IMG/VR virus record: IMGVR_UViG_3300002053_000010
Location: 1-35,787 of that record
Source: a virus
Direction: 5' to 3' (one strand)
DNA length: 35,787 nt
A model generated the notes under the pieces. It had not been told where the DNA came from. It searched no databases and saw only the letters and a program-made list of their open reading frames with translations. This document shows positions 1 through 35,787 of this stretch, piece after piece. Position numbers and translations under genes: made by a program. Numbering within the stretch: position 1 is the stretch's first letter; every line of letters begins with the position of its first letter.

Positions 1-104
1 CCAGCAAATGTATTTGCATAATATTGAGAATCTCCTATCGTCATTTTTAAATCGATATTGGCCTGTTGCCACCACTGTTGAAAAAGTGTTTGGCTTTGAC
101 GATA
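1..104. repeat. Terminal direct repeat copy A, identical to 35684-35787. Either a circular-assembly overlap or a short terminal redundancy.
   Basis: The first 104 nt (ccagcaaatgtatttgc...ggctttgacgata) match the last 104 nt of the window base for base. The portal reading frame runs straight through it. Confidence 0.95.
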
Positions 105-146
105 GTTTTCGTCCATCTCTTTTTTGAGAGAATAATCAAAGATCAT
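1..146 (-). CDS. Portal protein, 5-prime segment continuing across the circular junction (1-104 duplicates 35684-35787)
   Basis: The portal frame is still open at the window end. After circularisation it extends 34 codons to an in-frame ATG at 146-144 (MIFDYSLKKEMDENYRQSQTLFQQWWQQANIDLK-MTIGDSQYY...). That ATG directly follows the AGGCAAGAAAACCAA element. Which ATG is actually used (146 or 44/35727) is unresolved. Confidence 0.5.
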   Translation of the reverse strand, partial: MIFDYSLKKEMDENYRQSQTLFQQWWQQANIDLKMTIGDSQYYANTFA

Positions 147-161
147 TTGGTTTTCTTGCCT
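146..161 (-). promoter_or_regulatory. 16-mer AGGCAAGAAAACCAAA (sense), copy 1 of 3, abutting the candidate portal start
   Basis: The exact 16-mer also occurs at 7775-7790 and 33405-33420. Here its last A is the A of the ATG at 146. Confidence 0.6.
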
Positions 162-169
162 ATCTTTAT

Positions 170-2560
170 TTAAAAGAAAGAGAGTGCTTTTTGTTTCATT
201 TCTCTTATCTTTTCTGGGGTTAACATTCTTTTTTTATTATCAAGCAATGTCTTATATGCAACACCCAAGTATCTAAATGCATCTGCAAAGTGAGATGACC
301 AATCATGATGTGGCGTAGTACTATAACAATTTTCTTTGCTATTAAATTTCTTATGATAATTTTCTATACATTTCAAGAAAAATTTATTTTTATTTTCATC
401 TATCCAAAGGTATGGAAATAAAGACCTTGCACACTCTATTCCAAATTCTATTTCTGTCTTAGGAATTGTTTCGAATCTAATTCCCAATTCAAACGCATAA
501 TATTTTAATGATTTTCCTATGCTAAGATGGCCAGATTCTATGTCATGAGGTGCATAATGTGTTCCATATATATAATTTTTATTTTGTAAAATCTTTGCAT
601 AATGTGCAAGTCCCTCTCCAGAATTTTCATAAGAATCTATTATTCTTATCTCCTTACCAGAAAATTGCACAAATAATATCGATGTTGAGTCTCCAAATCC
701 TAAATCCCAAAACGTATTAACTTCAAGATTGGGATCATAAGGCAAATTGATAATGCGATTATTTCGTCTAAGTTCGTCAACATATCTTCCATAATAACTT
801 CCTTCAATTCCTTGGTTAAATGAGCAGAAAAACTCCTGTTGAATAAGTTCTTCGCTCATTCCTTCTTCGCGTTCTTTTTGGATCTCTTCTTCTGAAATTA
901 CTTTTGTATCTTCTATAGTTAATTTTTGACAAAACCAATCTGGATTATTCTTTGCCATTACAAATAAATCATATGCCCAGTTGGCACCGCGTGGCGTAAA
1001 ATTAAAGACTGCCCACCCTTTATTTTCACGTAATATTGGGCGAACAAATTCCCACGCATAAGGATCTTGAAGAGAAAATTCAGAAAAAATACAACCAATT
1101 GGGTTGATTCCGACGTTTAATATTTGATCTGTTCCAACGATTTGGATAACACTTCCATTTATAAGCTTTACCTTCATTTCTACAGAGTTTGGCTCTCCAT
1201 CAATTATTCTTTTTGGAATATAATCAAGAAATCTCTTTCCTTGACCATTAATACCGTCCCACAATATTCTTTTTCCCAATCTGGACGTTGGAAAGAAATA
1301 TACGTAGGTACCTACACGGTCAACAAACGCCTGCTTTATAAGCCAATTAAAGCATACAACTTCCTTACCACTATTATGTACAATATAACCATTGGAAATA
1401 AAATTTTTATTATTCTTTATTTCTAAATCATATGTATTACAAAGAGAAGCCCCAGATTCTTTCGGCTTGCTAAATAACAAAATATCCGCATATTTCCTTC
1501 TTTCCCTTTCTTTCATTTCAAGGGCTATTGCTTTATTTCGAATAGATTTTTTTTCGTTGATCTTAATAATATTTAAAAGCCTTTTAACGCTTGAAGCCTC
1601 CCAAATACGAACTGTCCAACACCAATTTCGATCATTATATACAGCACCACACTGTATTCCATGCTTCTTCAATAAATAATAATAATCCCAAGCAAGTGCC
1701 TCACTCTCTCCAATAGATATTTTAATTTCTGCCTTTGGGCGTATATATGTACTTGCCTGCCTTCCTGTCTTTTGACAATATATATTTCCATCGGCCTCTA
1801 TAACTGCAGAAATAAATTCTATAAAAGATTCTTCATTACAACTCCATATGCATTTTGGAATCCTTTTGTCTTTCTTTGTACACCACAAACCCAAATTCAT
1901 TAAACATTCTTTAACCGGATGCTTTATTTTATTTCCGCACTCTCCCTTTGACATTCCTATATCCCAACCATTCCCCTTCACTCTTTCTATTAAATAAACA
2001 GAAGGAAAAAGATCTCTTACCAAAGACATAAAATCTTCTTTAATTAATTTGCTTGTCGTTGTATACTTTGGTTGTTGATATCCATTGCAATATTCATCCG
2101 ATATCATATATCCAATAAAACGCGCCAATTTCGGTATATTTTCTCCACCCAAATTAAGATTAAAATAAGTAAAACACCCCTCTCCGGCATTAAGGTTTCC
2201 AATAGGCTTCCATTTTGGATTAAAATACGAATATGAACATAAAACCCTATGGTCTTTTGTAACTAATAATGATTCGGCTCCATATATCGAATATTCTGAA
2301 CAATAACGCTTTCCATTATAGAAAGAAGAAACAACGGTATCTTTTTCAAGAGAATGTCCATTCCAAGATAAAACAGAATCTCCCTCAGAAACCTCTTGAA
2401 TAAACTTCCAAGAACCATCTGACATAAGAATTCTACTGTTCTCTGCAACACACCTTCGATGCCACACAAGAACAGCTCTTTTACACCCATCATCCATCGA
2501 TTCTAAAAACGAAATTTGATAATCACGCGGAGAGAAATTTGGAAGGCATTCTTCATTCAT
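170..2560 (-). CDS. terL: Terminase large subunit (TerL), interrupted by an in-frame intein. The predicted spliced product is about 436 aa.
   Basis: 796-aa ORF with an ATG at 2560 that overlaps the TerS stop by 8 nt. Joining the exteins gives VLVWHRR|SGKEVV, a terminase-type P-loop. The C-terminal part (DLGFGDSTSILFVQ, HYAPHD, HHDWSSHFADAFRY) is typical of the TerL nuclease region. The gene sits directly upstream of the portal. Confidence 0.93.
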   Translation of the reverse strand: MNEECLPNFSPRDYQISFLESMDDGCKRAVLVWHRRCVAENSRILMSDGSWKFIQEVSEGDSVLSWNGHSLEKDTVVSSFYNGKRYCSEYSIYGAESLLVTKDHRVLCSYSYFNPKWKPIGNLNAGEGCFTYFNLNLGGENIPKLARFIGYMISDEYCNGYQQPKYTTTSKLIKEDFMSLVRDLFPSVYLIERVKGNGWDIGMSKGECGNKIKHPVKECLMNLGLWCTKKDKRIPKCIWSCNEESFIEFISAVIEADGNIYCQKTGRQASTYIRPKAEIKISIGESEALAWDYYYLLKKHGIQCGAVYNDRNWCWTVRIWEASSVKRLLNIIKINEKKSIRNKAIALEMKERERRKYADILLFSKPKESGASLCNTYDLEIKNNKNFISNGYIVHNSGKEVVCFNWLIKQAFVDRVGTYVYFFPTSRLGKRILWDGINGQGKRFLDYIPKRIIDGEPNSVEMKVKLINGSVIQIVGTDQILNVGINPIGCIFSEFSLQDPYAWEFVRPILRENKGWAVFNFTPRGANWAYDLFVMAKNNPDWFCQKLTIEDTKVISEEEIQKEREEGMSEELIQQEFFCSFNQGIEGSYYGRYVDELRRNNRIINLPYDPNLEVNTFWDLGFGDSTSILFVQFSGKEIRIIDSYENSGEGLAHYAKILQNKNYIYGTHYAPHDIESGHLSIGKSLKYYAFELGIRFETIPKTEIEFGIECARSLFPYLWIDENKNKFFLKCIENYHKKFNSKENCYSTTPHHDWSSHFADAFRYLGVAYKTLLDNKKRMLTPEKIREMKQKALSFF
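1373..2452 (-). mobile_element. Intein (360 aa, TerL residues 37-396) with a double-motif LAGLIDADG homing endonuclease
   Basis: It starts with Cys1 (CVAENSRILMSDG) and has block B TKDH. Two LAGLIDADG motifs are present (LARFIGYMISDEY and FIEFISAVIEADGNIY). Block F/G reads NTYDLEIKNNKNFISNGYIVHN, followed by a +1 Ser. Boundary codons checked on the sequence: TGT at 2452-2450, CAT-AAT at 1378-1373, AGT at 1372-1370. Confidence 0.9.
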
Positions 2561-2963
2561 TATTTATTTTTTTTGGTGGATTTTTTCCATAATGAATGAC
2601 ATTTAAAGGAATTGTGCCACTATGTTCTATTTCTTGTTTCTCTTTTTGACCAAGCAAGTTCTTCCCAAGCCAAACAAGCATTGTTGCATTTCCTTCCATG
2701 GCAGATTCTATCTGCCTTCTTCTAAGGCTTTTCTTTAATCTAGCTCTTCCAAGCCTTAAAGAATCCATATATCTATTTTCAATTGTATCTTTGCTACAAT
2801 CAAGCAGTCTTGCTATTTCTTCGGTTATACATCCAATTGCTGCCAAATCTTCTATATCTTTCTCACAAAGTTGTAATTTAGGCCTTCCAACACCAGATTT
2901 ATTTTTTCTTTTTGGTTTCCCATCTTTTAAACTTCTTGATTTTATTTTTTGGCCTTTCTTCAT
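2553..2963 (-). CDS. terS: Terminase small subunit (putative), with an HTH
   Basis: 136 aa. It has a basic N-terminus, an HTH-like DIEDLAAIGCITEEIARLLDCSKDTI, and a GNATMLVWLGKNLLGQ motif typical of small terminases. It lies directly upstream of TerL and overlaps it. The SD is AGGGA, 5 nt before the ATG at 2963. Confidence 0.7.
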   Translation of the reverse strand: MKKGQKIKSRSLKDGKPKRKNKSGVGRPKLQLCEKDIEDLAAIGCITEEIARLLDCSKDTIENRYMDSLRLGRARLKKSLRRRQIESAMEGNATMLVWLGKNLLGQKEKQEIEHSGTIPLNVIHYGKNPPKKINNE

Positions 2964-3270
2964 CTTTTTCCCTATTTTTTAATTGTTCCTCTTTCCATTT
3001 TCTTTTTTCATATGGAACAAATATTTCTTTTAACTTGATTCCTTTTGGAAGAAGCTCTGTATTTATTTTATAGAGAACATAAGAACTATCGAATAATTCA
3101 TCTTCTTCTATTTCTTTCAATTTTTTCAAAGTTCCATCTTTTTTTATAGGTCCTTTTCTTTTAATATTTCCTATAAAATCAATAGCCTCTTTTTCTGACG
3201 GAAAAAATTTTTTAATGAGGTCGTATTGTGATCCAAACATAAAAAGGAAATAATCTGTAGATTCTGACAT
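2899..3270 (-). CDS. Hypothetical protein (123 aa), first gene of the packaging block
   Basis: The ATG at 3270 is preceded by the leader element AACCAAACATCGGAGaaacaccaATG. The 3-prime end overlaps terS by 65 nt in another frame. Confidence 0.65.
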   Translation of the reverse strand: MSESTDYFLFMFGSQYDLIKKFFPSEKEAIDFIGNIKRKGPIKKDGTLKKLKEIEEDELFDSSYVLYKINTELLPKGIKLKEIFVPYEKRKWKEEQLKNREKDEERPKNKIKKFKRWETKKKK

Positions 3271-3278
3271 TGGTGTTT

Positions 3279-3293
3279 CTCCGATGTTTGGTT
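3279..3293 (-). promoter_or_regulatory. Leader/RBS element copy (sense AACCAAACATCGGAG)
   Basis: It lies 8 nt upstream of the ATG at 3270 and immediately 3-prime of the hairpin at 3299-3351. Confidence 0.7.
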
Positions 3294-3298
3294 AAAAT

Positions 3299-3351
3299 GC
3301 GGGATCTTTATAGATTTTCTATTTTCCGTTTAAATTGATGCCTGATCCCGC
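3299..3351 (-). terminator. Structured element or weak terminator: 8-bp GC-rich inverted repeat (GCGGGATC/GATCCCGC) with a 37-nt loop that has an inner ATAGA/TCTAT hairpin
   Basis: The arms are at 3299-3306 and 3344-3351. On the sense strand it starts at the stop of gene 3352-3738 and is followed by ATTTTAA and then the leader element. Confidence 0.35.
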
Positions 3352-3738
3352 CTATTCTTCTTCTTTTTCAATTATATTTTCTACTTCTAGCAGCCTATTA
3401 AAAGGTTGTTTATATTTTTTTAAAAAGCACACAAATTCTATGACAAATCTTACAAAATATACAGGAGCGTCTTTTCCCAAATACTCAAAAGACAAAAAAG
3501 CAAGATAAGAAATATCATCAAGAATATCTGCCCAATCATCTTTTGAAACTGTATTAAATATTTGGAAAAGATTTTCTTTTTCAGCAAAAATATTTACACG
3601 TTTTAGGGGGTAAGCCCTAAATTCCTCTTGTCTCTCTCCCCTTGGCGAAAGCCAAGTTTTTTTTTCTTTATATGAAAACTCAACTGTGTTCTCATATTTT
3701 CCCGCCTCAAATTTAGCTGTCGGATATTTCGTTGTCAT
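3352..3738 (-). CDS. Hypothetical protein (128 aa)
   Basis: The ATG at 3738 shares one base with the recombinase stop (TAATG). No recognisable motifs. Confidence 0.7.
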   Translation of the reverse strand: MTTKYPTAKFEAGKYENTVEFSYKEKKTWLSPRGERQEEFRAYPLKRVNIFAEKENLFQIFNTVSKDDWADILDDISYLAFLSFEYLGKDAPVYFVRFVIEFVCFLKKYKQPFNRLLEVENIIEKEEE

Positions 3739-4850
3739 TATCCTACCAATTCAGCACATGAATTGTTAATAATACTCCCGGCTTCGTAATACCTCATTGC
3801 CGTTGAAACACTTTTGTGAGAGGTCATTTTCATAATGTCGCCAATAGGCTTTCCTTGTTTGGCACCCTCTGTAACAAATCCTCGGCGTAGTGAGTGGGCT
3901 GAAAATTGGTTTTCGTCATAGCCAGCTAGATTTGTTCGTTTCTTTACCATCCTTCTCACGTCATTTCCGGAGAGTGCGCCTCGAATATCTCCACTCTTCC
4001 CAACCGAACGGAACATTGCCCCTTTTTTTACGCCAGAAGCCTCTAGCCAGTCTCTTAACGCCTTGGCGGCCCTTCCTTTGATGGGCTTGTAATCGTCTTC
4101 CCCTGTTTTGTTGGTCTTCGACTCACATAGGTTGTATAGGTAGTCTCCTTCGGATGTCTCTGTGAGATTACACATATCAGCATCGGTTATCTCGCAACGT
4201 CGGCGCCCACCAGAAGAGAAAGCAAAGAGGAGGATGGCTTTATCTCTGACATCAATTAGACGTCCTTTACATGTCAAAAGCATGTCTTCCAGAATGTCTT
4301 TTGTTATTGCTTTTTTCTTTCGCCCCTTCCCTCCATACATCGTCGTAAATCTCTTTAGTAGACGCTTTACCTCTTTATCTCTGCATGGGTTATTTAACTT
4401 GTCGAGTTCAAGACAGACACTTAGTGAGGCTATGCGGCGTTTTATCGTTTCAAGAGAGTGAGTGCCTAGTTTTGACTTGTACCCTTGGTCAACAAGAATC
4501 TTATCAACCTCCGGGTTCATCTCCTCAATATGCTGAATGATGAAGTGTTTTAGGATTCCAACGGTTATCCTGTCTGTTTTAAAGTTGAATCCAATGACTG
4601 AAAGCCATGCTTGCCAATAGACAATGTCCCCGTTAAATGCCCTTTTAGTGTTTTCACTGGTGTAGTCCCTGATAACCTCAAGGCTTCTAACTGCACTGTC
4701 TTTTAAGAGAGTGTTTAACAACCTGGATTCGCCAAGCTTTACAGGTATATAGTTGTTCAAGTCTCTATCTTTGATAAGAGAAAAGGGCATAAAGCTGTGA
4801 GAGGGTTGAATAAGTGCTCCCTCTTTTTTTCTATTCTGTTTTTCCTTCAT
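3738..4850 (-). CDS. Tyrosine recombinase 1, Cre-like (370 aa)
   Basis: The C-terminal catalytic region has SGGRRRCEI (Arg I), AHSLRRGFVTE (H-x-x-R) and HKSVSTAMRYY (His/Tyr). Its layout resembles P1 Cre (WSGHSARVG...VMNYI). It aligns over its full length with ORF 12221-13213. It is visibly more GC-rich than its neighbours. Confidence 0.9.
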   Translation of the reverse strand: MKEKQNRKKEGALIQPSHSFMPFSLIKDRDLNNYIPVKLGESRLLNTLLKDSAVRSLEVIRDYTSENTKRAFNGDIVYWQAWLSVIGFNFKTDRITVGILKHFIIQHIEEMNPEVDKILVDQGYKSKLGTHSLETIKRRIASLSVCLELDKLNNPCRDKEVKRLLKRFTTMYGGKGRKKKAITKDILEDMLLTCKGRLIDVRDKAILLFAFSSGGRRRCEITDADMCNLTETSEGDYLYNLCESKTNKTGEDDYKPIKGRAAKALRDWLEASGVKKGAMFRSVGKSGDIRGALSGNDVRRMVKKRTNLAGYDENQFSAHSLRRGFVTEGAKQGKPIGDIMKMTSHKSVSTAMRYYEAGSIINNSCAELVG

Positions 4851-4999
4851 CTTTTTCTTTTTTTAGGAATCTTTGCTCCCGATTTTCTAGCTTGTGATAA
4901 AGATGCTGCTACTGCTTGGCTTTTCTTATATCCGCTTTTTATCATTTCTCTTATATTTTCACTGATGATTTTTTTACTTTTCCCCTTTTTTAATGGCAT
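4847..4999 (-). CDS. Small basic protein (50 aa), not in the ORF track
   Basis: Sequence MPLKKGKSKKIISENIREMIKSGYKKSQAVAASLSQARKSGAKIPKKRKR. The SD GGAGGAG lies 6 nt before the ATG at 4999. Its stop overlaps the recombinase start (ATGA at 4850-4847). The QAVAxxLSxARKxG motif resembles a widespread family of small bacterial and phage proteins (from memory, not searched). Confidence 0.6.
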   Translation of the reverse strand: MPLKKGKSKKIISENIREMIKSGYKKSQAVAASLSQARKSGAKIPKKRKR

Positions 5000-5315
5000 C
5001 GTTTTCTCCTCCATTTATTGTTTTTCTACACAAACATTTCTTTATTTTCTTTTTTTTACAGCAGCCGATTAAATCATCATGAATATTTTTATTTTCATTA
5101 AAAAATGTTACAAGCGCAATCATAAAATCAAGAAGTGCCTGTAATCTTCCGTTCGATCTTTTTTCATAGGGAATAACATTTTCTAGGGCCTCTAATCTTG
5201 TTAAATGACAATTAAAATATTGTTTTAAATATTTTTTTGATGGAATACATTTATATATTTTCGCAAAATCTATCATCGTTTTTTGTATTTCTTTAGCCGC
5301 GATTTCACCAATCAT
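4974..5315 (-). CDS. Hypothetical protein (113 aa)
   Basis: The ATG at 5315 forms an ATGA overlap with the rusA stop. The C-terminus is Cys/Lys-rich. Confidence 0.6.
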   Translation of the reverse strand: MIGEIAAKEIQKTMIDFAKIYKCIPSKKYLKQYFNCHLTRLEALENVIPYEKRSNGRLQALLDFMIALVTFFNENKNIHDDLIGCCKKKKIKKCLCRKTINGGENDAIKKGEK

Positions 5316-6055
5316 ATTGCCTCCATAGAAATTTCTTTATATCTATTTATTTTTTCAATCACATCATGGGATTGTTTTTTTATTTTTGATAACTTTAAAG
5401 ATAGGTCGGACAGAGTACATAATATCGTGGCAATTTCTAAGATTTCTTTCTCTGCCAAATCATAAATTTTATTTTGATCAAAAATCATCGTTGCATTACA
5501 AACTTTTTCTAAAATTTCATTTATCTCATATGGAGAAAAAAGTGAAATTATTTCTCTAACATCTTTTATTATTGTTTTTCTTTCTTCTGAAAATACATCC
5601 ATAATAGTCATTGGTCTGTCTCCATATTTTTTTTTCATGTTAAGATATGTAATTTGATTGTCATTGGCCCAAATTTGTCCTGTAGCGCAATCTAAATAAA
5701 ATTTAGCCAAATTATCTAGGTCACACTTTTTGGGCGGCTCAAGTCCCCAAAAAAGCCTGTTTTTTGCATGATTTGACATGCTTTGAGGAACTTGCATAAT
5801 AAATGTAAAATCAACACAAAAATGTTTTGATTGTAATAATCTAGAAAGCTTTGCCGCTTGTATATGATCTATTCCTTGATAAACCTCTTCAAATTTTTCG
5901 TTTATCTTTTCTTTAACTTTTTTTTTCTCTTTTTTCTGCGGGTCATATGAAAAAATTCTTCCTTTTGCATTAAAAAATCTAGGTCTTTGCTGTGGAATTG
6001 GCGGTCCTTCAAAAATAAATCTCATAATATTTTTCCATCCATTCTCGAAACGCAT
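5312..6055 (-). CDS. rusA: RusA-family Holliday junction resolvase with a C-terminal extension of about 100 aa
   Basis: GPPIPQQRPRF and CDLDNLAKFYLDCATGQIWANDNQI match the RusA motifs (compare E. coli [26 protein letters not shown]). The real start may be the second ATG at 6025 (MRFIFEGPP). Confidence 0.75.
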   Translation of the reverse strand: MRFENGWKNIMRFIFEGPPIPQQRPRFFNAKGRIFSYDPQKKEKKKVKEKINEKFEEVYQGIDHIQAAKLSRLLQSKHFCVDFTFIMQVPQSMSNHAKNRLFWGLEPPKKCDLDNLAKFYLDCATGQIWANDNQITYLNMKKKYGDRPMTIMDVFSEERKTIIKDVREIISLFSPYEINEILEKVCNATMIFDQNKIYDLAEKEILEIATILCTLSDLSLKLSKIKKQSHDVIEKINRYKEISMEAI

Positions 6056-6203
6056 CTTTGTCTATTAAAAGAGTATTTTTTTCCCCTTTTTTCACAAATG
6101 GTTCTAATTTAAATTTATGACGTTTTGCCATACAAATATCCAATTGATGTTTTTTTATATCATATTTTTTTAATATTTCTTGTTTTGTAATAAAATTGCT
6201 CAT
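6009..6203 (-). CDS. Small protein (64 aa), possibly an excisionase-like DNA-binding protein
   Basis: The ATG at 6203 forms an ATGA overlap with the upstream stop. ITKQEILKKYDIKKHQL...LIDKDAFREWM has an Xis/AlpA-like flavour only. Confidence 0.45.
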   Translation of the reverse strand: MSNFITKQEILKKYDIKKHQLDICMAKRHKFKLEPFVKKGEKNTLLIDKDAFREWMEKYYEIYF

Positions 6204-7279
6204 GCACATTTTTCCTTTTTTATATTTGCCGAAAAATTGCTTATTTTTGGGAAAACTTGTGTCAATTTATATAAAAATTTATTAAGATCGTGCACCATTT
6301 CTTTATTTTCGTATTTGAATTCATATCCAGGATGACATGGGGATCCAACATCTATGAATAACGAATTGTTTCCTGCTGTTGTTGTTATAAAAATTTGATT
6401 TTTTCGCAAAAACTGCATAAACTCTTCTTCGAATTTTTTTGCAAAGTTTTTATTTTCATTTAGATGCGCGAGTTTTTCCAAAGATATTTCTTCTGGTTCT
6501 TTTAATTCTTGCTGGAGGCATGCGTTGACGAATGCCCCTGGATTTCTGACAGACATCCTTCTGGAATATGTTTTAAACGATTCTATTGCGAACATTACTT
6601 TTGTGCTTGGGTATTGAGAGAAGAATCGTTTATCTTTTTCGCTTAAGAAATCGCAGAATTTGAGTTGATCGTATACTTGAGGCGCCATTTTTTGTTTCCT
6701 GCATTTATTTTTTATGTTGTGGTTGATATTTGAGCATGTTTTATACAAATATGCTGGTATATTTATTATAATTTTTCCTTTTTTGAGTTCTAATAAAACG
6801 GCTTCTTTTGCTTTTTCTATAGTTTTTCTTGAAAATTTTTGTGAGAAGAAGATTTCCTCAAAGATTGGTAATTCTAATTTTTGGATTTTTTTGAACGATT
6901 GCGACTGCGTTCTTGAATCTTTTTGTACAGAAGATTCTAGATATCGTTCTTTTATTATTTTTTCCTTATAGTTCGTGTGACAATTTGCTGTTTCGGAGTA
7001 TAAAGGATTTATTTTATTTATGAACGAATCTTTAAGAAAATAGATGTTTGTTTTATTTGGTCTTTTGAAAGAACCAATTTCTCCTGAAAGTTCCTTTAGG
7101 TGTCTTATAACGGTTCTTCTGGATATATGGAGGTGTTCTGCTATTTTTCTTTGGGAGAAGAACATTATCTTAAATTTTCTGCAATTGTTGATCATGTAGA
7201 TCAAGATAGGACGTAATTTTTTGGGGATATTTTCTAAAAGAACTTGATATTTTTTCGGAGATAGATTATAAGTTAACAT
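6200..7279 (-). CDS. HTH DNA-binding protein, candidate replication initiator (359 aa)
   Basis: The N-terminal winged-HTH reads SQRKIAEHLHISRRTVIRHLKEL. It sits between the control region with the iteron-like array and rusA. The function is inferred from context only. Confidence 0.75.
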   Translation of the reverse strand: MLTYNLSPKKYQVLLENIPKKLRPILIYMINNCRKFKIMFFSQRKIAEHLHISRRTVIRHLKELSGEIGSFKRPNKTNIYFLKDSFINKINPLYSETANCHTNYKEKIIKERYLESSVQKDSRTQSQSFKKIQKLELPIFEEIFFSQKFSRKTIEKAKEAVLLELKKGKIIINIPAYLYKTCSNINHNIKNKCRKQKMAPQVYDQLKFCDFLSEKDKRFFSQYPSTKVMFAIESFKTYSRRMSVRNPGAFVNACLQQELKEPEEISLEKLAHLNENKNFAKKFEEEFMQFLRKNQIFITTTAGNNSLFIDVGSPCHPGYEFKYENKEMVHDLNKFLYKLTQVFPKISNFSANIKKEKCA

Positions 7280-7533
7280 GCGGAGATCCTTTGGTTATCC
7301 TTTTTGGTTATCCTTGTGATTTCCCATGTGATTTCCCTTGTGGTTTCCTTTGGGTTAACATGTGATTTCCTTTTGGCTATCCTTTGGGTTAATTTGTTTG
7401 TCCTAACAATTGGCGCGTATTTAAACATTGTTTCTGCTTCAGTGCCTTTGTTTGGGGCTTCACAAAAATTTATTATTTTCTGGGTCTGGGCCTTTTGGTC
7501 CAGATTTTTTTTTGCTTTTTCTTTTTTTTTCAT
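7273..7533 (-). CDS. Small, very basic protein (86 aa), uncertain; its 3-prime third is made of the 12-bp repeats
   Basis: The ATG at 7533 has a strong SD (AAGGAGGGaaaaATG). The ORF-track start at 7596 is a TTG. Low-complexity Lys-rich sequence, and the repeat-encoded tail (REIT WEIT RITK), make the coding status doubtful. Confidence 0.4.
   Translation of the reverse strand: MKKKEKAKKNLDQKAQTQKIINFCEAPNKGTEAETMFKYAPIVRTNKLTQRIAKRKSHVNPKETTREITWEITRITKKDNQRISAC
7283..7390. repeat. Iteron-like tandem array: about 9 units of 10-12 bp, consensus G[G/A]TT[A/T]TCC[C/T]TTG[T/G]
   Basis: Units read off the sequence: gagatcctttg, gttatccttttt, ggttatccttgt, gatttcccatgt, gatttcccttgt, ggtttcctttgg, gttaacatgt, gatttccttttg, gctatcctttgg. 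The array lies directly upstream of the Rep-like gene start at 7279. Confidence 0.75.
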
Positions 7534-7601
7534 TTTTCCCTCCTTTTTATATTTACCCTTTTGCCTTTTTTTGTTATGTTCCTTTTGTCTTTTCAATCGA
7601 T

Positions 7602-7630
7602 TATGTACATCTTTATGAAATCCGGGTCAA
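7602..7630 (-). promoter_or_regulatory. Sigma70-like promoter candidate for the minus-strand replication/early operon
   Basis: On the sense strand, TTGACC (7630-7625), a 17-nt spacer, then TACATA (7607-7602). It lies about 65 nt upstream of the SD-supported ATG at 7533. Confidence 0.4.
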
Positions 7631-7686
7631 GTTTTTTTGATCAAGATTTCATTCGAATCCTCCTTTTTATATTGTTATTTTCCTTT

Positions 7687-7715
7687 GCCGCCTACAATAG
7701 GCGGCCTTTTTGTTT
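7687..7715 (+). terminator. Intrinsic terminator, plus-strand orientation only
   Basis: GCCGCC tacaata GGCGGC followed by CTTTTTGTTTG. On the minus strand there is no U-tract after the hairpin. Confidence 0.55.
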
Positions 7716-7742
7716 GCAAAAATTTTTGTTTTTTTGTATGTT
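7714..7742 (+). promoter_or_regulatory. Sigma70-like promoter candidate reading toward gene 7826-8263
   Basis: TTGCAA (7714-7719), a 17-nt spacer, then TATGTT (7737-7742). Confidence 0.35.
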
Positions 7743-7766
7743 TTTTTATCATTGGTGGCCTTTGGC

Positions 7767-7790
7767 CTCCGATGTTTGGTTTTCTTGCCT
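7767..7790 (-). promoter_or_regulatory. Full-length leader element (sense AGGCAAGAAAACCAAACATCGGAGG)
   Basis: This is the only copy that carries both halves, the 16-mer AGGCAAGAAAACCAAA and ACCAAACATCGGAGG. A 25-codon mini-ORF follows (ATG at 7752). The hairpin at 7787-7806 overlaps its 5-prime end. Confidence 0.7.
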
Positions 7791-7812
7791 TTCTTGATAG
7801 AAAGGCTTTTTT
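7787..7812 (+). terminator. Intrinsic terminator or attenuator in the leader of gene 7826-8263
   Basis: GCCTTTCT tgat AGAAAGGC followed by TTTTTT. It ends 4 nt before the SD AGAGGG of the ATG at 7826 and lies downstream of the promoter candidate at 7714-7742. Confidence 0.55.
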
Positions 7813-7825
7813 ATAGAGGGTTTTT

Positions 7826-8263
7826 ATGAGATGTTTAAAAATTTTTATAGTTTTATTTTTTCCTTTATGTGTGTTTGGGTCGTTTTGTGTCCCAAAATGT
7901 GAAGAAAGTCTTTCAAAGTATCATTATAAGCAAGGAAAAGTCGCATTTAAACAAGCAAAAAAGATTTGTAGAAATATAGAAAAAAGATATCAAGAAAGAA
8001 TGAAAAAAAGTTTTGAATTAACGGCGGTTTCTTTTTTTCTTGCTGGCGAAAAAACTTATTGTGAATATATTGACAGGCTTTTAAATATGATGCGCGGATT
8101 TCGATTGTATGAGATTAAAGAATGGAGTGACATAAAATCTTTTTTTTACATCGCAAAACAACATTTTCTTCTTGCAGAGAGTTTTGAGACAGATATTTCT
8201 ATTCCACAACAAAAAATGTTTTTGTTCGAACTCTTCCCGGAAATAGAAGCGAAAGTGCACTAA
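7826..8263 (+). CDS. Secreted or membrane-anchored hypothetical protein (145 aa), moron-like
   Basis: The SD is AGAGGGtttttATG. The N-terminal signal-like segment reads MRCLKIFIVLFFPLCVFGSFC. It is oriented against the surrounding minus-strand genes and converges on the XRE gene with a 65-nt overlap. Confidence 0.65.
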   Translation: MRCLKIFIVLFFPLCVFGSFCVPKCEESLSKYHYKQGKVAFKQAKKICRNIEKRYQERMKKSFELTAVSFFLAGEKTYCEYIDRLLNMMRGFRLYEIKEWSDIKSFFYIAKQHFLLAESFETDISIPQQKMFLFELFPEIEAKVH

Positions 8264-8429
8264 TTTCATAATTTGTATTCTCTTCTATTTTTTTTGCCAT
8301 TGATATGCTCATGGGCATTTTCCCATTTATTACTTTTGAAAAATAATGTTTATGTACTCCGCATTTTTTTGCAAAATCTCTCGCTTTTATCTTATTTTTC
8401 TTTAACCAGTCTTTGACAATATGTGCCAC
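8199..8429 (-). CDS. XRE/Cro-CI family HTH transcriptional regulator (76 aa)
   Basis: The HTH reads IKARDFAKKCGVHKHYFSKVINGK. It uses a GTG start at 8429 with a strong SD (GGAGGAAGGcgGTG). It is divergent from the plus-strand early block. Confidence 0.8.
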   Translation of the reverse strand: MAHIVKDWLKKNKIKARDFAKKCGVHKHYFSKVINGKMPMSISMAKKIEENTNYEISALSLLFPGRVRTKTFFVVE

Positions 8430-8500
8430 CGCCTTCCTCCTGTTTTTGTTTTTATTTTATAGAGATATGAAAAAATATGCCATCTTTTTTATTTTTTTTC

Positions 8501-8529
8501 TTGTAAGAAATTTCAAAAAGATGATAAAT
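8501..8529 (+). promoter_or_regulatory. Weak sigma70-like promoter candidate for the plus-strand early block
   Basis: TTGTAA (8501-8506), then 16-18 nt to GATAAA/ATAAAT/TAAATT. This would place the leader element near the 5-prime end of the mRNA. Confidence 0.3.
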
Positions 8530-8547
8530 TATGGACATAAACCAAAA

Positions 8548-8562
8548 ACCAAACGTCGGAGG
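8548..8562 (+). promoter_or_regulatory. Leader/RBS element copy (ACCAAACGTCGGAGG)
   Basis: It is followed by agag and the ATG at 8567, and preceded by a partial duplication (AAACCAAAAACCAAAC). Confidence 0.7.
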
Positions 8563-8566
8563 AGAG

Positions 8567-8887
8567 ATGGCATATCAATATTATTCAAATTATGAAATAG
8601 AAGAATGCTTTTGTACAGAGCATGATCATGAAAGGAATAAAATGGCTTTAAAAGATCTTGTAGATGCCATTTATAACGTAGAAAAAGATGAAGATTTCAA
8701 CATTGAATATATAGACGATCAAATTAGAACATTAGCATCTGATTATGGTGTTTCTGTTCCAGAAAAAATTCCGTTGATGTTTTCTAGTCACTCTATAAAA
8801 AAGATAATAGAAACTTCATCAAATATTGCCATAGAGGGATTTTCAATATATTCAGGAAACAAAGAAGCTACTTGCTTCACAAATTAA
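8567..8887 (+). CDS. Hypothetical protein (106 aa)
   Basis: The start was re-set to the ATG at 8567 (MAYQYYSNYE...) because the leader/SD element sits just upstream. The ORF-track start at 8531 lies upstream of that SD. Confidence 0.7.
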   Translation: MAYQYYSNYEIEECFCTEHDHERNKMALKDLVDAIYNVEKDEDFNIEYIDDQIRTLASDYGVSVPEKIPLMFSSHSIKKIIETSSNIAIEGFSIYSGNKEATCFTN

Positions 8888-8897
8888 GGTCATTGCT

Positions 8898-8910
8898 AAC
8901 CAAATGGAGG
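8898..8910 (+). promoter_or_regulatory. Shortened leader element variant (AACCAAA-TGGAGG) in front of recT
   Basis: AACCAAATGGAGGacattATG. It is 3 nt shorter than the full core, and the SD GGAGG lies 5 nt before the ATG at 8916. Confidence 0.45.
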
Positions 8911-8915
8911 ACATT

Positions 8916-9632
8916 ATGGAAAAAACACAAGAAATTTCGATTCAAAAAAATGGAAAGAAATCAATCATTCAAGACATTGAAGAGATAAAAAACGTTACAA
9001 AAGCCCTTCTTGAGACAAAACATTATCAAAAAATTGGAGGAGAGGGCGTTTTTGCTATTGTTCAAAAAGCAAAATCCTTGAATATAGATCCAATAGGTGC
9101 ATTAAATGGAGATTTATATTTTGTTCAAGGAAAGGTAGAAATGAGTAGCCAGATGATGTTAAGTCTAATTAGACAAGCTGGACATTCTGTAACGATGGAT
9201 CAAAAAAGCTCTGACACATATGTTATTTTGCATGGAAAAAGAAAAGACAATCAAGATACATGGTCTGTATCTTTTAGTATTGAAGATGCAAAAAAACAAG
9301 GAATATATAGAGGGAATTGGGAAAAGATGCCAAAAACTATGTGTACATGGAGATGTATTTCTATGCTTGGAAGATTTTTGTTTCCAGATGTAATTAAAGG
9401 ATGTTATGTGGAAGGAGAAATACAAGAGATAATAGATACTCCAATAGAAGAAGTGAAAGAAGAGACAATTTCTAAAGAACAAGTAAAAGAATTAGAAGAT
9501 TTAATGAAAGATGATGAAGAAAAAGCAAAAAACATTTTAGATGTTCTTGAAAATGGATATGGAATAACAGAACTAAAGGATATTCCTGTTTCAATATATG
9601 AGAGAATAATAAATATACTATTAAAAAAATAA
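8916..9632 (+). CDS. recT: RecT-family single-strand annealing protein
   Basis: GGEGVFAIVQKAKSLNIDP, VEMSSQMMLSLIRQAGH and MPKTMCTWRCISMLGRFLFPDVIKGCYVEGE fit RecT conserved blocks. It is followed by a YqaJ exonuclease, the classic pair. The start was set to the SD-supported ATG at 8916. Confidence 0.85.
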   Translation: MEKTQEISIQKNGKKSIIQDIEEIKNVTKALLETKHYQKIGGEGVFAIVQKAKSLNIDPIGALNGDLYFVQGKVEMSSQMMLSLIRQAGHSVTMDQKSSDTYVILHGKRKDNQDTWSVSFSIEDAKKQGIYRGNWEKMPKTMCTWRCISMLGRFLFPDVIKGCYVEGEIQEIIDTPIEEVKEETISKEQVKELEDLMKDDEEKAKNILDVLENGYGITELKDIPVSIYERIINILLKK

Positions 9633-9669
9633 TAAAATATTTTTTTAACAAGCCAAAAAGGAGAAAAAA

Positions 9670-9828
9670 ATGAAAGAATATGATACACAAACAAAAAAAT
9701 CTAAAAAAAGTTCATTAAAGCCCCAAGAGACATTAACGAAAGAAAAACAAAAAAATGAAGATGCTTTCATTAAATTGAGCGTTGTTAGAAGAGTTGGATA
9801 TTGCGAAAAGAATTTAAATATTTTATGA
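9670..9828 (+). CDS. Small hypothetical protein (52 aa), not in the ORF track
   Basis: AAAGGAGaaaaaaATG at 9670; sequence MKEYDTQTKKSKKSSLKPQETLTKEKQKNEDAFIKLSVVRRVGYCEKNLNIL. It fills the recT-exonuclease gap. Confidence 0.5.
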   Translation: MKEYDTQTKKSKKSSLKPQETLTKEKQKNEDAFIKLSVVRRVGYCEKNLNIL

Positions 9829-9855
9829 GTGAATCGAAAGATAAATAAAAAATTA

Positions 9856-9870
9856 ACCAAACATCGGAGG
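9856..9870 (+). promoter_or_regulatory. Leader/RBS element copy (ACCAAACATCGGAGG)
   Basis: It is followed by aagatc and the ATG at 9877. Confidence 0.7.
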
Positions 9871-9876
9871 AAGATC

Positions 9877-10719
9877 ATGAAACAAGGCACAAAAGAATGG
9901 CTAGAATTTAGAAAAAATAAAATTGGAGCAAGTGATGCTCCAATAATAATGGAGAAATCTCCATGGAAGACTCCATATCAGCTTTGGCTTGATAAACTTG
10001 GATTGTCCAAAAATAAAGAAACAGAAGGAATGCGCCGAGGGAAAAGACTAGAACCAATAGCTTCTCAGAAATTTACAGAAAAAACGGGAATACAAATATT
10101 CCCAAGAACTATAGTTCACAAAGAAAAAGAATGGATGATTGCTTCATTAGACGGAATGGATTTGTATAAAAAGATTTTAGTAGAAATAAAGTGTCCTAAT
10201 AAAGAAGACCATGAACTAGCAAAATGTGGAAAGATTCCTGAGAAATATTTTCCACAGTTACAACATCAGCTAGAGGTCGCTGGATTGGGTTCTGGATATT
10301 ATTTCAGTTTTGATGGAGAAGATGGAACGATTATTGAATTTGAAAAAGATGAAAATTTTGTAAAAGAACTTGTGAAAAAAGAAGAGATTTTTCTAGAATG
10401 TATATTAACATTTACGCCACCAAGGCTAACATCAAAAGATCGTATAAAACAAACATCTGAGCAATGGAAATATTTAGCAGAAGAATGGATAAAAATCAAA
10501 AAAGAATTGGAAGAAAAAGAAGAAAGAAAAAAATGTATTGAAGAAATGCTTTTTGATATTTGTGGAGAAACAAGCGCAGAGGGAGGCGGAATAAGTATTA
10601 CAAATTATTTTAGAAGAGGAAATGTTGAATATAAAAATATTCCTGAGCTTAAAAATGTTGATTTAGAAAAATATAGAAAGCAGGGATCATTTATTAAAAG
10701 AATTTCAATTTATGGATAA
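9877..10719 (+). CDS. YqaJ-type (lambda Exo-like, PD-(D/E)XK) recombination exonuclease
   Basis: GTKEWLEFRKNKIGASDAPIIM, PYQLWLDKLG, GKRLEP, ASLDGMD, LVEIKCP and YFPQLQHQLEV fit YqaJ motifs. The ORF-track start at 9829 is a GTG upstream of the SD. Confidence 0.88.
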   Translation: MKQGTKEWLEFRKNKIGASDAPIIMEKSPWKTPYQLWLDKLGLSKNKETEGMRRGKRLEPIASQKFTEKTGIQIFPRTIVHKEKEWMIASLDGMDLYKKILVEIKCPNKEDHELAKCGKIPEKYFPQLQHQLEVAGLGSGYYFSFDGEDGTIIEFEKDENFVKELVKKEEIFLECILTFTPPRLTSKDRIKQTSEQWKYLAEEWIKIKKELEEKEERKKCIEEMLFDICGETSAEGGGISITNYFRRGNVEYKNIPELKNVDLEKYRKQGSFIKRISIYG

Positions 10720-10722
10720 AAT

Positions 10723-11193
10723 ATGAAAATAGAGCCAGTTGCGTTTTATGCAGAGATTCTTGATCTAAAAAGAGGAAGAATAAAAGGATATTTGCACATT
10801 AAAATTCCAGAATTAAAGATAGAAATACGCGGTCTTTTATTCCTTAAAAAAAATAATATTTGTTACTTGTATCCACCAGTGAAATCCGTATTTGATTTGA
10901 AAGAAAATAAAGATGTTAGATTCCCATGTTTTTGTTTTTCTGATAAAGATTTTTGGCACTCATTTTTAGAGAATGCTAAAATTGTTGGTGAAAAATTTTT
11001 GAAAAAACTTGAAAAGGAAAATAAATTAGAAAAAACAATTTCAAAAAGCAAAAATCTAAATAAAACTAAAAAAAAGTCGTTTAATTCATCCAAGAAAAGT
11101 TTTTCAAAAAAAAGCTTTAAAACAGATGGGTTTATAGATTTACCACCAAGAAAAAAAAATAAAGAGGAGGGTCAATGGAAGAAAACATTTTAG
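10723..11193 (+). CDS. Hypothetical protein (156 aa) with a Lys/Ser-rich tail
   Basis: Long ORF in the early block. The N-terminal 90 aa have a loose SpoVG-like pattern, which is too weak to call. Confidence 0.65.
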   Translation: MKIEPVAFYAEILDLKRGRIKGYLHIKIPELKIEIRGLLFLKKNNICYLYPPVKSVFDLKENKDVRFPCFCFSDKDFWHSFLENAKIVGEKFLKKLEKENKLEKTISKSKNLNKTKKKSFNSSKKSFSKKSFKTDGFIDLPPRKKNKEEGQWKKTF

Positions 11194-11414
11194 GTTTAAG
11201 TATGGAAAAATCTAAAAATTTACTTCTAGAAAATGAAAATAGCCTTGTCAATTTAATGAATATTGAAATAAACAAAATACGACAAGAAACATCCAATGTT
11301 AGAAAGGGACTTTTTTCAAGGCATTCAGACATGGTTAAACATTTTATTAAAATGTATGTTTTGATGACAGATATTGAAAAGAGAGTTTCTTACTTGGAGA
11401 AGAAAGATGTATGA
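11175..11414 (+). CDS. Hypothetical protein (79 aa)
   Basis: SD GGAGGgtcaATG at 11175. Confidence 0.6.
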   Translation: MEENILGLSMEKSKNLLLENENSLVNLMNIEINKIRQETSNVRKGLFSRHSDMVKHFIKMYVLMTDIEKRVSYLEKKDV

Positions 11415-11655
11415 AAAAATATTTTGTACATATCTTGTTATTTTTTCCATTATTTGTCTCTATTATCTTTTTGATATTCATTCAAAATTTGATTCATTGT
11501 TTAAATCTTTCACGCTTGTGACAGAAGAGTTCTATAAAATGAGAGATGAGATAAAAAAAAATATTAGAAAAAAACCAGGAAGAAAACCGAAGAAAAAAAA
11601 GACTGCTGAGATGCAAGAATATATATCTAAATTAAAAAATGAGAAATTATTATGA
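11407..11655 (+). CDS. Small membrane protein (82 aa)
   Basis: The ATG at 11407 has GGAG 7 nt upstream; the ORF-track start at 11374 is a TTG. The TM segment reads IFCTYLVIFSIICLYYLF. Confidence 0.55.
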   Translation: MYEKIFCTYLVIFSIICLYYLFDIHSKFDSLFKSFTLVTEEFYKMRDEIKKNIRKKPGRKPKKKKTAEMQEYISKLKNEKLL

Positions 11656-11900
11656 ATGTCCAATTCAGCCAAAGATTATGGGTTGAAGATATAGAAGATT
11701 TTATAAGCAAAGGAAAAACAGAAGAAGCAGAAAAAATATTTGTCGAAGAAATGAAAATCCTTCCTCTTTATATGAAGATTGCAATATTTAATAGGCGTAT
11801 ATTTGAACGAGAAAATTCATCTATTCATCATAATGTTGTCTATACGAAGAAAGATAAATATTTAGAAGCAAAAAAAAAATTGAAGCTTTTTTCCTTATGA
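11652..11900 (+). CDS. Hypothetical protein (82 aa)
   Basis: ATGA start/stop overlap with the preceding gene. Confidence 0.6.
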   Translation: MNVQFSQRLWVEDIEDFISKGKTEEAEKIFVEEMKILPLYMKIAIFNRRIFERENSSIHHNVVYTKKDKYLEAKKKLKLFSL

Positions 11901-11918
11901 TTCAAAGAAAATATTTAA

Positions 11919-12161
11919 ATGGTGTGGTATAATATGGCATGGATTCAAATCATTAGTTTGTTTTTGGCAAACGCTGGTTTAATCTTTTGGTTTAGATCAG
12001 AGTCAAGAAGCGATTGGCGTCATATGGATCAAAAAATTGATCAAAAATTTGATAAAATGGATGCAGAAATGAAAGAATTTAGACAGCTTTGGTACCAAGA
12101 AATGAAAGATTTTCACGCAAGATTATGTATTATAGAAGAAAGAAGACTAAATCAAAAATAG
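11919..12161 (+). CDS. Small membrane protein (80 aa)
   Basis: TM segment WIQIISLFLANAGLIFWF followed by a charged tail. It is the last gene of the plus-strand block. Confidence 0.55.
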   Translation: MVWYNMAWIQIISLFLANAGLIFWFRSESRSDWRHMDQKIDQKFDKMDAEMKEFRQLWYQEMKDFHARLCIIEERRLNQK

Positions 12162-12220
12162 GATTATATGGATGAATATAGAAAGAATTAATTTATTTCT
12201 TAGAGATTTCAATATTGATT

Positions 12221-13213
12221 TTAAAATAGATCCGCTGCAGGATTGTTAAGATTAGATGCAGACTTGTAATAATTCATAGCGATTGTCAAGCTCTTATGTC
12301 CTGTCATATCCATGATGTCTCTGATATTAATATTTCTTCTGCCACCCTCAGTTACAAAACCGTATCTTAAACTGTGTGCAGAAAAAAACTTTTCATCATA
12401 TCCAGCCATTTTAGCTCTTTTTTTGACTATACGGTTGATTTCTTGTGGAGTAAGACCCAAACTACTTATTGACCCGTTTTTTCGTATAGATCTAAATAAA
12501 GGGCCTTTACGTTGATTTAGTGTTTTTAGCCACTTATTTATGCATTCAAAAGCTTTTCCTTTTATAGGAACAAACATTCCTTTTCCTTCTTGGTCAGTTT
12601 TGCTCTTTTCTATCTTATACATACATTCATTTCCCATCATTTTTATATTTTCTATTTTTGCTGAAGATATTTCAGATCTTCTTCTTCCACCAGAACAAAA
12701 ACCAAATAATAAAAGAGCCTTATCTCTTAAATCTATTATCTTATCATCTGAACATGTATCTATCATATCTAAAAGCATTTCTTTTAAGATGGCTTGTCGT
12801 TTTGAAAGTGTAATATTTTTTCTTCTTAATCGTTTTAAAAGTGTAGAAATTTCAACATCATTTAAAGGAAGTTCTATATTCCATTGTTTTAGATAAGTCT
12901 TTAAATTATAAAGCTTTGTCATCATTGTTGAGAATTTCCATTGATAAAGATTTTTCTTAATTCCTTTTTTTATTAATTCATCCTCAACAATTTTTGGCAT
13001 CTCTTCAACATGATGAGAAATGAATGCAATGATATTTTTTTTGAATGACATTTCTTCAAGTTTTATTCCAACAGCTTCACACCAACCAATGAAATATTTA
13101 ACACTAATGTCTATTGATCTTTTTGTATTTTCTGGAATGTAATCTGTTATAACCTTTTTTGACCATTCAGAAATTTTTGAATGATCCAATATTTTCTTTA
13201 AATCTTTTTTCAT
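12221..13213 (-). CDS. Tyrosine recombinase 2, Cre-like (330 aa), paralog of 3738-4850
   Basis: SGGRRRSEI, AHSLRYGFVTE and HKSLTIAMNYY are present. The N-terminal region (ENTKRS...YFIGWCEAVG) also parallels recombinase 1. It is a stand-alone gene downstream of a 300-bp non-coding region. Confidence 0.9.
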   Translation of the reverse strand: MKKDLKKILDHSKISEWSKKVITDYIPENTKRSIDISVKYFIGWCEAVGIKLEEMSFKKNIIAFISHHVEEMPKIVEDELIKKGIKKNLYQWKFSTMMTKLYNLKTYLKQWNIELPLNDVEISTLLKRLRRKNITLSKRQAILKEMLLDMIDTCSDDKIIDLRDKALLLFGFCSGGRRRSEISSAKIENIKMMGNECMYKIEKSKTDQEGKGMFVPIKGKAFECINKWLKTLNQRKGPLFRSIRKNGSISSLGLTPQEINRIVKKRAKMAGYDEKFFSAHSLRYGFVTEGGRRNINIRDIMDMTGHKSLTIAMNYYKSASNLNNPAADLF

Positions 13214-13332
13214 CTTTAATATTTAACCCACCTTATGAATCTTTCCGATCTCTAATCTATCATTATAATATATTGCGCTACTTCATGTCCACACATATTA
13301 ATTGATATTCTTCAATTGGAAAAACAGGAAAA

Positions 13333-13346
13333 AAATTCTAGAATTT
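13333..13346. promoter_or_regulatory. Perfect 14-bp palindrome AAATTCTAGAATTT in the recombinase-2 upstream region
   Basis: It extends imperfectly to GGAAAAAAATTCTAGAATTTCC (13327-13348). It is a candidate operator or recombinase-binding core. No function is demonstrated. Confidence 0.3.
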
Positions 13347-13461
13347 CCAGTTTACATCTTGTCACATTATAGAATCTCGGATGAAAAATTGGTTTACATA
13401 TAAAATTCTTGCTTATATGATATTGTGAACAATATTTGTAAAGTTTTTAAAAAAGAAGGCT

Positions 13462-13488
13462 AAATAAAAAAGCCACCAAAAAGGTGGC
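13462..13488 (-). terminator. Intrinsic terminator closing the long minus-strand late operon
   Basis: On the sense strand, GCCACC ttttt GGTGGC followed by TTTTTTATTT, about 40 nt after the stop at 13528. Confidence 0.75.
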
Positions 13489-13527
13489 AGCCAAAAAAGG
13501 AGTCTTGCACTATGAATAAAATGCAAC

Positions 13528-13800
13528 TTATTTTTCTTTAGACATTGGTGTAATGTCTATCTTTATACCAACATTTTTTTCTATTTGCTTTTCAACAAAT
13601 TCTTCAACAATATTGTCATCAGAAATATTGAAAAACTTATAAATTTTTGGTATAGCAAAAATTATTAACATCCCTATTATCAAATAAGAAGCGGTCTTTA
13701 CTATAAATTTTTTCATTTCTTTTGAGCCTGTTTCAAATGAAATTTCTTCCACTGTTTCACTTGAAATATTTTTTTCCTTTTTCTTCTCTTGCTTTTTCAT
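13528..13800 (-). CDS. Membrane-anchored small protein (90 aa), paralog of 13797-14006
   Basis: The TM segment is TASYLIIGMLIIFAI. The conserved tail is KIYKFFNISDDNIVEEFVEKQIEKNVGIKIDITP. It has an ATGA overlap with the upstream gene. Confidence 0.7.
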   Translation of the reverse strand: MKKQEKKKEKNISSETVEEISFETGSKEMKKFIVKTASYLIIGMLIIFAIPKIYKFFNISDDNIVEEFVEKQIEKNVGIKIDITPMSKEK

Positions 13801-14006
13801 TTTCTTCTCTCTATCGAATATGGAGTAAAATCAACATCAAGACCCGTATTTATCTCTATCTGCTTTTCAACAAATTCTTCTACAGGATTATCATCAGAAA
13901 TGCCAAAGACTTTATATATTTTAGAACATCCTGTGAGAGTTTGAATAAGCAAAACAACGACCACAAGGCCTACTAATGATAATATTAAATACATCTTTTT
14001 TTTCAT
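13797..14006 (-). CDS. Small lipoprotein (69 aa), paralog of 13528-13800
   Basis: The signal peptide has a lipobox (LLIQTLTG|C). The conserved tail is KIYKVFGISDDNPVEEFVEKQIEINTGLDVDFTP. The SD is AGGAGAataagaATG. Confidence 0.7.
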   Translation of the reverse strand: MKKKMYLILSLVGLVVVVLLIQTLTGCSKIYKVFGISDDNPVEEFVEKQIEINTGLDVDFTPYSIERRK

Positions 14007-14008
14007 TC

Positions 14009-14272
14009 TTATTCTCCTATTGTGACAGATGATATGACTCCAATTTTTTCTTCGTCTGTTGTCGCATTATCAAATTGGGTTAAATATGAATCTATTTTTT
14101 GATTATTGGCTATCATCTCTGTCTGTATTTCAGAAATTTTTTGTGTATCATTTGCAATCAATGCTTCTATAATTTCTTCTGTACTATATTTTTCTTTCCA
14201 AGAAAACAGATTTTTTAATCTTTTTTCAAATTGCCGTCTGTTATCTTGTGTATCTTCACCAAAAAAACTCAT
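14009..14272 (-). CDS. Hypothetical protein (87 aa), possibly a fiber assembly factor
   Basis: SD AGGAGA. It lies immediately downstream of the 864-aa fiber gene. Confidence 0.6.
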   Translation of the reverse strand: MSFFGEDTQDNRRQFEKRLKNLFSWKEKYSTEEIIEALIANDTQKISEIQTEMIANNQKIDSYLTQFDNATTDEEKIGVISSVTIGE

Positions 14273-14287
14273 GTGACTTCTCCTATT

Positions 14288-16882
14288 TTAATTCGACATT
14301 GCTCTATATATTACTGTGAAATTAAAAGCAGAATCTGCATTTGTAATACCAGCTGGAGTTAATGGGGCTCCTCCTGCCGGATTATAAGCATGAAGCCTGA
14401 AATAATTTGCTCCAGTTGCCTGATTATATGGATAATATTGAAGACGATTTGCTACGCCACCGTCAAGAAAAGAAAATCTTCCTGGAGGATTATAATAATT
14501 CCCCAAAACGTCATTAAATGGAGGATGAATTAACAAATTGTTAGCTCCAACGCCATTACCATTGCAATTATTTCCAGACCAAAAGAAAAAAACATCTCCA
14601 CTTGGTCTTAAACTATAAATAGATGCTTCATTTTGAAATGTTGGCATTGTTCCACCACCACCTTCTTGAGAAAAATATGATCCAGCTACTGCACCATTAT
14701 GTCCTGGTGGATAAGAAAAAATGCCGCTATCTTTATAGTCTCCAATTCCACCAGTATTTCCAAAAGCTAAAACGGTCCAATCATCGCCTGCATTTTTTGA
14801 CATTACAAATGATCCTACTAAAACGACAGGATTTGTATCCCAATCACCAACAGTGATAGAATCATCTAATGCCCACATACTATATTGTAAGTCTGCAATA
14901 GCGCTACTTGGTTTTCCAATAGACGTCGTACAACTTCTTCTTCCTCTTTCTCTCATAATCATAAATGTTACTGCTGTTTCAGCATCATTTAAAACTGCGT
15001 ATAAGAAAAATGGCATTGGCTCACCCCATGCTCTTCCTGTTGTGGTACCAAAAAGATTTCCTGCAATATCAGAAGAACCAGACGCATTGTCATCAAAAGA
15101 ATAATTTGAAGTTACTGGAAAAGTAAGAAATGTATTTCTTGAAAGTGCACTTTTTATTCTTATAAATCCTCTATTTGTAGAAGAAAGATTATTTCCATCT
15201 GCTGCATGAAGAGTAAGTGTTCCTCCGGAATATGTCATACCAAAATTGGAATGACCTTCTTGATAAAATGAAACTTGATCCAATATTAAATCTGGATTGG
15301 AATATTGTCTTAATAATGTGCTTGTCGTTATATCTCCAACAAGTGGTGCTGCTGCTGCTGTATTTCCTATTAATAATTCTCCATCTCCATTTGGTTCTAT
15401 TATTTTAAATTCAATTTGATTAGATGCTGGAGTTCCTGTAGTTTCTATAAATTGCTGCGCCGCTGTTCCAATTAAATTTATATTCCCTCCACCATCTGGG
15501 GGAACAGCAAGACCTACATCTCCAGTTAAAGAATCAAGTGCGGCACCACCACCGATTAAAGAAACATAGCCATCCGCATCGACTGTGAAGTGAGTATCAT
15601 TAAAGGAACATACTCCCGCATCATTTTTATTCCCCGGGGCCCCTGTTCTGTCTGATGCAACTTGAACTTCAATATTAAATACATTTAAAGCGCGAGAATG
15701 TGTCTCTAGTGGAACAGAATGGGCAGCAACTACAGCTCCTTGTGCTGTAATTAATCCTGTTGCATCTGGGTCAACTGGATCTGTTCCAGGAGCAGTATTT
15801 GCATCTACTCCAATTTGATCTATTATAGCCCCGCCTGCAATTTGAACATAACCATCCGCATCAACTGTGAAAGTTGTGTCATCAAAAGAACATATTCCTG
15901 CGTCGTTTGTATCTCCTGGAGCTCCAGTAATAGCTGCCGAAACTTGTACATTTAATGCCTCTGTATTTGCAACTCCACTATCTACAAAATAAATTGGCTT
16001 TGCATGTGTTGCATTTGCTACTACTATCCCTGTTAAATTAATATTTCCCGCTGCATCAGCTCCAATTGCAACTGCATCATCTCCAGTTAAAGAATCTATT
16101 GCAACAGCGCCTCCTATTAATTGAACATAACCGTCTGCATCTACTACAAACATCGTATCATCAAAAGAACATATCCCAGCGTCATTAGTATTCCCAGGTG
16201 CTCCAGTTATTGCAGAAGAAACTTGTAATTCAATATTAAATGCATTTGCTGCTCTTGAATGAGTTTCTACAGGAACTGCATGAGCAACAATGGCAGCCCC
16301 TGCTATTGTTATCTGTCCTGCTCCATCTGGCAATACTGGGTCTGTTCCTGGAGGAGTATTCGCATCTACATTAATTTGATCAACTGCAATGCCCCCACCC
16401 GCTAATTGGACAAAACCATTCGCATCGACTGTAAACATAGCACTATCAAATGAACATACCCCGACATTTCCAGCATCAGAGCCAACAGCAGCAGTAGATA
16501 TTTGTACGTCTAAATCAATTGTATTTGCAACAGCAGCACTTGAATAAAATGGTGTTGGATTCGTTCCAAAGGCCACAGTATTACAATCAACATCTATAAT
16601 ACCTACATTTGGAACAGCAATGTTTCCATCGTCTGCTCTAAGTTCTGTAACAGATCCAAAACCACCACCTGTTAATAAAACCCAATGTGCATTTCCATTT
16701 ATGATATCTACTAATATCCATTCGTCATTTGTTGTGTTGTCTCTCCAAATAGATTGAATTGGATATTTTCTATCTAAAACTGTTGGAGCACGTGGTGCAT
16801 CATATGTTGGAATTAATGCATCTCTTTGACCTGAATATTCAAGGGGATTTTGTTGAATCGGCCTTTCGCCAAATTGAACCAT
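14288..16882 (-). CDS. Tail fiber / receptor-binding protein A (864 aa)
   Basis: It is preceded by the leader element. The N-terminal anchor motif is RAPTVLDRKYPIQSIWRDNTTNDEWIL...GNAHW, shared with 19279-21864. It has Gly/Ala/Thr-rich repeated modules (DAG[IV]CSF[DN]D..F.VDADGYV) and a distinct C-terminal region of about 390 aa. Confidence 0.85.
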   Translation of the reverse strand: MVQFGERPIQQNPLEYSGQRDALIPTYDAPRAPTVLDRKYPIQSIWRDNTTNDEWILVDIINGNAHWVLLTGGGFGSVTELRADDGNIAVPNVGIIDVDCNTVAFGTNPTPFYSSAAVANTIDLDVQISTAAVGSDAGNVGVCSFDSAMFTVDANGFVQLAGGGIAVDQINVDANTPPGTDPVLPDGAGQITIAGAAIVAHAVPVETHSRAANAFNIELQVSSAITGAPGNTNDAGICSFDDTMFVVDADGYVQLIGGAVAIDSLTGDDAVAIGADAAGNINLTGIVVANATHAKPIYFVDSGVANTEALNVQVSAAITGAPGDTNDAGICSFDDTTFTVDADGYVQIAGGAIIDQIGVDANTAPGTDPVDPDATGLITAQGAVVAAHSVPLETHSRALNVFNIEVQVASDRTGAPGNKNDAGVCSFNDTHFTVDADGYVSLIGGGAALDSLTGDVGLAVPPDGGGNINLIGTAAQQFIETTGTPASNQIEFKIIEPNGDGELLIGNTAAAAPLVGDITTSTLLRQYSNPDLILDQVSFYQEGHSNFGMTYSGGTLTLHAADGNNLSSTNRGFIRIKSALSRNTFLTFPVTSNYSFDDNASGSSDIAGNLFGTTTGRAWGEPMPFFLYAVLNDAETAVTFMIMRERGRRSCTTSIGKPSSAIADLQYSMWALDDSITVGDWDTNPVVLVGSFVMSKNAGDDWTVLAFGNTGGIGDYKDSGIFSYPPGHNGAVAGSYFSQEGGGGTMPTFQNEASIYSLRPSGDVFFFWSGNNCNGNGVGANNLLIHPPFNDVLGNYYNPPGRFSFLDGGVANRLQYYPYNQATGANYFRLHAYNPAGGAPLTPAGITNADSAFNFTVIYRAMSN
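15467..16525 (-). repeat. Internal protein-level repeats in fiber A: four 45-aa modules and a duplication of about 120 aa
   Basis: The modules end in VGVCSFDSAMFTVDANGFVQLAGGG, AGICSFDDTMFVVDADGYVQLIGGA, AGICSFDDTTFTVDADGYVQIAGGA and AGVCSFNDTHFTVDADGYVSLIGGG. Residues about 165-290 parallel residues about 352-472. Confidence 0.8.
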
Positions 16883-16888
16883 TTTTTT

Positions 16889-16903
16889 CTCCGACGTTTG
16901 GTT
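16889..16903 (-). promoter_or_regulatory. Leader/RBS element copy (sense AACCAAACGTCGGAG)
   Basis: It is followed by aaaaaa and the ATG at 16882. A TATAAT lies 20 nt upstream on the sense strand (16926-16921). Confidence 0.7.
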
Positions 16904-16927
16904 TTTTTAATTTAAAATAAAATTATA

Positions 16928-17215
16928 CTATTCTATTCCAAGTTCTTTTTTAAGTATTTTATCCTTTTCTTTTCTATTAATATATTTTGGATGAGATGTT
17001 ATATTTTTTATTAATTCATCTTCTTTCGCCGGAATTGCAGAAATATTTAGATCTTTCAAAAGCATTTCTGTACCACTTTTTATCAATCTTTTTTTGCAAT
17101 TATTTATTTTTCCTTCGATTGCTTTTAAAATCCAATCTTCAATATCCAAAAGATCATTTTCCAGACATTTTACATCTATATCTGAAATTTCTATTCCATT
17201 TTTAAAAAATTTCAT
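16928..17215 (-). CDS. Hypothetical protein (95 aa)
   Basis: SD AGGAGAaaaaatATG. It lies downstream of fiber B. Confidence 0.65.
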   Translation of the reverse strand: MKFFKNGIEISDIDVKCLENDLLDIEDWILKAIEGKINNCKKRLIKSGTEMLLKDLNISAIPAKEDELIKNITSHPKYINRKEKDKILKKELGIE

Positions 17216-17225
17216 ATTTTTTCTC

Positions 17226-18578
17226 CTAACTTATAAGATTTCCAGAAAAGTAAGAAACACATGCGCCTGCCGTCCCTTTTACATCTAATGTTTTACCACC
17301 ACCGCTACCTGTAAAAGAAACGTAAGCTGTATCTGATGCATCCATATCACATATTGCAGTAAGAAGAACCGATCTTGTTTCTGTATCATCTGGATAAAAA
17401 TCAGCAAAATAATCTCTATTAGAAGTTACAATTGTTATATATGAAGCTGTTTGAGTGCCATCCCATCCTTCTATTTTAAGTGATGTAGAAAATATATATG
17501 CTCCCGTAATAGGGGCCGTAAATGTATCTGTAGTATTATTATAATCACCGCCGAAATCAAAATCTTCTGTATCAAATTCGCATGTCCATGTAGTACCATC
17601 TCCTGTTACATTATTATCTGAAGCAGAGTTATGTGCTAAAAAACAAGGATTTAAAGGAAGTGTTCTTTGTCCAGCTGCTGTCATTATAAATCTATCATTA
17701 GTTCCTAATGCGCTTCCTTGAGATATTTTAAATTTATCAGCGTCATCATCATCAACACCTATTCTAAATTCTCCTGTAGTGTTGATATCGAATTGAATAA
17801 AACTATCTCCAGAAGCACCGGGATCTGTTGTTAGTTGCTTCATTTTTGGTGTATCTGAAAAGTCAAGTGTTGGGGCACCAGCAACTCCATCACCATTTGT
17901 TACATCTATTTCATTCGCAGTTCCTGTAATTGTTCTTTGTACCCATGTATCCGCAGCACTTCTTACAGCGATACCTGTTCCTCCAAGTCCTTCTAATGCA
18001 GACAAATCATTAGCAAGAGCAAGTGTTGGATTTCCAGCAACTCCATCCCCATTAGATATAGAAATTCCAGCTGCTGGTACTGCAATAGATCTTTGTACCC
18101 AAGTATCAGCTGCACTCCTAACTGCAATCCCTGTTCCTCCAAGCCCTTCTAAAGCAGCAAGGTCATTTGCTAGTGCTAATGTTGGATTTCCTGCTACTCC
18201 ATCGCCATTTGTAACTGTTATACCTGCTGCAGGTTGGGCAATCGAACGCTGAACCCACGTGTCTGCCGCACTCCTTACAGCTATTCCAGTTCCACCCAAA
18301 CCTTCTAAAGCATTCAAATCATTGGCTAATGCGAAAGTAATTGTTCCTGCACCACCAGTTATTGTAATTCCAGCTGCTGGGGCTGTTAAAGTAGCTGGAA
18401 CCGGATCAACACCAACTGTACTTCCTATTAATAATTGGCCGTCTGTTAAAGGACCAATCATAGTTATTGCGGCAACCCCGTTTCCAACTAAAATAGATCC
18501 ATCAGTTAATGTTGCTCTTCCTGTTCCTCCTAGAGTAACTGGAACAGGAATAGGTAAAGATATAGATGATTTACTCAT
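17226..18578 (-). CDS. Tail fiber / receptor-binding protein B (450 aa) with a C-terminal C1q-like domain
   Basis: The N-terminus is LGGTG...LLIGST. Three tandem 52-aa repeats follow. C-terminal residues 335-367 match the C1q PROSITE-style signature at every fixed position but the last, and the protein ends in YFSGNLIS. Confidence 0.85.
   Translation of the reverse strand: MSKSSISLPIPVPVTLGGTGRATLTDGSILVGNGVAAITMIGPLTDGQLLIGSTVGVDPVPATLTAPAAGITITGGAGTITFALANDLNALEGLGGTGIAVRSAADTWVQRSIAQPAAGITVTNGDGVAGNPTLALANDLAALEGLGGTGIAVRSAADTWVQRSIAVPAAGISISNGDGVAGNPTLALANDLSALEGLGGTGIAVRSAADTWVQRTITGTANEIDVTNGDGVAGAPTLDFSDTPKMKQLTTDPGASGDSFIQFDINTTGEFRIGVDDDDADKFKISQGSALGTNDRFIMTAAGQRTLPLNPCFLAHNSASDNNVTGDGTTWTCEFDTEDFDFGGDYNNTTDTFTAPITGAYIFSTSLKIEGWDGTQTASYITIVTSNRDYFADFYPDDTETRSVLLTAICDMDASDTAYVSFTGSGGGKTLDVKGTAGACVSYFSGNLIS
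17865..18383 (-). repeat. Tandem repeats, 3.3 copies of about 156 bp (52 aa), inside fiber B
   Basis: PAAGIT[VI]TNGDGVAGNPTLALANDL.ALEGLGGTGIAVRSAADTWVQRSIA is repeated at residues 66-114, 115-166 and 167-218, with a partial copy at 219-238. The nucleotide copies are also very similar. Confidence 0.9.
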
Positions 18579-18592
18579 TTTTTAATCCTTGA

Positions 18593-18940
18593 TTAAGCAT
18601 AAAAACATTGAATTATTACTTCTCCAGTTTGTGTTCCAACTCCAATATGTCTTGCTTGAAATTGCGATCCAGTACGCAAATATATTCCACCACTTTTCTC
18701 ACTTCCTTTATCGTTTGTTGTTAAATCGATAGTATCTATAGAATTTGGAGGTAATCTAAATACAGTAATAGCACCACCGTCCCAAGATATCTCAACAGTT
18801 GTATCTGTTGTATTTTTAACAGAAATAATTCTTACAGGATGTGTTGTAGGCGTTCCTACATTTTGATAATTTGCCGTAAGGGCTGCTCCGCCTAAAACTC
18901 TTACATTTTCAGCCAAAGCTCTTAAATCCGGTCCTGGCAT
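18593..18940 (-). CDS. Hypothetical beta-rich protein (115 aa)
   Basis: SD AGGAGAttaaaaATG. Confidence 0.7.
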   Translation of the reverse strand: MPGPDLRALAENVRVLGGAALTANYQNVGTPTTHPVRIISVKNTTDTTVEISWDGGAITVFRLPPNSIDTIDLTTNDKGSEKSGGIYLRTGSQFQARHIGVGTQTGEVIIQCFYA

Positions 18941-18942
18941 TT

Positions 18943-19173
18943 TTAATCTCCTATTTTTTTATCTTTTTCTGACTCTTTTTTTTGCTTCGCTAATTCATCT
19001 TTTTGCTTCTGTAAATTTTCATTAATCATTTTAACAATTTCTTCTACACATTTTAGAGAAGCTTCATAAGCTAATGATAATTGAACCCCAACTGGTAAAA
19101 TGAATCTAAATTTTTGTTCTTGTTCTTCAATTTCAATCTCAATTTTTGCTTTTTTTTCAATTTTTGTTTCCAT
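18943..19173 (-). CDS. Hypothetical charged/coiled-coil protein (76 aa)
   Basis: SD AAGGAGtaaaaaATG. Confidence 0.6.
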   Translation of the reverse strand: METKIEKKAKIEIEIEEQEQKFRFILPVGVQLSLAYEASLKCVEEIVKMINENLQKQKDELAKQKKESEKDKKIGD

Positions 19174-19228
19174 TTTTTACTCCTTACTTTACTATTTGCT
19201 TAGATCATGTCACTCCTATGGGTGATAA

Positions 19229-19254
19229 GGGGGAGTTAAAAAATTAATTCCCCC
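19229..19254 (-). terminator. Hairpin after the tailspike gene (GGGGGA, 14-nt loop, TCCCCC)
   Basis: A GC-rich 6-bp stem. The T-run is on the plus-strand side only, so terminator function on the coding strand is uncertain. Confidence 0.3.
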
Positions 19255-19278
19255 TTTTTCATTTATCATTAAAATATA

Positions 19279-21864
19279 TTATTGTAAACCACAAGCAAGC
19301 GATACCAAATGGATTGCAGCAGGAGCACCTCCAGCAGCAAATAAATGATGAATAAATGGAATAACAACATCAGCATTATCAAATGTCATTGCTTGTTCAT
19401 TACTTAGAGCGGCTCCATCAAGAAGATATGAAACAACTCCAGCGGCTGAAACGTTTAATCTAATAGTATGTGTTTGTCCATCCGTCCAAGCATCTGTAGA
19501 ATTAACATAAGTCCATCCAGTACCATTTAGATTTTTACCAGAAATTACTGTGTCTGCATTAGTTGTGGCATGTAATCCTATAACAGCTGCATCAGTATAG
19601 TTTGCAAAAGCTCCATTAGGTGCGCCTTGTAATCTAAAACCTATCCATAATGGATCGGAAGTTCCACAATCAGCAACTGTGAATCTAGCCTCAATAAAGA
19701 AAGCCGGACTTGTTCCAATAGTGAATAAGAATTTAGAAGAATTTTGGTGTCCCCAATAATATTCAGCACCTTCACTATTTGTTAAATCTAGAGAAACTAA
19801 CAAACCAGCATTTTCTAATCTTGGAGCAATAATAGTTTGTCCAGCACCCAAGATAAATTGTTCCATTGTATGACCATCTTGTAGATACATAATATTGTAA
19901 TCTCCAGTAGCACCAGTTGGTGCAGCTCCTGTATTAGCACGAGATTGTAAAATTGGACATACATTAATTTGAGGAACATACATGTTAGTTACATTTATAT
20001 TTCTTCCTGTGATATCTCCATAAGAGTCTATCGTTGAAACTGATGCATTTGAATTATTTCTTATTCCAAAAGTATTGGCACCAATATCATCTCCGAGATC
20101 AATATAAAAATCATTTCCAGCCACACAATTTACTGTTACAGAAGATCCATCAGATACAATAGTTGATTCATCCCACAACCTAATATCAGCTGTGGTATAA
20201 GCAACGCCCGCATTAGCTGGAGTTGTATTATATAAATCAAGTCCATATAACCAATCTGCAATTGCTTGTGTTCCTTGAGCAACACCCAATGCTGCTCTTC
20301 CAGCAGTACCAGCTCCAGCACCAAGACGAGTAGCAACAACACCATACCCATATGCATTAAGAGGTGTAGTATATTCAACAACAGATCCAATACCAGCATA
20401 AATACCTGTTAAAGGAACTGCAGCCGCATCGTCTGTCATATAATATCCTTTAACTCCAAAAGCATATGTTTGAGGAATATCAGCAGCGTCTGTTTCATGA
20501 ATTAAAATTGACCCTTCAACTCCAGCGGCAGTACTAGCTATTACAGAACCATCTACTTGAGTAAGAGTTCCCAAAACACCTAAATCTAATAATGAATTAG
20601 AACCAGCAGCTAAAGTTAATGATCCATCTACAGCTCTCGGTTCATGATTACCATCACCAGCAGATACAGAAAGATTTCCTCTAATACTTGCTAAATAAGA
20701 TGCTCCAGTTGCAGTTGGATCATCAGCAAAACATTGAATAATACCACCATCAGCTGCAAAAGCATTTACACGATAGGTACTATCTCCAGAGGTAACTTTA
20801 GAGAATTTTCCTTCTGCTACATATGCTCTAGTTAATGTTGCTGCTAATGCTGCATTACTTAAAAATTCAACATTTGCAAGTGTAACAGCACCAGCACCAG
20901 CACCAGTAATACATGGATTTGCAGAAGATGTAATAGTTACATTACTAAGACCTACTACTCCAGCAGAACCTTGTGCAAGAGCTGCATTAGCACCTGTTGT
21001 TAAAGTACTTTCTCTTATAGCTAAAGCTGTCGTTCCAGCTAAAGTTATTGTTCCACCAATTGTACTTCCTTGAGTAATAGAAGCAGCACATGCGCCAGAC
21101 AAATTACTTGCACAACTTACACGAGATCCAATAATAACTAATGTTCCACCAACTTGAGTAAGTACATTAGCTCCTGCTCCTACTAAAGAATCAGAAATAA
21201 TAACAGTTGAAGCAGCAATTCTTACACATCCATCTGCAGTAGAAGTTGTATGACAATCATAAATATCAACAGGACCTGTCCATGAAGCACAGTCTACTAC
21301 ATAACCATTCGTACAATTAAATGTACAATTTGTAAAACTTAGTCTTGCAGTACCAGCAGCAGCTGATGTAACGATATCTGTTGCAGATGTTAACTGTAAA
21401 TCTCTAAAGAAAACAGCACCTGTAGCAGGAGGTGTATGAACACCAGTTATAATAGAATATGCTCCACATCCTGTAATAATAAGATTATCGTAAAGAGTTA
21501 AGTTTTCTGTATAAGTCCCAGGTCTTACATAAACTTCTGCATTTGTAGTTCCAGATGCTTGTATTGCATTTATAGCAGCTTGGATAGTTGTAAAATCTCC
21601 AGTGCCATCAGCATCTACTACATATTTACTCATTGGAGCATTACCACCAGCACTTTGAGAAACTGGTTCCCAATTAGCCGCATTTCCAGCTATTGATGTT
21701 AATACCCATACATTATTTGCTATTCTGTCTATCCAGATAGTTCCTATCCGGTGTCCTAAATCGAGTGCAGTTGGTGCCCGTTGAGCCTTTATCACATTTG
21801 GCGGCTCAGGAGCTTCTACACCTACATACGATAAGGCGTTTTGTCCACCAACGAATTCCGACAT
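19279..21864 (-). CDS. Tailspike / receptor-binding protein C (861 aa) with a beta-helix, depolymerase-like central domain
   Basis: It is preceded by the leader element. The N-terminal anchor is RAPTALDLGHRIGTIWIDRIANNVWVL...GNAANW. DGTGDFTTIQAAINAIQASG..VYVRPGTYTENLTL..NLIITG is a pectin-lyase-fold entry motif, followed by long Ala/Gly/Thr/Ser beta-helix-like sequence. The C-terminal region of about 200 aa looks lectin/ConA-like (weak). Confidence 0.85.
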   Translation of the reverse strand: MSEFVGGQNALSYVGVEAPEPPNVIKAQRAPTALDLGHRIGTIWIDRIANNVWVLTSIAGNAANWEPVSQSAGGNAPMSKYVVDADGTGDFTTIQAAINAIQASGTTNAEVYVRPGTYTENLTLYDNLIITGCGAYSIITGVHTPPATGAVFFRDLQLTSATDIVTSAAAGTARLSFTNCTFNCTNGYVVDCASWTGPVDIYDCHTTSTADGCVRIAASTVIISDSLVGAGANVLTQVGGTLVIIGSRVSCASNLSGACAASITQGSTIGGTITLAGTTALAIRESTLTTGANAALAQGSAGVVGLSNVTITSSANPCITGAGAGAVTLANVEFLSNAALAATLTRAYVAEGKFSKVTSGDSTYRVNAFAADGGIIQCFADDPTATGASYLASIRGNLSVSAGDGNHEPRAVDGSLTLAAGSNSLLDLGVLGTLTQVDGSVIASTAAGVEGSILIHETDAADIPQTYAFGVKGYYMTDDAAAVPLTGIYAGIGSVVEYTTPLNAYGYGVVATRLGAGAGTAGRAALGVAQGTQAIADWLYGLDLYNTTPANAGVAYTTADIRLWDESTIVSDGSSVTVNCVAGNDFYIDLGDDIGANTFGIRNNSNASVSTIDSYGDITGRNINVTNMYVPQINVCPILQSRANTGAAPTGATGDYNIMYLQDGHTMEQFILGAGQTIIAPRLENAGLLVSLDLTNSEGAEYYWGHQNSSKFLFTIGTSPAFFIEARFTVADCGTSDPLWIGFRLQGAPNGAFANYTDAAVIGLHATTNADTVISGKNLNGTGWTYVNSTDAWTDGQTHTIRLNVSAAGVVSYLLDGAALSNEQAMTFDNADVVIPFIHHLFAAGGAPAAIHLVSLACGLQ

Positions 21865-21872
21865 TTTTTTTC

Positions 21873-21887
21873 CTCCGACGTTTGGTT
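21873..21887 (-). promoter_or_regulatory. Leader/RBS element copy (sense AACCAAACGTCGGAGG)
   Basis: It is followed by aaaaaaa and the ATG at 21864. Confidence 0.7.
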
Positions 21888-21951
21888 TTTATTGACTAAA
21901 TATTTCTCATTTTTTACTCTTTAAGTATAAACAACTTAAAAAGGAGTTTTT

Positions 21952-22128
21952 ATGCATTTACTTGTTTTATTTTGTCACGGTTGTTTTATTTTTTTCTGTA
22001 TCTCCTTTCTTTTCTCTATTATTAAATTAATTTTTTCAACTCTTTATTCCTACGCTCGTTCATTTTTACCTGAAAAATATATTGATAATGATGAATACGA
22101 AGATGAATATGAGTATGATGAATATTAA
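21952..22128 (+). CDS. Small membrane protein (58 aa), antisense-oriented within the late operon; not in the ORF track
   Basis: AAAGGAGtttttATG at 21952; sequence MHLLVLFCHGCFIFFCISFLFSIIKLIFSTLYSYARSFLPEKYIDNDEYEDEYEYDEY. It has a hydrophobic N-terminal half and an acidic Tyr-rich tail. Its stop abuts the stop of the convergent gene 22129-23517. Confidence 0.4.
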   Translation: MHLLVLFCHGCFIFFCISFLFSIIKLIFSTLYSYARSFLPEKYIDNDEYEDEYEYDEY

Positions 22129-23517
22129 TCATTTTTCTTCCTCAAATTCCAAATCACTAAAATCGCCTTCTTCAAAAACATCCGCAACTTCAGGCGAGGT
22201 TTTTTCTATCATTTTTTGCATTTTTGGAAGTAGCTTATTTGCTATTGCAAATTTTCCTTTATTTAAAGATTGAATCATTTGTTTTCCTAAATTTTGAAAT
22301 CGTGGATTTGTGATCATTTCTCTTGCTAATATTCTACCGGCTCTTTCTCCAATAGCTTCTGCAATAACTGAATAATGACCAGTTAGTAAACCACCCATCA
22401 TTCTTCCCCATTGAGATAAATTAATAAGTTTATCAACCAATTCTATTCCTTTTGGAGATAATCTTTTTCTTACATTTAAATATTTTTTATATAATTCATT
22501 AGTAGTCTTAAAATCTTCAGATAATTGAGGACTTATAAGTTCCATAGCATTTTGTAAAGGCTTTTTCAATCGTGATAATTCTGGCTTTCTTCCCGCATTT
22601 GCATTAATATCTTGCCAAAATTTTATAATCGATTTTCCATCTTTTGGACTTGCAGAAAATTGTTGAAAATCTTCCATTATTACATTTCTGGTTTTTGCAG
22701 GCATATCTTGTAATGTATTTTGAAGTTTCTCTATTAAACTTATTGCTTCTCCTTCTCCTAAAACAATCTCTGCTGAAGGAGAATTTCTCAAAAATTGATA
22801 AAGACGTCCAGTTGCCGATTTAACTTGCGAAACAGCTTCTTTAGCTTTTTCTCCTTTTTGTGCAAATTTTCCAAAAAGTTTTACTTTTTTTTCTCCAGTT
22901 AATAATGGAGCGATTCCTTCTTCTGTAGCCCCTACTTTTCTTAATAATTCAATTGTTGGTTTTTGAGTTGCAGTTGGAATAATTTTTTTTCCAAATTCAG
23001 GAGAAATAACAGGTAATATTTCTATAATACTTTGAAGCCATTCTGGGGCTCCTAATTCTTCAGCTACTTGTCCTCCTACTGCTCCAATTCCTGTTCTAGC
23101 AGCCATTGGTAAAGTAGCCATTTCGGGTAATGCCATTATTGGAAGTGCTTCTTTTGCAAATCTTCTTATTGTTGCTCCTACTTTTGTCTTTTCAGAAGGA
23201 ATTAATTCTTCAAGATATTCTGTTGTTTCTTTTAATATTTGTTCTGTTGGCTTTCCTTCTTCTAAAGGACCCATAATTCTTCCTAATTTTACAGCTCCTT
23301 CAAAAAATCCTTTCAATGTTTCTTTTGGAATAGCTTTCCACCATGGTTCTTCTATTTCTTCTTTAAATTCTTTTTTTGTTTCTATCGGTTGTTCAAATGC
23401 AAAATCGATGACATCTTCTGCTTCTTGTACTTTTTTTATTGATTTTTTTACTTTTTCAGCAGGTAAAATAAGTTCTTCTTCTTCATCTCCAAACACAAAA
23501 TCTATTATATCTGTCAT
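22129..23517 (-). CDS. Virion-associated protein (462 aa), candidate internal/ejection protein
   Basis: ATGA overlap with the upstream gene. The assignment rests on position between the nozzle-like gene and the tailspike. No enzymatic motif was recognised. Confidence 0.6.
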   Translation of the reverse strand: MTDIIDFVFGDEEEELILPAEKVKKSIKKVQEAEDVIDFAFEQPIETKKEFKEEIEEPWWKAIPKETLKGFFEGAVKLGRIMGPLEEGKPTEQILKETTEYLEELIPSEKTKVGATIRRFAKEALPIMALPEMATLPMAARTGIGAVGGQVAEELGAPEWLQSIIEILPVISPEFGKKIIPTATQKPTIELLRKVGATEEGIAPLLTGEKKVKLFGKFAQKGEKAKEAVSQVKSATGRLYQFLRNSPSAEIVLGEGEAISLIEKLQNTLQDMPAKTRNVIMEDFQQFSASPKDGKSIIKFWQDINANAGRKPELSRLKKPLQNAMELISPQLSEDFKTTNELYKKYLNVRKRLSPKGIELVDKLINLSQWGRMMGGLLTGHYSVIAEAIGERAGRILAREMITNPRFQNLGKQMIQSLNKGKFAIANKLLPKMQKMIEKTSPEVADVFEEGDFSDLEFEEEK

Positions 23518-24896
23518 CGCATATACTCCAGATATTCATTTTTTGTAGGAACTTCATATCCCATTGATTTTATTACTTTTTTTACTTTTTCTTTATCTCT
23601 ATATTTTCCTTTAAAATAATTTGCCATTTCCAATGTTAATGGAGTTCCAGGAATAACCCTTTTTTTTGAAAGTTTTTCAATTCCTTGATCTTCTTCTTGT
23701 ATTTTTCTTAATGTATAGGCGAATCTTTTTTGTTCTTGTTCCACATAAGGAGACATGGCTTGATTTACTATTTGTCCAATATTTCCTGGTACATATCCTA
23801 ATTTTTTTTCATATTCATCCGATAATCTATCTGTTATTTCTATTTTCTTTTCTTGTAATCTTATTCTTTGTTCTAATGAAGCAATAGAAGCCATATTGGC
23901 AAATTTGGTTTTCCCAATTTCAGGTAATGCTGCTATTAATAATTGTTCAATATATTGATTTGGTCTTCCTTTAAGAACTCTCAATCCACTAAGTAAAAAC
24001 TCTTTTACATTTGTAGACAATATAGCACCTTCAGGAGACACTAAATTTCTTCCCCATCTTCCAAAAACTCCAGCCCACCAATCTTTTGTATATTGGGAAA
24101 GATCTCTATCTTTTATTGCAATTTTCATTCCTTCTAAATTTGCCCTTTGATCTCTAATAGTATCTCTTTCTTCATCTATTGAATCCATGTGTTTTTTAGC
24201 TTTATCAGCATGATATTTTCTATCTGCATTAAAATTCTTGCGTTCTTTATCTTTTAAATCTAAAGCTCCTTTTGCAAATTCAGATAGATTTTTATCTTCA
24301 CTTCCCATTGCTACCACCAAATCTGAATCCGGTATATTTTCAATTGGAGATTTTTGTGGTTGTATTGATACTTCTGGTATTCTAATAGGCCGTGGCGTTA
24401 TAAGCTCTGTCGTTTCTGTTTCATCAGCCTCTGGTATTCCTGGTCTTTGTTGTCCTTCTGGTGTATATCTACTTAAAAATTCAGTTAGACCAGATGGTTT
24501 AAATTGTTTAATAATATTAACCGCATCGGTCACTTTCATACCTCTTCTAGTAGCTTCTCCAATAAAAGCTCTTTGTCCTTCAGGAGTACTAAAATCTGCT
24601 TTTTGTAAAATATCTTGATATTCGCTTAAATCTGGTTCTACTTCAGTTCTTTTAAGTTGTTCCATAAATGGTTGGGCTACTTCTTTCCCAAATAACATAC
24701 TTGTAAGACTTGCTTGCTGTGCTATTGGAAGATTTTTAAATTCTTCTGAAGAAGTAATCTCTTTAAATCTTTCTGCTTGTCTTTGTCTTAAAGATTCTTC
24801 TCTTCTTCTTTGTATTTCTTGACCCAATAATGGGCTTGTCGCTTGGGTTAAAAAATCTAAAAATCCTTTTTGCCTAGGTATAATTGGTATAGACAT
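23514..24896 (-). CDS. Virion-associated protein (460 aa), candidate internal/ejection protein
   Basis: SD AGGAGAttaaaaaATG. Charged, helical-looking sequence. The assignment is positional. Confidence 0.6.
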   Translation of the reverse strand: MSIPIIPRQKGFLDFLTQATSPLLGQEIQRRREESLRQRQAERFKEITSSEEFKNLPIAQQASLTSMLFGKEVAQPFMEQLKRTEVEPDLSEYQDILQKADFSTPEGQRAFIGEATRRGMKVTDAVNIIKQFKPSGLTEFLSRYTPEGQQRPGIPEADETETTELITPRPIRIPEVSIQPQKSPIENIPDSDLVVAMGSEDKNLSEFAKGALDLKDKERKNFNADRKYHADKAKKHMDSIDEERDTIRDQRANLEGMKIAIKDRDLSQYTKDWWAGVFGRWGRNLVSPEGAILSTNVKEFLLSGLRVLKGRPNQYIEQLLIAALPEIGKTKFANMASIASLEQRIRLQEKKIEITDRLSDEYEKKLGYVPGNIGQIVNQAMSPYVEQEQKRFAYTLRKIQEEDQGIEKLSKKRVIPGTPLTLEMANYFKGKYRDKEKVKKVIKSMGYEVPTKNEYLEYMR

Positions 24897-24907
24897 TTTT
24901 TAATCTC

Positions 24908-25432
24908 CTAAATCATTCCTAATAATAATGGCAATGCTATTTGCATTAATTGTTGCCCCATTCCAGGCGAACCTTCTTGATAATATGGTTGTTGTCTTCC
25001 TAATCCAATAGCTTGTAATAAATTACTCATTGGTTGTTGTTCCCATTGAAGAGCTGTTGGTAACATTCTAGAAGTTAGTCCAGCTCTTTGGGCTCCCAAT
25101 CTTTCAGTTAATCCAGACGCTGCCTCTCCTAATGCTTGTTGAAATCCAGATGAAGAAAGTCCACCAACACCAGCAAATCTTTCTGCCACTCCAGGAACAA
25201 TTTGTTCACTAAACTGTCTCATTAATGGAGCTTCAAATTCTTCAAAACCTTCTCCAGAAAGCATTTTTCTTAAATATTCTTCACCTGCTCCATATAAAGC
25301 ACCTTCAGGACGTCCACCACCACCAATAATTTGTCTTAATGCTTCCATAAAATCTTTTGGAAGTGTTGGAGCCTGTTTCATTTTTCCTTTACTTCCAGAA
25401 AACCACTTTGAAAATGAATCAAAAAATCCCAT
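24908..25432 (-). CDS. Gly/Gln-rich small virion protein (174 aa) with a hydrophobic C-terminus
   Basis: SD AGGAGAaaatATG. The C-terminal LMQIALPLLLGMI is membrane-like. Confidence 0.6.
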   Translation of the reverse strand: MGFFDSFSKWFSGSKGKMKQAPTLPKDFMEALRQIIGGGGRPEGALYGAGEEYLRKMLSGEGFEEFEAPLMRQFSEQIVPGVAERFAGVGGLSSSGFQQALGEAASGLTERLGAQRAGLTSRMLPTALQWEQQPMSNLLQAIGLGRQQPYYQEGSPGMGQQLMQIALPLLLGMI

Positions 25433-25447
25433 ATTTTCTCCTAAAAT

Positions 25448-25945
25448 TTATTTTATATATTCTATTACCACATATGCAGTTGTAAATCCGCTGTAATTAA
25501 AATTGCTTCTCAAAATAACATTTGTATTATCCATTGAAAGCTGAATATGATTTCCTCCTCCTGTCATATCTATATATGGTAATGGAATATATAAAGTTGA
25601 TGGATCTGTTGCTGCTCCATAAATTTTCGTTACAATGGTTGAGGCTGCAATTGTTATTCCATGAGCTACATTTTGTGGATTTACAGCAGTAAAATCATTT
25701 AATCCACCTAAATCAATAACTTTTCTATAGACATCTCTTTTCACTTGATTATTTCCAGCTGTAAACCATTTTTGTGAAATTGCAATCTCAATATCTTCAT
25801 AATTTCCACTTTCTTTTTGATTTAAAACATCGGCTGTTCTTCTTTCTCTTTCTGCTACAACAGATTTAAATAATTCAATTTCTTTTGGAATCTGAAAATC
25901 TACTGGTAATCCTTCTGGAATTGCATTTACTGGAGCATATGTCAT
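25448..25945 (-). CDS. Hypothetical structural protein (165 aa)
   Basis: ATGA overlap with the upstream gene. Confidence 0.65.
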   Translation of the reverse strand: MTYAPVNAIPEGLPVDFQIPKEIELFKSVVAERERRTADVLNQKESGNYEDIEIAISQKWFTAGNNQVKRDVYRKVIDLGGLNDFTAVNPQNVAHGITIAASTIVTKIYGAATDPSTLYIPLPYIDMTGGGNHIQLSMDNTNVILRSNFNYSGFTTAYVVIEYIK

Positions 25946-28155
25946 GGTCCTAAATCCTTAATTCTTGTTTCAGGTCTTGTCCAAATTACCATTCCTTGTA
26001 ATTCAAAACCTGACCTTCCTTTAATATTATCTGCTAATTGTGCATCAGATAATCTCAGTCTTATCTGATGGAAATTTCCACCACATCCTGTATAAACTCT
26101 TGTATATCTAGATTCTTGTCCTTGTAATGCAATCGGAACTGTTCTTGTAACAGCCGGAGTTGTGTCATTGTCATCAACATATTGTTCAAGCGTGATTTCT
26201 GCCCTATTAAGCACATTTCCAGTATTTGCAGTATGTGGACCCATACCTGTAGTATCTAAGCCGTCTACGGTAAAATTAGTGGCATTTATGACGGTTACAG
26301 TATATTTGATGTTATTTATTTCTGGCATTCCTGCTATCTCTTCAAAATAAATTTCACTTCCGGTTACAAGATTATGCGCAATCAAAGTTGTAACTTGTGC
26401 GGGAAATGCTTGAGTAATTACTGTTATTGGAATTTCTTGCTGTTGTTGTGATGTTGCATAAATATCTACATATTGTAATCTACAACTTTGTCCTGATTGA
26501 ATATATGGATTAAATCTCTTTGTCTGAATATCAAAATTAAAATTTGTTCCATGGTCCGTTCCATCACTTAAATCTTGAAATGCAAAATATACAAATCCAT
26601 TTAAATGACCTGCAACAATTGATGGAGCATTATCTTGCATAAATGGATTTATCCAATAATTTTCCGTTTGATTTTCCCATTCATCTCTATTTGCTTGTGT
26701 AAACATTGCCCACGTTCTATCTTCATATTCTTTATATTGTCCAAAAACTCTGTAAGATTGATTTAATATTGCCCAGGATTTCTCACCAAAATTATAAGAA
26801 ATTATTTTATTATTCGTAGTAGCATTTGTATCAGCAGAAGGAACTGCCCAATAAAATATATCTCTATAATAATCAACAGCAGATGATACAAGTTGTAATC
26901 CTTCTGTTGCAGTACCGGTTTCTATTTGAAATGATCTATCTGGAATTTTTTCATCTATTCTTGAAACATTATTAGTATCTGCTCCTATAAATCCACGCCT
27001 TGATACTGTAAAAGCAGAAGATTCATAAGTAATTGTGCTAAATGGAGCTTCCGATCCATAGTTTGTGCTTATTCTTTCCCATCTAAATGGAAGAATTTGG
27101 TCTCCAGCATATCTTAATCTCCATGTGCTAAACTGAAAAAATACAATCAGAACATTGCTAATAATAGCAGCAGAAATTATTCTTTCATTTGTATCTGCAT
27201 CAATATAACCGCCTCTTCCTGGTTCGTCGTGACGCCATGCTAAAGCCGTTGCTCCTCCAAACCATGGACCAGGTTCAACAACAGCTGGATCACCTCCTGT
27301 TGCAAGAACATATGGAGTTCCAATCTGAGACCATCTAGCCCTTTGATAATAATTATTACCACCTTCTGTAGTATCTAAAATTACCATTCTTCCATAATAA
27401 GAAAAAAGAAGCCGCGCTCTTGTTACTTGTGTTCCACCACCATCAACAGTAAATCTTTGATTATTCCATCCAGCGGCAGGATTGCCGTTATAAAATCTTA
27501 CAGGATCAACATTATTGCTTACCCATAAACTATCTGCATAATTAAGCGACCAAAAATATTGTGTATTATTTCCCGTCCATCTTATATTTGCAGAAGTTGT
27601 TTGAAACTGGCTAATATCATTAAAAACACCCCCACCTGCTACATTAAATCGATAAGCGCGATATCTATCAAAAGCTATCAATTCTTCATCTACTGTTCCT
27701 CTTATCAATCTATTAGCCAATCCATTAACTGGAAGATGGATTGTTCCACCTGCCGCATATACTCCCCATGCTAAACTATTAACATTTGTTCCATCTAGAT
27801 TATGTAAATCAAAAGCGGCACCTACAATATTTGCTACTAAATATTGATTCCCATTAACTTCTGTCATTCCAGTTACGCCATAAATCGTTATGATATCTCC
27901 AACTTGCAAATCTCCAATAGCAGCTACTGTCACATTTGCAGGATTTGCATTTGTAATCCCGGGGGCAGCCACTGCTGCGGATGCTTCTAAAACAGCAAGT
28001 TCATTATCTCCTTCTCTTTTTCGAACTTTTCCTCTATAGACATACGCATCTTCTAATACAGCAAATGCCTCATCTCCTATAAGCCATGGCTTGTAATATT
28101 CGACAAGTCCTGTATTTCCAGCATAAGGTGCTATGAGTCTTGGTTCATATGACAT
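25942..28155 (-). CDS. Large tail protein (737 aa), nozzle / tail-tubular-B-like (positional call)
   Basis: The start was re-set to the ATG at 28155 (TAATG overlap with the upstream stop); the ORF-track start at 28179 is a TTG. The call rests on size and position, as in podovirus structural modules. It contains two GD.[IV].[IF]...GM..[IV]N modules. Confidence 0.65.
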   Translation of the reverse strand: MSYEPRLIAPYAGNTGLVEYYKPWLIGDEAFAVLEDAYVYRGKVRKREGDNELAVLEASAAVAAPGITNANPANVTVAAIGDLQVGDIITIYGVTGMTEVNGNQYLVANIVGAAFDLHNLDGTNVNSLAWGVYAAGGTIHLPVNGLANRLIRGTVDEELIAFDRYRAYRFNVAGGGVFNDISQFQTTSANIRWTGNNTQYFWSLNYADSLWVSNNVDPVRFYNGNPAAGWNNQRFTVDGGGTQVTRARLLFSYYGRMVILDTTEGGNNYYQRARWSQIGTPYVLATGGDPAVVEPGPWFGGATALAWRHDEPGRGGYIDADTNERIISAAIISNVLIVFFQFSTWRLRYAGDQILPFRWERISTNYGSEAPFSTITYESSAFTVSRRGFIGADTNNVSRIDEKIPDRSFQIETGTATEGLQLVSSAVDYYRDIFYWAVPSADTNATTNNKIISYNFGEKSWAILNQSYRVFGQYKEYEDRTWAMFTQANRDEWENQTENYWINPFMQDNAPSIVAGHLNGFVYFAFQDLSDGTDHGTNFNFDIQTKRFNPYIQSGQSCRLQYVDIYATSQQQQEIPITVITQAFPAQVTTLIAHNLVTGSEIYFEEIAGMPEINNIKYTVTVINATNFTVDGLDTTGMGPHTANTGNVLNRAEITLEQYVDDNDTTPAVTRTVPIALQGQESRYTRVYTGCGGNFHQIRLRLSDAQLADNIKGRSGFELQGMVIWTRPETRIKDLGP

Positions 28156-28763
28156 TAGGCGGGTCCTATTGCTAACCAATTAAATGTATGATTATCATCT
28201 GAATGATATCTTAAGAAAGTAACAGATGCAGCTGCCATTGTTCCTGGACTTACAACTACAGTTCTATTATTTGGATCAGCTGATTGTCTAGTTGCCAAAA
28301 CAGTGTATGGTACTCCAGAAAAATTTGGAACAAATCCAACAGCCTGTGTATTGACTGTATTTGGAAATGATGCTTGTCCCCAATGTATTAATATTCCTCC
28401 TGGAAGATATGAATGTCCTATTACTGCCGCACTAGGATCAACTGCTGTCATTTGAACAATATTACCATTACTTTGGCGCCTCATAAATAATTGGGCATTT
28501 CCTCCTCCATCATTTTTAACATAAACAGCAATCTCATTTGCACCGGTTCCAATATCTGCACTTGCTCTAATAAATTTAACTTGTCTATGTTTTCCTCTAT
28601 CTGCCGCCCCTGCAATATCATATGGAGCTACTGCAGTAGTAAAATTAAATTCATAATGATCGGCAGCCATTATTGTGTTTGCTTGCTGAAAATTTGCAAG
28701 AATATCTCCTTGAGAGACACTAAGCAAATCGTTGGGCTGAGGTATGTTTGGTGAAAATACCAT
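28155..28763 (-). CDS. Hypothetical structural protein (202 aa)
   Basis: The ATG at 28763 lies 11 nt after AAGGAG. The GTG at 28775 and the ATG at 28772 overlap or abut the SD and are unlikely starts. Confidence 0.65.
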   Translation of the reverse strand: MVFSPNIPQPNDLLSVSQGDILANFQQANTIMAADHYEFNFTTAVAPYDIAGAADRGKHRQVKFIRASADIGTGANEIAVYVKNDGGGNAQLFMRRQSNGNIVQMTAVDPSAAVIGHSYLPGGILIHWGQASFPNTVNTQAVGFVPNFSGVPYTVLATRQSADPNNRTVVVSPGTMAAASVTFLRYHSDDNHTFNWLAIGPA

Positions 28764-28771
28764 ATATATCA

Positions 28772-28961
28772 TCACTCCTTAGGTGTTATATCTTTCCAGC
28801 AATATCCTTTTACCATACTGCAAGCAGTTCCAACCGGAATGCCAGTAAGTAAAGATATTGCTTTATAAGTTTTTCCTTCGTTTTTTACCTTTTTTTACTT
28901 TTAAAGTTTTTCTTAAAGATCCAGGTTTCTCAATCGCTTGTTGAATCCATTTATTTGCCAT
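28772..28961 (-). pseudogene. Small gene split between two frames at poly-A runs: frameshifted, recoded, or a homopolymer error
   Basis: Frame 0 runs 28961-28863 (AGGAGAtaaaatATG, MANKWIQQAIEKPGSLRKTLKVKKGKKRRKNL*). The +1 frame stays open over 28882-28772 (KKVKNEGKTYKAISLLTGIPVGTACSMVKGYCWKDITPKE*) with no start codon of its own. The two frames overlap in GTAAAAAAAGGTAAAAAACG. Confidence 0.5.
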
Positions 28962-28971
28962 ATTTTATCTC

Positions 28972-29883
28972 CTAATAATAAGGATAAAAATCCCAAACAG
29001 CACGGCTCATTGGATCCATGTTATATTCTGTTGGAACTCTTTGATTAGATAATTTTTTTAATGCCCTTCTTTGGGCTAAATTTTTTTGTCTATCAAAGAT
29101 TGGAAAAAACTTTCCGTGTTCATCCCAATCACCACTTTCTATAAATATCTTTAAACAAGTTCCATATGCAATTAATTCATACCATTCAACAATCTCTGGA
29201 CTAGAAGTTGCAGCCGCCATTGCGGTTGGTCTTATCAAACATTTACATTTAAATTCATAGGTTTGATCTGGAACAGGTCTAAATTCAAAATTATTGTTAT
29301 AAAACAAAACGCTTCTAGGTCTTGAAGCAACATATGGATAATATTGAGCATTTATATTTGTACCCACAGCAACAGCACCCACAAAATTGACAGTGAGTAC
29401 ACCTGTAATATAATTGATAACGCCAGCACCCCCAGCAGAGCCGACGAGAATACCAGCACTATCGTCCGTAAAAGATTCTGTCCCATCTGAAATGATAACT
29501 GAACCACGCAAAATAGGAGTATTAGTAAGAGTAAACGTATATGTAATGCCTCCATTTCCAACCGCTCCTGTTTCTAAAAATTTATTTTCTGGCCAAATTC
29601 TAAAAAAAGAAGTTGGATCTTGATGCCAATCTAATTCATAACCTGAAATATATCCCGGCGGTTTTACGTTATAATAATTTTCTGGAAGAGCATAAATTGC
29701 TATGTTTGGTTGAGTCCTAAACATATAATATTCTTCTAATTGCATTGTCTTAAAAACTTCGGGAAGATCATAAAGATAAAAATCATCTATATAATTATCC
29801 AGATTGGCATCAGATAATTGATCTATCGATTGTCTTCCCGTAATATTTCTTACAATTTGCCTTATTCTTGCTAATGTTGTCAT
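28972..29883 (-). CDS. Structural protein (303 aa), candidate head-tail adaptor (positional call)
   Basis: Long ORF between the capsid genes and the nozzle-like gene. No named motif was recognised. Confidence 0.6.
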   Translation of the reverse strand: MTTLARIRQIVRNITGRQSIDQLSDANLDNYIDDFYLYDLPEVFKTMQLEEYYMFRTQPNIAIYALPENYYNVKPPGYISGYELDWHQDPTSFFRIWPENKFLETGAVGNGGITYTFTLTNTPILRGSVIISDGTESFTDDSAGILVGSAGGAGVINYITGVLTVNFVGAVAVGTNINAQYYPYVASRPRSVLFYNNNFEFRPVPDQTYEFKCKCLIRPTAMAAATSSPEIVEWYELIAYGTCLKIFIESGDWDEHGKFFPIFDRQKNLAQRRALKKLSNQRVPTEYNMDPMSRAVWDFYPYY

Positions 29884-29885
29884 TT

Positions 29886-30269
29886 TTAGCTAAAATCCTT
29901 GGATACAAATTGATATCTTTGAACAATTCTTCCTGTTGATTTCGTATAATTTCCATCTTCATCTAATTGATATTTGTGTACAGGATATTGTGTTCTTGTA
30001 TTTATAAATTTTGCGACAGATAAAGGAATTTCTGCTTCTTCTCCATCATCAAACCATTTAGAGAAAACGGGTTGATCTTTATATATTTTGCAACAAACAT
30101 ATCCAGATTGACCAGGGTTCTCTAAATTCTTAAATGTTCCTTTTACTTTTTTGTCTTCTTCTTTGGTCATAGCTTCTAATGAATCTTTATTTACAATTTC
30201 ATTACTAACTCTTCCAATATAGATCGCTTCTTTTCTATCTTTTACAACACCTTCAGGTTGTTTTTTCAT
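29886..30269 (-). CDS. Hypothetical protein (127 aa)
   Basis: The start was re-set to the ATG at 30269 (MKKQPEGVV...), which follows the leader element. The ORF-track extension to 30329 runs through the terminator hairpin. Confidence 0.7.
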   Translation of the reverse strand: MKKQPEGVVKDRKEAIYIGRVSNEIVNKDSLEAMTKEEDKKVKGTFKNLENPGQSGYVCCKIYKDQPVFSKWFDDGEEAEIPLSVAKFINTRTQYPVHKYQLDEDGNYTKSTGRIVQRYQFVSKDFS

Positions 30270-30276
30270 GATATTT

Positions 30277-30290
30277 CTCCGACGTTTGAT
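30277..30290 (-). promoter_or_regulatory. Leader/RBS element copy, variant (sense ATCAAACGTCGGAG)
   Basis: It is followed by aaatatc and the ATG at 30269, and begins 10 nt after the terminator at 30300-30324. Confidence 0.65.
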
Positions 30291-30299
30291 TATCTTATT

Positions 30300-30324
30300 C
30301 AAAAGAAGGGGACAATCTGTCCCC
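30300..30324 (-). terminator. Intrinsic terminator after the capsid / 313-aa protein genes
   Basis: On the sense strand, GGGGAC agatt GTCCCC followed by TTCTTTTG, about 20 nt after the stop at 30343. Confidence 0.7.
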
Positions 30325-30342
30325 CTCAAATATAATAAGCTA

Positions 30343-31284
30343 TTAATAAATAGCAGAACCTATTGCTCGATACCTAATTACATCATTAAGTGCGCCAGCG
30401 ATAACGGATCCAATATAAATGCCAGCAAAAGCAGTATTGTCCTCTGCGGCGCTTAAATCTTGTCCAGTATCTCCTACAGGAATTACTTCTGGTCTTAAAC
30501 AACCAGCAGCAGCTTGCGCAGATGTTGGCCATGCAAAAGCTGTGTATGCTGTTGTATCTACTCCAATACTAAATGTCGTTGCTGTTAGATTTGTGACTGT
30601 TACTATTTGATTATCTAATTGAACCATTCCAGAAATAGCAGGAATTCTAATCCTTACTCTATCTCCAGTAGCAAATCCATGGTTAATATTGGTCGTCACG
30701 ACCCCTGGATTTGCCGCTGTCACATTAGTAATTATTTTAGTACTTGGATAAAAACCACGAGGCACCCATACGCGTCTTGCAGTATGAGCAGTTCCAGCAG
30801 CTGCAAAACCTGCGCCAGGAATCGTCCCACAAGTGAACGATGCACCAGCAACTATTGCAGTAACTACAAAATCAATACCAGCAATTTGCAACATTCCAGT
30901 AGAACCATAAATTCTTACTACATCACCAACCACATAGTTATGAGCGGCAGATGTAAATACTGGAGGAGTTGCAGCAGTAATAGCACCACCAATGATTGCG
31001 GCATCTAATTGCTCTTCAATTCCAGAATAAGTTCTGAAACCACCAGCTGCAATTAAATTATGTTCATCAGTTCTGGCACCAGCTGTATTTCGAACAGTAT
31101 AAGCACTATTAGCAGCGAGCCCTGGAAGCATCCAGGCTTCTTTTACAACAGAAGGATTTGCATTAGAATTTTGTTGAGTTTCATTCCAAAGATAAAATTC
31201 TTGTGGAACAAATCCCAAATTAATTTGTTGTGCATTTCCATCGGCGACGTAATTTCCGTATACTACATTATTTTCAGCAAACAT
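30343..31284 (-). CDS. Capsid-associated protein (313 aa), candidate decoration or head-fiber protein with two beta-barrel-like modules
   Basis: The start was re-set to the ATG at 31284 (AGGAGGtgtaattATG); the ORF-track start is a TTG. It lies immediately after the MCP gene. The modules are VVGDVVRIYGSTGMLQIAGIDFVVTAI and ATGDRVRIRIPAISGMVQLDNQIVTVTNL. Confidence 0.7.
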   Translation of the reverse strand: MFAENNVVYGNYVADGNAQQINLGFVPQEFYLWNETQQNSNANPSVVKEAWMLPGLAANSAYTVRNTAGARTDEHNLIAAGGFRTYSGIEEQLDAAIIGGAITAATPPVFTSAAHNYVVGDVVRIYGSTGMLQIAGIDFVVTAIVAGASFTCGTIPGAGFAAAGTAHTARRVWVPRGFYPSTKIITNVTAANPGVVTTNINHGFATGDRVRIRIPAISGMVQLDNQIVTVTNLTATTFSIGVDTTAYTAFAWPTSAQAAAGCLRPEVIPVGDTGQDLSAAEDNTAFAGIYIGSVIAGALNDVIRYRAIGSAIY

Positions 31285-31295
31285 AATTACACCTC

Positions 31296-32246
31296 CTACG
31301 AATGCGTACAACGTAGATTAAAAATCCACGCGTCGTTTAAAATTCTTGGAACCTGAGCGAATTTATACGCACCCAATTGCAATCTTCTCAATGGATCAGT
31401 AGGCCCACCTGGAGGAGTATAGATAAATTCAGCAGATGCATTTGTTAAATTAATAACAGCATAAGCTTCTTTACCTGTTACAAATACATTATAAACATCA
31501 TTACCATTCAAAGATGCAGTTGCAGTAGTTGAACCAGACGAGCTATATAGAAATCTAATGTTTCCTACAGAACCCCATTCAGATCTTATTGCATTCATGT
31601 TATTTGGATATTGTGCTTGAGAAATAAATCCAACGCATGCTTCCAAATCATCAAGGATTACTGAGGACATCATTCCCCAGAAAGCCTCTCTTACAGGAGC
31701 AGTACCAAATTTATTTTCACCTTCAATATCATCGGAGATAAACATAGCATTGTTATTCAAAAGTGTTTGAACAACTACATCTATGTCTTGTCTGTTTATT
31801 TCAGTTGGGTTGTCACCGTTTACCCCATTAGTACAGTTAATGCCAGCAGCTGTTGCAGCTAACATATTTCTTGTTAACTCATCTTCTGTTTCTCTCATTG
31901 ACTGTGATAATAGACTCACAGTCTGATTCAACCATGGATCAGAATTTATGAGCGCAACCTGATCAGTTATAGTGATATACGTCCCATACCAATCTAATCG
32001 TGCATCAATATCTACAGCATTTAAAATTTGTCCCGGAGGAGTTAATCCAGAATCGGGCAAAGGAACTGTAGCTGTTGCTAAATTAGTGTAACGACGATAT
32101 CTAACTGTTCTTCCGCTTTTCTGTGGAATCTCTTTTTTCATAGCCATTTTGGTATGAATAAGATTAGGCATAGGCCTAGACAATAAAACATTGTCAAACC
32201 ATTGCTGAATAGGAGGCGGAAGAGCCGCGGTCGTTGTAATTGTCAT
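31296..32246 (-). CDS. Major capsid protein, HK97 fold (316 aa)
   Basis: GRTVRYRRYTNLATATVPLPDSGLTPP....DWYGTYITITDQV fits the conserved N-terminal pattern of the N4-gp56-like major capsid family (from memory). It follows the scaffold-like gene. The SD is GAGAGGtaaaaATG. Confidence 0.85.
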   Translation of the reverse strand: MTITTTAALPPPIQQWFDNVLLSRPMPNLIHTKMAMKKEIPQKSGRTVRYRRYTNLATATVPLPDSGLTPPGQILNAVDIDARLDWYGTYITITDQVALINSDPWLNQTVSLLSQSMRETEDELTRNMLAATAAGINCTNGVNGDNPTEINRQDIDVVVQTLLNNNAMFISDDIEGENKFGTAPVREAFWGMMSSVILDDLEACVGFISQAQYPNNMNAIRSEWGSVGNIRFLYSSSGSTTATASLNGNDVYNVFVTGKEAYAVINLTNASAEFIYTPPGGPTDPLRRLQLGAYKFAQVPRILNDAWIFNLRCTHS

Positions 32247-32257
32247 TTTTACCTCTC

Positions 32258-32965
32258 TTAGGCTTTAGAGGCATACTCCTTTGACAATCTCCAAATTTCT
32301 TCTTTTGACATATTGGCAAAATTACTAACAGAAGAAGATAAAGAGGACGGAGCCGCATTTATACTCGCAGGCTTCTGCGAATTTTCAATTACTTTTTCGG
32401 CTGCTTTTATTCCTTCTTTTTGTTGTCTTTTCTGTATTTCCATATTATATTCTGGACTTGATTTTGCCATATTATATGCTACTTCTGCAAAATTTGGCAT
32501 TGCTTTTAGAGCATGTGCTAAAGCAGGGTTGTTCTCAACCATAGGAATGGCAAAATTATCAATAACGTAATCATAATCTGGATATTTTTCTCTCGCCAAT
32601 TTTTCTTGTTCTTTTCCACTAATGATAGACATTTTTTCTTCGACAATTTGTGATGCAATTCTTTGAGCCTCTTTTTGTGCTTTTTTTTCAGCTAAGCGCT
32701 GTGCCTGCCCAAACGTCACATAATCATCTTTATCAATGTCATCAAATTCCTCTTTTTCTTTAGGAGTTAATTTATATAATTGTTGTTTTAAAGCTTCGAT
32801 TTCAGTCTGTTGAGCTTTCATAACAGATCTTGCTTTAGACCAGTTTTTGTCTACATTATGATGATCTGTTTTTTGCTCTTCCTTTTTCTCTACAGCCTCA
32901 ATAGGTTGTTTAATTTCCTCTTTAGCTGTAGATGGTTGAGTTTCTTGTTTATTTTCTTCTTTCAT
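32258..32965 (-). CDS. Scaffolding protein (235 aa), putative
   Basis: Highly charged helical sequence directly upstream of the MCP gene. The start was set to the ATG at 32965 (AAAGGAAcaatatATG). Confidence 0.7.
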   Translation of the reverse strand: MKEENKQETQPSTAKEEIKQPIEAVEKKEEQKTDHHNVDKNWSKARSVMKAQQTEIEALKQQLYKLTPKEKEEFDDIDKDDYVTFGQAQRLAEKKAQKEAQRIASQIVEEKMSIISGKEQEKLAREKYPDYDYVIDNFAIPMVENNPALAHALKAMPNFAEVAYNMAKSSPEYNMEIQKRQQKEGIKAAEKVIENSQKPASINAAPSSLSSSVSNFANMSKEEIWRLSKEYASKA

Positions 32966-33015
32966 ATATTGTTCCTTTTGTGGTGGCGAATACACTTACA
33001 GCCAAAATCGCCCGA

Positions 33016-33405
33016 TTAGCCGGCGACACTACTCAAGGGAATATCTTCAAAAAACTTATTTGAATAAAACTTGAGCCCTTTATCCAAACGTTTATAACTT
33101 GCAATTGTTTCTGGAACTGGTTTCTCAGTTCCTACATATATAACAGGCCAATCGCCTGGCAAACTCCATTCTAAAATTAATTTGCCTTTTTTATTATCAA
33201 CGCTAAAAAGCATGCAAGAAAGCATCATTGAAGGCTTTCTATCCATGATAAGATATTTCATTTTGATAATATTTGGATGGTCTGGCATTGGTTTTCCATG
33301 GACCAAAATATAATATTTGTCATGTTTTGTTTTATTGATAATATCTTCGATATTTTTCATTAGATCGCGGGACATTTTCTCCCGTGTTTCTCCAAGAGTC
33401 TGCAT
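33016..33405 (-). CDS. Hypothetical protein (129 aa, or 119 aa from the ATG at 33375)
   Basis: The ATG at 33405 directly abuts the 16-mer AGGCAAGAAAACCAAA. A downstream ATG (MSRDLMKN) follows TTGGAGAAACACGGGAGaaa, which echoes the leader copy at 3279-3293. Confidence 0.65.
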   Translation of the reverse strand: MQTLGETREKMSRDLMKNIEDIINKTKHDKYYILVHGKPMPDHPNIIKMKYLIMDRKPSMMLSCMLFSVDNKKGKLILEWSLPGDWPVIYVGTEKPVPETIASYKRLDKGLKFYSNKFFEDIPLSSVAG

Positions 33406-33420
33406 TTGGTTTTCTTGCCT
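33405..33420 (-). promoter_or_regulatory. 16-mer AGGCAAGAAAACCAAA (sense), copy 3 of 3
   Basis: Exact match to 146-161 and 7775-7790. Confidence 0.6.
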
Positions 33421-33427
33421 TTATAAA

Positions 33428-33688
33428 TTAATTTTTATAATCTTGTCTTTTCAATTTTGATTGATCTTCTCTCTCTATTTTATCCTGAATTGCTTTGTAA
33501 TCATTCCCTCTATATTCATTTTTTCCTGTTCCAGATTGTTGTCCATTTTTTCCTTTATCAGGATTCCCGATATTTGGTTTTTCTACTTTGTACATATTTT
33601 CCTCTTGTTTTAATTTGTTTTTTCCAATGGTTTCTCTATATACAAGTGATAATAAAAAAATAATAAAAAATATAATAACAGACTTCAT
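33428..33688 (-). CDS. Small secreted or membrane-anchored protein (86 aa)
   Basis: The N-terminal hydrophobic segment is VIIFFIIFLLSLVY. It has an ATGA overlap with the portal stop. Confidence 0.6.
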   Translation of the reverse strand: MKSVIIFFIIFLLSLVYRETIGKNKLKQEENMYKVEKPNIGNPDKGKNGQQSGTGKNEYRGNDYKAIQDKIEREDQSKLKRQDYKN

Positions 33689-35727
33689 AATGATTCACCC
33701 CGTTCTGTCATTTGACTGTCTTCTTGTATTTGTTGTTTAAGCAGTTGTTGTGCTTGTTGTGTTTCTTCTTGTTTTGATCTTTTCTCTTGTGGAAGTTCTG
33801 TTGTTCTTTCGGCTTCTCTTACATCTTCGCCTATAGCAATAGAAGTATCCGCCGCTTTTATTGATTCTTCTTGTTGTGTTTGTTTTTGTATATTTTGAAG
33901 TTCTAATACAAATTTTAGAAGTTGTATCGTTCTTTCGTCATCTAATTTGGCCAATTCTGCAATAGCTTTCGCATTATCAAGTGCGGCTTGAGCCATATTT
34001 TGAGCTTTCTCAGATTCCCTTTCTGAGAAGAGCCCAACATTTGAAATAGCTCTACTTTGACGCTCTTCAGCAGTCGCAAAATCACTTTGAGCTTTAGCTT
34101 CTGTTGCTCTGGTAAGGAGTGCTTGATATTCCATTTGCTGTTGTTGTTGAACTTGTGCAATTTGTTGTTGCTGCTGTTCTGTTTGGGTAATCGCTTCAAT
34201 AAGTTTATTTTTATTTTGTAAAGTAGACGCCTCCAAAAGCATTTCAGTTGGAATAGGAATTCCAATACCTTTAAGATGAAGAAGCTGTACAAATTGTAAT
34301 TGTTTTTGCGTGGATGTGAGAACGCCCTCTTCGACAGCACAATCATATTTTTGAAAGTCTTGTCTTTTAAATTGCATTGTTGGTTCATCATTTAGAATCC
34401 TCTGAGCTTTTCCAGATCCATAATTCGCCTGTATCAATTCAAGAATCAATTTGCCTGTTGCTTTTTGAGACAATCTTAATCTATCAAATATAGGCTGGAG
34501 GGAAACCAGACCAGCACCCATTCTTAACTGCGTCATAAAACCAGAAGTGTCTGTTCCATCATTTTCACCAAAAAGCTCTTCTGTAACGCCAGCAATTTCC
34601 ATTATTTCTTTATCCATTAATCCTTGCATTTCATACATCGATTGTGGAATGTTCGGCGCTGGAATCTGTTGAATATCAGCTAAAGTTGCATTATCTTTTA
34701 AAAAAAGAGCTCTTCCCTGCCCAGACATAAAAACATCTTCTGGATCAACTAACGCATCTTCTTTTACAATGAAACCACTGTTTATTTGGCTGTCTAAAAT
34801 ATCTAGCATCTTGTTTCGTCTTTTATTCAATTCTATTTGGCTATCTCTAGAATTTCTTACAACACCCATATATCGTGCACCATAATCATCATTTTGAGGA
34901 TAGTGGTAACATAAGAATGGGACATATGGATAACTACTGATTCCATAGGGTTCTTGTTTGTCATATAAAAGATTGTCATTTACAAGAATATTTAACTTAA
35001 TAGTTGGAGATTTTCCTTGGATTTGAGTAATATTTGGATTCATAGATAGAAAAACATCGAGTTTTTCTTCATCTAGGCTTTTTGGAATTTCAGATATTTC
35101 GCCATTCAGTGAATTAAAAAGTTTTTTCGTTGTCTTATAGTCTCTTTTCCAATAATAATCTATCGAATAGAAATCAGTGTTATACATTTGTCTGTTTTCT
35201 GGCATATATAGAAATTTTCCATCTGTTTGTTTTGTCATTGGTTTGATAGAATTAATTTCTGTAGCCAGGTTTTTGGGGAATAAAGACATTATTTGTTCTT
35301 TTGTAAGATAACGTCGTTGCCAGATCCATTCACAATCTGATAGATCTGGTTCCCTCCAATAAGGATCCATTATAAATTGGTTATAATCTACTTTCGAAGC
35401 CTTAATATCTCCGTTTTCAGGATCTTGACGATAATCAACCCAAATATTTAAAAGATTTAATCCTGTAATTAAAGAGCCTTCAAAAGTTTCAGAAATTTTA
35501 TCGTAAATATTTTCATAATTACAAAGCCACATCATGATTGCAGTAAGTTGATCACAAGTATCTTGATCAGAATTTTCAATTGGAATTGCTTGCATTACAT
35601 GTCTATGTTTTCGTTGATATCCAGAAATTAAATTGATAATTCTTATGATTTTATTAAATTGAAGAAGTTTTTGATTCTTGAATCCAGCAAATGTATTTGC
35701 ATAATATTGAGAATCTCCTATCGTCAT
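33685..35727 (-). CDS. Portal protein (680 aa from the ATG at 35727; up to 714 aa if the junction-spanning ATG is used)
   Basis: The call rests on size, its position immediately after terL in the circular map, and a Gln-rich helical C-terminus (QTEQQQQQIAQVQQQQQMEYQALL) reminiscent of portal barrel extensions. The frame is open to the window end. Confidence 0.75.
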   Translation of the reverse strand: MTIGDSQYYANTFAGFKNQKLLQFNKIIRIINLISGYQRKHRHVMQAIPIENSDQDTCDQLTAIMMWLCNYENIYDKISETFEGSLITGLNLLNIWVDYRQDPENGDIKASKVDYNQFIMDPYWREPDLSDCEWIWQRRYLTKEQIMSLFPKNLATEINSIKPMTKQTDGKFLYMPENRQMYNTDFYSIDYYWKRDYKTTKKLFNSLNGEISEIPKSLDEEKLDVFLSMNPNITQIQGKSPTIKLNILVNDNLLYDKQEPYGISSYPYVPFLCYHYPQNDDYGARYMGVVRNSRDSQIELNKRRNKMLDILDSQINSGFIVKEDALVDPEDVFMSGQGRALFLKDNATLADIQQIPAPNIPQSMYEMQGLMDKEIMEIAGVTEELFGENDGTDTSGFMTQLRMGAGLVSLQPIFDRLRLSQKATGKLILELIQANYGSGKAQRILNDEPTMQFKRQDFQKYDCAVEEGVLTSTQKQLQFVQLLHLKGIGIPIPTEMLLEASTLQNKNKLIEAITQTEQQQQQIAQVQQQQQMEYQALLTRATEAKAQSDFATAEERQSRAISNVGLFSERESEKAQNMAQAALDNAKAIAELAKLDDERTIQLLKFVLELQNIQKQTQQEESIKAADTSIAIGEDVREAERTTELPQEKRSKQEETQQAQQLLKQQIQEDSQMTERGESL

Positions 35728-35787
35728 TTTTAAATCGATATTGGCCTGTTGCCACCACTGTTGAAAAAGTGTTTGGCTTTGACGATA
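35684..35787. repeat. Terminal direct repeat copy B, identical to 1-104
   Basis: See copy A. Confidence 0.95.

Follow-up and report, generated by a model that had tools for sequence, protein, structure and literature searches.

Results

An in-frame insert in the large-terminase gene of a marine phage

The window, by which we mean the whole 35,787-nucleotide stretch of viral DNA analyzed here, is the genome of a temperate tailed phage of marine sediment and seawater; it is complete at ~35.7 kb, encodes a portal of the P22 type, and its ends overlap by 104 nt. The gene for the small terminase subunit (2553–2963, minus strand; phrog_309, E = 5 × 10−8) overlaps the start of the large-terminase (TerL) gene by 8 nt, and the portal gene (33685–35727, minus strand; phrog_156, E = 2 × 10−77) becomes the next gene downstream of TerL when the genome is joined into a circle. 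On contig L006, which carries the same TerL, the gene directly downstream (a 714-aa call) matches PF16510 (P22_portal).

The TerL gene (170–2560, minus strand) is one reading frame of 796 aa plus a stop codon, without interruption, and encodes a putative precursor of three parts, all on the minus strand. The N-extein (residues 1–36; 2453–2560), delimited by alignment to intein-less TerLs, holds β-strand 1 and the first half of the Walker-A loop and ends in VLVWHRR. The candidate intein (residues 37–396; 1373–2452) consists of a predicted Hint domain split by a LAGLIDADG endonuclease domain. The C-extein (residues 397–796 and the stop codon; 170–1372) begins with Ser397, the +1 nucleophile, followed by the Gly-Lys of Walker A, and supplies the nuclease domain together with the remainder of the ATPase, as judged from tblastn match starts, phrog_2, and Foldseek. 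Because the codons of Cys37 (2450–2452), His395-Asn396 (1373–1378), and Ser397 (1370–1372) fix its ends, the insert is exactly 1373–2452, or 360 aa. The frame is open across both insert junctions, and the chance of 360 stop-free codons in a genome of 33% GC is P ~7 × 10−14. The precursor has a computed mass of 92.5 kDa, the spliced TerL of 436 aa one of 51.1 kDa, and the intein one of 41.4 kDa, the latter two close to the ~50 kDa (spliced) and ~42 kDa (intein) predicted in a preliminary description of this DNA made from its sequence. The anatomy given there was also borne out: Cys1, TxxH, two LAGLIDADG motifs, the terminal HN, and the +1 Ser were all located at TerL residues 37–396, the coordinates 1373–2452 agree, and excision unites VLVWHRR with SGKEVV.

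A TerL protein identical to that of the window (P0001) has been called on four public contigs. Contig X1 is identical to the window over positions 1–3300, the same sequence was assembled independently in several metagenome runs, and the allele with the intein recurs without change in assemblies of independent samples spanning 2017 to 2025 and in JGI contigs. Because identical sequence was assembled independently, the insert is not an assembly chimera. Among the contigs of four runs placed on window positions 1–3300, we found no intein-free allele of the same phage and no join that skips 1373–2452, in a search that covered assembled contigs, which drop rare variants.

Splicing and endonuclease motifs

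We compared the insert with metagenomic TerL inteins that occupy the same site (same-site inteins, described below). The block A nucleophile, Cys1 (2450–2452), is invariant across an 11-intein alignment, as is His68 of the block B TxxH motif, TKDH (T65, K, D, and H68 in intein numbering; 2249–2260), in which Asp67 is nearly invariant. The first LAGLIDADG motif, LARFIGYMISDEY (intein residues 109–121; 2090–2128), contains the catalytic Asp119, and the next residue is Glu, not Gly; the second, FISAVIEADGN (residues 213–223; 1784–1816), contains an Asp221-Gly222 pair that is invariant among same-site inteins. Block F, YDLEI (residues 341–345; 1418–1432), carries an invariant Asp342, and block G, NGYIVHN (residues 354–360; 1373–1393), ends with the penultimate His359 and the terminal Asn360. 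In the alignment of the same-site family, C1, H68, D119, D221, G222, D342, H359, and N360 are all invariant. The block F His position is Lys in the window's intein, and this position is variable within the family. The +1 residue is Ser or Cys in all 18 same-site alleles and mostly Ala in empty alleles. Taken as a set, these intact catalytic residues suggest that the intein is competent to splice.

The window's intein contains 14 cysteines (3.9%), compared to 0.8–2.2% Cys in 16 of its 17 same-site relatives (P0005, with 3.6%, is the exception) and ~1% in the other proteins of the phage. This Cys-rich intein resides in a temperate phage of marine sediment, marsh, and seawater.

Profile matches and predicted fold

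In profile searches with the intein, Pfam Intein_splicing (PF14890) scored 30.3 bits (E = 4 × 10−7; gathering score 35.8), LAGLIDADG_3 (PF14528) scored 20.5 bits (E = 6 × 10−4; gathering score 22.5), and TIGR01445 scored 17.6 bits, significant by E-value but below its curated cut-off of 24.5. Only the block G region exceeded a curated cut-off, with 18.7–20.7 bits for TIGR01443 (intein_Cterm; cut-off 15.6). The curated Pfam thresholds for both Intein_splicing and LAGLIDADG_3 were thus narrowly missed, and the InterPro check of residues 37–396 proposed in the preliminary description would by itself have been equivocal.

The AlphaFold (AF2) model of the intein has a pLDDT of 90.4, and Foldseek matched it over its full length to TliVMA, PI-PfuI, and PI-SceI (E = 10−15 to 10−12; TMq 0.53–0.72). 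A Hint fold is also predicted by matches to the mini-inteins Mtu RecA, Ssp DnaB, and Npu DnaB and to Hedgehog Hint. From the secondary structure of the model and the Foldseek matches, the LAGLIDADG homing-endonuclease domain is placed at approximately intein residues 101–317 (1502–2152, minus strand), where the model has helix-strand repeats in a pseudo-dimeric αββαββα fold between Hint blocks B and F; this domain matched I-Tsp061I, E-DreI, I-DmoI, I-AniI, and I-OnuI.

Excision of the insert restores a Walker-A loop

Spliced TerL matched phrog_2 (TerL) in PHROGs with E = 5 × 10−25, and a Pfam search of the spliced protein returned no terminase family and no match at all. When the TerL family profile was compared with the PDB, it matched the P74-26 TerL ATPase and T4 gp17, with RRaGKe aligned to RQSGKS. 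In the model of spliced TerL, a strand (residues 28–33) leads through a loop (34–38) into a helix (39–54), and Foldseek matched this model to the D6E, T4 gp17, HK97, Sf6, and P74-26 TerL proteins and to the nuclease domains of G20c, SPP1, and P22. The host TerL family comprises relatives of those of Pelagibacter phage HTVC010P and Alteromonas phage ZP6. The intein site falls between Arg36 and Ser37 of mature TerL (W-H-R-R | S-G-K-E), within the strand-loop-helix of the Walker-A loop and two residues N-terminal of the invariant Lys.

Homologs without the insert gave the same picture. Intein-less homologs run VWHRR-(A/S/C)GK(E/D) uninterrupted, and in an alignment with four intein-less phage TerLs the insert stood opposite a single, clean gap of 360 columns that separates HRR from xGK. 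In tblastn searches with the precursor, none of 799 phage records covered 80% of the query, and the matches listed (30 of the 799 records) all began at residues 390–398, nearly all of them at 397 or 398. The insert was missing from ~100 of the best 120 metagenomic TerL homologs, the closest included, and from 23 of 24 IMG/VR loci with a readable site (the exception being L007). One candidate empty site, in L005, has Ser at +1 and is identical at 35 of 42 nt; the site in L009 has Ala at +1. Sequence, profile, fold, and comparative evidence thus agree that removal of the intein restores a continuous HRRSGKE Walker-A loop, and the reading of the insert as a class-1 intein with a LAGLIDADG domain in that loop is supported.

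Same-site relatives and the history of the intein

Inteins with the same insertion point, RR|C...HN|[S/C/T]GK, occur in the metagenomic TerLs P0002, P0003, P0005, P0007–P0016, P0027, P0051, P0092, P0112, and L007, with more distant examples in P0121–P0138. Like the window's intein, they have a 332–384-aa architecture with the same motif set and align to it over their full length, but at only 33–40% identity. Homologous inteins sit at the RR|[S/T/C]GK spot across very different TerL families. P0004 (77% identity) and P0006 (66%), sister to the window's extein, lack an intein, P0002 and P0003 are nested within intein-less clades, and the distribution of the intein across TerLs is sporadic. No intein other than that of the window was found within the window's extein sub-clade.

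A word-indexed homology search with the intein alone returned no match at E ≤ 10−3; the relatives were found with the full-length query and by an exhaustive HMMER search. No intein more than ~40% identical to that of the window was present among the same-site inteins of the best 120 homologs, and none more than 36% identical in the HMMER search of 1.84 billion representatives. Intein identity (33–40%) was lower than extein identity (43–59%) for every same-site relative, and intein and extein identities were correlated across all pairs (r = 0.72); together these observations are consistent with descent that was, at the sampled depth, mainly vertical and accompanied by losses. No same-site relative had an intein much more alike than its extein, the signal expected of recent horizontal transfer. 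GC and GC3 are 0.328 and 0.244 for the intein and 0.328 and 0.234 for the C-extein. The intein had been proposed as a marker of gene flow among relatives, and this claim fared poorly: because no close intein was found and the closest TerL relatives are intein-less, it marks no recent transfer, and its value as such a marker appears weak.

Discussion

Proposed mechanism

The insert is very probably a class-1 intein (Cys1 ... HN/Ser+1) with a double-motif LAGLIDADG endonuclease domain, carried in frame in the Walker-A loop of TerL. Translation would yield a 92.5-kDa precursor in which a 41-kDa domain interrupts the ATP-binding loop. Splicing by the Hint domain would then proceed through the four standard steps: an N–S acyl shift at Cys1 with help from the Thr and His of block B, trans-esterification to Ser+1, cyclization of Asn360 with help from His359, and a final O–N shift. 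The products would be a free intein of 41 kDa and a TerL of 51 kDa whose HRRSGKE loop is continuous. That DNA packaging would depend on splicing is a sound inference, as also drawn for other terminase inteins (PMC5050341). Regarding the homing history of the intein, we infer that members of its family move, or moved in the past, by cleaving terL alleles that are empty at this site and then being copied via recombinational repair. In the window's lineage the intein looks like an old, compositionally ameliorated resident that would have been inherited vertically.

State of the endonuclease

The preliminary description considered everything in the intein intact and presumably active. This holds for the splicing residues but not for the endonuclease, in which motif 1 ends in DE in place of the DG of the same-site family. 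The window's intein is an outlier in this family. Of 71 positions at which 15 or more of the 17 other same-site inteins agree, it departs at 16, including G120E (LAGLIDADG motif 1), E111R, and F130Y with N132T (the QQPKFTN box), and endonuclease activity therefore cannot be assumed. D119 and D221, the catalytic acidic residues that close both LAGLIDADG helices, are retained. Some of the substitutions could impair the endonuclease or slow splicing.

These changes raise the alternative that the intein still splices while its homing endonuclease is dead or dying, leaving an immobile element that is kept because precise loss is rare and imprecise loss destroys the P-loop. We regard this as a serious contender whose chances fall somewhat short of even. 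In its favor, besides the DE motif and the several altered endonuclease positions, are the lack of any relative above ~40% identity (best 120 homologs) or 36% (1.84 billion representatives), the intein-free state of the closest TerL relatives, with no trace of recent spread, and the fully ameliorated composition of the intein. Moreover, invasion of most empty alleles would be lethal because they have Ala at +1, a type of invasion barrier discussed previously (bioRxiv 10.1101/2025.01.02.630785). Against it, the intein keeps both catalytic Asp residues and a full-length domain with a confidently predicted fold, and P0003, P0010, and P0027, which are also divergent, carry as many substitutions. 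In addition, mean identity to relatives is 35.6% for the endonuclease part versus 30.3% for the splicing part; the endonuclease part is thus no more diverged than the splicing part, which is unlike relaxed selection on the endonuclease alone.

Other readings of the insert

It is improbable, though conceivable, that the intein is retained because it switches DNA packaging on or off according to conditions, for example the redox state. A disulfide at Cys1 or a nearby Cys could keep TerL in its inactive precursor form until a change in those conditions; if so, splicing would be a post-translational checkpoint rather than a purely selfish step. Very little probability attaches to the idea that the 360 aa form an integral, non-excised domain, in which an exapted Hint/LAGLIDADG fold serves, for instance, to bind DNA and the functional terminase is a 92-kDa protein. 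Strand 1 and helix 1 flank the insert, which breaks up the Walker-A loop between them, and most homologs, including the closest, function without the insert. Conservation across the same-site family extends to every splicing residue, the +1 nucleophile included, which counts against an integral domain because a domain that does not splice gives no reason to keep these residues.

Least credible of all is an insert that is not a protein-level element of the intein type: an intron with an in-frame open reading frame fails on the frame that is open through both junctions (P ~7 × 10−14 by chance) and on the Rfam search, in which no family, group I and group II introns included, reached threshold at any position of the window; a bacterial intein-like (BIL) domain is suggested by the best PDB sequence matches, which are to the Tetrahymena BIL2 domain but are weak (E ~10−3), and the full-length fold match to intein endonucleases is far better than that to BIL or Hedgehog domains; and an assembly chimera is rejected by the identical sequence in independent runs and JGI contigs. 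To our knowledge, neither a terminal HN with Ser+1, nor a conserved catalytic site, nor an endonuclease domain is typical of BIL domains.

Relation to known inteins

Read as a class-1 intein, the insert is a real but ordinary case of a familiar class of selfish element, a new divergent example of the terminase P-loop inteins already documented, as the preliminary description had recognized (PMC5050341; PMC4760082). Terminases are a common intein target (PMC4760082), and TerL is the commonest intein host in mycobacteriophages, whose P-loop TerL inteins are able to cut empty alleles and undergo splicing in reporter constructs (PMC5050341). The mycobacteriophage TerL1-a and TerL1-b inteins (Kelley et al., 2016; PMC5050341) likewise occupy the Walker-A loop of a phage TerL; they are sporadically distributed, those of class 1 carry LAGLIDADG endonucleases, and formation of the ATPase site was inferred to require splicing. 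Splicing was efficient in the representatives tested, and one P-loop example was able to cut the empty allele. However, the TerL1-a site lies between the invariant Lys and the next Thr, with TerL1-b one residue away, whereas the window's site, RR|SGK, lies two residues before the Lys. Because the loop is the same but the site differs, we do not file the window's intein under the TerL1-a/b alleles. As compared by site and description, its host TerL family also differs from the TerL1-a/b hosts and is marine rather than actinobacterial.

The Hint and LAGLIDADG folds of TliVMA/PhoVMA (7QSU, 7QSS, 7QST), PI-PfuI (1DQ3), and PI-SceI (1VDE, 1LWS) match the fold predicted for the window's intein, and VMA inteins likewise occupy the catalytic ATPase subunit of their host enzyme. 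Sequence identity to these inteins is only 12–16%, however, the host protein and insertion site differ, and the window's intein, at 360 aa, is smaller than PI-SceI and PI-PfuI (454–537 aa).

The finding leaves current understanding of inteins and terminases as it is. Inteins are already established as invaders of the ATP-binding loop of phage packaging motors, and the window supplies a divergent marine case, at an RR|xGK spot that is used across several TerL families and lies two residues upstream of the classic K|T site. For annotation, terL must be read as N-extein plus C-extein, as gene callers give a 796-aa protein in which the intein matches are weak. For engineering, the intein is a further candidate among splicing modules; its −1 residue is Arg, and positions +1 to +3 are Ser-Gly-Lys.

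Sequence anatomy and predicted fold of the TerL insert

The large terminase (TerL) precursor is encoded by an uninterrupted 796-aa reading frame (170–2560, minus strand), which overlaps the upstream small-terminase gene (2553–2963; phrog_309) by 8 nt. The insert occupies TerL residues 37–396 (2452–1373, minus strand), starts with Cys, ends with His-Asn and is followed by Ser. It contains TKDH (intein residues 65–68), LARFIGYMISDEY (109–121), FISAVIEADGN (213–223), YDLEI (341–345) and NGYIVHN (354–360). Excision in silico joins ...VLVWHRR to SGKEVV..., with predicted masses of 92.5 kDa for the precursor, 51.1 kDa for spliced TerL and 41.4 kDa for the intein. The preliminary description had reported these coordinates, Cys1, TxxH, two LAGLIDADG motifs, the terminal HN, the +1 Ser and the VLVWHRR–SGKEVV join, and the reading frame matched it in every detail. 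In an alignment of homologous inteins at the same site (RR|xGK), C1, H68, D119, D221, G222, D342, H359 and N360 were invariant, and the +1 residue was Ser or Cys in all alleles. All defining sequence features of a class-1 intein are thus present, and from them the splicing reaction itself is predicted. The intein has 14 cysteines (3.9%), compared to 0.8–2.2% in most same-site relatives and an average of ~1% across 14 other ORFs of the phage.

Pfam Intein_splicing matched the insert with E 4e-7 over residues 10–360 (30.3 bits; gathering score 35.8) and LAGLIDADG_3 with E 6e-4 (20.5 bits; gathering score 22.5). Of the NCBIfam models, TIGR01443 (intein C-terminal splicing region) scored above its cut-off and TIGR01445 (N-terminal region) below. 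Given 11 aligned same-site inteins, AlphaFold2 produced a confident model (mean pLDDT 90.4, pTM 0.90), whose Foldseek matches were TliVMA (7QSU; E 1.8e-15, TMq 0.69), PI-PfuI (1DQ3) and PI-SceI (1VDE) at full length, and the free-standing LAGLIDADG enzymes I-Tsp061I, E-DreI and I-DmoI, mini-inteins and Hedgehog Hint domains at the domain level.

Homologous terminases lack the insert. With the 796-aa precursor as tblastn query, 799 of 50,697 phage records matched, including freshwater uncultured podoviruses, Alteromonas phage ZP6 and HTVC010P-type Pelagibacter phages; all of the matches listed begin at residue 390–398, nearly all at 397/398, and none of the 799 reached 80% query coverage. When the precursor was aligned with four of these intein-less phage TerLs, the insert formed a single clean 360-column gap between invariant H-R-R and G-K. 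Of the best 120 metagenomic homologues, 18 are interrupted at the same point and ~100 read straight through as VWHRR(A/S/C)GK(E/D), which argues against the 360 residues being an integral domain of this TerL. Of 25 related IMG/VR loci, only L007 has the insert, and 23 others have an uninterrupted site. The probability of 360 stop-free codons by chance at this base composition is ~7e-14. Together, the profiles, the predicted fold and the homologues without the insert support the original reading, and we regard the element as very probably a true class-1 intein that carries a LAGLIDADG domain and sits in the P-loop of TerL.

Spliced TerL and its Walker-A site

Spliced TerL (436 aa) matched PHROG 2 (terminase large subunit; E 5e-25, residues 7–409) but no terminase family in Pfam. 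A profile of spliced TerL and 33 intein-less relatives matched T4 gp17 and the P74-26 TerL ATPase domain (4ZNI, E 2e-6), with the family's R-R-a-G-K-e opposite R-Q-S-G-K-S of P74-26. The AlphaFold model (pLDDT 79.6) predicts a strand (28–33), loop (34–38) and helix (39–54) in the classic strand/P-loop/helix arrangement, and matches full-length TerLs of D6E, T4, HK97 and Sf6 as well as isolated TerL nuclease domains. Profile alignment and model agree with the earlier proposal that excision restores a Walker-A-like loop and, because both place the P-loop here, the insertion lies within it, between Arg36 and Ser37 of spliced TerL, two residues N-terminal of invariant Lys39. A 41-kDa domain within this loop should block nucleotide binding, and DNA packaging should therefore depend on splicing, as Kelley et al. 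also reasoned for mycobacteriophage TerLs (PMC5050341).

The Walker A (1361–1372, minus strand) ends in G-K-E or G-K-D in the window and its homologues, rather than the canonical G-K-S/T. This ending occurs in all of the best 120 homologues but one (P0102, site not read), and HTVC010P has G-K-T; the deviant P-loop is family-wide.

The first 104 nt of the window recur exactly at its end (1–104 = 35684–35787), and the phage genome is thus 35,683 bp, either a closed circular assembly or one with a terminal repeat. The portal gene (33685–35727; phrog_156, E 2e-77) lies downstream of TerL on the closed circle, the two genes being adjacent across the end junction, and the gene directly downstream of TerL in L006, a contig with the same TerL, matches PF16510 (P22_portal).

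Endonuclease status and alternative explanations

The preliminary description held that everything in the intein was intact and presumably active. This holds for the splicing residues, both catalytic Asp residues and the entire endonuclease domain, all of which are kept, and splicing competence is likely. The claim is weaker for the putative endonuclease activity, which we judge about equally probable to be present or lost: the residue after the motif-1 Asp is Glu, compared to Gly in 16/17 other family members, and the window differs at 16/71 positions conserved in at least 15/17 relatives (including E111R, F130Y and N132T). These changes would fit an intein that still splices but whose homing endonuclease is dead or dying, leaving the element no longer mobile. 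However, retention of the catalytic residues and the whole domain speaks against this reading, and decay is not proven by the substitutions, because other divergent members (P0003, P0010 and P0027) have similar counts and divergence in the endonuclease part does not exceed that in the Hint part (mean identity to relatives 35.6% and 30.3%, respectively). We therefore consider loss of mobility a serious possibility but lean slightly against it. An intron was rejected, as an Rfam scan of the whole window found no family, introns included, at threshold. An assembly artefact is ruled out because the identical sequence was assembled independently in public runs and JGI contigs, the contig from metagenome run X1 showing zero differences over window 1–3300.

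The empty site of L005, the closest relative contig, is identical to the window's spliced junction at 35/42 nt, has a Ser codon at +1 and is a candidate target for the intein. In most other empty alleles the +1 codon is for Ala and invasion would be lethal, a barrier also discussed for actinophage terminases (bioRxiv 10.1101/2025.01.02.630785). Such alleles would be immune, as splicing would fail for any intein that entered them. Empty sites with Ser (P0004, P0055, P0072, P0093, P0108, P0119) or Cys (P0071, P0077, P0099, P0106, P0111, P0116) at +1 are a minority; they may either mark the past, precise loss of an intein or be invasion-permissive alleles. Contigs of four runs mapped on the locus contained no joint skipping the intein, which is weak evidence because contigs drop minor variants. 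The phage encodes a RecT-like annealase, a YqaJ-like exonuclease and a RusA resolvase (8904–10719, plus strand; 5312–6055, minus strand); during co-infection, enzymes of this kind would mend a break cut by an endonuclease and thereby copy in an intein.

Relatives and history of the intein

The exteins (TerL without the intein) closest to that of the window, P0004 (77% identity) and P0006 (66%), are both intein-less and cluster with it in a neighbour-joining tree, in which each of two other carriers, P0002 and P0003, falls inside a group of intein-free sequences. Such sporadic distribution is expected for a mobile element. Same-site carriers are 43–59% identical to the window in the extein and 33–40% in the intein. 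When 1.84 billion representative proteins were searched exhaustively with the intein by HMMER, 520 relatives reached E ≤ 1e-3, none above 36% identity, and the best matches cover residues ~33–67 to ~400 of TerL-like proteins. Because no relative is closer and the distant inteins of P0133, P0135, P0136 and P0138 occupy the same RR|[S/T]GK spot in quite different terminases, the insertion point is in wide use, and the window intein forms an isolated, old branch of its family. The intein has the same GC and GC3 as the C-extein, intein and extein identities are correlated across all pairs (r = 0.72), and in no pair were the inteins more alike than their host genes, in agreement with long residence. 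Given this isolation, age and ameliorated composition, there is little basis at present for the suggestion that the intein is a useful marker of gene flow among relatives.

The same terL-intein sequence was present in marine-sediment (2017) and seawater (2021) metagenomes and, in part, in marsh metagenomes (2025) (runs X1–X6); the phage occurs widely in space or time, with no change in its intein allele. Within the TerL family, inteins occur at at least four distinct sites: RR|xGK in the P-loop, FNF|TPRG, QQEYY|CSF and HDWSSH|xDA, the last in the nuclease domain. The relatives that show this range of sites are P0051, P0073, P0090, P0119, P0122, P0124 and P0128; P0124 (1422 aa) has three inteins within one TerL.

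Phage terminases are known to be invaded often by inteins (PMC4760082, PMC2677866). In mycobacteriophages, TerL is the most frequent intein host; its commonest insertions, TerL1-a and TerL1-b, both fall within the P-loop, and those TerL inteins that have been assayed spliced efficiently and were able to cut empty alleles (PMC5050341). These reports bear out the statement that terminase P-loop inteins are known in other phages, and by analogy the window element would work alike. However, the window intein is two residues before Lys, whereas TerL1-a separates Lys from Thr and TerL1-b is one residue away; the host TerL families also differ, and all surveyed mycobacteriophage TerL inteins are in the ATPase domain, whereas the window's family has sites outside it. 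The window intein is best described as a different allele from TerL1-a/b and a divergent addition to the known P-loop TerL inteins, a result that is expected but correct, tidy and useful for annotation.

Other genes and composition

A tyrosine-integrase gene (3738–4850, minus strand; Pfam Phage_integrase E 1e-15) between the RusA and terminase genes has a GC content of 0.43 (peak 0.47), compared to 0.29–0.31 in flanking genes, and appears to be a module gained recently; in L005 the corresponding position holds different genes, one of them with a weak ParB_N-like match, and no gene has an integrase match on record. A second integrase (12221–13213, minus strand) has a genome-normal GC of 0.29. 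Another local GC peak (17751–18500; 0.43–0.45, genome mean 0.335) lies inside a structural or tail-fibre-like ORF (17226–18578). The 861-aa ORF at 19279–21864 (minus strand), with a short pectinesterase-like match, is probably a beta-helix tailspike. The 745-aa ORF at 25942–28179 (minus strand) combines weak tail-protein similarity with a strong Pfam match to the ubiquitin-activating enzyme E1 FCCH domain (E 7e-16, residues 596–650).

Follow-up and report, generated by a model that had tools for sequence, protein, structure and literature searches.

The window, i.e., the whole 35,787-nt stretch of DNA that was analyzed, is the genome of an uncultivated phage with a GC content of 33.5%. Its control region, which is flanked by the gene for an orphan Rep-like protein of 359 aa, contains one copy of a short sequence that is otherwise fused to the ribosome binding sites (RBSs) of dispersed genes. 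When the whole 35.7-kb window was searched with ACCAAACRTCGGAG, allowing up to two mismatches, eight matches were found against 0.17 expected and a maximum of two in 100 shuffles, which bore out the initial annotation's claim that the motif is not random. Six of the matches were exact (3279-3292, 7767-7780, 16889-16902, and 21873-21886 on the minus strand; 8548-8561 and 9856-9869 on the plus strand), one had a single mismatch (30277-30290, minus strand), and one had two mismatches (10448-10461). The last lies inside the exonuclease ORF and looks like a chance occurrence. The positions given in the initial annotation were right to within 1 nt, and the motif is, as stated there, longer than a Shine-Dalgarno site needs to be.

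Six copies, which we designated type A, were located at gene starts, on the sense strand in 6 of 6 cases, with GGAG 5 to 8 nt 5' of the ATG of a same-strand ORF of 106 to 864 aa. Besides GGAG, the motif includes AACCAAAC, and two sub-variants carry either A or G at position R. The sequences flanking the copies were unrelated, right to the motif edges. The 15-base RBS-fused sequence at six genes is real and far beyond chance.

The sites precede early as well as late genes, as had been noted previously; sense-oriented copies were found before the first rightward gene and before exonuclease, packaging, head, and two receptor-binding protein genes. Specifically, the TerS-like and TerL genes follow a 123-aa ORF whose ATG (3270) is preceded, at a distance of 8 nt, by AACCAAACATCGGAG (3279..3293, minus strand). 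This ORF is absent from the gene calls stored with the public contigs, and a long-loop hairpin (GCGGGATC...GATCCCGC) adjoins the site upstream. On the plus strand, AAAACCAAACGTCGGAGG (8545..8562) precedes the ATG (8567) of the first gene (106 aa) of the rightward operon, with GGAG 5 nt (GGAGG 4 nt) before the start codon. The stored gene calls start this gene at 8531, which would place the motif inside the ORF; we preferred 8567 because of the GGAGG 4 nt upstream. In the case of the RecE/YqaJ-like exonuclease, the GGAG of AACCAAACATCGGAGG (9855..9870, plus strand) is located 7 nt before an ATG (9877) that is also the stored gene call. The remaining type A sites are on the minus strand. AAAACCAAACGTCGGAG (16889..16905) precedes the gene for a receptor-binding-type protein of 864 aa, which is present in the stored gene calls, with 6 nt between the site and the ATG (16882). 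A second AAAACCAAACGTCGGAGG (21872..21889) precedes the gene for a tailspike-like protein of 861 aa with a pectinesterase-like stretch, its GGAG being 8 nt upstream of the ATG (21864). Finally, AATCAAACGTCGGAG (30277..30291), which is followed after 7 nt by the ATG (30269) of a gene for 127 aa, is located 14 nt 3' of the stem of a sense-strand intrinsic terminator (30305-30327).

Two copies in all lie 6 to 14 nt 3' of hairpins, one of which is a clear terminator, and the 8548 copy lies about 12 to 17 nt 3' of a sigma-70-like -10 box. Because of this placement after hairpins and the lack of a fixed promoter distance, we agree with the initial annotation that the motif is no simple promoter. When the motif was considered directly as a promoter, the idea was rejected; promoter-like matches were no commoner than in shuffles, and the distance to putative promoters was variable. 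It is extremely improbable that the motif serves a phage-specific RNA polymerase or sigma factor as a promoter or is a generic extended host RBS context. Like T7-type promoters it is phage-specific, and it does contain a canonical Shine-Dalgarno core. However, no RNA polymerase or sigma factor was recognized in the genome with PHROGs and Pfam, a transcript starting inside the motif would lose or barely keep its Shine-Dalgarno site, and early and late genes are both preceded by it. The idea of a generic host RBS, which the initial annotation had named as the outcome that would undo its finding, was contradicted by the 38 of 46 genes of this phage that have RBSs other than the motif and by the relatives, which have no motif. 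Extended pairing with the 3' end of 16S rRNA was rejected by inspection, in that CRUC 5' of GGAGG is not complementary to the usual 16S rRNA tail, ...CCUCCUUUCU. AACCAAACAUC is complementary at 10 of 11 positions to a conserved 16S stretch, GAUGUUGGGUU; we considered this unlikely to be relevant.

The motif was absent from 53 capsid-found, 25 terminase-found, and 4 exonuclease-found (IMG/VR) loci, and from 7 loci with exonuclease homologues on 4 distinct phage contigs. At the orthologous starts, plain Shine-Dalgarno sites were found instead, for example, AGGAGG before the tailspike gene of the closest relative (L001) and plain sites before the 127-aa gene in about 45 relatives. Because about 90 related loci had no motif and orthologous starts had plain Shine-Dalgarno sites, the motif does not represent generic host context. 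Other clusters of at least three start-associated repeats were also absent from these approximately 90 loci, with the exception of L097, which reuses ACAGGAGAACC(AAA)ATG at several starts. We rejected the L097 repeat as a parallel system; it has no gene-less or antisense copy and looks like reuse of a strong RBS. An exact-pattern scan of IMG/VR gave 38 matches, all single and chance-like, and no phage with multiple copies. A metagenome scan with the exact pattern gave at least 120 single matches and, among the matches listed, only L285, a strain variant of this phage, was informative. The collection of 185,579 species genomes was searched with a 19-mer only, which gave three matches, all chance-like. 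No relatives of the capsid protein were found in the same 185,579 genomes, and the nearest cultured phages, which infect Bacillus megaterium, had about 27 to 28% capsid protein identity. One exonuclease homologue (49% identical) was labelled as a Verrucomicrobia MAG, which is too distant for host assignment, and the phage genome contains no tRNA genes.

Two further sites, designated type B (AGGCAAGAAAACCAAATG), abut start codons; one belongs to the portal gene and the other to a head-module gene of 129 aa. The portal site (144..161, minus strand) is AGGCAAGAAAACCAAATG itself and includes the ATG (146) of a P22_portal gene that spans the circular junction and whose start agrees with the stored gene calls. 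The other site, AAAGGCAAGAAAACCAAATG (33403..33422, minus strand), includes the ATG (33405) of the 129-aa gene. This start is the one found in the closest homologues (L001-L004), and most other relatives start about 9 codons further upstream. We estimate the chance expectation for the type B matches at about 1e-3 or less. Type A and type B each conserve 15 to 18 nt, and only 7 to 9 nt are common to both.

The claim in the initial annotation that at least seven genes carry the RBS-fused element was thus partly right: six genes have type A sites, the copy at 7767 has no credible gene, and the two type B starts had been missed. The shortened form proposed in front of recT, TAACCAAATGGAGG (8897..8910, plus strand), is a doubtful, weak site that shares only AACCAAA and GGAGG with the motif. 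Similarly, the proposed link to the iterons came down to 7 to 8 nt (TAACCAAA) in two iteron units. AACCAAA has 20 occurrences in the genome against about 8 expected and, because the likeness is so short and the heptamer so frequent, there is little here to suggest a shared DNA-binding protein.

The copy at 7766-7792 matches type A with one half and type B with the other and, because type B matches this other half, we refer to it as the composite master, AAAGGCAAGAAAACCAAACATCGGAGG. It is the only copy with both halves. On the plus strand, the master reads as an antisense segment, CCTCCGATGTTTGGTTTTCTTGCCTTT (7766..7792), which is the reverse complement of AAAGGCAAGAAAACCAAACATCGGAGG and the union of types A and B. 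This segment is identical in L285, the strain variant mentioned above, in which the neighboring iteron array differs. In the sense orientation, 14 nt separate its GGAG from the ATG that opens a 25-codon ORF, and no gene is placed there in the stored gene calls. The master does not precede a credible gene. The initial annotation had treated 7767-7790 as an ordinary leader, which does not fit a gene-less copy that unites both halves and has an intrinsic terminator next to it on the opposite strand.

This terminator, GCCTTTCT-TGAT-AGAAAGGC followed by TTTTTT (7787..7812, plus strand), was found by the terminator scan. The same hairpin is no terminator on the minus strand because AAGAAAA follows there. 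Upstream, a weak promoter-like site, TTGCAA-N17-TATGTT (7714..7742, plus strand), was read by eye with 8 of 12 matches; it was below the promoter-scan threshold, and an alternative -10 box, TATCAT, is located at 7747-7752. Downstream, a called gene (7826..8263, plus strand) encodes a 145-aa protein with a signal-peptide-like N-terminus (MRCLKIFIVLFFPLC...), and its ORF starts 13 nt 3' of the terminator T-tract. The protein is an orphan, with no homologues among 5.8 billion proteins. Because of the 13-nt spacing, the promoter of the 145-aa gene is most simply placed upstream of the antisense segment, and plus-strand transcription across the master is the simplest reading.

A candidate small antisense RNA of about 55 to 65 nt was thus predicted at 7748..7812 (plus strand), with parts assigned from its fold: a 5' hairpin (7750-7775, inner GGCC/GGCC at 7757-7767), a single-stranded UUUGGUUUUCUU (7775-7786), and the terminator. 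The predicted plus-strand fold had an energy of -26.2 kcal/mol (z = -5.5) and left the shared core single stranded between the two hairpins. The minus-strand fold was 4.6 kcal/mol less stable, owing to an A-C mismatch in place of a U-G pair. The plus-strand fold does sequester part of the antisense segment; CCUCCGAUG can join the 5' stem, and GCCUUU is in the terminator stem. Rfam 15 gave no matches at gathering thresholds in the whole window, and no C4-type match was found at E values up to 10 in 7250-8600.

We put at about an even chance that the master encodes an antisense RNA of about 60 nt that pairs over 15 to 20 nt with eight translation-initiation regions, a model in which we infer the transcription from the features above and for which the evidence base is one genome, the other public copies being 98 to 100% identical. 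The copy at 7767-7790 is more likely to be a regulator than a target. All eight sites are in the mRNA-sense orientation and either overlap the start codon or lie no more than 26 nt upstream of it, and such start-proximal windows make up about 2% of strand positions. Net dimer energies, after subtraction of unfolding costs, were -14 to -27 kcal/mol for the eight targets, compared to -3.5 to -13.6 kcal/mol for seven comparison gene starts (six controls and recT). For the type A sites, the values were -17.6 to -17.7 (3279), -21.8 to -24.6 (8545), -17.9 to -22.9 (9855), -19.4 to -27.2 (16889), -14.4 to -22.3 (21872), and -15.2 to -22.0 kcal/mol (30277). The portal site matched the master exactly over 16 nt (-19.0 to -20.5 kcal/mol), and the site at 33403..33422 was exact over 18 nt, or paired over 20 nt if two G-U pairs were allowed (-14.9 to -15.9 kcal/mol). 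The doubtful recT site reached only -4.9 to -7.8 kcal/mol, which is in the control-gene range. As for the variable target positions, R (A or G) faces U in the antisense segment, and the C to U change at 30277 faces G; because both face U or G, wobble pairing is kept. This compatibility concerns two variable positions only, and the weaker G-U pair is found at four of the six type A sites.

In the mechanism that we propose, a plus-strand RNA of about 60 nt would present a U-rich seed (UUUGGUUUUCUU) exposed between its 5' hairpin and its Rho-independent terminator. The seed would nucleate on the AAAACCAAA core that is common to all targets, and the duplex would then grow to 15 to 20 bp. It would cover the Shine-Dalgarno GGAG(G) in the six type A mRNAs and the start codon in the two type B mRNAs, such that ribosome binding would be blocked in both. 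The small RNA may be co-transcribed with the downstream gene for the 145-aa signal-peptide protein, and leftward transcription through the master would yield a decoy with perfect complementarity, by which the block could be relieved. All eight target genes belong to the lytic cycle; they are the first rightward early gene, the exonuclease gene, the gene at the head of the packaging block, the portal and head-module genes, the gene after the capsid terminator, and both receptor-binding protein genes. The replication and maintenance genes (Rep-like protein, RusA, and recombinase) are on the same transcriptional strand and have no site. On the basis of these target choices and the possible co-transcription with the 145-aa gene, the RNA would silence leaky translation of lytic genes in a lysogenic or carrier state. 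We infer from this the direction and timing of regulation for an RNA-repressor-like silencer.

The initial annotation's statement that the motif matches no described phage regulatory system was too strong, since the start-associated sequence (SAS) of Cluster K mycobacteriophages, a short, asymmetric, Shine-Dalgarno-containing repeat, is a close analogue (Pope et al. 2011, PMC3203893). Both elements are found a few nucleotides upstream of the starts of a subset of unrelated genes, mostly genes with larger upstream gaps, in one orientation, and both are absent from the host genome or not host-generic. SAS copies are located 3 to 7 bp upstream of starts, and here six copies are located 5 to 8 nt before the ATG, all in the sense orientation. 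In addition, K1 phages have one odd SAS copy in the opposite orientation, away from a gene start. However, the sequences are unrelated (GGGATAGGAGCCC for SAS and AACCAAACRTCGGAG here), and the SAS phages are high-GC actinophages, in contrast to the 33.5% GC here. SAS is found in 11 to 19 copies in the non-structural arm only, whereas the 6 + 2 sites here include portal, head-module, and receptor-binding protein genes. Moreover, SAS is conserved across the whole cluster, the motif described here is confined to one phage, and a second site type and a composite master beside a terminator are found here and not with SAS. The SAS authors left RNA versus protein recognition undecided (PMC3203893), and the role of SAS still awaited experimental verification in 2025 (PMC12699233).

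It is reasonable to ask whether our motif is a sense-strand element of the SAS type, i.e., an mRNA motif read by a phage or host protein, or by the ribosome as an A/C-rich enhancer beside the Shine-Dalgarno site, that boosts or gates translation of a subset of genes. The master would then be a decayed ninth copy; it shares its DNA strand with six of the eight targets and may also be taken for a further sense copy. This explanation is unlikely in our judgment, although the anatomy fits SAS (about 13 bp, asymmetric, a Shine-Dalgarno core, one orientation, and larger gaps; PMC3203893). A/C-rich leaders are also common in the phage group, such as the XRE leader AAAAACAAAAACAGGAGGA, the leaders of the L001 portal gene and 129-aa homologue, and the sequence reused in L097. 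However, a sense-strand element would leave unexplained why 15 to 18 nt are identical within each type when only AACCAAA is common, and a single protein site would not explain conservation of 15 to 18 nt per type with 7 to 9 nt in common. The gene-less copy uniting both halves and the opposite-strand terminator after it would likewise be unaccounted for, and no RNA-binding protein family was recognized among the annotated genes, many ORFs having no assigned function.

A quite unlikely explanation is that the copies are relics of copying and pasting, i.e., a portable RBS cassette or module-boundary sequence that was spread by recombination or gene conversion and has no dedicated regulator. The master would be a recombinant at the AACCAAA core, with its left part from type B and its right part from type A, and such a composite could come from microhomology recombination. 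The phage encodes RecT and an exonuclease, the copies are near-perfectly identical, and the A and G sub-variants at position R suggest duplication lineages. The relatives' ordinary Shine-Dalgarno sites at orthologous starts imply that the motif was installed recently, and perfect 15- to 20-nt trans targets are unusual for bacterial small RNAs, which suggests a copy-and-paste origin over selection for pairing. Against this, the scans described above found a multi-copy cassette in no other IMG/VR phage and in none of the approximately 90 related loci, the unrelated flanks up to the motif edges indicate that no larger module was copied, and neutral relics would decay. Strict placement at translation starts would also be left unexplained.

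We also considered whether the copies are stoperator-like DNA sites at which a phage repressor, such as the 76-aa XRE protein (8199-8429), blocks elongating RNA polymerase in an orientation-dependent manner, with the control-region copy as the primary operator. The L5 stoperators (gp71) are about 13 bp, asymmetric, phage-specific, present in many copies in short intergenic regions, and oriented with transcription, and they silence the prophage genome globally, as proposed here for the RNA. They are bound by the phage repressor, and one of them serves as the operator of the early lytic promoter. The sites described here are likewise asymmetric and intergenic, occur in several copies that all face the same way with respect to transcription, and have a phage-specific sequence, with one copy in the control region. 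Pope et al. contrasted SAS with the L5 stoperators (PMC3203893). We nevertheless regard stoperator-like sites as highly unlikely. A stoperator is bound by a protein as DNA and has no fixed relation to a Shine-Dalgarno site or start codon, whereas the copies here are joined to translation signals and show complementarity to a putative RNA; a DNA roadblock needs no fixed fusion to GGAG and ATG. Type B shares just 7 to 9 nt with type A, none of the copies overlaps a predicted -35 or -10 box, and the XRE-early promoter region contains separate inverted repeats (CATCTTTTT / AAAAAGATG), of a kind more usual as the operator of an HTH dimer.

For the antisense RNA, the closest precedents are the c4 and CI RNAs, each of which controls a single operon and arises by processing of its target's transcript. 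As proposed here, these RNAs of the C4 family (with IsrK) are phage small RNAs that pair in trans with the phage's own mRNAs and turn lytic functions off. Their specificity is phage-specific (heteroimmunity), and P1 is also a plasmid prophage. The c4 RNA of P1/P7 blocks an RBS (PMC12197685), and the P4 CI RNA has two pairing sites in the P4 genome (PMC4825925). The complementary sites of c4 are located around an RBS, and here the 15- to 20-nt complementarity, identified in silico, is at eight initiation regions. However, P4 CI works by transcription termination and not by RBS occlusion, and our candidate has no Rfam sequence or structure match to the C4 family, relaxed thresholds included. It also differs in having eight dispersed targets, perfect pairing over 15 to 20 nt, and an end defined by a terminator.

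The VpdS (VP882), DicF (Qin), and PreS (lambda) RNAs have short, imperfect seeds and mainly host-gene targets. They resemble the candidate in being small, terminator-ended RNAs with an exposed seed that pair near translation starts, but the sites here are eight, near perfect, and in the phage's own genome. VpdS affects phage and host mRNAs alike (PMC12197685). Among the hallmarks of a trans-acting small RNA, the candidate has a terminator, an exposed seed in the predicted fold, and no called gene; upstream of it, there is a weak promoter-like site matching at 8 of 12 positions by eye.

Phage lysis-lysogeny control is understood mainly via DNA-binding repressors. To our knowledge, RNA-based phage immunity is limited to a few cases (P1/P7 c4 and P4 CI), each acting on one operon. 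Although we consider it somewhat short of an even chance, one small RNA of about 60 nt may act as a genome-wide repressor, its 15- to 20-nt pairing closing off either the Shine-Dalgarno site or the start codon in each of eight dispersed lytic genes. Such an RNA would be a post-transcriptional counterpart of the stoperators and, with eight near-perfect targets at translation starts, would represent a different design, namely, global translational silencing of a set that spans early, packaging, head, and tail-fibre genes. By analogy, start-associated repeats paired with one antisense copy in a structured RNA might follow the same logic in some mycobacteriophages with SAS; in the K1 phage Anaya, the single reverse SAS copy (59870-59882) is predicted to put CCUCCUAUCC in a hairpin loop of the transcribed strand. 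If our reading is correct, start-associated repeats, the function of which has been a question since 2011, would for the first time have a mechanism that can be tested. If it works, a regulator of about 60 nt and 15-nt tags would make a compact, orthogonal, multi-gene translational switch.

The recurrent leader motif reported in the initial annotation was real and non-random. ACCAAACRTCGGAG occurred as six exact copies and one copy with a single mismatch in 35.7 kb, compared to 0.17 copies expected from shuffled sequences, and in six copies the GGAG was located 5 to 8 nt upstream of the ATG that opened a same-strand ORF. The flanking sequences were unrelated up to the motif edges, indicating that the copies were not duplicated segments. 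When all gene starts were scored by how well they pair with the reverse complement of the copy at 7766-7792, two further sites were found, at 33403-33422 (-) and 144-161 (-). The first (AAAGGCAAGAAAACCAAATG) had the ATG of a 129-aa head-module gene as its 3' end, and the second (AGGCAAGAAAACCAAATG) had the ATG of the portal gene; they were identical over 18 and 16 exact bases, respectively, to AGGCAAGAAA, the part of the 7767 copy that had been bracketed in the initial annotation.

The gene-start sites were of two types, type A (AACCAAACRTCGGAG) and type B (AGGCAAGAAAACCAAA), which overlapped only in AACCAAA; for four of the six type A sites, the overlap reached at most AAAACCAAA. The copy at 7766-7792 (AAAGGCAAGAAAACCAAACATCGGAGG) was the union of type A and type B, and it was the one such element found. 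Less probably, the copies might be relics of a copy-and-paste process, in which this composite copy arose by recombination of a type B with a type A site at the core they share; such an origin accounts for the perfect identity of the copies, but not for their maintenance or strict placement. Two weaker likenesses were observed on the minus strand. A partial copy (AAAACCAAATATCGGG, 33566-33581) matched type A at 14 of 16 positions, with both differences still allowing G-U pairs, and was located within an 86-aa gene (33428-33688), 122 nt past the gene start. The XRE gene leader (AAAAACAAAAACAGGAGGA, 8435-8453) resembled a diverged type A motif (14/19 identical), and its predicted pairing with the candidate antisense RNA was intermediate (-9.8 kcal/mol with the short RNA form).

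A generic host ribosome-binding context was rejected because 38 of the 46 phage genes used other ribosome-binding sites, mostly of the plain AGGAG type, and because relatives lacked the motif. Specifically, it was absent from 53 capsid relatives (75-87% amino-acid identity), 25 terminase relatives, and the exonuclease-linked relatives, and a cluster of at least three similar start contexts was found only in this genome among the relatives compared. Ordinary sites preceded the orthologous 127-aa gene in about 45 loci, as well as the portal and 129-aa gene orthologues, and the tailspike orthologue of the closest relative had AGGAGG instead of the motif. Exact-pattern scans of IMG/VR yielded nothing beyond single, chance-level matches, and across 185,579 species genomes a 19-mer search gave three matches, all attributable to chance. 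L097, a distant relative (TerL 53% identical), carried its own cassette, (A)AAACAGGAGAACC(AAA)ATG, at five or six gene starts (3874-3892, 4207-4225, 7649-7667, 9362-9380, and 18507), and no gene-less or antisense cassette copy was seen in the parts of that contig examined. A promoter reading was also rejected. Two motif copies were located 6 to 14 nt downstream of hairpins, one of them a clear sense-strand terminator, and the 8548 copy was about 12 to 17 nt downstream of a sigma-70-like -10 box; thus, the motif did not keep a constant position relative to transcription starts. Neither a phage RNA polymerase nor a sigma factor was recognized in the genome.

The initial annotation was correct in viewing the motif as non-random, and its interpretation was supported in part. 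Its reading of the 7767 copy as a gene leader was not supported, because this was the sole copy without a credible gene. A 25-codon ORF lay 14 nt from the GGAG of this copy; the stored gene calls of public contigs placed no gene between 7534 and 7825. On the plus strand, the region consisted of a hairpin (CAUUGG-U-GGCC-UUU-GGCC-U-CCGAUG), a stretch predicted to be single stranded (UUUGGUUUUCUU), and a perfect 8-bp stem-loop followed by UUUUUU. Since AAGAAAA follows the same stem-loop on the minus strand, it would serve as a terminator for plus-strand transcripts only. A signal-peptide-like 145-aa ORF started at 7826 (+), 13 nt past the T-tract. Judging from this position, its promoter most simply lies upstream of the composite copy, so that transcripts would include the antisense sequence; the best promoter-like site there was weak (TTGCAA-N17-TATGTT, 7714-7742). 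The plus-strand fold was 4.6 kcal/mol more stable than the minus-strand fold, on which a U-G pair becomes an A-C mismatch.

The predicted exposed stretch was complementary to the core common to all eight targets. Net of the cost of unfolding both partners, the eight targets had predicted dimer energies of -14 to -27 kcal/mol; for recT and six controls, the seven other starts compared, the range was -3.5 to -13.6 kcal/mol. Pairing was kept at the only two variable target positions: R (A or G) is opposite U, and G is opposite the U that replaces C in the 30277 copy. We consider the chances about even that the composite copy is the core of an antisense RNA acting on the eight gene starts. Only one genome carries the system. 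A less probable reading, in which a protein or the ribosome recognizes the motif as a start-associated element on the sense strand, fits its general anatomy and the A/C-rich leaders favored in this phage group, but leaves the two site types, the gene-less composite copy, and the opposite-strand terminator unexplained. A stoperator-like DNA roadblock agrees with the orientation and copy number of the sites and is at odds with their fusion to translation signals.

The closest described phenomenon is the start-associated sequences (SAS) of Cluster K mycobacteriophages, a 13-bp asymmetric element (GGGATAGGAGCCC) present at 11 to 19 copies per genome, 3 to 7 bp upstream of start codons, whose recognizer, a host or phage RNA or protein, was left open by the authors (PMC3203893). 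According to a 2025 study, the functional role of SAS still needs experimental verification (PMC12699233). SAS and the present motif have the same anatomy but different sequences, and SAS are conserved across the cluster and restricted to non-structural genes, neither of which applies here. In Anaya (L316), we found 16 sense SAS copies and one reverse copy, at 59870-59882 of the record (L316 39871-39883) in the 385-bp gap between gp96 and gp97. The transcribed strand placed an anti-SAS/anti-Shine-Dalgarno sequence (CCUCCUAUCC) in a 10-nt hairpin loop adjoining a 16-bp hairpin (fold z -4.3), which resembles the composite copy. This parallel is only a lead, because no reverse copy is reported for TM4 (K2) or Pixie (K3). 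By analogy, the closest mechanistic precedents would be the c4 RNA of P1/P7, an antisense RNA that blocks a ribosome-binding site and sets heteroimmunity (PMC12197685), and the CI RNA of P4, which pairs with two sites in P4's own genome (PMC4825925). The candidate RNA matched no Rfam family and thus is not a C4-family member by sequence or structure.

Bases 1-104 of the window were identical to bases 35684-35787, and independent contigs crossed the junction, which the portal gene straddles; thus, the window covers the complete phage genome of 35,683 bp (33.5% GC), which is circular (or terminally redundant). The same phage was independently assembled in ENA, JGI, and Logan data sets (98-100% identical). 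The 46 ORFs formed three blocks. A short rightward early block contained an unknown 106-aa gene, RecT, a RecE/YqaJ-like exonuclease, and small ORFs. The long leftward block contained a Rep-like orphan with iterons (6200-7279, -), RusA, a tyrosine recombinase (3738-4850, -), a TerS-like gene, and a TerL with a putative intein. It also contained a P22-type portal, the head and tail genes, two large receptor-binding proteins, and small terminal ORFs. The third block was a second integrase with its own strong promoter. This 330-aa integrase, the second tyrosine recombinase (12221-13213, -), had the best sigma-70-like promoter of the window (TGGACA-N18-TATAAT, 13291-13262).

The large terminase (170-2560, -; 796 aa) had an intein-like insertion with a weak Pfam Intein_splicing match, and in most relatives the protein is about 430 aa long and aligned to it in two pieces. 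Behind the 3279 site, a 123-aa ORF (2899-3270, -) that was absent from public gene calls overlapped the TerS-like ORF (2553-2963, -) by 65 nt, with the overlap lysine rich in both; the 123-aa ORF could represent either a genuine overlapping gene or a small terminase fused by a frameshift. The receptor-binding-type proteins (14288-16882 and 19279-21864, -) both had a type A site, and the sequence they share was limited to a short stretch of about 58 aa at the N terminus (40% identity); the 864-aa gene also contained internal repeats with about 72-75% DNA identity. A hairpin with a 13-bp stem (19227-19256, AAGGGGGAGTTAA...TTAATTCCCCCTT) in the gap that separates the tailspike gene from the next leftward gene scored as a plus-strand terminator, though inside a minus-strand operon.

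The iteron array upstream of the Rep-like gene (7283-7392; L285 520-625) was the sole region that differed in the strain variant L285, with units replaced and indels; its flanks, including the candidate small RNA, were identical. An 86-aa ORF (7273-7533, -) passed through the iterons, which contained two plus-strand promoter-like sites (TTAACA-N17-TATCCT). Two more plus-strand intrinsic terminators (7482-7516 and 7687-7710) had no plus-strand ORF; both were antisense to the leftward Rep operon, within its leader and 5' part. By analogy with plasmids, these elements may mark counter-transcripts that control replication.

The mechanism that we propose is an inference throughout. A terminator-ended RNA of about 60 nt would nucleate via its U-rich seed and zip to a duplex of 15 to 20 bp over the Shine-Dalgarno site (type A) or start codon (type B), thereby blocking initiation. 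Its putative targets would be the first early gene, the exonuclease, and the gene heading the packaging block, together with the portal, a head gene, both receptor-binding proteins, and the gene that comes first past the capsid-operon terminator; no site was present at the replication and maintenance genes of the same transcriptional strand. The switch region encoded only a 76-aa XRE protein, and the genome also had the Rep-like protein with iterons and two recombinases, a combination that fits an RNA silencer in a lysogenic or plasmid-like state. The phage may persist as a plasmid prophage, and in such a state the candidate RNA would silence leaky translation of lytic genes; on induction, leftward transcription through the composite copy could supply a perfectly complementary decoy.
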